Source of the DNA: Cenococcum geophilum
Lineage: Eukaryota
Assembly: GCA_050273025.1 (NCBI GenBank)
Contig: CP158635.1
Coordinates: forward strand, 20,336,001 to 20,400,000
Length of the DNA stretch: 64,000 nucleotides
Direction: 5' to 3'
Of the stretch, positions 1-64,000 are shown one piece after another. The notes beneath the pieces are model-generated. The model was not told the origin of the DNA and did not search any database. It saw only the letters and a program-made list of their open reading frames with translations. A program made the position numbers and the translations under genes. Positions within the stretch are counted from its first letter, which is position 1; every line of letters starts with the position of its first letter.

Positions 1-3000
1 TCTATATATGCTATAAAGTATCCCCACTTTGTAAGCTTGTCTACTATTACTAAGATTACATCATAATCTTATCCGGTAATAGGGTCTTTTAATTTTAATA
101 ACTTAACAATAAAGTCCCATAATATGACCTCCTATAGTCTCTTTAGTATTTTAATAGGTTGTAGCCCTCTATATGGCTTATGCCTTATTAGTTTATTTCT
201 TTAATAATCTAGACATTCCTTTATAACCCTTCTAGCTATTCTCTAGATTCTATTAATAACGTACTCCTTTTAGAGTCTCGACACTAAGCCCGTAGCTCTA
301 TTATGTCCTTAGGTTAGTCCCTTATAGAAGTCCTTTATAAACTGCTCTGCTATGCTTTTTAGGATATACTTTATTTCTTAATTCTTGTATATATCCGTTT
401 ATAGATCTTCTAGCTATACTTCTAGAATTCTTTATACCTAAAAGCTTTCTAGTATCTCGTAGACTTTCTTTAGTTCATTATCTTCTTAAGTTGCTACGAT
501 TTTTAGATAATTATACCTAATTAATCCGTTTATATCTTTTTGTAATAAAGCCCCTAATGGCTTTTCCTTATTTTATAGTTTAGCTTTACGGCTTAGAGCA
601 TCTGCCCGCGTATTGTCTATACCTTTAGTATACTAAATCTTAAAATGGTATTCCGTAAGCATCTCTACCTATCTAACCTATCTTTAGTTAAGTTCCTTCG
701 TTATTAGGAATCCTATTAGGTTCTTATAATCTATCTTAACCACAAATAGTTTCTCTATACCTTATAAGAATGCTCTTTATTCCTTTAATGCTGCAACTAT
801 ACCTAATAACTCTTTGTTGTAGATATTATAGTTTAACTCCGGTAGTGTTATCTTCTAACTATAGTATGCCACTAGGTGCCATCTATCTTAATACCTTTAT
901 ATAAAGCACGCCTCTAGTATATAGTCTAATGTATCTATTTCTACAACCGTCTCTAGTCTTGGTTAATAGATCTTAAGAACTAGCTCCTAGGTAAATAACT
1001 CTTTAACTTTTTTAAAGAGTTCTCTTTACTCCTTCCCCTATATCTATAGTTGTTCTTTCTTTATTAACCGTGTAAATAGCTTAATATTCTTTAACTATTG
1101 CGCTATAAACCTTTTATAGTAATTGCAAAACCCTAGGAACGATCTTAACTGTATAACGTTCTCTAGTTCCTACCAATTTACTATAGCCTTAATCTTCTTT
1201 AGATCTATACTAAGTTAGCCTAGTTTAATAATAAATTTAACGAAATTGGTCTTCCTAGTAAAGAACTTATATTTCTTAATTGCTACTAGCATCTGTTCTT
1301 CTTATAGTCTCTTTAAGACCTATTTAATATGTTCCCTATATTCTTCCTTAGTTATTAAGTAGATAATAATATTATCAAGATATACTATAATAAATTTATC
1401 TAAGTGTTCTCCTAACACATTGTTAATACGCTTTTAGAACATTACTAGTGCGTTTATAAGCCTAAATTACATAACTAATAGTTTATATAGTCCTTCCTTT
1501 AACCTAAAGGCTGCCTTCTATTTATTACCTTCCTTAATCCTAATTTAATAGTACGCCCATCTTAGATCTATCTTTATAAAGATTTGCGCATTACCTATCC
1601 TGTCTTAAATTTCGCTAATTAAGGGTAAAGGATACCTATCCTTCCTAGTAATGCTGTTTAACTATTTATAGTTAATATATAGCCTTAGTTTGCCATTCTT
1701 CTTTAGTATAAATAGTACTGGATAACCCGCTAATGACTGCGATAGTCTAATATATCCCTTTTATAGATTTTTTTAGATAAACTCTTTTAATGCTTTACCC
1801 TCTTCTTTAGTAAGCTTGTAGATTAGAAAGAACTTTAGACTTATTCCTAGTTCTAACTCTATCTTATAGTCCTATACTATATATTCTAACAGCTTCTTAC
1901 TTTCTAGTAACTATAGTTTCTTACCGTACTTATGGTATCTCTTTAGTATATAACTTAGTCCTTTTTCTGTTTCTTTATAGGTTGCTCCTACTTAGTACCA
2001 TATTAACTTAGCTTATTATCGCATTTTACGGCGTTAAGTATCTCTAATATCGACTTAACCTATAATCCAATTAATCCTTAGATTGTATTCTTATAACTAA
2101 GGCATGCCTAATACTACCTTATCCCGTCCCAATGGTAGGATATTAAAAGATATCTTAATTTATCTTCCTTTAATAGTTATCTAAATAGGTCCTATTTTAA
2201 GATTGATGATCCCTCCTCCATAGGTTATTAGATCTCCTAAAATTATAACTAATAGGTAAGGTTGCTCCTTTTGTCTATAAGGTAGCCCCATTCTCTTAAC
2301 TACTACTAGTAAAATATGGTTTCGCGTTACTCCACTATCTATTAATGCTTTAAACTGCTAATCTTACCAATTAATCCGTAAATTTAGGTGTTATTCTTAA
2401 ATTCCTTTAAGGGTCTAAGGCTCTACCACTAGCTCCCTCTGGTCCTATGGGCCTCTACTTTTCCCAACTATTAGCTACTTAATTTTAGTGCACTTAGCTC
2501 GCTCTTTAGCTAATGCCTAGTTCGCTTTTTATCTTTAATATGCTATAAATACGTATTTTCTAGGCATTTCCACTACTGTTATCCGTCTAAGCATTCTTCT
2601 ATAAGGAATCTTTCTAGTTAAAGTGCTAAACTTCCTTCCTTTTAGATTTCTATTGGATGCCATCTATATATATATTTAGCATTCCTATACTATTACTTAT
2701 CCATTATCTAGTATATCCTTATAGGGTATTTCCAATTCTTTTCTTTTAGATTCTTATGTATTTTATATATATTATTTACGTACGTAATCTATAATAACAT
2801 ATAGTATACTAGGTGCTTTAGGTTAACTCTTAGCTCGTCTTTATCCTTAAGTTTAAACCTTTATTATACTAATCTAAACGTTATAACTTTATTTATAGGT
2901 ACTAAGATATGCCTCTTACTTCTCTAGTCCTCTAAACGTTCCTTTAGATCCTTTAACGTTATAATTAAGGCTTCTTTAATATATGTTATGGCCTTCTCTA

Positions 3001-5882
3001 TAATCGGGTGGTCCTAAATAACCTTTTCATCCAACTATATATAGAAATCTTCCTACTTATTATTGCGTCGTTGCCTATACCACTTTTAGTATAGCTACTA
3101 GAGTGTATATAGTCTGTCTATAAGGAAATATCTCTTTATTACTACATTATAACAGCCTTTAGTATGTCGTTCTTCGAACCTAGTAGGGATCCCTAGATCC
3201 TCTTCTTATTCCAGTTTAGTAAGCCACTTAGCTCTTAGTATGCCTACTTTCGGCCTATTAGTAATTCTTCGTACTAGTGCTCTATCCTTTATACATCCTA
3301 ATATGCTAGATCTCTTATCTAGTTTCTATTCTTACTATACAATAATTCTTTACCTAAACTCTTCTATAGTTTCTTTTAGTTTACGCCTTGCGCTTTAATC
3401 CTTAAAGTTATCTTACTTCTTAATCCTAGTATTAATTTTTCGATCTTTAGTCCAAATACTTTATTTAACTAGTAAATCCTCTAAGTTTATATATCTGTCT
3501 CTTAGTCTAATTACTATTTATACCGCAGATTCTCTAATCTATAAAGAAGCTCCTTGCCTTTAGTCTATAGGTGTCCTAATTTATACTCCAAATTTTTAAC
3601 CCCTTAGGTTCTTTAATCCTGAGCTTGCTTCTAACTTAAGCTTAGCTCCAGCCTTAGTTTAACTAGGCTTACTTAGTATTCTTATCTTATCTTAAGAGTC
3701 TTAAATCTCACTTATCTTATCTTAAGAATCTTATACTGTTAGGAATTCTTGTCCCGAGCTCATTTATATATCTTTAAACTAAGCCGCTACTCTACTCTAT
3801 TAGTTATCGTCCATTATAGGTCCTTAAGCTTGCCTCATCTCGTTTTAAGAATCTTAGTTATCTTTTATCTTATCTTAAGAATCTTAAGCCTTTAGCCTTT
3901 TACCTTTATTAAGTGCCAAAGTAGTTTACTGTCTTACTTCTCTTACGTCTTATAAAGCAATAGACATCGTGTCTAGTAGGGTTTTAATCCCTACTAATGT
4001 TCCTTATTCTGTAATAGAATTATCCTCTACCTCTAATATAACATCTCTAAGGTCTACTTACTCCTAGTAAGCGGCCCTTATTACCTTATTGTTACGGAAT
4101 ATTTCACCTAGGTTAAATTCATCGTCCTTAATATCCAATCTGCGAACTAGTTCGTTAGTTCCTCTACATCCTATAGGTGCTAGCTCTTATAGCCAATAGC
4201 TTACGCCATACTTAGCGTCCTTATAAATTTAGTATGCGTTGTTATAACAAAACGCAAAACTTCTGATTAAACACTCTTTTGTTCCTTACAGTATATTATC
4301 GTCCCTTTATACGTATATATCGTCTACTAGTCTTATGCCTTTTACTATATAGTGACTTTGCCTACTTCTACAGTCTCTAACGTAATAACCCTATTTTCCG
4401 CAATTTATGTAAGCTCCTTTTTTAAACCATTTCTCTTATTATAGAGTCCGCCTAAATATCTTCTGCTATTAAGATCCCTAATTTGGCCTCTACTCCTTAG
4501 ACTTTTAATTACTTAATCCTTATCCTCTAGGTTTTTATAGTTTGCTCTATCTCTTATAGGCTTCTTTAGTACCACTTAGGTCCATTAGCTCTACGCCGTA
4601 CTATAGTTTTTAACTTAGCTTTTATTGTTGCGTACTTTACGCCTTATATAACTATAGAACTCTATCTTAGCCTCTCTTAGCCTATTCCCTTTAGTAGATC
4701 CAATTATTAATCTTAATCGCCTAATCTATTAGATCCCTTAGGGTATCCGCATCTTCCATTAGGATAATCACGTCCTAAACTTTAGCCTTAAGTCCCTGTT
4801 TATACTATACTATAAGCGCCCTATTATTCTACTCTACTTATATTGCTAGTGTCTAAAACTATATCGTATACTTAATTACTAAAGTTTATTATATAAGGTT
4901 CTGGAGTTTTCTTTTTACTATAGTTGTTTCTTCCGGGTCTCTAAATATCTACATTAGTCATTCTACAAATCCTTCCTAACTTAAGAACATAAATCGCACG
5001 TCTTAGTTAGTGGTCGTCATTCTATTTACCTATATCTCCATAAGGTAAAATTTAAACCACTTAAGTGCTTTTCCTAATAAGAATAGTCCTATATAGGCTA
5101 TCCGATCCATAGGTATAGGTAACTTTACTCCCTCTTATAAGACCTTAAAGTGCATCTATATAAGAAATCCTTTAAGCTTTAACCTCTTTCCTATAAATCT
5201 CTTAATTAATAGTAGCTTAATCTTTACTGCTCCTATCCCGTTAAGTCTTTCTTCTAACACTATATTATTAGCTATTAGCTAGTCAACTATTTCTTATAGC
5301 TATCCGACCGTTATAGGTTACTATAAGTCAGTATCCGCCATACTAGTATTACCTCCTGTCCTTAAAGTAGTTGCTACCGTTAATAGCGTCGTAGTGGCTG
5401 CTTTTAGTGGCATATTGTTCGATTTCTTATATTAATACTATAACTAGGTAGTAATTGTGTAACGGAACCTTATAGCAAGAACTACAATAGGTTTATTAAT
5501 AGGCTAGGTGTATAGGAAATGCAAGTATAAAAGTTAACAACGTAATAATAACTGGTGGAGTGGTTACCTAATAGATTAACTCTAATTATATTCTAAGAAT
5601 TACTATAAGGAAGGAACTATCTAGGTAGGGACTAAGGGTCCTTAAATACACAACTATACTCTTATAAAATCCTTCTTATACGTAATATACGTCTTATATG
5701 TAAGGTACGTAAGTTCCTCTTATTCCTCTTGTTTAATACGTAGCACATTATGTGACCTTAGTTACCATTCCTTGTCACATAGTTCCACGGGTTCCATCCT
5801 AGACCGTGCTTATATTAACCAACTAGCTTCTTCCGACTCCTCTCCAAGTAGTCATAGCATTGTACTTAAAGCGTCCGTAATA
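1..5882 (-). mobile_element. Ty3/Gypsy LTR retrotransposon copy A (family 1), RIP-degraded: 5' LTR, gag, PR, RT, RNase H and start of integrase; 3' part lies outside the window
   Basis: Reverse complement is collinear with the complete copy at 33891-41844. RT YLDD remnant near 1371-1385. Many TAA/TAG stops arising from C>T/G>A changes. Confidence 0.93.
5458..5882 (-). repeat. 5' LTR of copy A (425 bp)
   Basis: Minus strand reads T(G/A)TTACGGACGC...CCGTTACA and matches the LTRs at 15903, 33891 and 41420. Confidence 0.92.
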
Positions 5883-6573
5883 GTAGAACCGCGTCTTAGT
5901 TTAATACCTTTATTACGTTACTAGGCTATTGTTTAGGGTATATTATATATCTTTACGGCAGATTAAAAGCTTAAGATTTAGCCTTACTTATAGGCATTAA
6001 GAGCTAGAATAAGTCTACCCTCTTAAAAAAGGGGGTTTTCTTATTGTGGTATAGCCATTGAAGTAATAGTTAAGTAACGCGTTGTATCTTTTGTAATTTT
6101 GATAGGGTAGCCCAAAGGCTTATATGGCCCATTAGCTTGCCGACTACGTTACTAAATTCTAAACTTAATTCCTATACCTTATAGGAGAAGGCTAGGTTCC
6201 CCTTAAGAACTACCGATTAGACTTATATAATAAGCTAATAATTCGGCTATAAGAGAAGATCGCTATAACCTTAGATAACCTTCTAACGTATAATAGACTC
6301 GCAACTTATTACCTGTTACTGGATTTAAAACTAAAGTAAATTAACGCCTACCCTAATTGGCAGAAGCGACCCCAGAACAATTAAAACTTATTAGCTGCAC
6401 CTATAGGAGCTAGAGTAAGAAGATAAGCTATAACCGCCCTTATACCAAAAGCGGTCACATCTACGCACTAGCGGGCCTCGCCCGACTAGCTACGTACTAT
6501 ACCCCCAACTAGTATTTGTCGCAATACCCTAATTAACCCTACCTCAGCTACTTGCTACAACTGTAATAAGAAG

Positions 6574-6810
6574 TGTAACCGACTACTGGTGCTCTACTGA
6601 GCCTACCCTTGACTCACTCAACGACTCGCTCACCTTGACTCGTTTACTGACTCGAGCCACCGACTCGACCACTGACTCGGTCGATGACCCGGTCAATTGA
6701 CCCTTTCTTATCTCATTATCTATACCTTCCTCATGTATATATATAGACCCTTTAGACCTCTATTTACAATTAAGTCGCTCACTCAATTCTCCCACACTGC
6801 AAAGCTTATA
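6574..6810. mobile_element. Solo LTR (237 bp) inserted in the gag zinc knuckle of copy B
   Basis: TGTAAC start and CTTATA (RIP of ..TACA) end. Flanks AGAAG/AAAAG give a 5-bp TSD with one G>A change. Removing the insert restores CYNCNKKGHFAxSC. Confidence 0.8.
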
Positions 6811-9800
6811 AAAAGGGTTACTTTACCTTATCTTACCTAGAGCTAAAGGATATAGGCAATATTAAGGAAATAGAGGAAGGAGAAACGTCCAACGAGTTAG
6901 GAAAAAAAGAGCCCTAGGGAAAAACTCCCCCCTAGGGTACCCTATCGATCTTAAAAAGATTAATCTTAGTTAGTTAATAGGTGGAAAGCATTTTACTATT
7001 CTATATATAGTATCTTAAAATGGATATAGAGTAAATATAACTGCCCTTATTAACATTAGAGCAAATAGCTTCGCCTTTATAAATACTACCTATGCAAATA
7101 ATATTGCTAAATTTCTAAATATAAAAGCCATCCGACTAAAGAAGCCTATTTAGGTAAAAGGCTATAACGGCCAAGCCGGTTAGCCGGTTACCCACATTTT
7201 AAAGTTATATATTACTTTTAACGGATAATGCTAATATAGCATCTCTTTTTATATCCTAGACCTAGGGTCCTACGATATAATCCTTAGACGAAAATAGATG
7301 TCCTATTTTAATATTTAGCTAAATATATAATAAAGACAGTTTATCTAGCCAGAGGATAGACCAAAGTTACCCTCTTTTATTAGGGAAATCCGAACCAACT
7401 GCAAGACACTAGCCGTAAGGGCTAACCCTACCTACTAGTAGGATGTCCAGGCCCGTAACCTAGCCTTTACTTAAGAAGACGCCCACCGCGAAGCTAGAAA
7501 GAACTCCATACCGATAAAGATACTCTTCTAAAGCGCTACGTTTAAAGAAGACTCTACGTACAGAAGTAAGATAAATAGTAATATAAACAATATCTAAATC
7601 GCGCAGATCTAACCGGTATAGAAAAGAACGCATTAATAGGATATAAGGGATAACCTCTAAAAGATGTAACAGGAGCTAAAAGAAGTAATAATAACGCTAA
7701 TACCCTGGAAGTATACAAAGTTACGTACGCCCCTATTATTATACAACCCCCCCACTATAGACATCGCCGCAATTAGCGAGGTAATATTCCACTTTAATAT
7801 ATACCAGAAGAATAATAAGGTCTTTACAACAAGCCTATACAAGATTAACTAAATTATTGATAATAGGGAGGAAGAGCTAGCTAAAGAGACTGATAAGGAA
7901 CTAGTTAAACGCCTTCTTCCTACTATTTATACAAATTACAAGGATGCATTCTTAAAGGCGGCTTTAGATAAGTTACCCCTTTACCAGACGTACGATTATA
8001 AGATTTAATTAGAAGCCAATAACTTACTAAGTTATAGCCCCCTTTACCAACAATTAATAGATAAGCTAAAAGCAACAAAGTAGTACTTAATTAATAACCT
8101 AGATAAAGGGTTTATTAAGCCAAGTTAAGCCCCTTTTACTTCTCCTATCCTGTTTATAAAAAAGCCTAATAGAGGCCTTCGCTTTTGCATCGACTATTAA
8201 AAACTAAACGCTATTACTTAAAAGGATCGGTATCCTATTTCTTTAATTAATAAGACCCTTACACGTCTAAGCTAGGCAAAGATCTTTACCAAACTTAATA
8301 TCCGCTAGGCTTTCTACTAAATTAGGATAAACCCCGCATCCGAAGATTTAATAACGTTCCGTACCTATTATAGTTCCTATAAATACAAAGTTCTTTCTTT
8401 TAGACTAATAAACGGACTGGCTACGTACTAAAGGTATATAAATAACGTTTTTTTAATTACCTTAATGAGTTCTACACGGCATACCTAAACGATATTCTTA
8501 TATACTTAGACAACGAACTTAAGTATTAAGTTTATATTAAGAAGGTCCTAAAGAGACTACGAAACGCAGGCTTATAAGTTAATATTAAGAAATGCGAGTT
8601 TAGGATAAAACATATAAAACACCTTAGGTTTATTATAACTACGGAAGGAATTAAGGTTAACCCTAAAAAGGTAAAGGCAATCCGTAACTAGAAGCCCCCC
8701 TATACAGTAAAAGAAATCCAATTCTTCCTTAGTTTTTATAACTTCTACCGCCGGTTTATCCATGACTATAGAATTATAGCAAAACCTCTTATATAACTAA
8801 TTAGGAAGGACACGCTTTTTGTTTTTAATAATAGCTATATAGAGGCCTTTAAAGAGATAAAGGATCGGCTTATCTCTTCCCTAATTCTTTATTACTATAA
8901 CCTAGACCTTAAATTAATGTTAGAAACGGACGCCTCTAATAGGGTCGTAGCGGGAATTTTATTACAGTTATATCTAGACGGCAAATAGTACCCTATTACT
9001 TTCTTCTTAAAAATAATAAACCCAGCTAAGTGTAACTATAAAGTATATAATAAAGAAATACTAGCTATTATTTAATTACTCTCCTAATGGCGCGCAGAGC
9101 TTAAAGGTATAAACTCCTAGATTAGGATATATACAGATTACAAAGCCCTAGAGTACTTTATAACTATAAAGCAGCTTACTAGATAATAAGCCTAGTAGGC
9201 TAAAATACTCTTCTAGTTCTTCTTTACGATTATATATTATTCTAGTAAGCAAAACTCTAAGGCTAATGCCCTAACCTAAAGAGAATAAGATGTAGGACCC
9301 TATGATAAGCTAAAGACCTAATATTAGACGCGTGCCCTCCTCTATCTAGAACAGCTTGACCCACGGATTCTTAAGGAGCTAGACTCCTAGTAAAATAAGC
9401 TAGCACTAATAGAGGAGTCCTTAGATAAGTTAATAGGGCTAATTAACCGCCTCCTAATAGCAAACCGCACGGCTAATGCCCTAAAGGCCCTCTGTAAATA
9501 AGCCGTAAAGGGAGACCCCAATTTTAAAATAGAGGAAGGATTACTCCTATACCAGGAGCAGCTTATAGTCCCTAACGTTAATAATCTACGGACTAAACTA
9601 ATCCGTAAAGCTTATTGCTAAGTCTTTATGGTATACCCTAGTAAGAACAAGACCCGTAAAATTATTAACTACCGCTACTACTAGCCGAGAATAGTTGTAG
9701 ATATTAATTAATATATATAGAACTGCGAAGACTGCTAGAGAGCTATAATCCCACGGGATAAAACCCTAGGACTACTTAAGCCACTCCTAATACCAAAGCG

Positions 9801-11289
9801 CCCTTAGTAGTATATCTCTATAGACTTCTATAAACTACCTAGGGACCGTAATAGATATAATATGGTTATAGTTATAGTCGACCGCTTTAGTAAACGCCCG
9901 TTCTTAATTCCCTATTATAAGAACATTAATACTAAAGAGGCAGCTTAGCTATATATCCATTACGTCTACCAAATCTACGGACTACTAGATACTATTATAT
10001 CTAATTATAGGCCACAGTTTATATCGGCCTTTTGGAATAAGTTTACCCGGATTCTAGGCATTAAGCTAAAGCTTTCTACGGCTTATTACCCCCAGACAGA
10101 CGGCCAGACGGAGATTATAAATCAGTACCTAGACCAGAGGCTTAGGCCCTTTATTAACTATTTCTAGAACAACTAGTCTAAACTACTACCCTTAATAGAC
10201 TACGCGTAAGTAACCCTACCCTATAACTCCACAGGGTTTGCCCCAATTTAGCTAGAAATAAAATACTTACCCCGTATAAGCTTTAACTAAAAAAGGCTAG
10301 AAGAACCATAGACTATACAAGAGAAGCTATTCTATACTAAGGCCTAATAGTACGCCAAATAATTGGAGGAATCCTAGATGGTAGCCCGTAAGAACCTAGA
10401 AAAAGCTTAAAGGTTAATAAAATAGTAGGCAAACAAACACCATTAAGAGCTCGACTTTATCCCTAGCGATATAGTCTAGGTTATAACAAGGAATTGGAAA
10501 ACTAAATAACCTAGCTATAAGCTAGACTACTAGATAGCAGGACCGTATAAGGTTCTTAAGAAGATAGGCAACTTGTACAAGATAAAGCTCCCAGATTTAA
10601 TTAGGATTTACCCTATCTTTTCGCTAGATAAGTTACGGAAAGCTATAAACGACCCATTACCTAGATAAAAGAACGAGCCCCCCCTACTAGTTTAAGTAAA
10701 TAGTGATAATAAATAGGAGGTTAATAAAATACTAGCCTGCAAGTTAGTATGGGGAACGCTAAAATACCGTATTAAATAAAAGGGCTACGATCCTAACCTA
10801 ACCTAATACCCTACGTGGAACTTTATAGGCTACCCCTAGAAGCTTAAAGAGTTTTATAACTAATACCCTAATGCGCCTAGACCCCTAAAGTACCTAGACA
10901 AATAGATGGAATGCTAGTATAATAAAGACGATAAGTTACCGGAAGAATATAGGAACAAAAACGCCCTAAAGCCCTAATACAGCTGTCTGCCAAATTCTGC
11001 CATATTCGGCCGTTTTCTACAAGTACCGTAAAATTTTAGATATTAAGGAACTTTAACCGGCGGTTAAAGTTATCTAATTGGTCAGATCCGTGCTAAGACT
11101 TTTAGTAGCTACTTTTTCTAGCCTAGTGCTTCTACTTAGCCCACAATCGCCTTTTGTACTTAGTCTGGACATACTTATATCCTTTTTTATCTCCTTATCT
11201 TATATTTTATAATCCTACGTTTATAAGCCTAGTGCTACTCTATTTCTAACTAAGCCTAAGGGCAGGCTTTCTTTCAAAGAGGGGGGTAA

Positions 11290-11499
11290 TATAACGGCGC
11301 TATCGCACGTTACCTACCAAATTCTGCCATATTCTGCCGACCTGCAATTAGCCCGCCTAAAGCTAGCGCCTTAGCGGCTTACCCTATATATTTGTTTACA
11401 TCGGTCCTAGCGACCCCTTTTTCTTCTCTTTAGCTTAGTATCTTTGTAAGATAGCATTCTATAAGCTTTGGTTTAGAAGTATTTGTACGAGCCGTCACA
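11290..11499 (+). repeat. 3' LTR of copy B (210 bp)
   Basis: Follows the PPT; termini TATAACGGC...GCCGTCACA form a short inverted repeat; family-1 sequence resumes immediately after. Confidence 0.85.
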
Positions 11500-14400
11500 T
11501 ATAGAGCACTAAAAGATAAAAACCGAAAGTACCTAGTAAGGATATATTAGTTATTAGACGAGGCGAAATATAGAAATACTAAGTATATATATAGTTGGCA
11601 CCTAGTAGAAGTATAAAGCCTAGGAGACTTAATACTTTAACTAGGGAGATTCCTTATAGAAGAATGCTTAGACGGACGATAGTAGTGGGAATACCTGGAA
11701 AATACGTGTCTATAGTATATTAAGGACAAAAAGCGAACTAAGTATTGGCTAAAGATAGACTAAGTATAGATAGGATTAAGCAGCTAGTAGTTAGGAAAAG
11801 TAAAGGCCTATAGGACTAGAGAGAACTAGTGGTAGAGCCTTAGACCCTTAAAGGAATTTAAGGACGACACCTAAATTTACGAGTTAAGTGGTAAGATTAA
11901 TAGTTTAAGGTATTAATAGATAGTGGAGTAATAAGGAACTATATCTCGCTAGTAGCAGTTAAAAAATGGGATCACTATATAGGAAAAAAGAGCACCCTTA
12001 CCTATTAGTAATAATTTTAGGAGATCTGATAGCCTACAGAGGAGGTATTATTAATCTTAAAATAGGACCTATTTAGCTAACCATTAAAGGGAGATAAATT
12101 AAGATGTCTTTTAATATATTACTATTAGGGAATAATAAGGCAGTACTAGGAATGCCTTAGTTATAGGAATACAATTTAAAGATCAATTAGGTTATAGGTT
12201 AAGTCGATATTAGGAATACTTAACGCCGCAAGATACAATAATAAGCTAAGTTAGTATGGTACTAAGTAGGAGCGACCTATAAAGAAACGGAAAAAGGACT
12301 AAGTTACGTACTAAAGAGATACTATAAGTATAGTAAGAAACTATAGTTACTAGAAAGCGAAAAGCTATTAGAATATATAGTATAGGACTATAAGATAGAA
12401 TTAGAACTAGGAATAAGTTTAAGGTTCTTTCTAATCTATAAGCTTACTAAAGAAGAAGGTAAAGCATTAAAAGAGTTTATCTAGGAAAACCTACGAAAAG
12501 AATACATTATCAGCAGGTTATCCAGTACTATTTATACCAAAGAAAAATGGTAAACTAAGGCTGTATATTGACTATAAATAGTTAAATAGTATTACTAGGA
12601 AGAATAGGTATTCTTTACCCTTAATTAGCGAAATCTAAAATAAAATAGGTAAGGCGCAAATCTTTATAAAGATAGATCTGAGATAGGCGTACTATTAGAT
12701 TAGAATTAAGGAAGGCGATAAATAGAAGGCAGCCTTTAGGTTAAAGGAAGAACTATATAAACTATTAGTTATGCAATTTAGGCTTATAAACGCACTAGCA
12801 ACGTTCCAAAAGCGTATTAATAATATATTAGAAGAATACTTGGATGAATTTGTTATGGTATATCTTAATATTATTATTATTTACTTAATAACTAAGGAAG
12901 AATACGGAGAATATGTTAAATGGGTCTTAAAGAGACTACAAAAAAAACAGATGCTAGTAGTAATTAAGAAATACGAGTTCTTTATTAAGAAGACCAATTT
13001 TATTAGATTTATTATTAAACTAGACTAACTTAATATAGATCTAAAAAAGATTAAGACTATAGTGAATTAGTAAGAACTAGAGAATGTTATATAGTTAAGA
13101 TTGTTTTTAGGGTTTTGCAATTACTGCAGACGGTTTATAGCGTAATAGTTAAAGAATATTAAACCATTTACGCGACTAATAAAGAAAGAAGAACTATGGG
13201 TATAGGGAAAGGAATAGTAAGAATTATTTAAAAAAGTTAAAGAGTTATTTACCTCGGAGCTAGTTTTTAAGATCTATTAACTAAGACTAAAGACAGTTAT
13301 AGAAATAGATATATTAGACTTTATACTAGGGGTATACTTTATATAGAAATATTAAGATAGATGGTACCTAGTAGCATATTATAGTTAAAAGATAACACTA
13401 CTAAAGTTAAACTATAACATCTATAATAAGGAGTTATTAGGTATAGTTATAGTATTAAAAAAAATAAAGAGCATTCTTATAAGGTATAGAGAAACTATTT
13501 ATAGTTAAGATAGATTATAAGAACCTAATAGGATTCCTAATAACAAAGGAACTTAACTAAAGATAGGTTAAATGGGCGGAAATACTTATAGAATACTATT
13601 TTAAGATTTAGTATACTAAGGGTATAGACAATATATAAGCAGACGCTCTAAGTTAAAAGGCTAAACTATAAAATAATAAAAAGCTATTAGGGGCTTTACT
13701 ATAAAGAGATATAGATGGGTTAATTAGATATAATTATCTAAAAATTATAGTAACCTAAGAAGAACTAGATAGAGTTTACAAGTTACCAAAAAGCTTTTGG
13801 GTATAAAGAATTCTAAAAATACAGCTAGAAGATCTATAGACGGATATATACAAAAATTAAGAAGTAAAGTATATCCTAAGAAGTATAGTAGAATAATTTA
13901 CAGAAGATTTCTATAAGGGAATAACTTAAGGATATAATAGAGCTATAGGCTTAGTGTTAAAACTCTAAAAGGAGTACATTATTAACGGAATCTAGGGCTT
14001 AGCGTAAAAAGTTATAAAAGAATATCTAAATTGCTAAAGAAATAAACTAATAAGGTATAAGCTATATAGAGGGCTATAACCTATTAAAATACTAGAGAGA
14101 CTATAGGAGGTTATATTATAGGACTTTATTATTAAGTTACTAAAGTTAAGAGATCCTATTACCAGATAAGATTATAACGCGATCTTAGTAATAGTAGATA
14201 AGCTTATAAAGTGGGGATACTTTATAGTATATATAGAAGAAATATTAGTAAAGGACGTCGCTAGAATCTATATTAAAGAAGTATTTATAAAACATAGAGT
14301 ACTAAGTAAAATTATATTAGATAGAGATTTAAGATTTATAATAGTATTCTAGGAGGTATTCTTAGTAGAATAAAGAGTTAAAGTAGCAACTTCTACCGCA

Positions 14401-16326
14401 TACTATTTACAGATAGACGGTTAAATAGAAAGATTAAATTAGATACTAAAGTAGTATCTAAAATATTATATTAATTATATATAGAATAATTGGGTATTAT
14501 TATTACTAGTTATATAGTTTATATATAATACAACACTATAAAAAGGGATAGGCATATTACTATTTAAGGCAAATTATAGGTATAAGCTAAGAATATCGTT
14601 GTTACTATAGTAAGTGAAGAAAATAAGTAGTATAGCTAAAGAAAGAATAAAGATACTAATAAATCTTTATATAGACCTTATAGAATTAATAAAGAAAGTA
14701 TAAGAGAGAATAAAAAGGTATTATAATGCTAAGAGATTTAAGGGACTAGATCTTAAGGAGGGAGATAAAGTATAGCTACTATATAAAATTTTTAAAAGCT
14801 AACAACTAAGTAAGAAGTTAGACTACGTTAGACTAAGACCTTTTAAAATTATATAGAGGATTTTACCAGTTACGTTTAAGTTAAACCTATTAACTAAAAT
14901 AAAAATCTACCCTATATAGTATATCGTAATACTAGAGCCAGTATATAGGAATATTAAGCTACTAGTTTATAAAGCAGATATATATAGAGGACAAGAAGAG
15001 GATAAATAGCAAGTTTTAAAGATTATTAGCTATAAGAACGTCGATAATAAAATATAGTATAAGGTAAAGTGGATAGGCTATAATAAGACTATCTAGGAGC
15101 TACTAGAGAACCTAAAGAACGCTATAGAAAAGGTATAGGAGTATTAGAAGAAATTAGGTTAAGCAGTATTAATAAAAAAGGATTACTAAAAAATAAGTTA
15201 CCTAAGGGGGATCTAAGAAGAGCAGTTACTAAACTACTTAGATCTATTTCCTTCTCGGCTAAAAGAGAATCTATTCTTTTATTATTAAGTTCCTATAGAC
15301 CCTATTCTATAAGTTTCTACTTCTTAAAATAAACCTTCTTATAACCCTTCTTAAGACGGATTAACTAAGTAGACGCCGTAAGATAAGACTTAAGAGCTCG
15401 TTACTAAGTATTAGTAGCCTCCCGTTCTATATTATAAGAACGGCGTAACTTAGCTAAAGTAATAGATAATTTATTATCTAGCCGCGTAGTAGTAAATTAA
15501 ATATAAAACTCTAAAATAAATTAATTAGGGAACTAGACGACTATTAAGAGTAATAGGCTGCGTATATTTAGTATTAGAGATAGAGCGAACGTTATAAGAT
15601 AAATAAATATTCGCTTTAGTGCATTCTAAGTAAAAGGACGGTTATTGCGAAAATGGACTCGTTAATGTAATATAGACTAACCCCTCTTTTAAACAGCAAG
15701 AATATAGAGACGGTATAATCTTACTAAGAGACAATATCGCAGTAATAGTGCGGATGCGACAAGCAGTTAAGGAAAAAGAAATTATTTTAGGTATAATAAG
15801 TAATAATATTAACCAAATTAATTAAACGGATATTATACCTTTAGTAAACGACTTAGAGATATTAGGAATCTTTAAGAATAAAGATAGAGAGGAGGGAGAT
15901 GGTGTTACGGACGCTTTAAGTATAATATTATAACTACTTAGAGAAGAGTTAGAAGAAGCTAGTTAGTTAATTTAAATATAATCTAGGATAGAGCTAATAG
16001 AACTATATAATAAGGAATAGTAGCTAAGGTTACGTAATGTAATCTATATAATTTATAGGATTTATATAATCTATAATAGAGTAGATAAAACATATATATA
16101 TTATATATAAGAAGGATTTTATAGGAATACGGTTATATATTTAAGGACCCTTAATCCCTACCTAGATAATTCCTTCCTTATAGTAATTCTTAGAATATAA
16201 TTAAAGTTAATCTGTTAGGCAACTACTCTACTAGTTATTATTACATTGTTAACTTTAATTTGCATTACCTATATACCTAGCCCAATAATAAGCCTATTGT
16301 AGTACTTACTACAAGGTTTCGTTACA
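11500..16326 (+). mobile_element. Ty3/Gypsy copy C (family 1), 3' part: end of gag, pol, 3' region and 3' LTR (15903-16326)
   Basis: Collinear with about 37020-41844. ORF 12771-13028 is an RT fragment. PPT GAGAGGAGGGAGATGG precedes TGTTACGG...GTTACA. Confidence 0.93.
15190..15794 (-). pseudogene. Antisense six-cysteine accessory ORF of Gypsy copy C (RIP-degraded; 3' end approximate)
   Basis: Homologous to 40730-41311; Cys positions read TGY or the RIP product TAY. Confidence 0.55.
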
Positions 16327-16920
16327 TATCCTTTACCCTTAATTAGCAAAATCTAAGATTATATAGGTAATATATAAATCTTTATAAAGATAGATCTAAG
16401 ATAAGCGTACTATTAGATTAGAATTAAAGAAGGCGATAAATAAAAAGTAGCTTTTAGGTTAAAGGAAGGACTATATAAACTATTAGTAATATAATTCGGG
16501 TTAATAAATATACTAGTAACGTTTTAGAAATAAATTAATAGTGTATTAGGAGAACATCTTAATAAGTTTATTATAGTATACCTTAACGATATTATTATCT
16601 ACTTAATAACTAAGGAAGAATACGGAGAATACATTAAATAGGTTTTAAGGAGACTGTAAGAAGAACAGATGCTAGTAGTAATTAAGAAATATAAGTTCTT
16701 CACTAGGAAGACTAATTTTATTAGATTTATTATTAAATTAGGATATATTAGTATAGACCTAAAGAAGATTAAAGCTATAGTAAGTTAGTAAGAACTAGAG
16801 AATATAACGTAGTTAAGGTTATTTTTAGGGTTTTATAACTACTATAAAAGGTTTATAGCATAGTAGTTAAAGAATATTAAACCGTTCACTAGGCTTATAA
16901 AGAAAGAGAAACTATAGGTA

Positions 16921-17348
16921 ACGTACTTTACAAGCGAGTCGCGTATATAAGGGAGTCGCGCACTGCAAAACCCCACCAAAATCGTGATTTTTTGACCCTA
17001 GTAAAATCAACCAATTCTTAATAATAATTAATGCAAATTTAATAGCAGCCTATTAATGTAATAACTAACTTATATTAGAAGTATTGGAAATCTTATATAA
17101 GCGGAAGTAGGTTAAATAAGAAAGTGGGGGCGGAATTACCTTACTTTTTCTATTTAACTTACTTCCGCTTATATAAGATTTCCAATACTTCTAATATAAG
17201 TTAGTTATTACATTAATAGGCTGCTATTAAATTTGCATTAATTATTATTAAGAATTGGTTGATTTTACTAGGGTCAAAAAATCGCGATTTTGGTGGGGTT
17301 TTGTAGTGCGCGACTTCCTTATATACGCGACTCGCTTATAAAGTACGT
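16921..17348. mobile_element. Foldback MITE (428 bp) with ACGT termini and TA TSD, Fot1/pogo-like ends
   Basis: About 200-bp near-perfect inverted arms around a short loop. TA at 16919-16920 and 17349-17350. The host sequence GGTATAGGG is restored on removal. Confidence 0.9.
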
Positions 17349-19239
17349 TATAGGGAAATAAACAGGAGAAGCTATTCTAAAAACTTAAAGACTTATTTAC
17401 CTAAAAGCTAATCTTTAAGATCTACTAACTAGGGCTAGATATGGTTGTAAAAATAAATTTATTAAACTTTATACTAGGAGTATATTTACTATAAAAGTAT
17501 AGGGACGCTTAGCACCTAGTAATATACTATAGTTAAAAGATAATACTACTAGAGTTAAACTATAACATCTATAATAAAGAATTATTAGGTATAGTTGCAG
17601 TACTTAAAAAATAAAGAGCGTTTTTATAAGGTGTAGAGAAACTATTTATAGTTAAAATAGATTATAAGAACCTAATGGGGTTTCTAATAATAAAAGAACT
17701 TAATTATAGATAAGTTAAATAGGTAGAGATACTTACAGAATACTATTTTAAGATTTAGTATACTAAAGGAACTAAGAATATAAGGGTAAATATATTAAGT
17801 AAAAAAGCTAAACTATAAAATAATAAAAAACTATTAGGAGTAATACTACGCAGAAATAAAGACGGATTAATTAGATATAATTACCCTAAGCTAGTAGTAA
17901 CTTAAGAGGATAATAAACTAGAAAGAGTCTATAAGATACTAAAGAGCTTTTAAGTATAGAGAATTCTAAAAGCATAGCTAGAAGATCTATAGATAGATAT
18001 ATACAAAAATTAAGAAGCGAAGTATATCCTAAAGAGTATCCCTTAACCCATCGGGGTCCGTAGAGTATATGGTCTATACACAAACACCAGGACCAAGACT
18101 ACGCGTATTCTATATAAAATTCAACCATTAATTACACCACCACTATACCTTGCAATCATGCTAGACTTAATGCAGATCTTATTTAGAAGACTTAATATAA
18201 CGTTCCACCAAATAAGATAGCCAAAATATTACCTCCGAAGCCCTAGCCGCTGCCTTATTTTAAGCCTCTTTATATTAATAATTGGGACAACTATAGCTTA
18301 CCAAACTTCCCCTTAGACGTTGATCCATATAATCCTTATAAGCTATTTAGCTTATTCTTTACAGAGGATATTTTAAATAAGCTTGTAGAGTAGACGAATA
18401 AGCACGCGGAGCTCTATCCGTCGTATAAGGAAAATAAGCATACACGCCTATAGCAGCCAATATGCAAGGAGGAACTGTACGCGTACTTTAGTGTGCTTAT
18501 TTATATAGATATTACCATAGAATCGTGCATTAAGGATTACTAGAAGGATTTAGACACCCATAGAACAGAGCATATTATTAAAAAGTATATTTCAATCGTC
18601 CAATTTTAGCAGCTTAATTATTACTTTCAAGCCTTACTACCATGGCCAAAGGATAATATAACACCTAAATCTATATTTAATAGAGTTAGCGAGCTTACTA
18701 ATTATATTCGGCTTACCTATAGGAAGCTCTACACGCCTAAAACATACCTTACCGTTAATAAGACGATTTAACGCTTTATGGGTCGCGCACCTAAGATTAT
18801 TAATATTCCATCTAAACCTATACTAAAAGGCTTTAAGATATAGATTTTAGCAAACGAGGACTATATATTAGACTTTATATAGCACGCTAAAGGTAATAAG
18901 AAGGGCCTAGTTAATTTAGATAAGTCTTTTCTTAATAAAGGCTTTTTAAAGACGCAGGTGGTAGTTCTTAATTTACTCCTATAAAAAGACGCCAAAACAG
19001 ATAAGCGCCTCTACCCACCTAAACAACACATCATTTAGCTCGATAATCTATTTATAAGCGTTAAGCTTTTTATATAACTACGAGGCCTTAGTATTAGAGG
19101 TGTAGGAACTGTTTATATAACTAAAACACAGCGTAAGGAACAGGGGGACCTTAAAGGCGATATTAAGATAGCTATAACTATAAAAGAAAGGGTTAAGAAG
19201 AAGAAGGTGCCTACTAAGCAAATAAGCCAGAGGCTTATA

Positions 19240-20116
19240 CGGAGGCAGCGGGCAAAAGTTCCTGGCCCCCTTGCGCCATAAATACGCCACCAATAAGCCA
19301 CAAAACTACTTTCTTGGCGTTCCGAATTAGGAAGGAAGCTAGTATAGAAGATGGATTTTGGCTCTTTACGACGAGAGTGTAGATATATGACATTATAATA
19401 GCCACCTGGTGTGGTGGTGATATATAGGATTACTGCTTCTGCCTACTACCTCGCCTACCACCTTGTCCAGCACCTCGTCCAGCACCTCGTCTAGTACGTC
19501 GTCCAGCACCTCGTCTAGCACCTCGTCCACCACCTTACCGTGGCTTCTTTCCTTTTAATGACTTAGCCTGCTGCTGCTGTGGCTCCTGCTGCCGTTATGG
19601 CTCTTGCTTGGGCTTAATAAACATTATATTAAGTAGCTTGATTAGCAGGTGCCGTTGTGGGTTTTATCGTAGCTCTGGAGGTAGAGCTTATAGTAGTTTG
19701 GGAGGTGATTTGGGGGGTGGCTCTAGAGGCTCTTAGGGTAGTTCTTAAGATATTTTATAAGCTTCTTGTATCGCGAAGATAGTAGTAAGGGCAGCGCCAG
19801 CAGCGCTCTTAGCTGCTACTGCTAGTGTAATTTAATGCCGGAGACGCTTATTCTAATAGCGGCTTAAATATTAATATTTATACTACCGTAAATCTTTATA
19901 GTAAGGGCCTAAGCTCTTATATAAGTTACCTATTATAAACAGTAAGATATAATAAGGATTTGATGGATTTTAAAAGTTTATAGAGTATAGTATTAAGAGG
20001 AGAGCTTTGTACGCCACGACCCCGCGATGCGCGCCAAGCATCTCTTACGCCACATTAAGCCACTAAAGGCTAGCGCACACAGGGGGGGGGCCAGGAACTT
20101 TTGGCCGCTGCCTCCG
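19240..20116. mobile_element. Non-autonomous TA-flanked TIR element (877 bp), Tc1/mariner-pogo type target, nested in the piggyBac-like transposase
   Basis: About 30-bp TIR CGGAGGCAGCGG(G/C)CAAAAGTTCCTGGCCCCC. TA on both sides; removal restores in-frame QRLIDLKL. Confidence 0.88.
19445..19535. repeat. 12-bp tandem repeat (consensus CCAGCACCTCGT), about 6-7 degenerate units
   Basis: Directly visible; the minus strand encodes RGAG-like units. Confidence 0.85.
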
Positions 20117-22459
20117 TAGACCTTAAATTAACCCACGCGGCTTAAATTCTATGGGGAGAATTATATAGTAAGCTTTCCAAAAATAGCTAGGTAATAGAGT
20201 TTACTTAAAAGGACGCTAATATAGTACTTTTTATAAGTACTATTAATAACGGTAAGTTCTATAATTTAACTCTTAGGCTTAAAACCTAATAATATTATAC
20301 ATCGCTAGGTTAATAGAAGATTAAGGACCTATAAAAATAACCTACCCTTACCTCTAGCGGCGCCGGACAGACTCGGAAGGTCTTTAGTAATAAGGTATAG
20401 AAGTAGTTGCTTATTTCTACCTTCATTTTCTACTACAATCACTATATATGTAGTGTGGATATTATAAATTAATTACAACAGTATTTTATAACATAGAGGA
20501 TCTATAGGCAGACCTAGAAGCCTCTATTATACTTCCTTCTTAATATAGTAATTAGCAATTGCTTCCTTCTGTCCTCCTACCGTTCTACTAATTATCGCGA
20601 AGGCTGTTATAACGGCCATAAGCAGTTCCGAATTAACCTCCGCAACGCCTTATTTAAGCGATCTATGCACCTTTACTAAAAATGGAAGGCTCCCAAACTT
20701 AACGCCCTACCCCCGCAACGCGGTACGGACGATATTATATAGGTTCCTATATAGCTATACTAGTTAATTAAGCTGTCCAATAAGGACGTTAACTGCTCAG
20801 CCTACGTAGAGGCTAGTAGATATACTTAGGTAGAGCGACAGGGAGGAAGGAAGGCTCTATTGGATCTATCACCAAATACTACACGGAAGCCACGAGATAG
20901 TAAGGAATAAGAAAGGCGTGGGCGTGCTCCAAGGACTTGATTTGGCTGTAGTATCTACAAGATACCATTCTGCAGGAACGACGCCTGCTAGCAGCCTCAT
21001 ATTAAGCGACTAAACTCTAAAGGATAAGCCTATATAGAGATTTTGTGTAAGAATTAAGCAATATTAAAGGCTTTAAACATCTAAGCACGGCTGTCGAATC
21101 TAGTTGATCTAATTGGCTGGCGCTTATCGATAAGCTACGGACCCAAATTAACGGGTTAAGGGATAGCAGAGTATTTTGTAGAAGATTTCTATAAGGGAAT
21201 AATTTAGGGATATAATAAAGCAACAGGCTTAGTATTAAGACTTTAGGAAGAATATATTATTAATAAAATCTAGAATATCGCGAGGAAAGTAATAAAAGAG
21301 TATTTAGATTGCTAGAAAAATAAACTAATAAGGCATAAGCTATATAGAGGGCTATAACCTATTAAAATACTAGAGAGATTATAGGAGGTTATATTATAGA
21401 ACTTTATTATTAAGTTACTAAAGTTATAAAAAAAACTCTATTACTAGATAAGAGTATAATATAATCTTAGTAATAGTAGACAAGTTAACTAAATAGGGCT
21501 ACTTTATAGTATATACGGAAGAAATCTTAGTAAAAAATGTCGCTAGAATCTATATTAAAGAAGTGTTTATAAGATATAAAGTACTAAATAAGATTATATT
21601 AGATAGAGATTTAAGATTTATAGCAGTATTTTAAAAAGTATTCTTAATAGAATAAGGAGTTAAAGTAGTAACTTTTACTATATATTATCTATAGATAGAT
21701 AGATAAATAGAAAGATTAAATTAGACGCTAGAATAGTATCTAAGATATTATATTAATTATACACAGAATAATTAGGTATTGTTATTACTAGTTATATAGT
21801 TTATATATAATGCAACACTATAAAAAGAAATAGGTATATTACCATTTAAGGCAAATTATAGATATAAGCTAAGAATATTATTATTACTATAATAAGTAAA
21901 GAAAACAAGTAGTATAGCTAAAGAAAAAATAAAGATATTAATAAATCTTTATATAGACCTTATAGAGTTAGTAAAGTCAGTATAAAATAAAATAAAAAGG
22001 TATTATAACGCTAAAAGATTTAAGGGACTAGATCTTAAGGAGGGGGATAAAGTATAGCTACTATACAAAAATTTCAAAAGTTAACAACTAAGTAAGAAGT
22101 TAAACTATGTTAGACTAGGACCTTTTAAAATTATATAGAGGATTTTACTAGTTATATTTAAGTTAAACCTATTAGCTAAAATAAAGATCTACCCTATATA
22201 GTATATTGTAATACTAAAGCCAGTATATAGGAATATTAAGCTACTAATTTATAAAGTAGACATGTATAGAGGATAAGAAAAAAATTAATAGTAAGTTTTA
22301 AAAATTATTAGTTATAAGAATATTAATAATAAAATATAGTATAAGGTTAAGTAAATAGGCTATAATAAAACTACCTAGAAACTACTATAAAATTTAAAGA
22401 ATACTATAGGAAAGATATAAGAGTATTAAAAGAAAATAGGTTAGGTAATATTAAAAAGG

Positions 22460-23064
22460 AGCTAAAGATAAAGGGATTAGTTAAAGGTAATAGACGAGCC
22501 AGATTATCTAAGGGATCTACTACTAGTATATAAACTATTTCCGCCTCTTTTTAAACAGAATCCTTTTTAGCCTTCTTAGCCTTAAGTTTAGATAGACCTT
22601 AATCTATTAAGTAAAGCTCTTTTAAGTATACCTTTTTATAGACCTTTATTAAACGGCTTAGGCAAGTATAAATATCTAGTTAAGCTTTTAGAGCCTAAGA
22701 CGCCTTATTAGAACAACGCTAAACCTTAGCAAGGGCCTCGGCTAGCTTACTCTCTAGTTTTTTAGCCGCTACTAATACGCGCAACCCTAAAGGAGATTAG
22801 ATAAGGAACTAGATAATTATAAAGAATAATAAGACGTATATATTTAGCATTAAAGATAGATTAAATATTATATAATAACCATATATTCGCTCACGTATAT
22901 TTAGCATAGAAAGAAGGTTAATAACTAGATAGAGCTATAATCGCAATATATACTAACTTCTTCTCTATATAACGAGAATAGAATAGTATAACTTTACTAA
23001 GGGAAAGAATAAACGTTACTAGCTAGTTATAATAATTAAACGTAAAAGATCTAATAGGGGGTAT
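22460..23064 (-). pseudogene. Antisense six-cysteine accessory ORF of Gypsy copy D (RIP-degraded; 3' end approximate)
   Basis: De-RIP reading MPPIRSS..ILSLGEVMPSCSRC.EKKLVC..IAAPSGRQPSSCAECTRANMRSSCDVRS. Confidence 0.55.
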
Positions 23065-23596
23065 TAGGAATAATAAAGGTTATTAAATTAAAGATAGGAA
23101 TGCCATACCTCTAATAGACAACTTAGAGATAGGAGATATCTTTAAGGACGAAGATAAAGAGGAGGGGGATAGTATTACGGACCTTATATTAGCAGTAGTA
23201 TAACTACTAAGGATAGATATAAATAGGTTAGTTAAGATAGTATAGGAGGCGCTAAAACCGATTAAGCTATAGAATAAAGGGTAGCTAAGTTATATAACTA
23301 GTTACGTTATAAGTTTAGAATATAGGAACGCGACGTACCGATGTACTAATATACCGATATACTAAACCCTTTACTATAGGGAGGAGTTATATATTTAAGG
23401 ACACACAGTCTTTATAGATAGTTTCTCTTCTTTATAGTAAATCTTAGAATATAATTAGAGTTAATCTATTAGGTAACCACTTCACCAGTTATATTTACGT
23501 TGTTAACTATTCTATACCTATATACCCAGCCCATTAACAAGTCTACCGTAGTATTTTCTATAAGGCTTCGTTATACCTAATACGTTCCTAAAGGTA

Positions 23597-26500
23597 GGAG
23601 ATCTAATAGCCTATAGAGGAGGTATTATAAATCTTAAAACAGAACCTATTTAGATAACCATTAAAGGAAGACTAATTAAGATATCTTTTAATATCCTACT
23701 ATTAGGACAAGATAAGGCAGTACTAGAAATACCTTAGTTATAGGCATATAATTTAAAGATTAATTGGGTTATAGGTTAAGTTAATATTAGAAATACTTAA
23801 TAACGTAAGAGGCGTATAGTAACTAAGTTAGAGCAATATATAAGGAAACTGAGGAAGGGTTATCTTATATACTAAAAAGATACTATAAGTATAGCAAAAA
23901 GTTATAGAGCCTAGAAAGTAAAAAGCTATTAAAGTATATAGTATAGAAATATAAAATAGAATTGGAACCAGAAATAAGTCTAAAGTTCTTTTTAATCTAT
24001 AAGCTGACTAAAGAAGAGTTAAGAGCACTTAAAGAGTTTATCTAGGAGAGCTTATAAAAGGGATATATTAGACTATTATAATTATTAGTAGGTTATCCAG
24101 TACTATTTATACCAAAGAAAAATAGAAAACTTAGGCTATATATTAACTATAGACAGTTAAACAGTATTAGCAAAATCTAAAATAGGATAAGTAATATATA
24201 AATCTTTATAAAGATAAATCTAAGATAGGTATACTATTAGATTAGGATTAAAGAGGGCAATAAATAAAAGGTAGCCTTTAGGTTAAAGGAAGGACTATAT
24301 AAACTATTAGTTATATAATTCGGACTTATAAATATACTAGCGACGTTCTAAAAGCGGATTAATAATATATTAGAAGAACACTTGAATGAATTTATTATGG
24401 TATACTTTAATATTATTATTATCTACTTAATAACTAAGGGAGAATATAGGGAACACGTTAAATGGGTTTTAAAGAGACTATAAGAAGAATAGATGTTAGT
24501 AGTAATTAAGAAATGCGAGTTCCTTATATAGAAGACTAATTTTGTTAGATTTATTATTAAACTAGGTTATATTAGTATAGACCTAAAGAAGATTAAAGCT
24601 GTAGTAAGTTAGCAAAAACTAGAGAATATAATATAGTTAAGGTTATTTTTAAGGATTTGTAACTACTATAGAAGGTTTATAATATAGTGTTTAAAAAACA
24701 TTAAATTATTTACTAGGCTTATAAAGAAAGAGGAACTATAGGTATAGAAATATAAGTAAAAGGAGTTGTTTAAGGAACTTAAGGAGTTATTTACCTAAGA
24801 GCCAATCTTTAAGATCTACTAACTAGGATTAGAAACAGTTATGGAAATAAATATATTAGACTTTACGCTAGGAGTAAACTTATTATAAAAATATAAGAAT
24901 ATATAGCACCAAGTGGTATACTATAGCCGGAAGATAATACTACTAAAACTAAACTATAATACCTATAATAAGGAGTTATTAGGTATAAGTATAGCACTTA
25001 AAAAATAGATAGTATTCTTATAAGGCATAGATAAACTATTTATAGTTAAAATAGATTATAAGAACCTAACGGAGTTCCTAATAATAAATGAACTTAATTA
25101 AAAACAAGTTAGATAGGCAGAAATGCTTATAAAATACTATTTTAAGATTTAATATACTAAAGGCACTAAAATTATAAGGGCAGACGCACTAAGTAGAAAA
25201 GCTAAACTATAGAATAATAAAAAACCATTAGGAGCAATGTTGCGAAAGGATAAGGATAAATTAATTAGATATAATTACCTAAAGATCGCCATAACCTAAG
25301 AATATAATTTGTTAGAGAGTAATTAGGCGGAAAAGATCTAAGAAGTATAGAATAAGGATTTAGACTTAGAGTAATATAAAAATTAAAAAGTAATATATAT
25401 GCTTAAGAGTATTACAAAGGAATTTATTAAGGATTTCTATTAGGGAATAATATAAGGATATAATAGAGCTATAGGGCTAATGTTAAGACTTTAGGAGGAG
25501 TATATTATTTAAGGAATTTAAAGCTTAGTAAGAGAAACTATAAGGGAATATCTAGACTGCTAAAGGAATAAACTAATAAGGCATAAGCTATATGGAGGGC
25601 TACAACCTATTAAAATACTAGAAAGACTATAGGAAGTTATATTATAGGACTTTATTATAAAGTTGCTAAAGTTAAAAGATCCTATTGCTGGATAGGAGTA
25701 TAACGTAATCCTTATACTAGTAGACAAGTTAACTAAGTAGGGCTACTTTATAGCATATATAGAAGAAATCTTAGCAGAAGATATCGCTAAAATCTATATA
25801 AAAGAAGTGTTTATAAGACACAGAGTACTAATAAAGATTTATAGTAGTATTTTAAGAAGTATTCTTAGCGGAATAAGGAGTTAGAGCAGTAACTTCTACC
25901 GCGTATTATTCGTAGATAGATAGGTAGATAAAAAGATTAAATTAAATACTAGAATAATTAGGTATTACTATTACTAGTTATATAGTTTCTATATAATACA
26001 GCACTATAGAAAGGTGTAAGGATATTACTATTTTGGGCAAATTACAGATATAAGCTTATAATATTATTATTACTATAATAAGTAAAGAAAATAAGCAGTA
26101 TAGCTAAATAAAAAATAGAGACGTTAATAAATCTTTATAAAGACCTCTATAGCATAGCCAAATTAGTATTAAAAAAGATAATAAAAAAAAGTACTATAAT
26201 GCTAAGAGATCTAAGGAACTAGATCTAAAGGAGGGGGATAAAGTATAGCTATTACATAAAAATTTTAAGAGTTAATAACTAAGTAAAAAGTTAGACTATG
26301 TTAGACTAGGACTATTTAAAATTATAGCTAAGATTTTAGAAGTTATATATAGACTTAGCTTCCTAGTAAAGATAAAGATTTACCCTATATAGTATATCGC
26401 AATGCTAGAGCCAGTATATGGAGATGCTAAGCTATTAGTTTATAAAGTAAATATATATAGAGGATAAGAAGAAGACAAATAGCAAGTTTTAAAGATTATT

Positions 26501-27759
26501 AGTTATAAGAATATAGACGATAAAATATAGTATAAAGTTAAGTAGATAGGCTATAATAAGACTATTTAAAAACTATTATAGAACCTAAAGAACGCTATAG
26601 GAAAGGTATAAGAGTATTAAAAGAAAATAGGTTAGGTAATATTAAGAAGAAGCTAAAAATAAAGGGATTAGTTAAAGGTAACAGATGAGCTAGATTATTT
26701 AGGGGATCTACTACTAGCGTATAAGTTGTTTCCGCCTCTTCTTAATTAGAATCCTTTTTAGCCTTTTTAGCCTTAAGATCGGCTAAACCTTATTCGGTAA
26801 GACGTAACTCCTTTAAGCATACTTTTTTATAAACTTTTATTAGATGGCTTAGGCGGGTATAAGTATTTAGTTAAGCCATTAGGGCCTAAAACGCCTTATT
26901 AAAACGGCGTTAAACTTTAAAAAGGGCCTTGGCTAGCTTACCCTTTAGTTTTTTAGCCGCTACTAATATATAAAACCCTAAAGTAAATTAAATAAGGAAC
27001 TAAATAGTTATAAAGAATAATAAGACGCGTATACTTAACGTTAGAGATAGATTAAACGTTATAGGATAACCATATATTCGCTTACGTATATTTAGTATAG
27101 GAAGAAGGTTAGCAATTAGATAGAGCTATAATTGTAATATATACTAAAAATAGGATAGTATAACTTTACTAAGTAAGGGAATTATAGTTACTAGCTAGTT
27201 ATAATAATTAGATATAGAGTATTTAATAGGAGGTATTAGGAATAATGAAATTTATTAAATTAAAGATAGGAATACTATACCTTTAATAAATAACTTAGAG
27301 ATAGAAGATATCTTTAAGGACGAAGATAGAGAGGAGGGGGGTGGTGTTACGGACCTTATATTAACAGTAGTAGCACTACTAAGAAGAGATATATATAGGT
27401 TAGTTAAGATAGTACGGGAGGCGCTAGAATTAATTAAGCTATAAAATAAGGGGTAGTTAAGTTATATAGCTAGTTATGTTATAAGTTTGGAACGTAGGAA
27501 TATAGGAATATATAAACGCGATATACTAACATACTAACGTACTTAGTACATTTCTTAGGCGTAGTATTATATATTTAAAAGGACTACAGTCCCTACCGTA
27601 GATAATTCTCTTCTTTATAGTAAATCTTAGAATATAATTAGAGTTAATCTATTAGGCAACCTACTCTACTAGTTATATTTATTTGTTAACTTAACCTATA
27701 CCTATATACCTAGCCCATTAACAAGTCTACCGTAGTATTTCCTATAATGCTTTGTTATA
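23597..27759 (+). mobile_element. Ty3/Gypsy copy E (family 1, subfamily b), protease to 3' LTR (27345-27759), with small internal deletions
   Basis: Collinear with the other pol copies; 3' region and LTR are closest to copy D; PPT GAGAGGAGGGGGG is present. Confidence 0.9.
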
Positions 27760-29397
27760 TAGGATATATAGTTTAAATCTATCTACTACCTTAATAGCTT
27801 AAAAGTAGAGATCTTACCTCTTATCCCTACTAATATTCATATCTTAAACTTATACGCCTCCTATATCTTATTAGTTATACCTTTATACTCCCTTTTTAAC
27901 GCCTTTAATATATTAATATTCTATATCTCCTCTACTAACCTTACCTTAATTAGCTTAAGAATCTCCCTTTACTACTTATTATTAAACTCTAGCTAGTTAA
28001 TAAGCTATCTAAAGAAGAATTTAAGTAGCTTAACTAGGTTTATCTTTAACTAAATAGGGCTAGAATTATAAGGCTAGTTAACTATTAAATATAGATATAA
28101 AGGGTAGTGTAGAGGGTATATAGGGAGCTAAGGTTAAGGCTAAGACTGTTAATAGTATTATCCTTTTTCTTTAACTACTTTATCTTATTACTTTTACGGC
28201 CTTTCTTCTTCTAGTTTATAAGCTAAATAATAATATTCTATAAAGGCTAATCTATAGTAAACTCTCCCTTTAATAGCTTATAGTTCTAATATATTAGATT
28301 TTCTAAGCTAATAGGATAATAGTAGAGGATATAATCTAGTATGGTTAATAATTAACTATTACGCTAATACGATATAGAATAGTTACTATAGTGCTTATTT
28401 AAATAAGACTACCTATAAACTATCTTAGGGACGTAATTACCGGCGTCCTCCTTAGCGGTAAATAGCTTAGGTAAATTATTAAGTTAAGCTTATATAGCAG
28501 TCCTTTTTTCTCCTAATATATTACTTACTTGCTAATTTAATATAGGTATCGGTATTACTAGAATTACCTTTTTTTCCTTAACTAAACTTAATATAAAGTT
28601 AAGCCTTAAGGATTTTAATAGCTAGCGTAAATACTACTTCTTTATAATCTTAACCGCCTACTAAGGGTCCTTATAGTTATTAATTTACTATTAATAGAAA
28701 TTATAAGCCCGCGCGTTCTTATATAAGGCAATCGCCTTAAGCTACTAGACTTTAAACTTTATAATAAGAGATCTCTTAGAAGCTTTCCCCTCTAAACCTT
28801 AATTATAATCAGGTAGAGTATAATCTAATTTAATATTACTAATTAAGTCCTAGATAGAATATCCTTTTTATTAAATACCTTCTATATACTTATAAAACGT
28901 ACTATTAGCGGCGGCGGCGGCTCCTCTATCTTATCGTCCTCTACCTCCTTCTCTTCCTCGTTATTATCCTCTGCATCTATATCTATTAAAGGCTAGGTAA
29001 ACGCCGGGGGTAATGGCGTAAACGGTAATACTCTTAGGGTATAGAGGCGGGGAAACACGTGTAGGAGGCTAAGGCGCTGCCCTAGGTCTTGCTTTCTTAA
29101 CTGCCGGTATAAAGGGCGTCGATATTAAATGGGAGCGCTTCTTTAATATTTTAGAAGGACGCCTTAATACGCAGGTCGGCAGTTTAGCTAGCTTATTACG
29201 TCTGTTAGAAGCCATAGAAAACACAAAAGGTCCTATATAATTATTAATTAAGCTAAACTTAAACTTTATTTTAAGCTACTTACGGCTATTTACTAACATT
29301 TGCTAGGTCTTTAATAGCTAGCATTAAACCTCATACAAATTTTAGTGGGGTGCGATGCGGGTTGTACGTGGGCTTGGCGATCTTTTGCGGATCACTG
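27760..29397 (-). mobile_element. Putative DNA-transposon end (TA + CAGTG terminus) carrying a RIP-degraded ORF of unknown function
   Basis: CACTG-TA at 29393-29399. Degraded minus-strand reading from ATG near 29215 (MASNRR.., acidic tract, PPPP). RIP signature implies a repeat. No partner TIR in the window. Confidence 0.4.
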
Positions 29398-29808
29398 TAA
29401 ATTGTTTCAGCGGCTTGCACGTACCTATTACCTCTAGGAATAACATAGTGAAGATTCTATACAGTAAGGTTTAGTGCTATAGTATAGAGGAATTATAAAG
29501 GCCGTTCCGACCAATTATACGAAGTTAAAACGTGATGCTGGTGTTAGTTTAAAAGGAACTAGAAGAATTAGAATATTCGTAATTGCTCTTAGCCATGTGC
29601 ATAGGTTAGAGTTGGAGTAGGGAAGTAAGAAGACACCCTATCCTAGCCTTCATCACTATTAGCTCCCTAACGTGAGACAAATACCATTAGAAACTCTAAT
29701 AAGCACTTCAATATTACACGGATCTGTTAATGTCCCCGAAAAAGCTCCTCAAACGCATGCACACCTCATCCTAAGATTGAGTCCAAACACATAAGGCTCG
29801 CTGGCACT

Positions 29809-32748
29809 CTACAATCTACTCTCAAAACCACCAGCGCCCCATCTCCTCTCTCCTGGCCAACTCGCCTCAGGCCACACACACCTCAGCGCGTCCCAGATGT
29901 GGGCAACATGCACAATCTGCAATCCCTCGAGCACTTCAATGGGTATATCCCTAATATCCTTCCTATTTCCCTCTGGCAATAACACCTTCTCCACCCCAGC
30001 CCTCAACGCCCCAATGAGTTTCTCCTTGATCCCACCAACCGGCAAGACTCTCCCCCTCAGGCTCACCTCACCAGTCATAGCCAAAGTTGGCGGGACCGGC
30101 TTTCCGCTGAACAGTGAGATAAGGGCAATAGTATGCGCCAGCCCAGCGCTAGGTCCGTCTTTGGGGATTGCGCCGCTTGGGCAATGCACATGGATACTGC
30201 GATTCTTCATGATATCTTCCTCTAGCGAGTGCGTTAATGCCAGTTCGTATGCATGAGCTTTCACCCATGTCAAGGCAACCTCTACACTCTCTTTCAGCAC
30301 ATCGCCCAGCTTTCCAGTCAGCTGTACGCGACCTGACCCAGGCATATCGGCGACTTCGATGAAGAGGATGCTACCTTGCCCACCAGTGCTGTAAGCGACC
30401 AGGCCAGTAACAACGCCGGGTCGTGAGTGCTGCTCCGCGAGTTCCTCACTGAAGCGCTCAATCCCGAGGATGGTATCGAGATCGGCTAGAGATACGACCG
30501 GGTTATATGCGGTTAGTGAATTTGTGTCCTTTGCGGAAGCATATTCAACGGCTTTAGAGCGGCAGACGGAGCCTATCTCGCGCTCGAGGTTGCGCACGCC
30601 AGACTCACGGGTGTAAGCAGCTATGATCTTGTCTAGAACCTCCGGAGTGAATTGCACAAGGTCAGAGGCAAGGCCATTAGTAGTGATTTGCTTGGGGAGC
30701 AGATGTCGGGTTGCAATGTGGCGTTTTTCGAGAGTAGTGTATCCGGATAGCTGGATCATCTCCATACGGTCAAGGAGAGGAGGCGGAATTGTATCAAGAG
30801 AGTTAGCGGTGGCGATGAAAAGTACTTTGCTTAAATCAACGGGAATATTGACATAATGATCGGTGAATGTGTGATTCTGCTCCGGATCTAACACTTCCAA
30901 CATCGCAGCGCTCGGATCGCCGTGGAAGTTGCTCATGCCTAGCTTATCAATTTCATCGAGCAGGAAGACTGGGTTTGCGACGCCAACCTTTTTCAGCCCA
31001 TTAACAATGAGTCCAGGCATCGCAGCTACGTACGTTCGTCGATGTCCGCGGATTTCAGCCTCGTCTCGTACACCACCGAGAGAGATGCGGTGGAATTTGC
31101 GTCCAAGTGCAGCGGCCACAGACTTAGCGAGACTTGTTTTGCCTGTTCCCGGAGGACCTACGAGGAGGAGAATAGGGGATTTGTCAACCATACGCTTCTT
31201 CTCTAGTAGTCTTAATTCTGCTTCCCCCGGCTCTTTTGAGGTGGGTTTCTCTGCTTCATCTTCCTTTTTCTCATTTTTAGCACCAGTAGCAGCAGCGGTC
31301 AACTGCTTAATTTGCAAATCGAGGTCAGCATTCGCCGCATGTTTCAATTTTAGGACCGCCAGATATTCCAGTAATCTTTTTTTGATCTTTTCCAGCCCAT
31401 AATGATCATCATCAAGCTGTTTCTTTGCCCGTGCCAAAGTGGCAGCATCGAGACGATCCTCCGTCGTCTTACTCCACGGAATCTCTGCTAGATTTTCTAG
31501 ATAATTTCGGCAAACCTGATACTCCGCCTGCGCCGGATTCATCTTCTGGAGTCTCTGTAATTCTCTTTGCGCCACTTTATCTGCCTCGGGTGACAGTTTC
31601 GCCTCCTCCAACCTCTTTTTTAATTCGTCCAGCTCATTGACTTCTTCACCGCCCTGATTTCCTCCAGGGAAGCCCAGGAAACCTGGAGGTATACCACCGG
31701 GGAGTCCATTCGTGCCTCTCCTAAGCAGTGCCTCTTGTTGCAATTTCCTTAGACGGTCTATATCAAATGTTCCGCTTGGTGAAGTGCTTGATGATACTGT
31801 GATCCTCGTGCTTCCCTGGATCCCTTGGATCTGCCTCTGCAACACCTCAATTACTCGTTCCAATCTATCCTTTACATCTAACGCAGCCAGTATTCTCAAT
31901 TTCTCCTCGTGTGTGCAGTCAACAACATTCGCCATGAAGTCTGCCAAAGAACCTGCTTCTCCAATGTTCTTGCGCGCGATATAGAGTTCTAGCCTACGTG
32001 CGACGATGGGGGATAGTGAGACGGATGGGCTGCGGGGAAGGATGGAGGAGAGGCGAACTAGTGCAAGGAGCTCGCGAGAAAGCTGCTTTAAATGCTGGAA
32101 GAGTTCTGCAACCTCCGTATTCGAGGCATTGACTACTTTCCAACCGTTAGCTTATCATAGCCAATGCCCATTCAAATTCTCCGTTACTATAGTTTTATCC
32201 CATTATGCATTCTATCATCCTCCCATATTCCTCGAATGCTCGGGCAGATATTATAGAAGGGATCACATACCTTGATCTTCGACCACCTCAATCATCCCCT
32301 CAAAATACGGTTTCTCCTGCAGTATCTTCTCAATCCTAAACCTGCCCAGCCCCTCTACTACCAACGCTAGTTCGCCCTGCCGCCGTCCCTGCACCCCAGA
32401 CACCTTTGCCACACACCCAAACCCAAAGAGATCTTTATTCTTCGCGACGACTGGATCACTCTCATAAACTGCCTTTCCCTTGGTTCTCGCATCCCCATCT
32501 CCTTCATCCAACAGCAGTTTCCCATTTTTGCTGACCAGAGTCGAGTTTAGCGGCACGCAACCGACCGTGATGGTGGCATCTGGTTTTGCGGTCGTAGCGC
32601 GTGAGTAGATCTTGGCGAGGACGGCGGTGACATCGGCACGGTTGGTGATGGGAACACGAAGTGTGACTCCTGGGAGAAGCACAGAGGGACTGGTAAGAGG
32701 GAGGATAGGCAAGACCTTGGGTTCGGCTTTCGAGGGGGACTTGCCCAT
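29809..32748 (-). CDS. LON2: Peroxisomal Lon protease (Lon protease homolog 2), 933 aa; exons 32748-32271 and 32132-29809
   Basis: LON N-domain start (LPILPL..VLLPG), Walker [10 protein letters not shown], Walker B FLLDEIDK, catalytic PKDGPSAG and GGIKEK, PTS1 SRL. The 138-nt intron GTATGT..GCTAAC..TAG joins the two ORFs in frame. Confidence 0.96.
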
Positions 32749-33351
32749 GGTGAATTTGGGGTTCCACGGTCCAGACGCCCGACAGCTAGGAGTGTATATA
32801 GAGACAAATACAGAGGTGGAGGAATGGATACGGGTAAAAGCCGATTGACGGATACAAAGTCTGGTAGGATGAAGCGCTTAATCTGTTGATATATCTGGAA
32901 GGGATACGGAGAGCGGAAGTATCGCAATCTAGTGTATTGCATCGTCATCGCCGAGGTAATACGGCCCCTGTCTCGTGATTGGGCTTGAGCACGGAATGAT
33001 ATGGAGCAGGAAGGAGAAGCTTTTCCATGTTAAACTACATTAAACGACCGCGACATCTCTCACTAGTCTAGCAAAGGCAGACCAGGTTTAGCTCTGTGAA
33101 TCATTTATATTTCATAAGCTACAACATCAAGAATTCCTCCTACCAAATTCCTGGAGCCGTAATTCCGCTTCTCAATAAATCAACATCTCCACAAGCCTAG
33201 TGTACCCTCAGCCTCTAAATACTAACTACCCCTAAAAGCTCTATCACTATATTATCTACTAAGCTGCTACGTACCTAAAATTACAAGGCAGTATCTATTT
33301 TATAGTTCTATCTACTAGTTGTACAAAATAAGACTTTTTTTAGTAGTTATC

Positions 33352-33638
33352 GCGAACGTCCACAAAGAAAGCTGTCCGTGCAGAACACCAGGATCAGAAC
33401 AACGCGCATAGGCTGATCAAACCATGCCTTCTAATTGTACTTCCAGTGATATAGACCTTGTTCAGCCGACTCAATATAACGTTCAACCAAATCGTGTCTC
33501 AAAAAAGCCTCCCCCGGAGCCTTGGCCGTTGCTCGATTTCGAACCTCTCTACATTAGTTGTATATTCCTGAGCATGGCATTGATTTAATTGGTAAATCCT
33601 TGTCGATAACGTGTGGACGAATTTTGGCGGGTTAAGGG
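33352..33638 (+). mobile_element. Internally deleted relative of the piggyBac-like element; left TIR not recognisable
   Basis: Similar to 18055-18285 (ACACCAGGA.., AATATAACGTTC.ACCAAAT) fused to a 3' end like 21105-21162; ends GGGTTAAGGG followed by AT. Confidence 0.75.
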
Positions 33639-33890
33639 ATAGAAGCGTTTTTAAAAACAAGTATATGCGTACAGGTGGCTCGCTTATTTTCACAGCACTT
33701 TCGAAAAAGGTAGTAAAGGGGTAGAGTCGGATATTCTTACTTTCGTACGAGTAGGCCCGGTATAACAAAGCCCCGTAGGAAATACTACAGTGGACGTATT
33801 AATAGGTTAGGTATATAGATAAATATAAAACAATAAGCTTAAACTAGTAAAGTAAGTATTTAATAAATTAATTATAATTATATTTTAAGA

Positions 33891-34315
33891 TGTTACGGAC
33901 GCTTTAAGTACAATGTTACGACTACTTGGAGAAGAGACGGAAGAAGCTAGTTGGTTAATTCAGGCACGGTCTAGGATAGAGCCGGTAGAACCATATGACG
34001 AGAAATAGTAGCCGAGGTTACATAATATGCTACGTATTAAACGCAAGGAACGAGAGGAACTCACGTACCTTATATATAAGACGTATATTATATATAAGAA
34101 GGATTTTATAGGAGTACGGTTGTATATTTAAGGACCCTTAGTCCCTACCTAGATAGTTCCTTCCTTATAGTAATTCTTAGAATATAATTAGAGTTAATCT
34201 ATTAGGCAACTACTCCACTAGTTATTATTACGTTGTTAACTTTTATACTTATATTTTCTATATACCTAGCCTAATAACGAGCCTACTGTAGTTCCTGCTA
34301 TAAGGTTCTGTTATA
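33891..34315 (+). repeat. 5' LTR of copy F
   Basis: Direct repeat of 41420-41844, differing mainly by transitions. Confidence 0.95.
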
Positions 34316-37300
34316 CAATTACTACCTAGTTACGGTATTAATATAAGAAGTTAAATAATATGCTACTAAAAGTAGCTACTACAACGCCATTAACGGCAGC
34401 AACTATATTGAGGTTAGGTAATAACACCAGTATAGTAGACACTAACTCACAGCAACCTATAATGGTTGGACAGTTATAAGAGATAGTTAACTAGTTAACA
34501 GAAAATAATGTAATGTTGGAAAATAGGATTAACGGGATAGGCGTAGTAAAGGTTAAGTTACCATCAATTAAAAGGTACTTAGGAGAGAGATTAAAGCTTA
34601 AAGGATTTCTAACGTAAATATACTTTAAGGTAGTACAGGAAGGAGTAAAGCTAGTAATACCTATAGATTAAATAGCATATATAGGATTGTTCTTAATAGG
34701 AAAAGCACTTAAATAGTTTAAGCCTTACCTAATAGAAATCTAGGCAAATGGAATAACAACTATAAATTAAGAGGTACGGTTTATATTCTTAAGCTAGAAT
34801 GGATTCGTTAAGCGACTTATATAAATATTTGGAGACCTAGAGGCAGTAACTATAGTAGAAAGAAAACTCTAAAATATTACGCAATGAACTTTAGTAATTA
34901 AGTATATAATATAGTTTTAGACGCTAGTAATATAAGTTAAGTGGAATAATAGGGCGCTTATAGCACAGTATAAATAGGGACTTAAGGCTAAAGTCTAGGA
35001 CGTAATTATTCTAATGGAAGATGTAGATACCCTAAGGGAATTAATAAATTAGGTAATTAAGATTAATAATTGGATCTACTAAAGGGAATAGGCTAAGAAA
35101 GGTTAGAATAGAGTTCTATAGTTGTATAAGGCGTAGAGTACGCAACGATAGAAGCTAAGTTAAAAACTATAGTATAGCGCAGAGCTAATAGACCTAAGTG
35201 GTATTAAAGAAGCCTATAAGAGATAGAGTAAATAACCGTAGAAACCTAGAGGATAAGGATTAAGTAATTAAAGGTCTAAGAAGCAGAGGCCAAATTAGGG
35301 ATCTTAACAGCAGAAGATATTTAGGCGGACTCTATAGCAAGAAAAATGGTTTAAAAAAGGAGCTTATATAAATTGCAGAAAATAAAGTTATTACGTTAAA
35401 GACTATAAAAGTGGGTAGAGTTACTATATAGTAAAAGGTATAAGACTAGTAGATAATATATACGTATAGAGGGATAATAATATACTACGAGGAATAAAAG
35501 AATGTTTAATTAGAAGTTTTACATTTTGTTATAATAACGCATACTAAATTTATAAGGACGCTAAGTATGGCGTAAGCTATTGGCTATAGGAGCTAGCACC
35601 TATAGGATATAGAGGAACTAATAAACTAGTTCGTAGATTGGATATTAAGGATAATAAATTTAACGTAGGCGAAACATTTTATAACGATAAGGTAATAAGA
35701 GCGGTTTACTAGGAACACGTAGCCATTAAAGATATTATACTAAAGGTAGAGGATAATTCCACTATAGAATAGGGAATATTAGTAGGGATTAAAACCCTAC
35801 TAAATATGATGTCTATCGCTTCGCGAGATGTAAGAGAAGTAGGATAGCGAACTACTTTGGTACTTAATAAAGGCAAAAGGCCAAAGGCTTAAGATTCTTA
35901 TAGCAAGATAAGAGACGACTAAGATTCTTAAGACGAGATAAGGTAAGCTTAAGGACCTATAATAGACGAAAACCAATAGAGTAGAGTAGTAGCTTAGTTT
36001 AAGAATATACGAATAAGTTTAAGATAGAGATTCCTATAGGTATAAGATTCTTAAGACGAGATAAGTGAGATTTAAGACTCTTAAGACGAGATAAAAATAC
36101 TAAGTAAGCCTAGTTAGACTAAGGCTGGAGCTAAGCTTAAGTTAGAAGCAAGCTTAGGATTAAAGAATCTAAGGGATTAAGAATTTGGAGTATAAATTAG
36201 GACACCTATAAGTAAGAGGCAAGGAGCTTTTTTATAGATTAAAGAATCTGCGGCGCAAATAGTAATTAGACTAGGAGACGAATATATAGACCTAGAAGAT
36301 TTACTAGTAGAACACGTTGTTTAGACTAAAGGTTGAAAAGTTAATACCAAGATTAAGAAGCAAGAAGACTTTAAGGATTAAAGCGTAAGGCGTAAACCAA
36401 AGGAAACTATAGAAGAGTTTAGATAAAGAATTATCGCATAGCAAGAATAGAAACTAGATAAGAGATCTAGCATATTAGGACGTATAAAGGATAGAGCGCT
36501 AGTATAAAGAATTACTAATAGGCCGAGAGTAGGCACACTAAGAGCTAAGTGGCTTACTAAACTGGAAGATAAAGAGGATCTAGGGATTTTAACTAGGTTC
36601 GAAGAACGATATATAAAGGGCTATTACGACGTAGTAATAAGAAGATACTTCCTTATGGATAAGCCGTATATACTTTAGCAGCTGTATTAAAAGTGGTATA
36701 GGCAAAGGCATAACGATGAGTAGGAAGATTTCTATATATGGTTAGATAAGAAAGTTATCTAGAACTACCCAATTATAGAAAAGGCTATAACTTACATTAA
36801 AGGAGCCTTAATTATAATGTTAAAGGATCTAAAGGAGCGTTTAGAGGACTAGAGAAGTAAGAGACGTATCTTAATACCTATAAATAAAGTCGTAATGTTT
36901 AGATTAGCACGATAGAGGTTTAAACTTAAGGATAAAAATAAGTTAAGAGTTAACCTAAAGTACCTAGCACACTATACGTTATTATGGATTGCGTGCGTGG
37001 ATAATATATATAAAATATATAAGAATTTAAAGAAAAAGAATCGGAAATACCCTATAAGGATATACTAGATAATAGACGAGCGATAGTATAGAAATGCTAA
37101 ATATATGTATAAATAGCATCTAGCAGAGGTCTAAAAGGAAGGAAGTTTAGTACTTTAACCAGAAAGATTCCTTATGGAAGAATGCTTAGACGGATAATAG
37201 TAGTAGAAATGCCTAGAAAATATGTATTTATAGTATATTAAAGATAAAAAGCAAACTAGGCATTAGCTAAAGAATAAGCTAAGTGTAATAGGATTAAGCA

Positions 37301-40300
37301 GCTAACAGTTAGGAAAAGTAGAGGCCTATGGGACTAGAGGGAGCTAGTAGTAGAGCCTTAGACCCTTAAAGGAATTTAAGGACGGCACCTAAATTTATAA
37401 GTTAAATGGCAAGATTAACAGTTTAAGGCATTAATAGATAGTAGAGCAATAAGGAACTATATCTTGCTAGTAGTAGTTAAAAGGATAGGATTACCTTATA
37501 GACAAAAGGAGAAACCTTACCTATTAGTTATAATTTTAGGAGATCTAATAACCTACGGAGGAGGGATTATTAATCTTAAAATAGGACCTATTTAGATAAC
37601 TATTAAAGGAAGACAAATTGAGATGTCTTTTAATATCCTACTATTAGGACGGGATAAGGTAGTATTAGGGATGCCTTAGTTACAGGAATATAATTTAAAG
37701 ATTAATTAGATTATAGGTTAAGTTAATATTAAAGATACTTAACGCCATAAGATGTAATAATAAGCTAAGTTGGTATAGTACTAAGTGGGAGCAACCTATA
37801 AGGAAACAGAAAAAGGATTAAGTTATATATTAAAGAGATACCATAAGTATAGTAAGAAACTATAGTTACCGGAAAATAAAAAGCTATTAGAGTATATAGT
37901 ATAGAACTATAAGATAGAATTAAAACTAGAAATAAGTTTAAAGTTCTTTCCAATCTATAAGCTTACTAAAGAAGAAGGTAAAGCACTAAAAGAGTTTATC
38001 TAGGAAAATCTATAAAAGGGATATATTAGACCATCGCAGTTATTAGTAGGATATCCAGTACTATTCGTACTAAAGAAAAATAGTAAACTAAGGCTGTGTA
38101 TTAATTATAGATAGTTAAACAGCATTACTAGGAAGAATAAATATCCTTTACCCTTAATTAGCGAAATCTAAGATAGAATAGGCAATACGTAAATCTTTAC
38201 GAAGATAGATCTAAGATGGGCGTACTATTAGATTAGGATTAAGGAAGGCGATAAATAAAAGGCAGCCTTTAGGTTAAAGGAAGGACTGTATAAACCATTA
38301 GTTATGCAATTTGGGCTTATAAACGCACTAGCAACGTTTTAGAAGCGTATTAATAATATATTAGGAGAACACTTAGATAAATTTATTATAGTATATCTTA
38401 ATAATATTATTATCTACTTAATAATTAAGGAAGAATACGGGGAATACGTTAAATGGGTTTTAAAGAGACTATAAGAAGAATAGATGCTAGTAGTAATTAA
38501 AAAATGCGAGTTCTTTACTAGGAAAACCGATTTCGTTAGATTTATTATTAAACTAGGCCAACTTAGCATAGATCTAAAGAAGATTAAGGCTATAGTAAAT
38601 TGGCAAAAACTAAAGAATATTACGTAGTTAAGATTGTTCTTAGGGTTTTATAATTACTATAGGAGGTTTATAGCATAGTGGTTAAAGGATATTAAGCCAT
38701 TTACGCGATTAATAAAGAAAGAAGAACTATAGGTATAGGGAGAGGAATAGAAGGAACTCTTTAAAAAAGTTAAAGAGTTATTTACCTAGGAGCCAGTTCT
38801 TAAGATCTATTAACTAGGTCTAGAGACGGTTATAAAGATAGATGTATTAGACTATGCACTAGGGGTATACTTTATATAAAAACATTAAGATGGATAGCAC
38901 CTAGTGGCATATTATAGTTAAAAGATAACACTACTAGAGTTAAACTATAACATCTACAACAAGGAGTTATTAGGTATAGTTATAGCATTAAAGGAATAGA
39001 GAGTATTCTTATAAGGTACAGAAAAACTATTTATAGTTAAGATAGATTATAAGAACCTAACAGGATTCCTAATAATAAAGGAACTTAACTAAAGATAGGT
39101 TAGATAGGCAGAGATGCTTATAGAATACTATTTTAAGATTTAGCATACTAAGGGTATAGATAATACGCGGGTAGATACTTTAAGCCGTAAAGCTAAACTT
39201 TAGAACAACGAAAAGCTATTAGGGGCTTTACTGCGAAAAGACACAGACGGATTAATTAGGTATAATTATCTAAAAATTATAGCCACTTAAGAAGATAATA
39301 AGTTAAAGAAAGTCTATAAGACACTAGAAAGCTTTTGGGTATAAAGGATTCTAAAAGCATAACTAGAAGATCTATAAATAGATATATATAAAAATTGAGA
39401 AGTAAAGTATATCCTAAGAAGTATAGCAGAGCAGTTTATAGAAGACTTCTATAAGGGACTAACTTAAGGACATAATGGAGCTATAGGCTTAGTGTTAAGA
39501 CTCTAGGAGGAGTACATTATTAACGGAATCTAGAGAATAGCTAGAAAAGTCACTAAAGAGTGTCTAAATTGCTAAAGGAATAAACTAATAAGGTATAAGC
39601 TATATAGAGGGCTATAACCTATTAAAATACTAAAGAGACCATAGGAGGTTATATCGTGGGACTTTATTATTAAGTTATTAAAGTTAAGAGATCCTATTAC
39701 CGGATAAGATTATAACGCGATTTTAGTGATAGTAGATAAGCTTATAAAGTGGGGATACTTTATAGTATATATAGAAGAAATCTTAGCGGAAGATATTACT
39801 AGAATCTATATTAAAGAAGTATTTATAAGATATAGAGTACTAAGTAAAATTATATTGGATAGAGATCTAAGATTCGTAGCAGTATTTTAGGAGGTATTCT
39901 TAGCGGAGTAAGGAGTTTAAGCAGCAACTTCTACCGCATATTATCCGCAGATAGATAGTTAAACGGAAAGACTAAATTAGATACTAGAGCAGTATCTAAG
40001 GCATTATATTAATTATATATAGAATAATTAGGTATTACTATTACTAGTTATATAGTTTGCATATAATATAACACCTTAAGAAGGAATAGGCATATTACTA
40101 TTTAAGGCGAATTATGGATATAAGCTAAGGATATTATTATTACTACGGCAAGTAAAGAAAACGAGTAGTATAGCTAAAGAAAGAATAAAGACGTTAATAA
40201 ATCTTTATATAGACCTTATAAAATTAGTAAAGAAAGTATAAGAGAGAATAAAAAAGTACTATAATGCTAAGAGATCTAAGGGACTAGATCTTAAGGAGGG

Positions 40301-40729
40301 AGATAAAGTATGGCTATTATACAAAAATTTTAAGAGTCAACGACTAAGTAAGAAGTTAGACTACGTTAGACTAGGACCTTTTAAAATTATATAGAGGATT
40401 TCACCGGTTATGTTTAAGTTGAACCTACCAGCCAAAATAAAGATCTACCCTATATAGTATATCGCAATACTAAAGCTAGTATATAGGAATATTAAGCTAC
40501 TAGTTTATAAAGTAGATATGTATAGAGGACAGGAAGAAGACAAATAGTAAGTTTTAAAGATTATTAGTTATAAGGATATTAACGATAAAATATAGTATAA
40601 GGTTAAGTGGATAGGCTATAACGAGACTACCTAGGAGCTACTAGAAAATTTAAAGAATGCTATAGGAAAGATATAGGAGTATTAGAAGAAATTAGGTTAG
40701 GTAGTATTAATAAAAAAGGATTGCTAAAG

Positions 40730-41311
40730 AATGAGTTACCTAAGGGGGACCTAAGAAGAGCAGTTACCGAGCTATTTAGATCTATTTCCTTCTCTATTAA
40801 AAGAGAATCCATTTTTTTATTACTAAGTTCCTATAAACCTTATTTTATAAGTTTCTACTCCTTAGAACGAACCTTTTTATAAACCTTCTTAAGACAAAGT
40901 AGATAAGTAGACGCCGCGATTTAAGTATCTAAGGCCTTCTGTTCCGCATTATAAGAACGTTCTAACTTAGTAAGGGCTTAAGACAGCTTACTATCTAGCC
41001 GCGTAGTAGCAGATTAAATATAAAACCCTAAGACAAATTAATTAGGGAACTAGATAACTATTAAGAGTTATAGGTCGCGTATATTTAGTATTAGAGGTAG
41101 AGCAAACGTCGCAGGACAAATAAATATTTGCTTTAGTGCACTCTAAATAAGAGGATGGTTATCGTGAAGATAGACTTACTAACGTAATATAGACTAATCC
41201 CTCTTTTAAACAGCGAGAATACGGAGACGGTATAATCTTACTAAGAGATAATATTGCAGCCACAGTGCGAGCACGACGTTGGGCGTATAAAGAAGAAATT
41301 GCTTTAGGTAT
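40730..41311 (-). pseudogene. Antisense six-cysteine accessory ORF of Gypsy copy F (RIP-degraded, probable intron; 3' end approximate)
   Basis: De-RIP reading MPKAISS..RRARTVAAILSLGEIMPSPCSRCSKEGLVC..ASPSSRQPSSCSECTKANIRSSCDVRS. Three Cys codons are intact and three read TAT. Confidence 0.6.
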
Positions 41312-41419
41312 AATAAGCAAAGATATTAACTAAATTAATTAAACGGATATTACACCTCTAGTAAACAACTTGGAGATATTTTAAATCTTTAAGAACGAAG
41401 ATAAAAAGGAGGGAGATAG

Positions 41420-41844
41420 TGTTATAGACGCTTTAAGTATAATATTATAACTACTTAGAGAAGAGACGGAAAAAGCTAGTTAGTTAATTTAGGTACGGTC
41501 TAGGATAGAGCCGGTAGAACTATATAACGAGGAATAGTAGCCAAGGTTATATAATGTGCTATATATTAAACATAAGGAATAAGAGAAACTTATATACCTT
41601 ATATATAAGATATATATTATATATAAGAAAGATTTTATAGAAGTACAGTTGTATATTTAAGGACCCTTAGTCCCTACCTAGATAGTTCCTTCCTTATAGT
41701 AATTCTTAGAATATAATTAGAGTTAATCTGTTAGGTAACCACTCCACCAGTTATTATTACGTTGTTAACTTTTATACTTATATTTCCTATACACCTAGCC
41801 TAATAATAAGCCTACCGTAGTTCCTACTACAAGGTTCCATTATA
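41420..41844 (+). repeat. 3' LTR of copy F
   Basis: Follows the PPT AAAAGGAGGGAGATAG and is followed by the TAAGA TSD. Confidence 0.95.
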
Positions 41845-42161
41845 TAAGATTTACTATAAAGAGAGAACTATCTAAGTAGAGACTATAGTTCTTTAAATAT
41901 ATAACATACTCTTAAGAAATACCTTTATATAATATATGTGTTATATATATTATACGTAACGTATCTTATATATACTATATATAATATATATAATATTACC
42001 TAACTTTTATAACCTTGCTTACTACTTATTATATAATTTAACCAGTTTATTATAGTCTATATTATATTTTATAGCTTATCTAGTTTAGTAATAAGTATTT
42101 ATAATACTTCTAGTACTAGGTTTATAATACTGCCCCTCTTCTACCTCTATCCTTAGGGGTA

Positions 42162-43219
42162 TAGTAAAACCTCATTATACCGTTTAGCTCGGTAGTAGGG
42201 GGTTTAAACATTATGCTGTATAGAAGCGTTATATTGCGAGCTCACTTATTAATTGCTGTAAGGGGCTAAATCAACTCTTCTCTCTATTTATAACTACTTA
42301 AAGAAGCTTGTAATAGTTGTCTACCTTACCCACATAGCTTAACGGCCTTAAATTACTCTCTCTACCTTTATAAGAGCTGTAATTAGAGTCTTATTACTAT
42401 CCTCTTACTGCCCTTTATAGAGCTTAAGACGCTCTGGTGCATCTAAAGCCCTATTAAGCTTAATAACTTATAGCTTAACCTCCTTATCGCTTTCTCTATT
42501 ATCTAGCGCGTTATATAAAGCAATACTTAAGGCCTTAATTGCTTCCTATAATATAGAGGCCTTAGGCTCTATTAAAGCGTCCTCCTTATTTATATTAATG
42601 AAGTTACTAATAGAAATTAATTGCCTAATTTACCCTGCCTGGCTAAGCTACTATAAATATACCTCTAATTCGGCCTTAAGCTAAGGCTTACTGTACCCAC
42701 TTAGTATACCTTAGGGGCCCTTATAGGGTCTAAAGATTGTTAAATACGTAAAGCAATTTATTACGGTTTAAGGGCTAATTTTATGCTATGCTGTAATAGC
42801 CCACTAAACGGCCCTAAGTACGTTTATTGTCTTAAGGGGGTTCCTATCTTATTCCACCTAATCTACTATATAGGACAGCTAGTAGCGGCGGTAATAGGCT
42901 TTAAAGGTTTAAATTATACCCTAATCTAAAGGCTAATAGAGAGAAGTAACGTTTTTAGGCAGGAATTTAACCCTAGTATTAAGTAAGCTAGTGCGCTCTA
43001 ATATTATAACTATACCCCTAGTATGGCTAGGAGCGGAATTAATAAGTAAAAGGACCTTTTTGCCGCCTATTAAGCCGTTAAACTACTTAATATAATTAAG
43101 GAATATTAACGCCATTATCTAGGCCTTTTTATTAAACCCCTAGGCGAAGTTAAAGCCCCTAAGGTTACTGCACTGCGTACTAAAATATTAAGGATTCTTT
43201 ACTCTTTTAATAATCTATA
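42162..43219 (-). mobile_element. pogo/Tigger-like DNA transposon remnant (DDE_1 transposase C-terminal half plus one TIR)
   Basis: De-RIP KKVLLLIDSAPSH (~43025-43062) and [27 protein letters not shown] (~42885-42968). TA followed by (C)AGTAAAACCTC at the terminus. Confidence 0.82.
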
Positions 43220-46200
43220 TATTACGGAGTGAGTATAAGCGGCGATAATATATAGTAAGGTAGATATTATTAAGTTATATACAAAAACTGTATAAGAAGT
43301 CAAAACGTTATATAAGGAAAGAGGGTAGGAAACGGAAAGAAAGGGTATATATTATAGACTTAGTTGCTTAGTTAATACGTATACAGAGCAGAATAGAATT
43401 TAGGTGGTGGTTCTAGCAGAACTTAGCAGGATTTAGTAGAACTTAACAGAATATAGCAGAATACGGCAGATTGCCGTAGATTGCTATTAAATTGCTATCT
43501 TATAGTTAGTCTCTAGTTGCTAAGTTAGTAGGAATATATAGACGTATATAAGGTGTTACGGGGGTATCCTATAACAGTTACCCCCCCTTTAAAATTAAGC
43601 TTCTGCGAAGTAGGGCTATAATAGTTTTAAGTAGAGTTTATAAAAGTCTTCTATAGCTTATATAAGTCCTATAGAGTTAATAGGTTCCTATAAGGGCTTA
43701 ATAAAGCCTCTCTATTTTATAAGATATATATATTAGCGTTTCCGTTTATTATACTTAATATTATTAATTCTTTTAATAAAGTACTTGTTCTTACCATCTA
43801 CTTTAACTAATAGGGGAGGGTCTTATATCTATCTAAGTAGGGCGTTTAATATAGGGGTAGTAGGGTAAAGGACTAACGTATAAAATATAGGGTGGATTTT
43901 AACCGTATTAGGGAGCTTTAGTTAGTAGGCGTAGGAGAAGACAACCTTCTTAACCTTATAAGGGCCAGCGTTCTTCTAATTAAGCTTCTTAGCAGGTCGT
44001 TTTATATTTGGATTTCTTATATTTAGCTAGATAAAGTTACTAATTTAATAGACTAGTGCTAGGGTTTATTTCTTATTCACTGTGGCTTTATAAACAGATT
44101 AAGCCTATATTATTTTATTAGTAAGAAACTATTATAGTTCCTCTATCTTCTTTATAAATTTTTTGGCTTTTATAACTTATAAGGTATAATAAGTAGGGCA
44201 AGGAACATTACTAAAGGGTTTAAACCCTATTTGTAGATACTAGCCGTAGTTAGCCAGAACTAGGGAGATCTTTATAGTTTCTAAGACGGAATTATTTATG
44301 GTAAACTTAGTAAATATAAGCCAGTTAATCTAGTTATCTTATAAATACGACATATATATCTAAATATACTATTTTATTATAGTATTTACGCGTTCTATTT
44401 AACCGTCCGTTTCTAGGTAGTATACAGTAGATAATAGTGCCTTAATGTAAAGCCGGATAGTTAGTTCTTTCTAAAATATAGAGATAATCGTTTTAGGGAG
44501 TCCGTAGAGTTTCTATATATAGTCTAGAAACAGTTAGGCGATAGCAGGTATTAATATATTAGGGTAGGCGATTAAGTACCTTATCTTAAATAGTTGGTCT
44601 ATAACTACTATAATGTTTATACAGCCTTTACTTATAGGGAGGTTAATAATAAAGTTAATTAAAATATCCTTCTATTTTTGGTCTGGAATAGGTAGTGGCT
44701 TTAAAAGGCCGTTATATGTCTTATATAAAGCTTTAGCTTATTAGTAGATATAGTAGCTAGAGACGTACCTTCGTATTATATTATATATATTCGGCCAGTA
44801 ATACTCCCATTAAAGTAGCTCTAGGGTTTTTCCTTGGCCTAAATAGCTAGCTACTAGTAGATTATATACATATTTAAGGAGCTTAAGCTAAAGTTTATTA
44901 TAATTAGGGACAACTAGACGGTTCTAGTAATATAAGCGGTTTCCATAAGCTTTATATTTACTTAAAGAGATCTTCTTAAAGCGTTAACGCCATTATAGAT
45001 TAGCTTAAGCGTCTCTTAGATAAACCCATTATTTAGGTATTTATTAATTATAATCTATTTAATTAATTAATTAGTTATTTTAAGGACGTATACCATAAGG
45101 TCTTTAATAGGAAAGTTAAATAGTTTAGGATAAAGTAGGGTCTAGTTTTAGTAAGAGCGCGCTTTTTTTAGTGCTAGTACATCTTATAAGCATTAGGTTA
45201 GAGTATTAGGCTTTTAACCTTAAACGCTTAGGCGGTATATAATTAAGAATTAAAAATAGAATAGATATTCTAACTAGCGGGCCTAATAATAACTTAGCTA
45301 TTTCGTAGTTATAAAGTACTATAGATTCTTATAGTCGTTAAGGACCTTAATTAGAAATCTAGCGCCTTTTAGTTTAGGTTACTATTATTTAAAACATCTA
45401 ATAATAGCTAGTAACTCCTTATTATAGATCTTATAATTATATTTAGCTAGGCTTAGTTATTTTAAGTAGTATACTATAGGGTATAATACTCTATCTTTAT
45501 TATATTAGGACAAAATACCTCTAGTAATATAGTTAGATAAGTTAGCTTCTATAATACTTATTTAGTTTAGGTTAAAGTATTAAAGCATAGGCGCGGTAGT
45601 AAATATAACCTTTAGATAAGTAAAGGCCTTCTTATATTCCTTATTAAAGATGGAGGCTTTATCCTTTTAGGTTAAAGCTATAAGGGGTAAAACTAGGATA
45701 AAGAAGTTGTTAATAAACCGTTAGTAAAAATTGGCAAACCCTATAAAGGCTCTTATATCCTTAACGTTCTTAAGTTCTTACCAGTTTACAATCGCTTTAA
45801 CTTTCTTTAGGTCTATTTCTATACCATTTATAGAAATAAAAAGTCTAAGGTATAGAACTTCTGTCTTATAAAAAATATATATATCTATATCTAATTATAA
45901 ACTAGCTCTGTATAGTGCTTATAAAATAAGATTAACGTATTTTTAGTATTTGGTTAGGTTATTACTATATATTAGGATATTATTAATATAAGTAGTATAG
46001 AAAATATCCAGACAGGGATATAAGATATTATTTACGTAATATTAAAATAAGCTTAAAGTATTTATAAGGCTAAAGGGTATTACTAAGTACTTAAATAATC
46101 TATATTGGGTACGAAATGTAGTAAGCTATTTATCTCCTTTTGTAATATAGAGGCGGTTAAATATAGAGATAATATTAAGCTTTATATAGAAGTAAGCCTT

Positions 46201-46269
46201 ACTTAGTTAGTTTAGCGTCTTTTATATTAGCGGGATTGGATATTAGTTCTTAATAGTAACGGTATTAAG
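43220..46269 (-). mobile_element. Ty3/Gypsy copy G (family 3): RT-RH-IN-chromodomain and 3' LTR (43220-43576), truncated within RT
   Basis: LDIFCTAYIDDILIYS remnant (~45960-46012), YHPETDG (~44400-44425), PPT AAAGGGGGGG adjacent to TGTTATAGG at the LTR start. Confidence 0.88.
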
Positions 46270-47720
46270 TGTTAGGTAAAACCTAAGTAAATAGTTATAT
46301 AGCTATAAGGTATAGGCGACCCTAGGGCAACCTAGGAGTGACTTACCCGTAAGGCACGTGCGCTGCACATGCCTAGGGAAAACCCTTCCTACCTCGCATA
46401 TAGACTCCTCCTTTTTCCCTTAAGGATTCGTCTCTGTCTATATAATATACCCTATTATTCTATTATTAGACTCCTTATCTACATCTTTACCTTATATTTA
46501 AATCCTTACCAATCCCCTTAGGAGGATAGCTGGTTTAATTTTTCTATAATACCTCTAAAAAGAAAACTGACGCCTATACCTAATAGTAATACGCTAGTAA
46601 TACAACTGTAGAACGCCTTAGGATCTAGTGTAGACAAAACCACTAGAAGTATACTAGTAGCATTTAAGCTACCTTTTAAACCTTAAAACGATTAAATATC
46701 TATAAACGCTAGAGACTAGTTTAATCTATATATCTAGGCTTAATAGGAGCTTAGTAAGGTTACTAGCGTTTTACCTAATACTGCTAATATAAAGGAGCTA
46801 GATAAGCTAGCTAAGAAAATAGCCAACTTATAGAGCATTATTGATTTAATAAAGCCCTCCCATCGCCTCTTTAGTAAAAAGTATAAATTACGTAGTAAAC
46901 GTATACGCCAAATAAATCTTAACGCCCTAATTAAGAAGTTACTACCTAATATTAGCGGTACTACTTAACAGCATTTTGGCCGGTAGATTACCACAGTTAA
47001 GAACTAATTCGAGGTTAATAACGCTAACTATAACTATAAGCGACGTACGCGCTAGGCCATTAAAGGTCTTATTAAAAAAAAGACAATTGCCTAACTAGTT
47101 TATTGCCAGTTAGGTACTAAAGATAAGGGCCCTTTACTATAGGATAAGTTTAAGACTATAGTCTAAGACTAAATTAGGAACCCTATAGTAAGACGCTTTA
47201 ATAACGCTATAATATACTATACGGCTGTTATAAAGGAGAATTAGAGGTTTAATGTCTTCCTAGCCCGTATACGTAGCTTAGAGGACCTCTTCTTATATAC
47301 CCCTTTTGTTAATCCTAAATAATAGGTAGACTTTTAGTTCTTATGTCTCCCAGCCTACCTATAAGCAGAGCTCTTCTGATAGAACTTTACCTAACGGGTA
47401 AGAACCGCTAAGGACCTTTTTAATAAAATCCGCTATATAGAGCAATTGCTTAATACTATAAAGCTCGCGGAAGATCGCGTAAGTAGTAGCGGTAAATTAT
47501 TGTGTATAAAGCGCGGTTGCAGCATAGGCTTTATAGAGTTAGGGTTAGGGAATAGAACCTAAAAAGGGTAATGCTTTAAGTAAACTTTTAGGGAGATTAC
47601 CTAAAAGCTAGACGGCTTAGGGGACCCCCTAAACGCTAGGGCTACATACGCGAGTTAAAGGACCGCAGGCGGCTACCGTAAGGAACACTAGAAGTAGGTC
47701 CAAGTTGGGCCTCCTTAATC
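46270..47720 (+). mobile_element. LTR (about 46270-46496) plus gag-like remnant of a further retrotransposon (copy H), truncated
   Basis: TGTTAGG start interrupts the RT of copy G. A TATA-like motif and pyrimidine tract are followed by a RIP-degraded ORF beginning MPPKRK-like near 46548. Right boundary approximate. Confidence 0.6.
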
Positions 47721-48292
47721 TTACTAGGTTATTAATCGTCCCAGCTCGGGTCACATCAACTGATAGCTTGCTATCGAAGCAACCAGCGTGTGGCCCGGAA
47801 GGAAAACCGAAATTATTGATTGAGTGTATTTGGAGTGGTCTCAACCCCTGGCGAGCTGAGCGACAGGAGACTAGTTCATTCTTATGCCCATCAGAGCTGC
47901 ATTGCCCAATTCTGTAAAATAGTGGAAATTGCTCTCGCACTAGATGGGGCAACAAACCCTGTTGCGAAGCCTCGTATGAAGGACAGCGACGAAGGTCTTG
48001 CAGAACAAATTATGTACTACTACATTACGAAACAGTAGGCCTTTGAGTCAATCATACCATACACCGGCACCATGCTTGCACTTACATACACTTGTACATG
48101 TAGAACCATACTGGATACAAAATTCAAGCTGTGAGTTCATATATAAAGGCTACAACAAGTATATCGGCCTTCAAGAAAACAGAAAATCCTAAAACAGCTA
48201 AGTAATATACATATCATTACGTGTAACCTAGGCCGAAAAATGGGGTGCATATAGGTGGCTCTTTCATCCACTCCGGTCCGAACCCCTGCCCC

Positions 48293-51200
48293 TCACCCCC
48301 TCACACTACTCCCACATGCTCCGCCACCAAGCTGACTACTCATCAAGCTGGCTCCAAGATTCGGCGCCGGGCTAGCCTCACGCACCGTGATACTCGGCGG
48401 TAGTCCAATTATAGGAATGCTGCTGTCTAGCATCGGCGTCGCGTGAGGGCTGGGACTAGCGCGTTGCAAAAACGCCTCTTCGTAGAATATTTTCAGGGCC
48501 GTGGCGTCGGAGCAGAAGGCTTCGATTTCGTCTTTGATCTGTTCGGGCATCTGTAACTGCACTTGCGCCGCTTTCTCCGCTGATACATGTAATATCGAGG
48601 CGTCTGGAACGGGGTGGGAGAGCGGTGATGAGAAGGGAGAACGGTGAGAGGGCGTGTGGCGCTCTGTGGGGCCAGGGGTGGGTGTCGTGCCTGTCCCTCC
48701 TCTCCGCTCGTAGGAGTCCGCGGGCTTGTATTTTAGTGCGTCGCGGGATGCGGCAGCGCGGTTGTTACAGAGACGATTGGCGAGGAGGAGGAATGCGCCT
48801 TCGTCTGTGATTTGTGCAAGGAGCACGCCCGATTTGTGGATGTATTGCGTGTACTGGTAGTCCGGTCTGCCCCAAGAATACGTGACGTCTGCATCAGACG
48901 GGAAAGATGAGGCGGCTTCCATATCGAGTACGAAATTGAGCTTGCGGAGCAGCGCCTTGTGGTAGACGAATTTGTCGGACTTGATTTGTGGTGCGAAATG
49001 TGCCGAGTCGAAGTACTGCTCCGGTTGGGTTTTTGGTGGTGGTACAGCGAGGCGAATAATATAGGGCGAGCGGAAAGGATGCGCGTTGCTGATATTCGAC
49101 GCTTCTGCAATAGGCACTTCCACGAGTTTGAGTCCATATTTTTCAACCGAGGTCGCCCAGGTGACGATGGCGTCTTCTATGAGTTTAGCTGTAACATTCA
49201 TCCAATCAATACGAATATGGTAGCAGTTATCTGGGTTATGAAGGCGGTCATAGTGCAAATTAATAATCTCAGGTCGGTAAGATCGTTTTCGAGAATCAAC
49301 ATCGTAGCGCATGACTCGACTAAGAGTGACTGTACGTTTTGGGCTCCCAGCTCGAGTGGGCGTCTTCTCCCCTTCGCCGGACGCGTTAGAAGAGGTGCTA
49401 GTGTTCGGACGAGATCGAGAACTTCGTGTCGTAAGAGGTGAGGTTCTTGGCGCATCGGACATTGGGGTTGACGGTACTGATTTGTCTAATCGACGAGTTC
49501 CGAACCAACTGGTTCTTGAGTCTGGACGCGGAGCACGATATTCAGTAGCAATCTGGTAAAAGAAATTGCCATCTCGAAATTGGTGCTTCCTCTGCACGTG
49601 CTGGAAAAGACCTTTTTTCATAAGCTGATTTCCAAGGTCTACTGCTTCGTCTCTGGTCTCAATATTCTTAAAATTCTGAAGCAACCAACTGGTCAAATCA
49701 AATCCAAGGAAACAGTTGTAATGCAATCTCCAATGCCATCTTCGATCCAACATTTGTATGCCTTTCTCTCCTTGGAGATCCTCAGCGAGCTTCTTCATGT
49801 CGATGCTGGAGGTGTGATACTGTTCTGTTTCGGCGAAAAGCTGAGAAGAAAAATTGTTAGGATCTCCATCCGCGAGTAGTGCGCTGTCAGGGCCTGCTGC
49901 AACAATTGCAGAGGGATCCCTTGTTTGGTACTCGATTGCTAAGGGGTTTGGGTCTTTTCGCTTCCGAGCAGATTCTTGAAAATGACGTTCTTCCGGAGGA
50001 ATATAGCGATACCGCTGCCATATCTGGGTCAATTTTCGGATACCCTCCAGTCGAATTTCTTCTTCAGAATCTTCAGTGAGAAGAGGAAGTGGACGGCGAG
50101 TAACGCTTGGTAATTCGACTGGAATTAGCACAAAACGAGCGCGCCAAAAACGGAGGATATCCGAGAATTCATCGTCGTACCCAGCCAGAAATGAGTCGAT
50201 GAAATTCCAATTGTACTCTTTCCTTGGTGGCTTCAGAACGATATCGCGAGGATGATATTCATGCTCAAGGGCTGTACGAATGAGGGGTTTGTAAAACAAA
50301 GGCGAGTCTACGCCCGCGGAAGTTTCTAAAGCTGTAGTGGGCTTCCGATTGTATCGTTTTACTTCAACTTCGCCTCCAGCTACGCAAACGAGTTGATGTA
50401 TGGTGTTTCCGACCGACATAAAAACCATGTCGCCGTCGTTCGACATATAGTTCAAGTCAAAGATACTCTCAATATCGCGTTCCCTACTTCCCGTAAATTC
50501 CGCCACTGCAGTCCCGACAACAATCTGGAAGCCATGGGACAACCGGAATGCAATGAGTTCTCTAATCAAGGACTCACGAGATTTGGGAACATCAGTAGTG
50601 TCATCGTCCTCGTTCTGAGTAATCTTGTATGGGCTCTCGTGGTATTCAGTAACAAGTTGCTCTGCTGTTGGGAAATACTCATTTGTCAAGGGTACCGCAG
50701 CCGGTGAACATAGTGACTTCCACTTTATAGCTGACGCACGAAGGGGCTTTGGGAAAACATGCTGCCACCTGCGAAATTGGTTTGCAATACTCATGTTGTT
50801 CTTTTTGGGGTTGCATGGATTGACTAGTACTAGCCAAGGGGAGAGTGCACTAGTCGGTGACAACGTTCGTGGAATCTCCTGGGCGCCGCCACTGGATGAT
50901 AGATCTGGCTTTCGTCCAACTTGCTCTAGAAGCTCCCGGGAGCCTGCGAGAAGAAATAGTGAGCCAGGATCCTTGGATTCTAAACTTGGCTGGATTGTTT
51001 CCGATTTTCTTGGGCCAGGGACGTTTTTCATGGTGATCACAGATTTAGGAACGTTTTCGGGGACTGGAGAATGTGCGGAAGCTACACTAACACGCGATGC
51101 AGCCCTTATGGCAATAGGTTGTGAGGGCTTCTCAGTGTCGTGACTCCTGGTGCTCGCTAATTTTGCTGCAATAACACCTTTCTGGTTATTTTCAACTGTC

Positions 51201-54063
51201 AATCTGGCGGGCTCCACACTGCCGGAAGACACTGTAGCACTAGCAGTTGACTTAGAAGCTCCAAAGCCTAAGCCGCCGAAGCTAATTTGCCTTGATAGCC
51301 ACCTGGAAGGTCTCAAAGGAGGGTTGGTGTCGGAGACCGCACTACTAGTGCTGTGTGTCTCGGGAAGTGTGTCTTGAAAACGAGGTGACGTCGGGTGTTT
51401 TGTTATCACCTTCAATGAGGCAGAGTCTCCACGTGTGCCGTGTACGTCTTCTTTGAACGAAGTTGTGGTTACGCCTACTATACCCCGCTGATCTCCTAGG
51501 CTAGCTCGTGGATGAAAGACTGGTCGTCCCGGGGGATCTACTACTCTAACCGAAGAGGTCAGCCTGCGCTGTGGTGCCTCTGATAATCTGAAGCTTGAAT
51601 CACGAGACAAACTCTCGTGTGTTGTGTCAGCCTCGACTTCATTCGAGCGCTCTCTCATAAGTTGGTGAAAATTTGTATTAGGCGGAGGTCGAGCAGAATT
51701 GCCCAGAGAATGTGTGGGACTGCTGAAAGAAGCAGACAACAGTGAGCCTTGTGGCACTTGATGATAATTGGGAGCATCCTGGGCCAGCTCCCTTTTCTGC
51801 GATGCCTTACGATGCCTTTCTTCTACAGCTTTTTTATCAGCTAAAGGCCGGAATATGTGATCATCATAAGTTTTCATCCATGTGGATTGGAGGAAGCGAC
51901 CATGTCTGATATTATCTTCAGGTCGGGTTCGATCAGATGTAGTGATTTTCGTGGGAGATTTTGGGGCAGGAAACAACACTGGACGAACCATTAAACCCTG
52001 AGCAGTTTCGATTAAATCCTCATAATATCCTCGTAAGCCGTGGGGATACAAAGGGTTTTCTTGCATGTAGGGAATCGATATGTTGCTCAGCTCGTTTTCC
52101 ATAACGCCCATCATCTGAAGTTCGTACATTCTACACCTTAAAGCAAATCGTCTGTCTTTTTCATGTGGCTTTAAAAGCGATTTCCTGGTGCTACGGTGTC
52201 GAGACAGTTCTATTGTCTCACCCGATGGTCCAGACCAGAATGAAATGTCAAGCCAATGAGGCATTGCATAGCTCCATTCACCAGGGACCATATTGTCTAA
52301 GTTACCCATCAACGGACTTGGCGTACGTATTGCACTCCGTTTCGCAGGTGAGTACCCTATTAGTAGGCTAAAGTTTGGCTGGCTTTGCCTCGGCGTTTTT
52401 TCATCATGCTCGTCATATGAGCGTCCGTTTAGAGGACTCGTTGTTTCGATCCGACCAATAGCTTTTGCTACTGTGCTAGAATATAGGCGAGGATTCCGGT
52501 ACTTGAAAAGTGGTACAGAATGCAGCGGCATAGGTGATAAGCATACAAGATCGATACCGATACCAGTGCCGATGAGAGTGTCTGTGGTCAGCTTGAGCAT
52601 GTTATAGTCGACCTCATAGACACCAGTTCCTGCTGTTATAACAATAACAGATATGCCTGTGCGAACCAGGTCCCTATCGATATAATCCTTAGCAAACTGG
52701 GCGGACGCAAGGTTAATAGCCTCCAATACGTTTCCATTAGCTGCCATTGATGGCGTCCCAGCAATGATGAACTTTGATTGGGGGTCTTCGTTGGCATTTA
52801 TTTGACCGTTAGCTCCTTCATTCGCGTTCGTTTGTTGTGGTGTGAGTGAAACATCCCGAAGAAACGCACGAAATTCCTTCTTGAGTTGATAGAGGATATT
52901 GATCCAATCTCCGCTTGCCATTTCGCTTACTACTACGCGATAGAAGTCTCTAAACGGTCGGCCCTGGTTGCCCTTCTCATTGAAATGCGGGTGTTCGTCC
53001 GCAAGATTTTTCGTGGGTAAGGGATTTCCCACATATTCGAGCCTTGTGAAAAGGATTATGGTGACAAGATGCCGCGCATTGATCCTCATCCAGCGTTTGA
53101 ATAGTTCGGGAAGGAATCCATTTACGACCTTGTTAAACATGATCTCTCCAGCACCCTCCGTATCAAAGTCCCACATCTCCTTAGACATTTGGATAAACAA
53201 AATGTACCGTGCCGATTCGCTGCGAAATATAGGTTTTGTCATAGATGAGAAATAGCCTGAATGCATCGTCTGCCCATTGATGTATACATTTTTAACTGTT
53301 GCTTTGATCGTGCCCATGAAAAGCAATTTTTGGCCTTTGTAAACAGTTTTGTGACTTAGTTCAGAGACTGCCATTCGCCACATATCTGCTCTTGCGAGGT
53401 ATTCGTCTCGAAATGCTAGCTCAACATGGGATGCTGAATGAGTTTCTTCATCAGCCTGTGCGGGGAGATGTTAGCAGAACACAGGCAGCATAAAAAAAAG
53501 ATAGACAAATTAACATACTGTTGTTACTATTATCTGCATTCTATTACGGAATCCAAACACTTTTGCAATTGTTTCGGAAATGGAGACCTACGGCTATTAG
53601 TGAATACTAGGTGGTAGTAGAATAACGTGTGACGTACTTGTAAGTTAGGATGCTTAGCTTTCTGTTCTGGACTCATCGGCTTGGTGACAAACACATAAGA
53701 CTTCTGTGGGTCCACATCACGGCTGCCTTGTATAGCTACTCCATTCTCATCTAGGGTGATTGTAACTGAGCGTCTGCGAGCTTTCTTCGGTTGCGTTTCC
53801 GGGACAGGGTCTCTCTGTACCTCATCAACTTTTGATTGCCTTGGATCTACCGGGGAGGTCTTTAGAGCTGTCTGAAAGTCCCGGACTGCCGTTGTTTGCT
53901 TGAGCGCAAGGATCCGCGCTAAGGATCCAGAAGCAATGGGAAGCTCAACAAACTTATCAATATTGAAGACGACCTCGTCCCTCGAAAAGTTTTCGTCATG
54001 AGTCCAAAGAGCGCAGATTTTTTGCACCCTTGTGGGTCTGATATTGGCGGCGGATTTCGACAT
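48293..54063 (-). CDS. IML1: Vacuolar membrane-associated protein Iml1 (SEACIT/GATOR1 subunit, DEPDC5 orthologue), about 1885 aa; exons 54063-53638, 53587-53519, 53455-48293
   Basis: Motifs FRSESARYILFIQMSKEMWDFD, GIDLVCLSPMPLHSVPLFKY, WKSLCSPAAVPLT, DEP domain DRRWHWRLHYNCFLG, C-terminal YDRLHNPDNCYH. Introns of 50 and 63 nt have GT..CTAAY..AG and keep phase 0. Confidence 0.95.
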
Positions 54064-54575
54064 GGCGATTACTTAGTTGGTTAGGATTAGAGTATAAAAG
54101 CCATAATACGCGTATATTCGGCAGTCTAATAATATAGATAAACCAGAGAGCTTGGAATAATGTTGAGCGGCATCTATGCGGGCCAAAAATAGAACATAAC
54201 GTTTTATCAGGAAACGCGAACGGCAAACTGCTGCCGTGGTCCTCGGAGGGAAAGATGAGCGACCCAGTTGCAGGATGTCATGAGTATTCGAGACTGAACA
54301 GAATGTGACAACTCAAATCCCCCACAGGGAAGAACTATCGCGTATTCGATGTAAAGAGGCCGTAAAAGTAATAATTTTGATAAAATGGTGGAGAGAGAAG
54401 AGGCTACAGAGATGCAATACATATTTCAGCCGCGTGGAATGGCGTCGGGAAAACTATTCTCGCTTGCGTATTTTCTCATAAATCAGACCCTCGGGGGAGC
54501 GTTGGTACGTGCACTACGCGCACTACGCGCACAGGCGGGCATACTGCTCCTTATTAACCAACGAAATTCTCCCCC

Positions 54576-55246
54576 GAGGGTCTGAGAGCTTATGGGCGTC
54601 GCTTTGGTGAGAATGCAGCGTTAAAATGCAGCAAAAATCACCTTTTTCACTGCTGTATCTCAACTATTTTACAACGTCTAGTTATTATAAAAATACTACG
54701 AGGTAAGAGCTCTTTAGCTTCTCTATCTATTGCATTAAAAAATAACGTTGTAGCTATATTATATAAAATATTAGATATAGGCAGTCGGTCGCATTTATGG
54801 TCAGTATTTTGTCGCAATTTTGTTACAATTTTGCCTCACTGCTATACCTTACATACTTCTCTACATCTAATTATTTCTAAAATACTATAAGCTAAAAGCT
54901 CTTTATTTTCTCTATCGCCTCTACGTTACGGCAATATTATAGCTCTATTTTATAAGAAGTTAGATATAAGTAGTCGGTCGGTTTTAGTTAAAATCTACAG
55001 ATCCGTAAAAACATTCAAATTGAACATCTGACTTACGTTGTGCGACAATGTATCTCGCCCCCTAGTATTCTTAGTAGGGGGTTATAATTTATAAATATAT
55101 AGATATGATTACCTAAAGAATCTATTGCATCAATAAAATATATAATAGGTCTTGTGGTTAGGACGTCGCTCGTAAAAATACACAAAATTTGATTTTTAAA
55201 ACATTCAAATCTCACCAAAGCGACGCCCATAAGCTCTCAGACGCTC
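54576..55246. mobile_element. Non-autonomous TIR element (671 bp), probably Mutator-related, with two ~190-bp internal direct repeats
   Basis: About 37-bp TIR GAG(G/C)GTCTGAGAGCTTATGGGCGTCGCTTTGGTGAGA. Internal repeats at ~54645-54790 and ~54835-54980 both end in AGTCGGTCG. No TSD seen. Confidence 0.8.
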
Positions 55247-55598
55247 CATTCAGAATTTTTAAATATAGGGAGCAGATATGAGTGATTTTCTAGTGTGCCC
55301 GCCCCGTAACCAAGCACGTGCTGATCTAACTGAGTTCGGTTAAAATTCTGCTACAGAGCGTCTGATTCATGAGATAACTTGCGCGGGGTGCAGCTGAGCA
55401 GGGTCACGGAAAAGTTGAACAGGGTCACCGATGGGGGTCGGCGAAAGCTGAACGGGGTCACCAATGGAGCGCCGGAAAAAGGTCGGTAGGGTCACACTTT
55501 TACCCATACAAAACACGCATTGGTAGCCATATTTAACTTAAGCGACCGCACAAACTAAAATATTCAGGGCATATGCTACGTATACGCAGGCATACAGG

Positions 55599-55640
<42 letters not shown>
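55599..55640. repeat. (AT)n microsatellite with one interruption
   Basis: Directly visible. Confidence 0.95.
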
Positions 55641-55689
55641 TTACGCATATTATAGTATATAAATAATAAGTGAAAACTATACTAAAGCA

Positions 55690-58600
55690 AATAAGAGTAT
55701 AGCAGGATAGTTAAACGGCCTACTAGTTAGTATGTATAACTATATGCTACGCATATACTAAGTATACGTAGGCATTCTAGAGCTTACCTAATATTAAATA
55801 TAAAGATGATAGTTCTTAAGATAATATAATCGGCGGAGAGGGTATTAAAGATAAAGAGGGTAAGAAGGAGGATAAGAAGGGTAAGGGTTAAGATAGTATG
55901 TAATAGCGGCTTCCATTTTATATAGGTCTCTCTAAGGTAAACTATATCCAACTTTATACATAAGCTATATATATACTTAGAATAGCTAGGGAATACTCTG
56001 AGACTATAGAGCACTTATTAGCTCTAACGGCAAGTATTAAGTTATTGTCTAAAAGGTAATAGACTATATTATAATGCCAGAATATCTAGCAACTAGGAAA
56101 GAAGGAATTATATACTTTATCTATAAAGCAATACCTCTACTATCTATAGATGCAGATAAAAAAATAGTATGTGAGGTTATTAATTAGTATATATTAAAGG
56201 TAAGCAATACATATATAAAGCATATACTGTATTTATATATCTAGCAGATTTAATTCTTATTCCATTAAACTGGTAGCCCTAGGATTATATAACTACAGCT
56301 TCTTAGTAAAAACAATTAGGAGAGTAAAAAAGCATTCCACTAAGCGTTTAAATACAGCGGCATTAGATACTGCAAGTATACCTATAAGGATATGCTCCGC
56401 ATATGCTTAGTATATAATAGGGTTAAGCTTAAATCAATTAACGACCTTTGAAAGCGTAGTAGTTGTCCATACCAGGCAGTAGAGATTAATAAAATGCTTA
56501 AGTAAAGCATAGAGAAGTAAGCATTATCTATATATATTAGGTATATACTTATAATATACAGCTACTACCACAGTATTCTATAATTATGGCGGCAGTGTAT
56601 CTACCCTAGTACATAAGAATGTGTATATAGTAAAAGCAGACTAACGATGTTTTTTTGGCATGGAGTATGTATATATCCGGCATATGCGTAATATATGCTT
56701 ATTATATATAGGTAGAGTTTATCGGTTATTCTAGCAGTAGTGATACTAAACTATAGTATACTACCTGGCCTTTATCATCAACAACTGCCCAGGTAGATAT
56801 TCAATACCTTTGGTTACTTATTAAATATGGAGTTTAGGAAGTTAAATGAGAATGTACCTATATTGGATATATAACGTTAAAGCGAAAATATTATAGTATA
56901 TAATATATATATCGTGCATACGCTATATATATACTAAGCCGACGTAGGATTCGACCACCCGTAAGGCTAAGGTAGGGTAGTGGGCCGAACATACGGTGTA
57001 TAGTTAGACTGCTATATTCCTATTAATATAGCACAGTATCCTTATATTTACCTTATTACACGAAATTCTTATATATATTATCTACTATATCTAATAAAGC
57101 TACTAATTGACCTTGCTAATAATGTAGTTAAAGTAATAAAGTAGGTAGATGTCCTAAGCCTTACTACACGTATACTCCGTATATGCATAGTATATGCGAA
57201 TGAAACTACTTACCATTATATAGGTCGATTTATCCTATTGCCGCAGTACTATATTTTATATAGGAAGTATAGAACGCAGACACTACGTGCCGTATATAGT
57301 AGTCTTAATATTAAGGATCGAATTACTGCTCTAATTCGGAAGGAAAGGATGCTATAATTCCTAGAGGGGATGGCATATATAGGTAAGTATAGGTTAGATA
57401 TACGCCAAGCATATACAGAGGCTAAGCGTAGTAGGTATACTACGTGAGTTCTCTATTAATCAATATAAAGAGAACACCGAGCAATGGATTCGGGCAATTT
57501 ATAACTTTAATAACGAGTATTTCCTTATCGTATATTATACGTATACGCAAGCTAAAGCATTTTAACGCGTAATATATATCGAAATAGACCTATTATTTAA
57601 GATAGTTTAAGGTAAAACGAATCTATTCTTAATTATAGGATAGGACAAGAATTCTAAACGTATGTATACCCTATGCCATATATATGCTATATATGAGCTA
57701 AATACTTATAAAAATCAAGGTATAGGTATACGCCTTTCTTAACCTAGAAACACGTGCTATATACATAAAGATATTTTAGCTAGTATTTAAGGTATTAGGT
57801 AATACTGCTTAATTATCTATACAATTTGCATATATTTATAGAACTAGACTTTGCACTGCTATAGTTAATATGTGTAAGAAATAAGCTGGTGGTGAGTATA
57901 CGCTCTATATATGCTCTGTATATGCTAAGCATATGCTTATAATATATAGGCTTTGGAGATTACCTATATATAATTAACCCATCCCGTAAATGGGACGAAC
58001 ACCTTTAGTATATACTTATATTTTGCCTAGTATACGTTAAACAAAACTTTATAAAGCGCTTTTAAACTTATAAAGTAAGATATATTATAGAGCAGATATA
58101 GGAAGCAGAGACAAAGTAGAAACTAACAGCGCGTATATAAAGTATATACACACTGCATCCGGAGCTTACGTCTTAGATAAACAACAAAAAGAAACTATAG
58201 ATACTAGCCGGGCTTATAAAAGAAAAGTCAAAGGTTCCTTACAAGTAGTGGGCGTATATACGGAAGCATACTGGAATTAGTAAAAGTAGTCACTTTTAAA
58301 ATAATAACTTTACTGGTTGAAAGTTATACATACTTGCCGCAGTACTACAGTAACGGTATATGCTCTACATATGCTCTGCATATTCTAATATTTTAGTATA
58401 GGCTTAAACTTTATATATAAGAAATATTCAATCTATAAGAGCTATATAAAGAGACGGGAATAGATAATATATAGAAAAATCAGAGTAACTTAAAGCGAAT
58501 AGCAGTATAGCTATAGAAATAATATATGCATATATAAAGCATATATAAAGTATATACTAAGCTTAAGCAGCGCAGAAACAGCAGAAATTAGCTAAGCGGC

Positions 58601-58990
58601 GAGCTAGAAATCCTAGCCTAAATCTTCCTTAAAATCCTTAGAATCCATTTAATACCCCTAAGCCTACTATATTTAGTAGCCAGATTATCTCGCAGATAAG
58701 TACAGTAGATAACGATATTGCATTAGTATTGGATATGTCGCGTGTATCCACCGCATATACAACGGAGATGCCACCACCACTATCGCGAAGTTAAACACCC
58801 CGGACTATAGGCAAGAGGTATAGGTCTTACCTATCTACAAAGGAGCTAGAAAAGGAGGCATATACACTACGTATAGAAAATATAAAGCAACGAATTAACA
58901 AATTAAAATAAGCTAAAGACGCATATAATAAAGCAAAAGAACTAGCAGAGCTTAAGAAGTGGGCATAAGAGCATAATGTTAGCATATAGG
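55690..58990 (+). pseudogene. Intron-rich MULE-type DDE transposase pseudogene (boundaries approximate)
   Basis: De-RIP motifs EMDLSFK (57581-57601), VDMCKKQA (~57864-57887), FCLVHVKRNF (CxxH, ~58021-58050), GISESSH (~58273-58293). Several GTAAG/GTGAG/GTATG...AG intron-like segments. Confidence 0.65.
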
Positions 58991-61216
58991 GCGCATATAC
59001 ACAGTATATGTATAGAAAGTATTATATAGAGTTCCATAATAAATAAAGAATTAATTAATATGGGCCTATCGCCCTATGCCCTATATTAGGCATATGCCTA
59101 GCCTACCTACTAAATAAACCCTAATAAAACTCCGACTATATATAATGCATACTATATACTATATGCGTAGCGTACAGGCCTAGTATATACCAGGACTTAT
59201 AGCTTGGGACTTGCGCGGTAAAGGTAAGTTAAGTAGCAGGTTCCGCCCGCGGCTTATATAGAGCATAAGTATAATATACACAACAAAAGGAACTAAACTT
59301 ACTAGAGCTCTTACCTCTACCACAACGGGCCGTTGGCTTTTTACTCGCTAGTGCTAAACATTAGCTGTATATATATAGGGTATATGCAAGACAAGCTTAC
59401 CCCTTTAGCGGCGGGTGGACGGCAAAAGGGACTCCTCGCGGTCGCCTAGCGGGGTCAGGCCGCGCTATGTATATAGTTAGCGTATGCCAAATATATGTAG
59501 GTGAAATACTAACCCTATATTTTAAGCCAGTAGAGGGAGTGAACGGGCCAACGCGCTGTTTCTCTCTTATTAGCATACGCCTAGCATAAGCACGCGTTAA
59601 CCTATAGTTAGTTAAAGATAATAGGGGTTTATATATGCGAAGTATATACGCGTATAAGCTAGCAATATAACCAAGTGGTGGTTTTGGTGATGTATATATA
59701 GGGCCTATATAAAGTCGGACTTTACTAGTCTCCTAGATATAAAGACAAGCGTTCGTTTCTAAATCGGGTAGTAGTCCTAGTAGTAGCCGTGCTTATTCCT
59801 CGCATACGCTACCCTTAGGCCTATAAGCACCCTTAGGTCTAAAATTAAACTTAGGGGGAATAAGTATATATATAGATAGATAGATAGATATATTAGGGTA
59901 TAGTGCGTATATATAGAAGCGATACTAGTGCTCTTACCTTGTAATAGAATTACCTGCCAAATCGGGTAGTAAACCCCTAGTCTTAAGCACTATATTTAGT
60001 TAGCTTAGGCTAGATATATACTAAGTATAGAGTAAGCATACGCGATTAAAGTGCAGGCGTTTATATACTCTAAAATTCTTGACCCTAAAGGGCCACGGCT
60101 GTGTGCGGTGTTAGTACTGTATATATAGTGCATATATATAACCTACCTAGGCTTATATAGGTACCTAGCATCCTATTAGCCACTAAAGAGAACAAAACGC
60201 TTTAGGGCGCTATGTTATATTAGCGTTGTATATACATAGCATATACTAGGTATATACTTCTCCCCTATAATCAACTCCGCAGCCAACATATTAGTAGTAG
60301 GAGGATTAGTTACTACATATAGTAAGCATATACCTTTAATAAACTGCATAGTAATACATACAGGCACCGCTATACTTATTGCGGACATAGCGGCGATACT
60401 ACAACTCTATTAGTAAGACGTAGATACTATATATATGCAGAACATACGCTAGGCTAGGCCGTAAAGACCCGGCCGCACATCTACGTGCCATTTACTGTAA
60501 TATCATAGCTATATTTATTGTCAGCATATACTATATATAAGGTGTGGATATGCGACCTATACTATGGAGTTAATAGTAGACAGTGTGGAGGCAGGGTTAG
60601 GTGGATCTAGTTTACGCTTAGTATATACGCACTCTTTACGTAGAGCCTTTCTGGCACCTACTCGCGTTATCTTAAATAGTTATAGCTAGGGCTGTATAAG
60701 GTTAGCATATGCTATAGGTATATGGCTCTAGATTTACATACGCCTTCTACCTACTACTACTGCGGCGGCGCGTGCTTTATCTACTATAAGCATATACTTT
60801 GCATACGCGTTCTCTATAACTAACCTAGTATTACCTAGTTAGGGTTAGGATTAGGAATCGGGCCTATATACTTTTATTAATATATACTTCTTCTAGGTAT
60901 ATATAAAGCATATACTCACCATAATAGTACCTAAAGGCGCTAGGGTTAGTAGCACTGGCCACCTATAGATTATTAAAGTCTATAATTGTGAGGCTTATAG
61001 TAAGCATAGGCTAAGCGTATACTAAAGTAAAATTGAGATATTAATATTGCCCTAGCCAAATGTTAGCATATATAGCGCTTATACATAGGCTATATAGTAT
61101 ATACTTATGGCGTATGCTGCGGTATTATAGAGAAGTTCTAGTATAACCGCTGTTGTTATGAATATATAACGCGTATGCACGGTCCATGTTTTAATAACTT
61201 AGCTCGCTTACTTTAT

Positions 61217-61695
61217 ACGGTAGCTAGTGATATGCATATACCCCGCATATGCAAGCCACGCGTCATTTAATATTCACGATTTATTATATACCGTCAATTA
61301 TCAAGCACTATAAAATTTTATTAAAAATTAAATTTATTTTATATATGCGCTATATATATAGAAACTTAGTAGGGTTAGAAGCTGAGCATAGTTAGAAAGG
61401 TTCTAACCCTGTTAAACTTTGTAACCTTACCAAGTTTTTCCGTGACCTCGCCGAGCTGTAAGCCTATAACTTGCGTAGAAGTCTCGGGGCTTACAGCTCG
61501 GCGAGGTTATAGAAAAACTCCCATGCTCAGCTTCTAACCCTGCTGAGTTTCTGCATATGCAGCGCATATACAAAATAAATTTAATTTTTAATAAAATTTC
61601 ATAGTGCTTAATAATTAATGGTATATAATAAATCGTAAATATTAAATAACGTGTGGCTTGCATATACGGGGCATATACACCCCACTAGCTACTAT
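61217..61695. mobile_element. Hairpin MITE (~479 bp) with a nested internal hairpin; present only in the left palindrome arm
   Basis: Outer arms ~61217-61390 and 61522-61695; inner arms ~61433-61464 and 61488-61519. The empty site TTACTTTATCCC is visible on the opposite arm. Confidence 0.88.
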
Positions 61696-61697
61696 AT

Positions 61698-62369
61698 CCC
61701 TTGCACCAATATCATCCTTAGAGGTATAGCCCATGCACGCGATTAAGAACATTAACTTCCTCGCCTTAAGTTATAAATAGATAACTTTATTAATTAAATA
61801 TACCGCTAAAATAGTATGTAATTATATATCCAATAATATAGATCTTATATAGCCTACTTAATATACTATTTCCAAAAATTTGGTTATAAAAAGCCACCGC
61901 TTTAGGCTCTAACACTTCCTCCTTTAAAGAGCTTTAGTAATACGGCAGAATAACTTACCGCCTATATATGCACCTTATTAATTAGTGCGTATAGGCCACA
62001 GCTTTAAGGACGTAACTTATTAGTATAAGGGATAACCCTTATACTAATAAGTTGCGTCCTTAAAGCTGTGGCCTGTGCGCACTAATTAATAAGGTGCATA
62101 TATAGGCGGTAAGTTATTCTGCCGTATTACTAAAGCTCTTTAAAGGAGGAAGTGTTAGAGCCTAAAGCGGTGGCTTTTTATAACCAAATTTTTGGAAATA
62201 GTATATTAAGTAGGCTATATAAGATCTATATTATTGGATATATAATTACATACTATTTTAGCGGTATATTTAATTAATAAAGTTATCTATTTACAACTTA
62301 AGGCGAGGAAGTTAATGTTCTTAATCGCGTGCACGGGCCATACCTCTAAGGATGATATCGGTGTAAGGG
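61698..62369. mobile_element. Two inverted copies of a 334-bp MITE with CCCTTGCACCGATA-type TIRs (61698-62031 and 62036-62369)
   Basis: Each unit begins CCCTTRYACYRATA and ends TATYRGTRYAAGGG. AT flanks three of the four ends. Confidence 0.78.
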
Positions 62370-64000
62370 ATAAAGTAAGTAAGCTAAGTTATTAAAACAT
62401 AGACCGTATATACGCGTCGCATATCTATAACAACAGCGGTTACACCAGAACTTCTCTATAATACCGCAGTATACACTATAAGTATATACTATATAGCCTA
62501 TATATAAGCGCTATATATACTAACATCTAGCTAGGGCAACATTAATATTTTAATTTTACTTTGGTATACGCTTAGCCTATATTTACTATAAGCCTTATAA
62601 TCGTAAACTTTAATAATCTATAGGTGGCCGGTGCCACTAACCCTAGCGCCTTTAGGTACTACTATAGTAAGTATATACTTCGTATATACCTAGAAGAAGC
62701 ATATATTAATAGAAGTATATAGGCCCGATCCCTAACCTTAACCCTAACTAGGTAACACTAGGTTAGTTATAGAGAACGCGTATATAAAGTATATGCTTAC
62801 AGTAAACAAAGCACGCGCCGCCGCCGTAGTAGTAGGTAAAAGGCGTATATAAATCTAGAGCCGTATATTTATAGCATATACTAACCTTATACAGCCCCAG
62901 CTATAACTATCTAAGATAACATAAGTAGGTGCTAGAAAGGCTTTACGTAAAGAGTGTGTATATACTAAGCGTAAACTAAATCTACTTAACCCTACCTCCG
63001 TACTATCTGCTATTAACTCTATAGTATAGGTTGTATATCTATACCTTATATATAGCATATACTAACAATAAATATAGCTATAATATTATAGTAAATGGCA
63101 TATAAATATACGGCTAGGTCTTTACGGCTTAGCCTAGCGTATATTCCATATATATACAGTATCTATATCCTACTAATAGAGTTATAGTACTGCCGCTATA
63201 TCTGTAATAAGTATAGCAGTACCCATATATATTACTATACAGTTTACTAAAGGCATATACTTACTATATACAGTAATTAACCCTTCTACTACTAACATGT
63301 TAGCTACAGAGTTAATTATAGGGGAGAAGTATATACCTAGTATATACTATATATATACAACGCTAATATAACGCAGCGCCCTAAAGCGTTTTATTCTCTC
63401 CAATAGCTAGTAGGATACTAAGTACCTATATAAGCCTAGGTAGGTTATATATATATACTATATATACAGTACTAACACTATATATAACTGTAGCCCTTTA
63501 GGGTTAAGAATTTTAGAGTATATAGACGCCTATACTTTAATCGCGTATACTTACTCTATACTTAATATATATCTAGCCTAAGCTAACTAGATACAGTACT
63601 TAAGACTAGGGGTTTACCACCTAATTTGGTAGGCAATTCTATCGCGAGGTAAAAGCATTAGTGTCGCTTCTATATATATATACTATACCCTAATATATCT
63701 ATCTATCTATATATATATATACTTATTCCCCCTAAGTTTAATTTTAAACCTAAGGGTACTTATAGGCCTAAGGGTAGCGTATGCAAGAAATAAGTACGGC
63801 TACTACTAGGACTACTACCCGATTTAGAAATAAACGCTCGTTTTTATATCTAGGAGACTAGCAAAGTCCGACTTTATATAAGCCCTATATATACATTACT
63901 AAAACCACTACTTAGTTATATTGCTAGCTTATACGCGTATATACTTCGTATATACAAACCCCTATTGTCTTCTACTAACCATAGGTTAACGCGTGCTTAT

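Follow-up and report, generated by a model that had tools for sequence, protein, structure and literature searches.

A RIP-degraded transposon of the piggyBac superfamily from a family that probably targets TATA and duplicates AT

Specificity for TTAA and a 4-bp target site duplication (TSD) are used in the definition of piggyBac and also in searches for it. The piggyBac-derived enzyme of IES excision in Paramecium, PiggyMac, reportedly acts at a conserved TA dinucleotide, with a 4-nt overhang centred on TA. The TTAA specificity and the 4-bp duplication have been described as structurally tied to seamless excision (Chen et al. 2020, PMC7351741). Among fungi, Ti_tr1 of Tuber indicum is described as piggyBac-like, with a pfam13843 transposase and a TA TSD, its classification being left open (Belfiori et al. 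2013, PMC3864998); in the research literature, as distinct from the Repbase and Dfam catalogues, this was the only report of a non-TTAA fungal piggyBac that we found, and Ti_tr1 as described there is the one printed precedent for a piggyBac-like element of an ascomycete with a 2-bp TSD.

Here we analyse positions 18040-21162 of the window, that is, of the whole stretch of 64,000 nucleotides under study. These positions hold a RIP-degraded transposon of the piggyBac superfamily, and this dead cut-and-paste element probably represents a family that inserts at TATA and duplicates the central AT only.

Boundaries of the element and its empty sites

Read directly on the plus strand, the left junction consists of AAAGAGTAT followed by the terminal inverted repeat (TIR) CCCTTAACCC (18040-18049), in which TTAA occupies element positions 4-7, a 4-nt spacer, ATCG, and the subterminal repeat GGGTCCGTAG (18054-18063; with the spacer, 18050-18063). 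At the right junction, likewise read directly on the plus strand, the subterminal repeat CTACGGACCC (21135-21144) and an 8-nt spacer, AAATTAAC (together 21135-21152), precede the TIR GGGTTAAGGG (21153-21162), after which the host DNA continues with ATAGCAGAG. TIRs that start with CCC and end with GGG, combined with asymmetric subterminal repeats, are characteristic of piggyBac, and the element possesses both. On the plus strand, the left flank TAT (18037-18039; direct reading and BLAST) comprises a target T at 18037 and the left duplicated AT (18038-18039), and the right flank ATA (21163-21165) comprises the right duplicated AT (21163-21164) and a target A at 21165. The number of matches to the terminal-repeat motif is near chance (six with at most one mismatch vs 4.34 expected); what exceeds chance is the arrangement, with both ends, the subterminal repeats and a transposase frame between them, and not the bare motif count.

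The window copy is inserted in the pol region of a Ty3/Gypsy-type retrotransposon, and sibling copies of this host element supply empty sites. The 500-bp left and right flanks were compared with the window by BLAST, and the overlap of paired matches was read as the duplication. In three siblings, the left-flank and right-flank matches overlap by exactly 2 bp, namely 13392-13886 with 13885-14380 and 38925-39424 with 39423-39917 on the plus strand, and 851-352 with 353-5 on the minus strand, which places the single AT of the empty site at 13885-13886, at 39423-39424 (also read directly) and, in reverse orientation, at 352-353; a fourth sibling near 25412 was left out as too divergent at the site. 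All three siblings read GTAT/AGCAG, with one AT and with no CCC, TTAA or GGG, and the letters at 39420-39431 are AGTATAGCAGAG, just as the sequence-only reading had claimed for this empty site. Contigs from three sequencing runs (X1, X5 and X10) are empty as well, with a net loss of 3125 bp, i.e., 3123 + 2: the joint from 18037 to 21163, with two ambiguous letters, appears in three contigs of X1, two of X5 and two of X10, and the other end joints listed (18033, 18036, 18039) differ in having 4, 1, 3 or 8 replaced letters, the net value being 3125 bp in every end joint among those listed, beyond which at least 164 more joints exist. Because the empty sites of the siblings and of the run contigs lack them, CCC-TTAA belongs to the element and AT alone is duplicated; the earlier claim that the outer CCC/GGG and the TTAA lie within the inserted DNA, with a net duplication of 2 bp, is thereby upheld. 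The complete comparison of filled with empty sites concerns one insertion, the window copy. The TTAA target and the 4-bp duplication of piggyBac are not found here, the empty sites being devoid of TTAA and the net gain being 2 bp; a duplication of 3 or 4 bp was considered and rejected, TAT and ATA being inverted rather than direct repeats.

The flanks can also be parsed as TA...TA, that is, as a duplication in the style of Tc1/mariner around TIRs starting with T and ending with A (TA/TCCC...GGGA/TA), and TA TSDs are what has been reported for Ti_tr1 of Tuber indicum (PMC3864998). This parsing predicts the empty site AGTAGC, whereas the three siblings and the run contigs carry AGTATAGC or equally long variants of it; membership in Tc1/mariner was rejected as the empty site contains TATA instead of a single TA. 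A built-in comparison is provided by a non-autonomous element of 877 bp, CGGAGG...CCTCCG, which is nested in the transposase ORF at 19240-20116 (no strand assigned) and does not belong to the piggyBac-like element. It has TIRs of roughly 31-33 bp and a TA duplication (19238-19239 and 20117-20118); a metagenome locus without it, L033, reads CTTAT/AGAG at the site, and run-contig joints lead from 19235 to 20118. Since the nested element yields a clean TA under the same logic, the empty-site method tells a TA duplication from an AT duplication. Furthermore, the transposase belongs to DDE_Tnp_1_7, and the Pfam search detected no Tc1/mariner domain in any plus-strand frame, so that we consider a TA duplication by a Tc1/mariner-style element hardly credible.

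Further copies and the TATA target

Multiple copies of the family exist; in run X1, the number of distinct contigs at a position reaches about 50. A metagenome scan, with a pattern that left the three outer bases unconstrained, brought up 11 further family members among 48 scanned loci, all at unrelated sites; among 23 flanks, no pair was similar at an E value of 1e-4 or better. The outer CCC/CTC is preserved at 16 of the 19 family ends seen, and the 10-mer CCCTTAACCC or RIP-type variants of it are likewise present at 16 of the 19. Every one of the 16 ends with a CCC/CTC triplet is preceded by TAT, and position -4 is mixed (C in seven, T in six, A in two and G in one). In the control, CCC was found upstream of none of the 67 unrelated matches to the scan pattern, a set that included 30 chance bacterial matches (DNA pattern, genome contigs). 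Given that TAT is invariant at these ends and position -4 is variable, the target would be the palindrome TATA (T-AT-A), with a putative consensus of about Y-T-AT-A-R. Thus, the AT-flanked geometry recurs in independent copies, and the proposed change in target specificity stands, in a narrower form than originally suggested: the target appears to be not any AT but the palindrome T-AT-A. The bipartite TIR with unequal spacers, another feature pointed out at the outset, is kept in every copy seen, with 4 nt at all left ends and 8 nt at all right ends of the metagenome copies.

Complete MITEs of about 300 bp in three loci (L020, L027 and L035) all have the structure T-AT/.../AT-A, and no direct repeat beyond TAT/ATA was found in these loci. 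Locus L010 is a MITE nested in another family copy and contributes a single junction to the comparison of filled with empty sites: its right junction, GGG/ATATAAAATTC, agrees with the uninterrupted TTCTATATAAAATTC of the window copy. A MITE-like element derived from a diverged sister family also lies within the window (33340-33638, plus strand, the left boundary being approximate). This second relative, of about 300 bp, is internally deleted and shows 69% identity over element positions 135-238 (BLAST); it ends with GGGTTAAGGG (33629-33638), and the junction reads GGGTTAAGGG/ATAG at 33629-33642, the left terminal 10 bp being degraded so that one end is readable. At this right end, the claim of a second, independent relative ending in AT is confirmed, and its flanks are unrelated to those of the other copies. 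Three of the 19 ends are exceptions, namely those of L029 on both sides (CGC and GCC, flanked by GATA and TTCA) and that of L043 on the right (GCC, flanked by GTT), and the model of a TATA target with an AT duplication offers no explanation for them. Cross-mobilisation via the inner TTAA was considered for L029 and rejected as a general explanation: two-thirds of each outer triplet of L029 still agrees with CCC/GGG, and in L043 one end is normal and the other odd.

These copies bear on the possibility that a canonical, TTAA-duplicating piggyBac landed inside a pre-existing ATCCC-TTAA-GGGAT, the outer CCC and GGG being host DNA. Indeed, TTAACCC...GGGTTAA is an exact canonical piggyBac junction, and a pipeline that looks for TTAACC within the 50 bp at either end, as described in a recent survey (PMC13461360), would score the element as canonical. 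Against this reading, CCC, TTAA and GGG are absent from the three sibling empty sites and from the run contigs, and the outer triplet with TAT recurs at 16 ends with unrelated flanks; a site or footprint of the ATCCCTTAAGGGAT type has one chance-level match in the window (at most two mismatches), and CCCTTAAGGG occurs in one of the 48 metagenome loci, an unrelated one, both of these being small samples. A host origin of the outer triplets is accordingly very improbable.

A different challenge to the AT duplication is that there might be no duplication at all, the element being T-CCCTTAACCC...GGGTTAAGGG-A (or including AT at one end) and its insertion a blunt one between TA and TA. This alternative fits all the sequences equally well, with an empty GTATAG, a filled GTA/T...A/TAG and flanks that are invariantly TAT/ATA, so that the two readings would be indistinguishable by sequence; moreover, eukaryotic cut-and-paste elements without a TSD exist, as described for Spy (PMC4122938). 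What speaks against it is that strand transfer by DDE/DDD enzymes is normally staggered and that the piggyBac relatives of known chemistry use an offset (PMC7351741). We therefore view blunt insertion as unlikely and retain the AT duplication at TATA as the preferred reading.

The transposase and its relatives

A transposase pseudogene matching DDE_Tnp_1_7 extends over 18145-21027 on the plus strand, with the stop at 21025-21027; the start codon is ATA in the window copy and ATG in L033. The profile search bears out the piggyBac-type transposase that had been claimed, the frame from 18106 matching Pfam DDE_Tnp_1_7 (PF13843) with an E value of 9.4e-22 and 78.2 bits (cutoff 22.4); the other two plus-strand frames gave no domain match in the Pfam search. 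PF13843 is present in all 24 database matches, the best of which shows 41% identity over 91% of the 328 residues queried, and the window frame aligns collinearly from end to end with PF13843 proteins of about 620 aa. The DDD catalytic triad of the piggyBac superfamily is found in the intact relatives: 23 of them have D202, D292 and D446 without variation, and these residues align to the D268 region of the T. ni enzyme. Among the same 23 relatives (alignment A2), C554, C557, C598, C601, C606, C611 and H615 are invariant; for the candidate cysteine-rich C-terminal domain that these residues may represent, no family model was matched in the Pfam search of the window frames, PF13843 being the sole domain listed.

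The window frame is riddled with RIP-type stops, and the first catalytic aspartate is replaced by asparagine, the other two being kept. Given these stops, the D-to-N change and the nested element in the ORF, the window copy would not be autonomously mobile and is probably an inert, RIP-mutated relic. The RIP-type mutation also suggests a fungal lineage.

The relative P0004 matches the structure of T. ni piggyBac (6x67) with an E value of 3.9e-13, and in this comparison R275, Y283 and K290 of the T. ni enzyme, which touch the TTAA hairpin and the target (PMC7351741), align to M209, N217 and P224. The residues that hold TTAA are thus altered in this relative; piggyBat retains R, Y and K at these positions. 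In the 23 intact relatives, the omega-loop positions are occupied by M (22) or L (1), N (22) or T (1), and P (22) or S (1). Among the 92 of the best 150 representatives in which the motif frame is present, the combination of R, Y and K does not occur, Y never occupies the Y283 position, and R occupies the R275 position once. This omega-loop difference would be a correlation with the target, for which two canonical enzymes serve as the reference.

Within an E value of 1e-30 of P0004, there are at least 316 clusters, formed at 50% identity. Scans with a protein pattern derived from A2 gave 25 pattern matches in genome contigs and 14 in viral contigs, with no confirmed relative in either set. The Atlas clusters nearest to the relatives, which are feature-based neighbours obtained without alignment, are mostly labelled Arthropoda, a label to which we give no weight.

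Integration model and comparison with known systems

Under the preferred reading, the true ends of the element would be the outer CCC and GGG of CCCTTAACCC...GGGTTAAGGG. The DDD transposase would bind the bipartite ends, each consisting of the 10-bp terminal repeat and GGGTCCGTAG, separated by 4 nt at the left end and by 8 nt at the right end, and would cleave at the outer CCC/GGG boundary, after which both 3' ends might be joined to the target strands with a 2-bp rather than a 4-bp offset. Excision could stay seamless because AT, like TTAA, is self-complementary. The 2-bp stagger, or shifted cleavage geometry, is what we infer from the sequence. The TTAA inside the TIR might have a function, and it might be an ancestral target that was absorbed, as had been suggested at the outset with a hedge. 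According to Chen et al. (PMC7351741), the placement of the active sites in the T. ni dimer makes an offset of 4 bp obligatory, so that a 2-bp offset would need a changed architecture.

If this model is correct, a natural lineage with the same enzyme family and the same CCC/GGG ends would show that the coupling between target and excision can be re-tuned, the omega loop being the indicated place of re-tuning, and a second footprint-free insertion tool with another target might become possible. The TTAACC filter described for a large survey of recent date (PMC13461360) would let the family pass and register a wrong TSD. A farther-reading version, which is conceivable although on balance we doubt it, holds that a large clade, comprising the clusters around P0004 and with R-Y-K absent from every member checked, has swapped TTAA and 4 bp for TATA and 2 bp, keeping a self-complementary duplication and possibly footprint-free excision, with the TTAA/CCC of the TIR as a fossil or a recognition element. 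Should that be the case, surveys in which TTAA is required beside CCC would have overlooked the change and filed such elements under canonical piggyBac.

The likeness to the T. ni piggyBac (IFP2; PDB 6X67/6X68) and to piggyBat lies in the DDE_Tnp_1_7 domain and the CCC/GGG ends, and the relatives retain the three invariant aspartates and have a C-terminal Cys/His cluster that may correspond to the cysteine-rich domain. As in canonical piggyBac, the target is apparently palindromic and the duplicated bases self-complementary. The differences are the apparent target, TATA, at which 2 bp (AT) are duplicated rather than the 4 bp of TTAA, the location of TTAA within the TIR (positions 4-7) and the replacement of the omega-loop R275/Y283/K290 by M/N/P. 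PiggyMac is similar in that a piggyBac-derived enzyme is said to act at a conserved dinucleotide instead of TTAA, and different in that it is reportedly a domesticated excisase without integration, with TA as the dinucleotide. The spacers are unequal here and in T. ni piggyBac, with 4 and 8 nt in the former vs 3 and 31 bp given for the latter (PMC5381638). Ti_tr1, from an ascomycete, resembles the window family in combining a PF13843 transposase with a 2-bp duplication other than TTAA, and differs from it in the TA duplication and the 52-bp TIRs, as against AT inside TATA and a 10-bp terminal plus a subterminal repeat; the printed description of Ti_tr1 sets the two apart, and it is conceivable that the same geometry was read differently there (PMC3864998). 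The element described here is thus a member of the piggyBac superfamily by transposase homology and a non-canonical one by its insertion signature.

Transposase content and decay of the window copy

The piggyBac-like element (18040-21162) lies inside a host repeat with RVT_1, RT_RNaseH and Tf2-type integrase SH3 domains, that is, a Ty3/Gypsy-type pol. When the plus frame from 18106 was translated with stops as X and matched against Pfam, it hit DDE_Tnp_1_7 at 9.4e-22, in agreement with the piggyBac-type transposase anticipated in the sequence-only reading; the other two plus frames of the element gave no Pfam match. Query residues 48-375 retrieve 24 proteins at E <=1e-5, all 24 with PF13843 and most of them about 620 aa long, the best being 41% identical across 91% of the region. 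The ~620-aa PF13843 proteins are collinear with the entire window frame, from the start codon through the C-terminal Cys/His cluster. Judging by transposase homology together with end structure, the element is a member of the piggyBac superfamily.

The start codon is ATA at 18145 in the window copy and ATG in L033, a metagenome copy, and the stop codon occupies 21025-21027. The window transposase carries dozens of in-frame TAA/TAG stops, its first catalytic D is changed to N and the next E to K. For this copy, TpA/ApT is 1.5-1.6 and (CpA+TpG)/(ApC+GpT) 0.6-0.7, compared with 0.67 and 1.41, respectively, in the Lon protease gene next to it; repeat-induced point mutation (RIP) typically leaves such values, and the copy is dead. 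Its transposase ORF also harbours a nested non-autonomous element of 877 bp (CGGAGGCAGCGG...CCGCTGCCTCCG, 19240-20116) with TIRs of ~31-33 bp, which is absent from other copies of the family, namely L033 and the joints in sequencing runs.

Ends, empty sites and the duplicated dinucleotide

Read directly, the left end of the element is ...AAAGAGTAT/CCCTTAACCC ATCG GGGTCCGTAG... and the right end ...CTACGGACCC AAATTAAC GGGTTAAGGG/ATAGCAGAG (slashes mark element boundaries), so that the bipartite structure proposed earlier, with 10-bp terminal and 10-bp subterminal inverted repeats separated by spacers of 4 nt on the left and 8 nt on the right, is indeed present. The window contains three exact copies of the terminal 10-mer, two at the element ends and one at 33629-33638. 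Matches with at most one mismatch (6 against 4.34 expected) are not above chance, and the feature is judged real because of its arrangement and coding content. The occurrence at 33629-33638 belongs to a second relative, a MITE-like derivative of a diverged sister family (33340-33638), for which the claimed right end was recovered (GGGTTAAGGG/ATA) and the left terminal 10 bp were unrecognisable. With GC 0.45 and TpA/ApT 0.82, this relative does not resemble RIP-mutated DNA. The Lon protease gene (29809-32877, minus strand) has its 5' end a few hundred bp away, and the relative lies upstream of it, likely in the promoter region of that gene. The TTAACCC inside the ends, which is the canonical flank-end junction sequence, is kept in both diverged families of the window and may either be left over from an ancestral TTAA or serve for recognition.

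In BLAST searches with 500 bp per flank, the left and right matches overlap by exactly 2 bases in each of three sibling host copies in the window, the empty sites being AAGAAGTAT/AGTAGAA, AAGAAGTAT/AGCAGAG and AAAAAGCAT/AGCAGAG; a fourth sibling was left out as too divergent. Contigs from public sequencing runs X1 (at least three), X5 (at least two) and X10 (at least two) contain the joint 18037 to 21163 with two ambiguous letters, and in the remaining end joints among those listed replaced letters are the sole difference. The net loss at the joints listed is 3125 bp, that is, the 3123-bp element plus 2. Taken together, the 2-base overlaps and the 3125-bp joints imply that CCC, TTAA and GGG are all inserted DNA and that AT is the sole duplication; the initial claim of CCC/GGG outside TTAA with an AT-only duplication is thus upheld by siblings and runs alike. 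With L033 as its empty site, the nested element shows a clean TA duplication (19238-20118 including flanks); identical reasoning yields TA here, and therefore the method tells TA from AT.

The host-repeat site recurs head to tail on the plus strand at 13886, 18039/21163 and 25412, every 4.15-4.25 kb, with further copies at 39424 (plus) and 352 (minus). Such head-to-tail spacing points to short or deleted retrotransposon units arranged in tandem, and less to copies that are dispersed.

Insertion sites across the family

Metagenome contigs were scanned with TTAACCC-N(4-8)-GGGTCCGTAG, leaving the outer three bases and the flank unconstrained. The scan yielded 48 loci, 11 of them family members and 37 unrelated chance matches. 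The family loci are mostly MITE-like deletion derivatives of ~270-300 bp, with L033 and L039 representing ends of longer copies. No pair among 23 flanks from the metagenome loci and the window showed similarity at E <=1e-4; because the flanks are unrelated to each other and to the window, the loci are independent insertions.

The metagenome family loci and both window elements provide 19 readable ends. Beyond TTAA, 16 of these have the outer triplet CCC or its RIP-type variant CTC, and T-A-T directly precedes the triplet in all 16, with position -4 mixed (C7, T6, A2, G1); all 67 unrelated matches to the scan pattern lack CCC upstream. All three complete MITEs (L020, L027 and L035) read T-AT/CCC...GGG/AT-A, with no additional direct repeat beyond these flanks. 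TAT is missing in two MITE copies alone, L029 (390-657), with both outer triplets changed (CGC, GCC), and L043 (3998-4264), with GCC as the right outer triplet, in each case with flanks other than TAT. Given that these triplets match CCC at two of three positions, they look like altered ends, not random host DNA.

In L010 (1-700), a family MITE sits inside another family copy, at TATA in the 5' untranslated part: the right junction GGG/ATATAAAATTC fits TTCTATATAAAATTC, which the window copy has without interruption, that is, T-AT-A, and the left junction is missing through a ~20-bp deletion and the contig end. One more copy, in run X5, matches through 21165 (GGG plus ATA) and then departs from the reference. 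The empty sites, the TAT-flanked ends and L010 together show that TATA is the insertion site of the family and that its central AT is duplicated. The AT reading of the sequence alone accordingly holds family-wide, with the target sharpened to TATA and three of 19 ends (in L029 and L043) as exceptions.

Root and soil metagenome runs, as well as a run from an organism with a different label (C), contain a small proportion of the 31-mers of the element, and X8 contigs include near-identical pieces, e.g. one of 152 nt without any difference; the family hence extends beyond one strain.

Integration geometry and known piggyBac elements

The family of the enzyme, the element boundaries, the net gain of 2 bp and the flanking TATA are all established. 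As to joining, strand transfer would take place with a 2-bp offset in the middle of TATA. Identical sequences would result if T-CCC...GGG-A were inserted bluntly between TA and TA, an alternative that we rate lower, as enzymes of this class join at staggered positions. AT is self-complementary like TTAA, and therefore, under the 2-bp offset, seamless excision could still work through complementary overhangs.

As described for T. ni piggyBac, R275, Y283 and K290 of the omega loop hold TTAA in the hairpin as well as in the target, and a 4-bp offset is reportedly dictated by the geometry of the dimer (PMC7351741). In the phmmer alignment of P0004, an intact relative of the window transposase, with the T. 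ni structure 6x67, these positions are M209, N217 and P224, unlike in piggyBat, which retains R, Y and K. Among 23 relatives, the counts are M22/L1, N22/T1 and P22/S1. The full HMMER search returned 9026 proteins at E <=1e-3 and 316 at <=1e-30; the motif frame is present in 92 of the best 150, none of which has Y at the second position or R-Y-K together, the other 58 being unscored as fragments or outside the regular expression. These differences are, as a correlation, consistent with a changed target pocket. The ESM Atlas clusters nearest to P0004 by features are PF13843, with few taxon-labelled members, mostly Arthropoda.

Tested for the TTAA insertion signature, the element fails. In superfamily reviews, TTAA is general and rare exceptions are regarded as mutated single copies (PMC5381638). 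A 2025 survey demanded TTAACC within 50 bp of either end (PMC13461360), a filter that would admit this family and then mislabel it. PF13843 elements are reported from Pezizomycotina (PMC5751038). In a full-text literature search, the only report of an ascomycete piggyBac-like element without TTAA was Ti_tr1 of Tuber indicum, described as a strain-specific insertion of 2351 bp whose TIRs measure 52 bp and whose TSDs are TA; its authors left the classification open (PMC3864998). The TA of Ti_tr1 and the AT within TATA found here may or may not represent one geometry. In the literature searched, the TATA/AT geometry has this one partial precedent, and its interest lies mainly in that it concerns a property by which a widely used transposase family is defined.

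Follow-up and report, generated by a model that had tools for sequence, protein, structure and literature searches.

The window analyzed here, a stretch of 64 kb of DNA, consists of AT-rich blocks with a G+C content of 26-38% that alternate with short blocks of about 50% G+C. The AT-rich blocks contain several copies of one Gypsy family, lying on the + strand. The best-preserved copy, E4, has a 5' LTR at 33891-34324 and a 3' LTR at 41420-41856. Its + strand, with X read at stops, encodes reverse transcriptase, RNase H, an integrase zinc domain and SH3_Tf2-1, all upstream of a chromodomain-like end to pol that scores below the Pfam Chromo cutoff of 25.1 bits. Some 690 nt lie between the pol stop and the polypurine tract and 3' LTR, and this interval contains a further gene, on the minus strand. 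The RIPped repeats are separated at 30001-34000 and 48001-54000 by blocks with a G+C content of 45-51%, in which host genes probably reside.

Table 1. Positions within the window of the antisense gene and of the element features that flank it.
Feature	Position	Strand	Remarks
Pol end, chromodomain-like stretch and stop TAA (40725-40727)	40551..40727	+	Pfam Chromo E 0.0049, 17.2 bits
Antisense gene in E4 (subfamily A)	40730..41311	-	RIPped copy, frame from 41311
Exon 1, E4	41083..41311	-	start position 41311-41309 (ATA here); basic N-terminus, then six-Cys module
Six-Cys module C-x2-C-x6-C-x13-C-x2-C-x8-C	41111..41221	-	reads Y,C,Y,Y,C,C in RIPped E4
Antisense intron, 55 nt	41028..41082	-	starts ATA here, ends CTTAG; branch-like CTAAT
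Exon 2, E4	40840..41027	-	stop 40842-40840 (TAA here); encodes long helix/coiled coil
Continuation of exon 2 frame to stop 40662-40660	40660..40839	-	last ~22 codons overlap pol end on the other strand
Polypurine tract adjoining 3' LTR	41391..41419 (approx.)	+	purine run
3' LTR of E4	41420..41856	+	89% identity to 5' LTR over 437 nt
Antisense gene in E1 (subfamily B)	15190..15794	-	RIP pseudogene; profile match 15525-15935, E 1.3e-34
Antisense gene in E2 (subfamily C)	22460..23064	-	RIP pseudogene; profile match 22756-23184, E 6.7e-38
Antisense gene in E3 (subfamily C)	26660..27236	-	25-nt deletion in exon 1 breaks frame; two profile pieces, two frames

The antisense gene is found in four copies of the element, and a profile of the family matches the window at exactly these four and nowhere else. 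All four are dead RIP pseudogenes. The small deletion that the initial annotation placed in the E3 copy removes 25 nt from exon 1, with loss of the reading frame.

A six-frame scan of the window with the pattern [CY]x2[CY]x6[CY]x13[CY]x2[CY]x8[CY] gave four matches. Three of these are the undeleted copies of the gene (41111-41221, 22870-22980 and 15594-15704). The remaining match, on the minus strand at 60252-60362, contains three internal stops and has no similarity to the family profile, and we take it as chance. In 100 block shuffles of the window the pattern occurred 0.04 times on average and never more than once, against four in the window itself. The minus-strand frame with six spaced positions that had been described from 41311 to 40730 and in the other copies is confirmed. 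The three undeleted copies have Cys at three, two and none of the six positions, with Tyr at the remainder.

One metagenome scan returned 608 pattern matches, of which 505 encode a relative. The best 80 loci were used; seven with matches shorter than 700 nt were excluded, and the 73 that were kept provided 74 copies to be aligned with the four from the window. All 78 aligned copies are RIPped, with 28-38% G+C. They include three subfamilies, with A comprising 51 copies including E4, B comprising 21 including the 15190 copy, and C the 22460 and 26660 copies. In transversions A and B are 0.03 apart, and C is at a distance of 0.16 from each of them.

From Cys1 to Cys6 the number of copies with TGY is 14, 46, 4, 13, 53 and 28 out of 78. 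TAY makes up nearly all of the remainder, the exceptions being one gap and one TGG, and no copy of the 78 has CAY at any of the six positions. RIP converts TpG to TpA, and makes only transitions. The occurrence of TGY and TAY and never CAY thus shows that the codons were ancestrally Cys at all six positions, with Cys3 the weakest case. The most Cys kept by any single copy is four of the six. The internal stop of exon 1 is CAA in 27 of the 78 copies, indicating that it was formerly Gln, and the exon 1 frame of 89 codons is free of stops in seven of 72 ungapped locus copies. The initial annotation had read the Cys positions as TGY or its RIP product TAY, and the larger alignment bears this out; ancestral Tyr codons, the outcome it had named as contrary to its reading, are not what the 78 copies point to. 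The conserved blocks that it quoted are de-RIPped readings, and they agree with the computed de-RIP consensus.

The Cys frame meets a TAA in 74 of the 78 copies, and the helical tail is encoded in a different frame. The two are separated by a 55-nt segment, recognized initially as intron-like, which is present in all four window copies. Once it is removed, three of them have a single frame of about 199 codons, broken only by TAA or TAG. The last letter of exon 1 is the T of a Trp codon divided T-GG (phase 1), and the start codon position of the exon is ATG in nine of the 78 copies. The related proteins P0156, P0174 and P0204 run without interruption through the junction ...AEW-SRV(Q/V)..., and cutting out 41082-41028 (55 nt, 1 mod 3) from E4 reproduces this junction. 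P0087 is likewise intron-less and un-RIPped, with its reading frames joined as by removal of 41082-41028.

The same junction can be seen in assembled minus-strand contigs (694 nt in data sets X19 and X20, and 718 nt in X22) that cover about 41387 to 40660. These have a joint from 41018 to 41083 with nine replaced letters, a net loss of 55 nt, and the nine letters are a less RIPped form of 41019-41027. X19 is a metatranscriptome on record; for X20 and X22 the assignment to RNA is a guess, and X19 may be the same data set as X20. A run of raw RNA reads, X21, aligned only 18 reads, of which 16 are less than 90% alike; all 18 have the first mate on the + strand, and they are too few to show strand or level. 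No DNA copy lacking the 55-nt segment was found among the 78. The 3' AG is retained in 65 of the 78 copies, with CTAAT 16 nt upstream. The G of a 5' GT (41082) is seen in just one copy; in the others there is an A following T, which is the context of RIP, and we infer a 5' GT before RIP. The junction in intron-less homologs, the joint in RNA-type contigs and the presence of the segment in all four window copies together support a real antisense intron. A 57-nt GTATGC...AG intron was rejected, as it gives the wrong frame and agrees neither with the RNA joint nor with the junction in homologs. Later acceptor sites were rejected too, since they run into stops in the de-RIP consensus.

The end of exon 2 coincides with the end of P0156, which terminates ...KEWKLVE at the same place as the stop 40842-40840. 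In the 78-copy alignment this codon is TAA in 40 copies, TAG in 36 and CAA in one. P0174, P0170 and P0204 have Gln there and extend to a conserved ...TPVPF. Thus 40660..40839 is coding in relatives, as an acidic, hydrophobic tail, and is probably untranslated in the lineage of E4. A further TAA, four codons past the splice, is found in subfamilies A and B (75 of 78 copies), at a position that is Gln in P0156 and Leu in subfamily C. Another stop, for which RIP alone does not account, occurs in subfamily A. It follows that subfamilies A and B spread without need of the tail in cis.

We have estimated dN/dS (omega) between the subfamily consensuses from transversions only, because RIP makes only transitions. 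For exon 1 in frame omega is 0.28 (A versus C) and 0.25 (B versus C). Synonymous transversions are 19 of 37 and 20 of 37 respectively against an expectation of 23% (p = 1.3e-4 and 3.7e-5). For exon 2 omega is 0.54 for A versus C (p = 0.056) and 0.30 for B versus C (p = 1.2e-4), the latter with 21 of 42 transversions synonymous. The antisense reading frame has the lowest omega of all six frames for both exons in both comparisons. Past the stop 40842-40840 omega rises to 1.2-1.6 between subfamilies, which fits the termination of P0156 at that point. These values show purifying selection on exons 1 and 2 of the antisense gene between subfamilies. The initial annotation had proposed a selected accessory gene, and had named a consensus without an open frame, or a dN/dS near 1, as contrary to it. 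The antisense frame of the de-RIP consensus is open and omega lies at 0.25-0.54, and together with the Cys codons, the intron and the 225 clusters of relatives described below these results uphold the proposal. The role that it also suggested, as a transcriptional regulator or an anti-silencing factor, stays a proposal.

On the + strand opposite exon 1, the de-RIP consensus has the pol frame open as well, for about 98 codons (41003-41300), and this frame has its third codon positions in common with the antisense gene. This sense frame lies past the pol stop, with three further stops ahead of it and without an early Met, and its omega of 0.54-0.64 is not significant (p = 0.07 and 0.16). We therefore reject sense-strand coding over exon 1; the frame is probably open as a side effect of antisense coding sequence that is rich in G+C. 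Between subfamilies there are three transversions in the 54 sites of the intron, compared with 37 in the roughly 220 sites of the surrounding exons. The intron may thus be subject to a further constraint, from splice signals or from a cis element of the sense RNA.

Among 1.84 billion representative proteins, a profile built from 38 RIPped peptides (A3) matched 225 clusters at E<=0.001, 128 of these at E<=1e-10. Most of the 225 clusters are short open reading frames from DNA that is equally RIPped. The exact spacing with either Cys or Tyr is present in 143 of the 204 family proteins collected, and ten of those have all six Cys. Further relatives came from word-based searches that used un-RIPped members, namely P0156 (152 aa), P0087, P0174 (239 aa, with an open N-terminus), P0204, P0170 and P0173. 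All six come from short contigs of about 1-2 kb from 'jgi' or 'ena' sources, and are named at most 'hypothetical protein'. The nearest cluster in the ESM Atlas is of 204 aa with 77 members, most commonly from Ascomycota (score 0.90, with 200 of 256 features), and is auto-named 'Zn(2)-C6 fungal-type domain-containing protein'. No name but 'hypothetical protein' came from a part-only search of the Atlas, apart from DUF3716, which was present in 28% of one cluster with a score of 0.77. Two of the metagenome loci contain a second element arranged tail to tail (L042:1192-1617 and L073:1069-1488, minus strand), one copy being like subfamily C (84% to the 22460 copy) and the other more diverged (75%). 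The metagenome sample therefore has the same set of subfamilies as the window. We conclude that the gene is real and widely distributed, with its position, orientation and intron kept in all the subfamilies seen.

The initial annotation described a charged, helix-like tail, and structure prediction agrees with this. AlphaFold2 models P0156 with one helix at residues 77-151 with pLDDT of 94-98. With a cleaner alignment the model also has a short helix beginning at each of the two CxxC pairs (35-40 and 59-69), with pLDDT of 54-73. Across the AlphaFold2 models the pLDDT of the Cys module is 47-73. Two chains were modeled with four zinc ions, and the homodimer scored 0.51 compared with 0.00 for the best control. 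At least 83% of contacts agree between runs and the partner pLDDT is at least 79. In a calibration performed without zinc, 21 of 30 proteins solved as pairs of one chain attained the same mark, as did none of 23 solved as single chains. The predicted contacts are antiparallel, with residue 94 contacting 133-137 and residue 136 contacting 90-97. The model supports, but does not prove, the pairing of two chains through the long helix.

The six Cys had been likened initially to a Zn2Cys6 cluster with spacing that deviates from the GAL4 consensus. The Gal4-type spacing is C-x2-C-x6-C-x5-12-C-x2-C-x6-8-C. The deviation is genuine, with the loop of 13 being one residue too long for the range of 5-12; the other spacings fit. 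Many members have Gly before Cys3, where a basic residue would be expected. When 27 members were searched against Pfam, Zn_clus (PF00172) was the commonest weak match, reaching E<=10 in seven with a best E of 0.009. P0156 scored 13.6 bits (E 0.075) against a gathering cutoff of 21 bits. The six-Cys members P0056 and P0094 gave no Zn_clus match in the Pfam search, DUF3716 was a weak match in two of the 27, and no Pfam family rose above its cutoff in any member searched. The RIPped window peptides matched nothing in Pfam at E<=10. Profile searches of the PDB returned no Zn2Cys6 entry; profile A3 gave only MCM22 (E 0.81) and profile A4 no matches. Searching the PDB with the single sequence of P0156 brought up PPR1 at E 0.56, with Cys1-3 of the family aligned to Cys4-6 of PPR1. 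The first AlphaFold2 model had no matches in the PDB using Foldseek, and a wide search with VIA-align using the second gave matches to the long helix only (residues 72-152, Z up to 7.5). With Zn_clus below cutoff, PPR1 at that E value and the module predicted at pLDDT 54-73, the identification as a true Zn2Cys6 domain is not established. We refer to the module as Zn2Cys6-like, and do not assign it to the Zn2Cys6 family.

The gene and the LTR vary together, and pol does not vary with them. Comparing E4 with E2 over pol (39500-40699) there are 18 transversions in 1200 sites, and comparing E4 with E3 (37550-40699) about 140 in 3040 sites. In the first 750 nt past the pol stop there are about 130 transversions, or around 18%, between E4 and subfamily C, and the LTRs of subfamily C are 69% identical to those of subfamily A. 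Aligning 37550-41856 with 23538-27768 and 21044-23575 we observe 1.5-4.6% transversions in pol and about 18% in the gene and LTR, with the break at the pol stop. Synonymous divergence differs more than 10-fold across this point. It follows that recombination has swapped the gene-plus-LTR end, a 3' module of gene, polypurine tract and LTR that travels as one unit. In the U3 region of the de-RIP consensus of 43 copies (around 41555-41625) we find AACGGGGGG repeated in tandem, with some five TACGTA palindromes on its flanks and a TATTTAAGG box downstream. The window has TATATA at the TACGTA sites (41560, 41591, 41600, 41611 and 41618). Observed without a statistical control, the repeat and palindromes are only a candidate place for the binding of a factor.

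The explanation that we favor as a whole, and think rather probable, is that E4 carries an old accessory gene, inactivated by RIP, which belongs to ascomycete Gypsy elements of the chromodomain type and encodes a regulator of the element itself. The gene consists of two exons and a 55-nt intron, and lies antisense, after the pol stop and ahead of the polypurine tract. Being antisense to the genomic RNA, the intron survives retrotransposition. The intact protein of about 150-200 residues has a basic N-terminus, the six-Cys module and a helix of about 75 residues predicted to pair two chains, to which many relatives add the acidic, hydrophobic tail. An antisense transcript initiated at or near the 3' LTR would be spliced and translated, and the resulting zinc-binding dimer would bind nucleic acid, most likely the DNA of the element's own LTR, and so tune transcription of the element. 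The components of this scheme differ in how firmly we hold them. It is likely that the six-Cys module binds zinc. DNA binding with transcriptional regulation is plausible, at somewhat less than an even expectation, and the LTR as the target is a more tentative suggestion. In its most general form, the proposal would be that a large clade of ascomycete Gypsy elements has its own antisense Zn2Cys6-like dimeric transcription factor, spliced, made from the 3' end in the manner of HBZ, and inherited and exchanged together with the LTR on which it acts. We regard this as possible, though less likely than not. If true, such retrotransposons would have a private activator or repressor circuit, and would not depend on host factors only.

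The gene could also be real and selected with a module that is not of the Gal4 type, being some other zinc or disulfide module such as a pair of CxxC...CxxC knuckles. Its protein would then contact protein or RNA, for example in particle assembly, integration targeting or the suppression of host silencing. Every test of sequence and fold for Zn2Cys6 fell below threshold, the predicted coiled coil is antiparallel, and DUF3716 appears both in the part-only Atlas search and as a weak Pfam match, all of which agree with such a module. Against it, the spacing is just one loop residue from the Gal4 pattern, Zn_clus is the weak Pfam match that recurs most often, the nearest Atlas cluster bears a Zn(2)-C6 name, and a cluster followed by a helix and an acidic tail is the layout of small fungal activators. 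We think a module of another type possible, if doubtful.

A passenger origin, in which a fragment of a host gene was captured once behind pol and is of no service to the element, could account for the spread of subfamilies A and B despite the stop four codons into exon 2, and for the exchange of the 3' module by recombination. It is hard to reconcile with purifying selection on both exons between subfamilies, with 225 diverged clusters of fixed Cys spacing, or with the retention of intron, position and orientation in all subfamilies seen, and we consider it very improbable. It might be argued instead that there is no gene, and that a sense-strand or cis-acting RNA or DNA constraint combines with the Tyr-rich bias of RIPped DNA. 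The open sense frame opposite exon 1, with its shared third positions, and an intron less diverged than its exons could be taken that way. That sense frame is the one preceded by stops and lacking an early Met, and its omega of 0.54-0.64 compares with 0.25-0.28 for the antisense frame. Intron-less homologs exist, the splice joint is present in RNA-type contigs, and shuffled windows match the pattern only 0.04 times each. The absence of a gene is already contradicted by the joint, the homologs and the omega values, and is scarcely credible. The observation, the gene and the selection are real, and the reading as a zinc-cluster regulator is a reasonable proposal.

LTR retrotransposons are usually pictured as gag-pol machines steered by host factors. 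The present results point to a third gene under selection across hundreds of diverged fungal families, with its own intron and, by prediction, the build of a small dimeric metal-binding regulator. It offers a handle on the ways in which fungal elements control their own expression or escape silencing, and parallels the antisense genes of retroviruses. In ascomycete genomes, hundreds of 'hypothetical proteins' and some 'Zn(2)-C6 domain proteins' probably belong to transposons. Where the genome is RIPped, the remains of such genes stay readable if Tyr is taken as former Cys. Our search of the literature, outside which the original brtn paper lies, found nothing that links Zn2Cys6 to a Gypsy gene and nothing on a self-encoded antisense transcription factor of ascomycete Gypsy elements. 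The term 'antisense' is absent from a survey of fungal LTR elements.

Among known proteins, the Gal4-type Zn2Cys6 regulators (PF00172; PPR1, PDB 1pyi) share the six Cys in two C-x2-C-x6/8-C halves, a restriction to fungi and a helix after the cluster that pairs chains, here by prediction, in addition to the weak, recurrent matches to Zn_clus and the weak match to PPR1. They differ in the loop, which is 13 here compared with a maximum of 12, in the basic residue before Cys3 that is often missing here, and in scores that remain below cutoff. Moreover the predicted coil is antiparallel whereas that of Gal4 is parallel, and the protein is tiny, without a middle homology region.

In plants, LTR retrotransposons such as RIRE2, Grande, Retand and PvRetro13 have antisense open reading frames (PMC7264820, PMC4408406). 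According to the passages seen, these resemble the fungal gene in their position between pol and the 3' LTR, their orientation, their conservation within families and a function that is unassigned, and some have coiled coil. They belong to another kingdom with no homology shown, and in these passages have PMD or transposase-28 domains or none, with no mention of a six-Cys module. HBZ of HTLV-1 is a regulator encoded on the antisense strand, with a transcript from the 3' LTR (PMC10186651, PMC3185765). The likeness is of an antisense regulator-like protein of a retroelement, with a dimerizing coiled coil beside a region that contacts DNA. There is no homology, HBZ being a bZIP protein from a retrovirus of vertebrates, and for the fungal gene a start in the 3' LTR and an effect on the LTR are only proposed.

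The layout at E4, with a minus-strand gene between the pol stop at 40725-40727 and the polypurine tract at 41391 and LTR at 41420, and a Chromo-like end to pol, is that of brtn. This gene was reportedly described by Zhao et al. in 2011 (in Virology 417:248) in Boty-like Gypsy elements of Botrytis cinerea and Sclerotinia. No match in our protein searches bears the name 'BRTN', and the comparison is one of position, orientation and element type, not of protein sequences. In the literature that cites it, brtn is an antisense gene located from pol to the 3' LTR in Boty-like Gypsy elements of Botrytis and Sclerotinia (PMC8365987, PMC7264820, PMC4227169, PMC5987419), and a Monilinia transcript, T6826, is similar to BRTN (PMC5987419). 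Each is thus an additional gene, antisense and located from pol to the 3' LTR, in an ascomycete Gypsy element that bears a chromodomain, and brtn is transcribed in relatives.

Follow-up and report, generated by a model that had tools for sequence, protein, structure and literature searches.

A 672-bp palindrome in the 64,000-nucleotide stretch of Cenococcum geophilum DNA analysed here (the window) is best explained as a tail-to-tail dimer of a 334-bp non-autonomous piggyBac-related element, which lies as an AT-flanked insertion in an older, RIP-degraded palindromic repeat and may have moved there as a unit; we put the probability of this reading at about 0.5. The data below establish the anatomy of the pair, its AT duplication and the older palindrome that surrounds it, and they support a real family behind the element. 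The axis had originally been suggested to be a possible fossil of a transposon-end hairpin. This idea is attractive but unsupported, and the sequence of the locus contradicts the simplest numerical expectations that follow from it. A piggyBac-type family that duplicates AT is both the firmer and the more unusual result.

Results

The palindrome consists of two mirror copies of one element

The window is a fungal-type mosaic, with two islands of ordinary base composition set among AT-rich blocks (GC 0.26-0.38). Long open frames lie in the two islands (29809-32151, minus strand, 780 aa, and 48293-53470, minus strand, 1725 aa); judged by eye, the first resembles a Lon-type protease and the second a large vacuolar-membrane (IML1-like) protein. 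Much of the window is filled by a large repeat family (1-4542 against 35234-39775, with more copies near 12-14, 16-18 and 21-25 kb), the copies of which are inverted, RIP-diverged and 76-89% alike. This family is the host of the piggyBac-type element described below and of a 432-bp foldback element (16919-17350; 205-nt arms 97% alike, 22-nt loop). The foldback is missing from the paralogous host-repeat copies near 1019-1044, 13200, 24742 and 38733, and an arm end similar to its own is found in a metagenome contig (L002, ~1840-1890). The features on which the analysis centres are listed in Table 1.

Table 1. Coordinates of the two palindromes and of the piggyBac-type element in the window.
Feature	Position	Strand	Remarks
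RIP-degraded piggyBac-type element	18040-21162	+	AT-CCCTT...AAGGG-AT borders; ends CCCTTAACCC...GGGTTAAGGG
Left arm of the older RIP-degraded palindromic repeat	59586-61432	.	may extend further left; its partner leaves the window at 64000
Centre of the older palindrome	61433-61519	.	32-nt inverted repeat 61433-61464 / 61488-61519, 23-nt loop 61465-61487
Inner right arm of the older palindrome	61520-61695	.	severed from the remainder by the pair; from inverted-repeat pairing
AT, left copy of the pair's 2-bp target duplication	61696-61697	.	from the single AT at the mirror site and the X6 joint
U, 334-bp non-autonomous element	61698-62031	+	left end CCCTTGCACCAATA..., right end ...TATTAGTATAAGGG
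ATAA spacer separating the right ends of U and U'; axis of their palindrome	62032-62035	.	from the sequence and the inverted-repeat search
U', mirror copy of U	62036-62369	-	differs from inverted U at 8/334 positions
AT, right copy of the pair's 2-bp target duplication	62370-62371	.	from the sequence and the X6 joint
Outer right arm of the older palindrome	62372-64000	.	arm resumes at 62370 (AT) and leaves the window

An inverted-repeat search paired 61690-62031 with 62036-62377 as 342-nt arms that are 97% complementary across a 4-nt gap. At the axis (62017-62050), the sequence reads ...TATAAGGG with its last nucleotide at 62031, then ATAA, then CCCTTATA... with its first nucleotide at 62036, exactly the succession of an AAGGG end, ATAA and a CCCTT start that had been described. 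Both U and U' start with CCCTT and finish with AAGGG, so all four ends are present, and the two copies are joined right end to right end (AAGGG-ATAA-CCCTT). The outer borders of the pair are likewise exact element ends, AT-CCCTT...(672 bp)...AAGGG-AT, with one target duplication around the whole. Furthermore, the right flank opens (62370-62373) with ATAA, the same letters as the spacer.

U and U' diverge at 8 of 334 positions (97.6% alike), and all eight differences are transitions, with no transversions. The RIP index TpA/ApT is 1.41 for U and 1.42 for U', compared to 0.71 for a gene taken for comparison. The left ends in the pair, CCCTTGCACCAATA and CCCTTACACCGATA, are each one transition away from their common form, and the right end is CCCTTATACTAATA in both arms, where other copies of the family read ...GCACC.... 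As single-stranded DNA, the 672 nt of U and U' fold into a single hairpin of -372 kcal/mol, against -62 +/- 4 kcal/mol for 20 shuffles. A RIP-tolerant end motif, CCCTTRYACYRATA, matched the window five times against 0.83 expected, and four of these five matches are accounted for by the termini of U and U'. BLAST of U against the 64-kb window found no third copy, the next match being 47 nt at 77%. The original prediction had spoken of the same 334-bp MITE on both sides of the axis; this is right in that both arms are mirror copies, whereas within the window, which has no third copy, it can refer to the two arms only.

Sequence evidence supports U as a member of a dispersed terminal-inverted-repeat family

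The two ends of U align with each other over ~55 nt with one 4-nt indel, and their differences are mostly transitions. When this alignment was compared with 2000 shuffles, its purine/pyrimidine score was reached by none and its exact score by 1.75%. The ends are asymmetric in that the right one has four extra nucleotides between its terminal and sub-terminal blocks. We rest the inverted repeat of U on this alignment and the shuffle test rather than on a screen for CCCTT/AAGGG pairs: some 27 pairs, mostly spurious, pass 16/20 in purine/pyrimidine code, and the screen alone was rejected as proof.

Of 24 sequencing runs listed, four contained at least half of the sampled words, all of them from one sample, possibly the source. 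Read-derived contigs of at least 90% likeness over the 3-kb stretch around the pair numbered 614 in run X1, 767 in X5 (a root metagenome run), 523 in X6 and 526 in X8. These contigs cover the 3-kb stretch entirely, and all of its parts therefore belong to repeat families.

Ends of the U family stand in other contexts, some of them next to AT, in runs X5, X6 and X8, where they are seen as contig pieces and not as a complete 334-bp monomer. In X6, 116 nt of other sequence are followed by 61695-61800, that is, by the left end in another context beside (T)AT, and a contig from the same run carries the un-mutated 14-mer followed by internal sequence of the right end (61711 to 62053, 2 letters between). 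Two X8 contigs reach 61864 (AT at 61863-61864) and then pass directly into the family end TCCTTGCACCAATA..., and in contigs from X8 and X5 the final 33-34 nt before 62067/62070 are exchanged for a variant right end with ...TTGCAC.... Together with the end match of ~55 nt and the shuffle test, these ends elsewhere support the earlier view of U as a genuine terminal-inverted-repeat element, and suggest that it belongs to a dispersed family.

Inside U, a stretch of 178 nt (61765-61942) is exchanged for 11-16 nt in other copies (contigs from X5, X6 and X1); it is either an extra internal piece in U or marks deletion derivatives elsewhere. A metagenome scan with a RIP-tolerant 30-nt pattern gave three loci, among them L002, a 74% relative of 61703-61791 only (89 nt); two of the three loci were discarded as chance matches.

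A piggyBac-type element in the window duplicates AT

The element at 18040-21162 was picked from the CCCTT/AAGGG pair screen as having AT on both sides. One of its six translated frames (X at stops) matches the Pfam family PF13843 (DDE_Tnp_1_7) with an E of 9.3e-22 and 78 bits against a cut-off of 22, and the element matches the Trichoplusia piggyBac transposase (PDB 6x67) with an E of 1.3e-11. An asparagine, a RIP-type change, is aligned to the first catalytic aspartate of piggyBac, at a position that we take to be D268. This residue of the piggyBac transposase is named in PMC7351741, and PF13843 elements are known from Pezizomycotina (PMC5751038). One CCCTT-ended element in the window thus encodes a piggyBac-type transposase, the type of enzyme that the original prediction had invoked.

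The host repeat of this element offers three empty paralogous sites (352/353, 13885/13886 and 39423/39424), and at all three the flank alignments overlap by exactly 2 nt, AT. Thus, the element duplicates AT (2 bp) and not TTAA; the TTAA within its end CCCTTAACCC belongs to the element itself. It is single copy in the 64-kb window, and a 33-nt inverted repeat, 97% alike, lies inside it (19238-19270 / 20086-20118). U and this element share AT-CCCTT; beyond these 5 nt, their ends resemble each other only weakly, with a p of 0.02-0.05 against shuffles in purine/pyrimidine code. Its ends have an extra stretch at the same place as the 4-nt asymmetry in the right end of U. An end-motif search of the 64-kb window found no autonomous partner with U's own 14-nt end, and the element at 18040-21162 is the sole in-window candidate for a relative of the enzyme that moved U.

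The TTAA target duplication, a hallmark of piggyBac, is absent both at the U/U' pair (AT/AT) and at 18040-21162 (AT), and the family behind U appears to be piggyBac-related and yet to duplicate AT instead of TTAA. The 2-bp AT duplication originally noted for CCCTT-ended elements agrees with the three empty paralogues and with a read contig from X6 described below. A survey of 157 piggyBac-like elements has TTAA throughout, sets rare "TSDs" of ATAG, TTAT, ATAT and ATAA aside as mutations and gives the first C of the ends as the conserved one (PMC5381638). Our literature searches turned up no description of an AT-duplicating piggyBac-type lineage.

The pair is probably an insertion in an older palindromic repeat

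Around the pair, 61523-61695 joined to 62370-64000 aligns, when reverse-complemented, with 59586-61389 over 1804 nt without a gap, at 88.2%, so that the arms measure 1.8 kb or more. The 212 mismatches, nearly all transitions, are distributed as 190/1631 in the outer and 22/173 in the inner arms; the outer arms alone (59586-61216 with 62370-64000) pair over 1631 nt at 88%. The central 32-nt inverted repeat has three mismatches, all transitions, and its axis is without CCCTT/AAGGG. No Pfam family was found in the six frames of 55000-61216 (stops as X). The older palindromic repeat is multi-copy in the read contigs, the depth of which suggests ~10-40 copy equivalents. At the mirror site of the pair in the left arm (61215-61216) there is one AT, and an X6 contig joins 61695 straight to 62370, skipping 674 nt, with 2 letters that fit either side.

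The raw sequence fits two mirror readings. When the pair and one AT are deleted, 1804 nt pair ungapped around the 23-nt loop 61465-61487; when 61217-61697 (481 bp) is deleted instead, ungapped pairing extends over 1965 nt around ATAA. In the second case, a break at the right end of U would have led to a hairpin-capped chromosome end and from there to a giant palindrome centred on ATAA, with arms of host sequence plus U of at least 1965 nt, and the 481-bp foldback would have been inserted later beside the left end of U. The pairing of these 1965 nt runs to the end of the window, and 195 of its 198 mismatches are transitions. The 481-bp piece, too, has AT on both sides, and the spacer fits an AT duplication plus 2 nt of flank.

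Four lines of evidence favour the first reading, in which the pair is the insertion. First, divergence is uniform over the older palindrome (11.6% in the outer and 12.7% in the inner arms, p=0.71), in contrast to 2.4% between U and U' (p=1e-8). A giant palindrome on ATAA would have to accommodate a leap from 2.4% in U to 11.6% in the adjoining arms, together with a supposedly younger 481-bp piece whose own arms are 12.7% apart. Second, the 481-bp piece would have had to hit precisely the 2-bp duplication at the left end of U, whereas insertion of the pair needs no coincidence. Third, the junction 61216/61217 recurs in diverged copies of the repeat, namely in X8 record 28 (61076-61287, 20 differences) and in an X5 joint (61210 to 61659, 22 letters between). 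Fourth, the X6 joint from 61695 to 62370 lacks U-U', and none of the 14 joints listed from four runs lacks the 481-bp piece (61216 to 61698). We therefore regard it as likely that U and U' entered the right arm of the older palindrome as one discrete insertion, flanked by AT. A giant palindrome that grew from a capped break is distinctly improbable, and the weight that we give it overlaps with that given to a hairpin origin below.

RIP requires ~400 bp and 80% identity (PMC4522978). The low divergence between U and U' fits their 334-nt arms, since these fall below about the length that RIP needs. Sparing of the palindrome centre by RIP was considered and rejected, as the older palindrome shows the same level of divergence in its inner and its outer arms.

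The axis of the pair is present in sequencing reads

Near-perfect palindromes with tiny spacers are a known class of long-read library artefact, and the U/U' pair has the same look. It is nevertheless highly improbable that the pair is an assembly or cloning product such as a chimeric palindromic read. A 148-nt contig from X1 spans 61960-62107, across the axis, with 0 differences and a depth of 77. By comparison, the depth in X1 is 181 for 61832-61989, a stretch shared by the two arms, and 68-102 for the other six X1 pieces listed. The axis is thus single-copy and the arms are double in the X1 reads, which argues against an assembly artefact; moreover, the arms differ by eight RIP-type transitions, unlike random errors. 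The axis is therefore present in the reads of X1, which possibly come from the source sample, and it is in this sense backed by reads rather than by an independent isolate.

Movement as a unit and double insertion as possible origins of the pair

In the reading that we prefer, the monomer would have carried RIP-type changes already before it was doubled, because both arms share the RIP-type composition and three transitions in the right-end repeat. The outer left ends would still have been intact when the dimer formed, and on these two good left ends the dimer may have moved to its present site as a unit. After its arrival, it would have acquired eight further RIP transitions, its 334-nt arms being under the ~400-nt length for efficient RIP. 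Two good left ends and one AT duplication surrounding the whole are the expected look of a transposed unit, and from these we infer movement as a unit, to which we give slightly less than even odds. Several points weigh against it. A Trichoplusia piggyBac with two left ends (LE35/LE35) shows neither excision nor integration in cells with the wild-type enzyme (PMC7351741), and by analogy a left-left dimer may be a poor substrate. Furthermore, no second copy of the dimer was seen: the X1 axis contig is single-copy, and no axis is bridged in the X5, X6 and X8 contigs shown. Finally, the identity of the ATAA spacer with the right flank would be a coincidence, with an estimated chance of ~0.08 given AT.

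The main rival is double insertion on the spot, which we nonetheless consider unlikely. Here, U' would have inserted first and duplicated ATAA (4 bp), and a copy would then have entered the AT of the left ATAA and duplicated AT, resulting in U-ATAA-U'. The mirror arm and the X6 contig define a 16-nt site as it was before insertion; starting from it, this order of events yields exactly the observed sequence, and it accounts for the spacer being the same ATAA as the right flank. piggyBac-derived MITEs do form arrays (PMC2872659), and a local hop, for example from a sister chromatid, would explain the RIP-type changes that the arms have in common. However, double insertion needs two duplication lengths in one family, where the element at 18040-21162 makes 2 bp, as comparison with three empty paralogues shows; it needs a second landing within 2 nt of the first, and a monomer that was still mobile with three transitions in its right-end repeat.

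Two other routes to the pair were rejected. If two excised right ends had been joined after their 2-nt overhangs were filled, the spacer should be ATAT and not ATAA. A later T-to-A change of ATAT is unlikely, because U and U' show 0 transversions over 334 nt and the whole 1965-nt pairing shows 3. Template switching during replication and foldback priming were dismissed as the main cause: U' is bordered on either side by an element end, and suitable inverted microhomology is lacking at the 3' end.

The hairpin hypothesis

In piggyBac transposition, the 3'-OH attacks the opposite strand four nucleotides into the flank, so that the loop of the hairpin is the flank tetranucleotide; the offset equals the 4-nt stagger of integration and is set by the geometry of the enzyme, and the hairpin oligonucleotide reads ...TAGGG-TTAA-CCCTA... 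(PMC7351741). The statement from which the original prediction started, that the piggyBac end hairpin holds four flanking nucleotides, is in agreement with this source. The proposal is that a transposase hairpin on the right end was left unopened and was replicated into an end-spacer-end palindrome, at the present site or, if the dimer moved afterwards, at an earlier one. The axis has the shape of the piggyBac intermediate, GGG plus 4 nt plus CCC (PMC7351741), and the U family appears to be piggyBac-related. Moreover, the spacer starts with AT, as expected for a loop made of the AT duplication and two flank bases. The fact that U' begins and stops exactly at element ends also speaks for a cut by transposase rather than a random break.

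The letters at the axis do not follow this expectation. Because the piggyBac hairpin offset equals the target stagger, a family with a 2-bp duplication should leave a loop of 2 nt (AAGGG-AT-CCCTT), and 4 nt are present; the original prediction had itself cautioned that a 4-nt loop does not simply match a 2-bp AT duplication, and this caution was justified. If the event happened here, if the pair is the insertion and if the loop is supplied by the strand opposite to the transferred end, a 4-nt loop formed in situ with the present flanks would read TTAT with U as the original copy and ATAT with U' as the original, against the ATAA present. A replicated capped end should, moreover, carry the palindrome into the flank. 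In the favoured reading, the pair instead stops cleanly at AT between non-mirror flanks. Its outer borders are exact ends with an AT duplication, which is the behaviour of a unit that was inserted rather than of a broken end that was capped. The check proposed for the hypothesis, run within the window, gave one of three long close palindromes with a CCCTT/AAGGG axis, and spacers of 4, 22 and 23 nt in place of a constant length.

With nothing specific in its favour, and with a misfit in both the length and the letters of the spacer, we consider an unopened and replicated single-end hairpin quite unlikely. The idea is compatible with an origin at an earlier locus, where a spacer of AT plus 2 nt would fit, or with the giant palindrome on ATAA. 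A fuller version, which is very unlikely, would be that in an AT-stagger, piggyBac-related lineage a hairpin on a RIP-damaged right end was never opened, was replicated to a tail-to-tail dimer and became mobile again on the intact left ends. Aberrant sister-chromatid transposition, named originally as the alternative, was rejected as well: its products, derived by hand for a 2- or 4-nt stagger, have AT, TTAT or similar as the spacer and a wrong right flank.

Discussion

The U/U' pair resembles several known systems without matching any of them fully. With the hairpin intermediate of Trichoplusia ni piggyBac (PMC7351741) it shares CCC.../...GGG ends and the order of end, 4 nt and inverted end, and the window contains a transposase from the Pfam family to which that of piggyBac belongs. 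It differs in that the duplication is 2 bp of AT and not TTAA, the ATAA spacer is not self-complementary, and the palindrome is double-stranded and genomic, known here from sequence, rather than a capped end. The CMITEs of corals (PMC2872659) are likewise short, non-coding derivatives with piggyBac-type ends that occur as multimers, and piggyBac relatives with long inverted arms and sub-terminal inverted repeats of up to 400 bp are on record (PMC5381638). In contrast to our pair, which is inverted, has a 4-nt spacer and duplicates AT, the elements of both reports are flanked by TTAA and the arrays are described as tandem.

The pair also shares traits with elements and palindromes of other kinds: it has exact ends at both outer borders, a single AT duplication and an empty-site joint that skips 674 nt, as would be looked for in a foldback-type element. 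Foldback and double elements, such as maize double Ds and Drosophila FB, are inverted copies or ends of a cut-and-paste element that act as one and have long inverted arms. They belong to other superfamilies (hAT and FB), and in double Ds one copy lies inside the other, whereas U and U' lie end to end. In yeast and ciliates, palindromes arise from hairpin-capped double-strand breaks; these have a near-zero spacer at the axis, like U/U', and extend outward into all flanking DNA, whereas U/U' stops, in the favoured reading, exactly at the left ends. Maize Mu killer is an inverted transposon duplication that silences its family via hairpin RNA; U/U' is an inverted transposon duplication that could similarly form a long hairpin, known from DNA alone.

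Inverted transposon dimers and foldback elements are already known, and on its own a single locus such as this one is a curiosity. The AT duplication reaches further. TTAA is treated as the hallmark of the piggyBac superfamily and is tied to the geometry of the enzyme (PMC7351741), and an AT-duplicating family departs from it. Moreover, the rare "TSDs" ATAG, TTAT, ATAT and ATAA (PMC5381638) have the look of a 2-bp AT duplication read as 4 nt. If a hairpin was indeed left unopened and the resulting dimer then became mobile, the locus would preserve the hairpin step in nature and would document how a damaged element can rescue itself. The dimer, with its damaged inner and intact outer ends, is a testable case of how non-autonomous elements may regain mobility, and a testable possible source of hairpin RNA against its own family.
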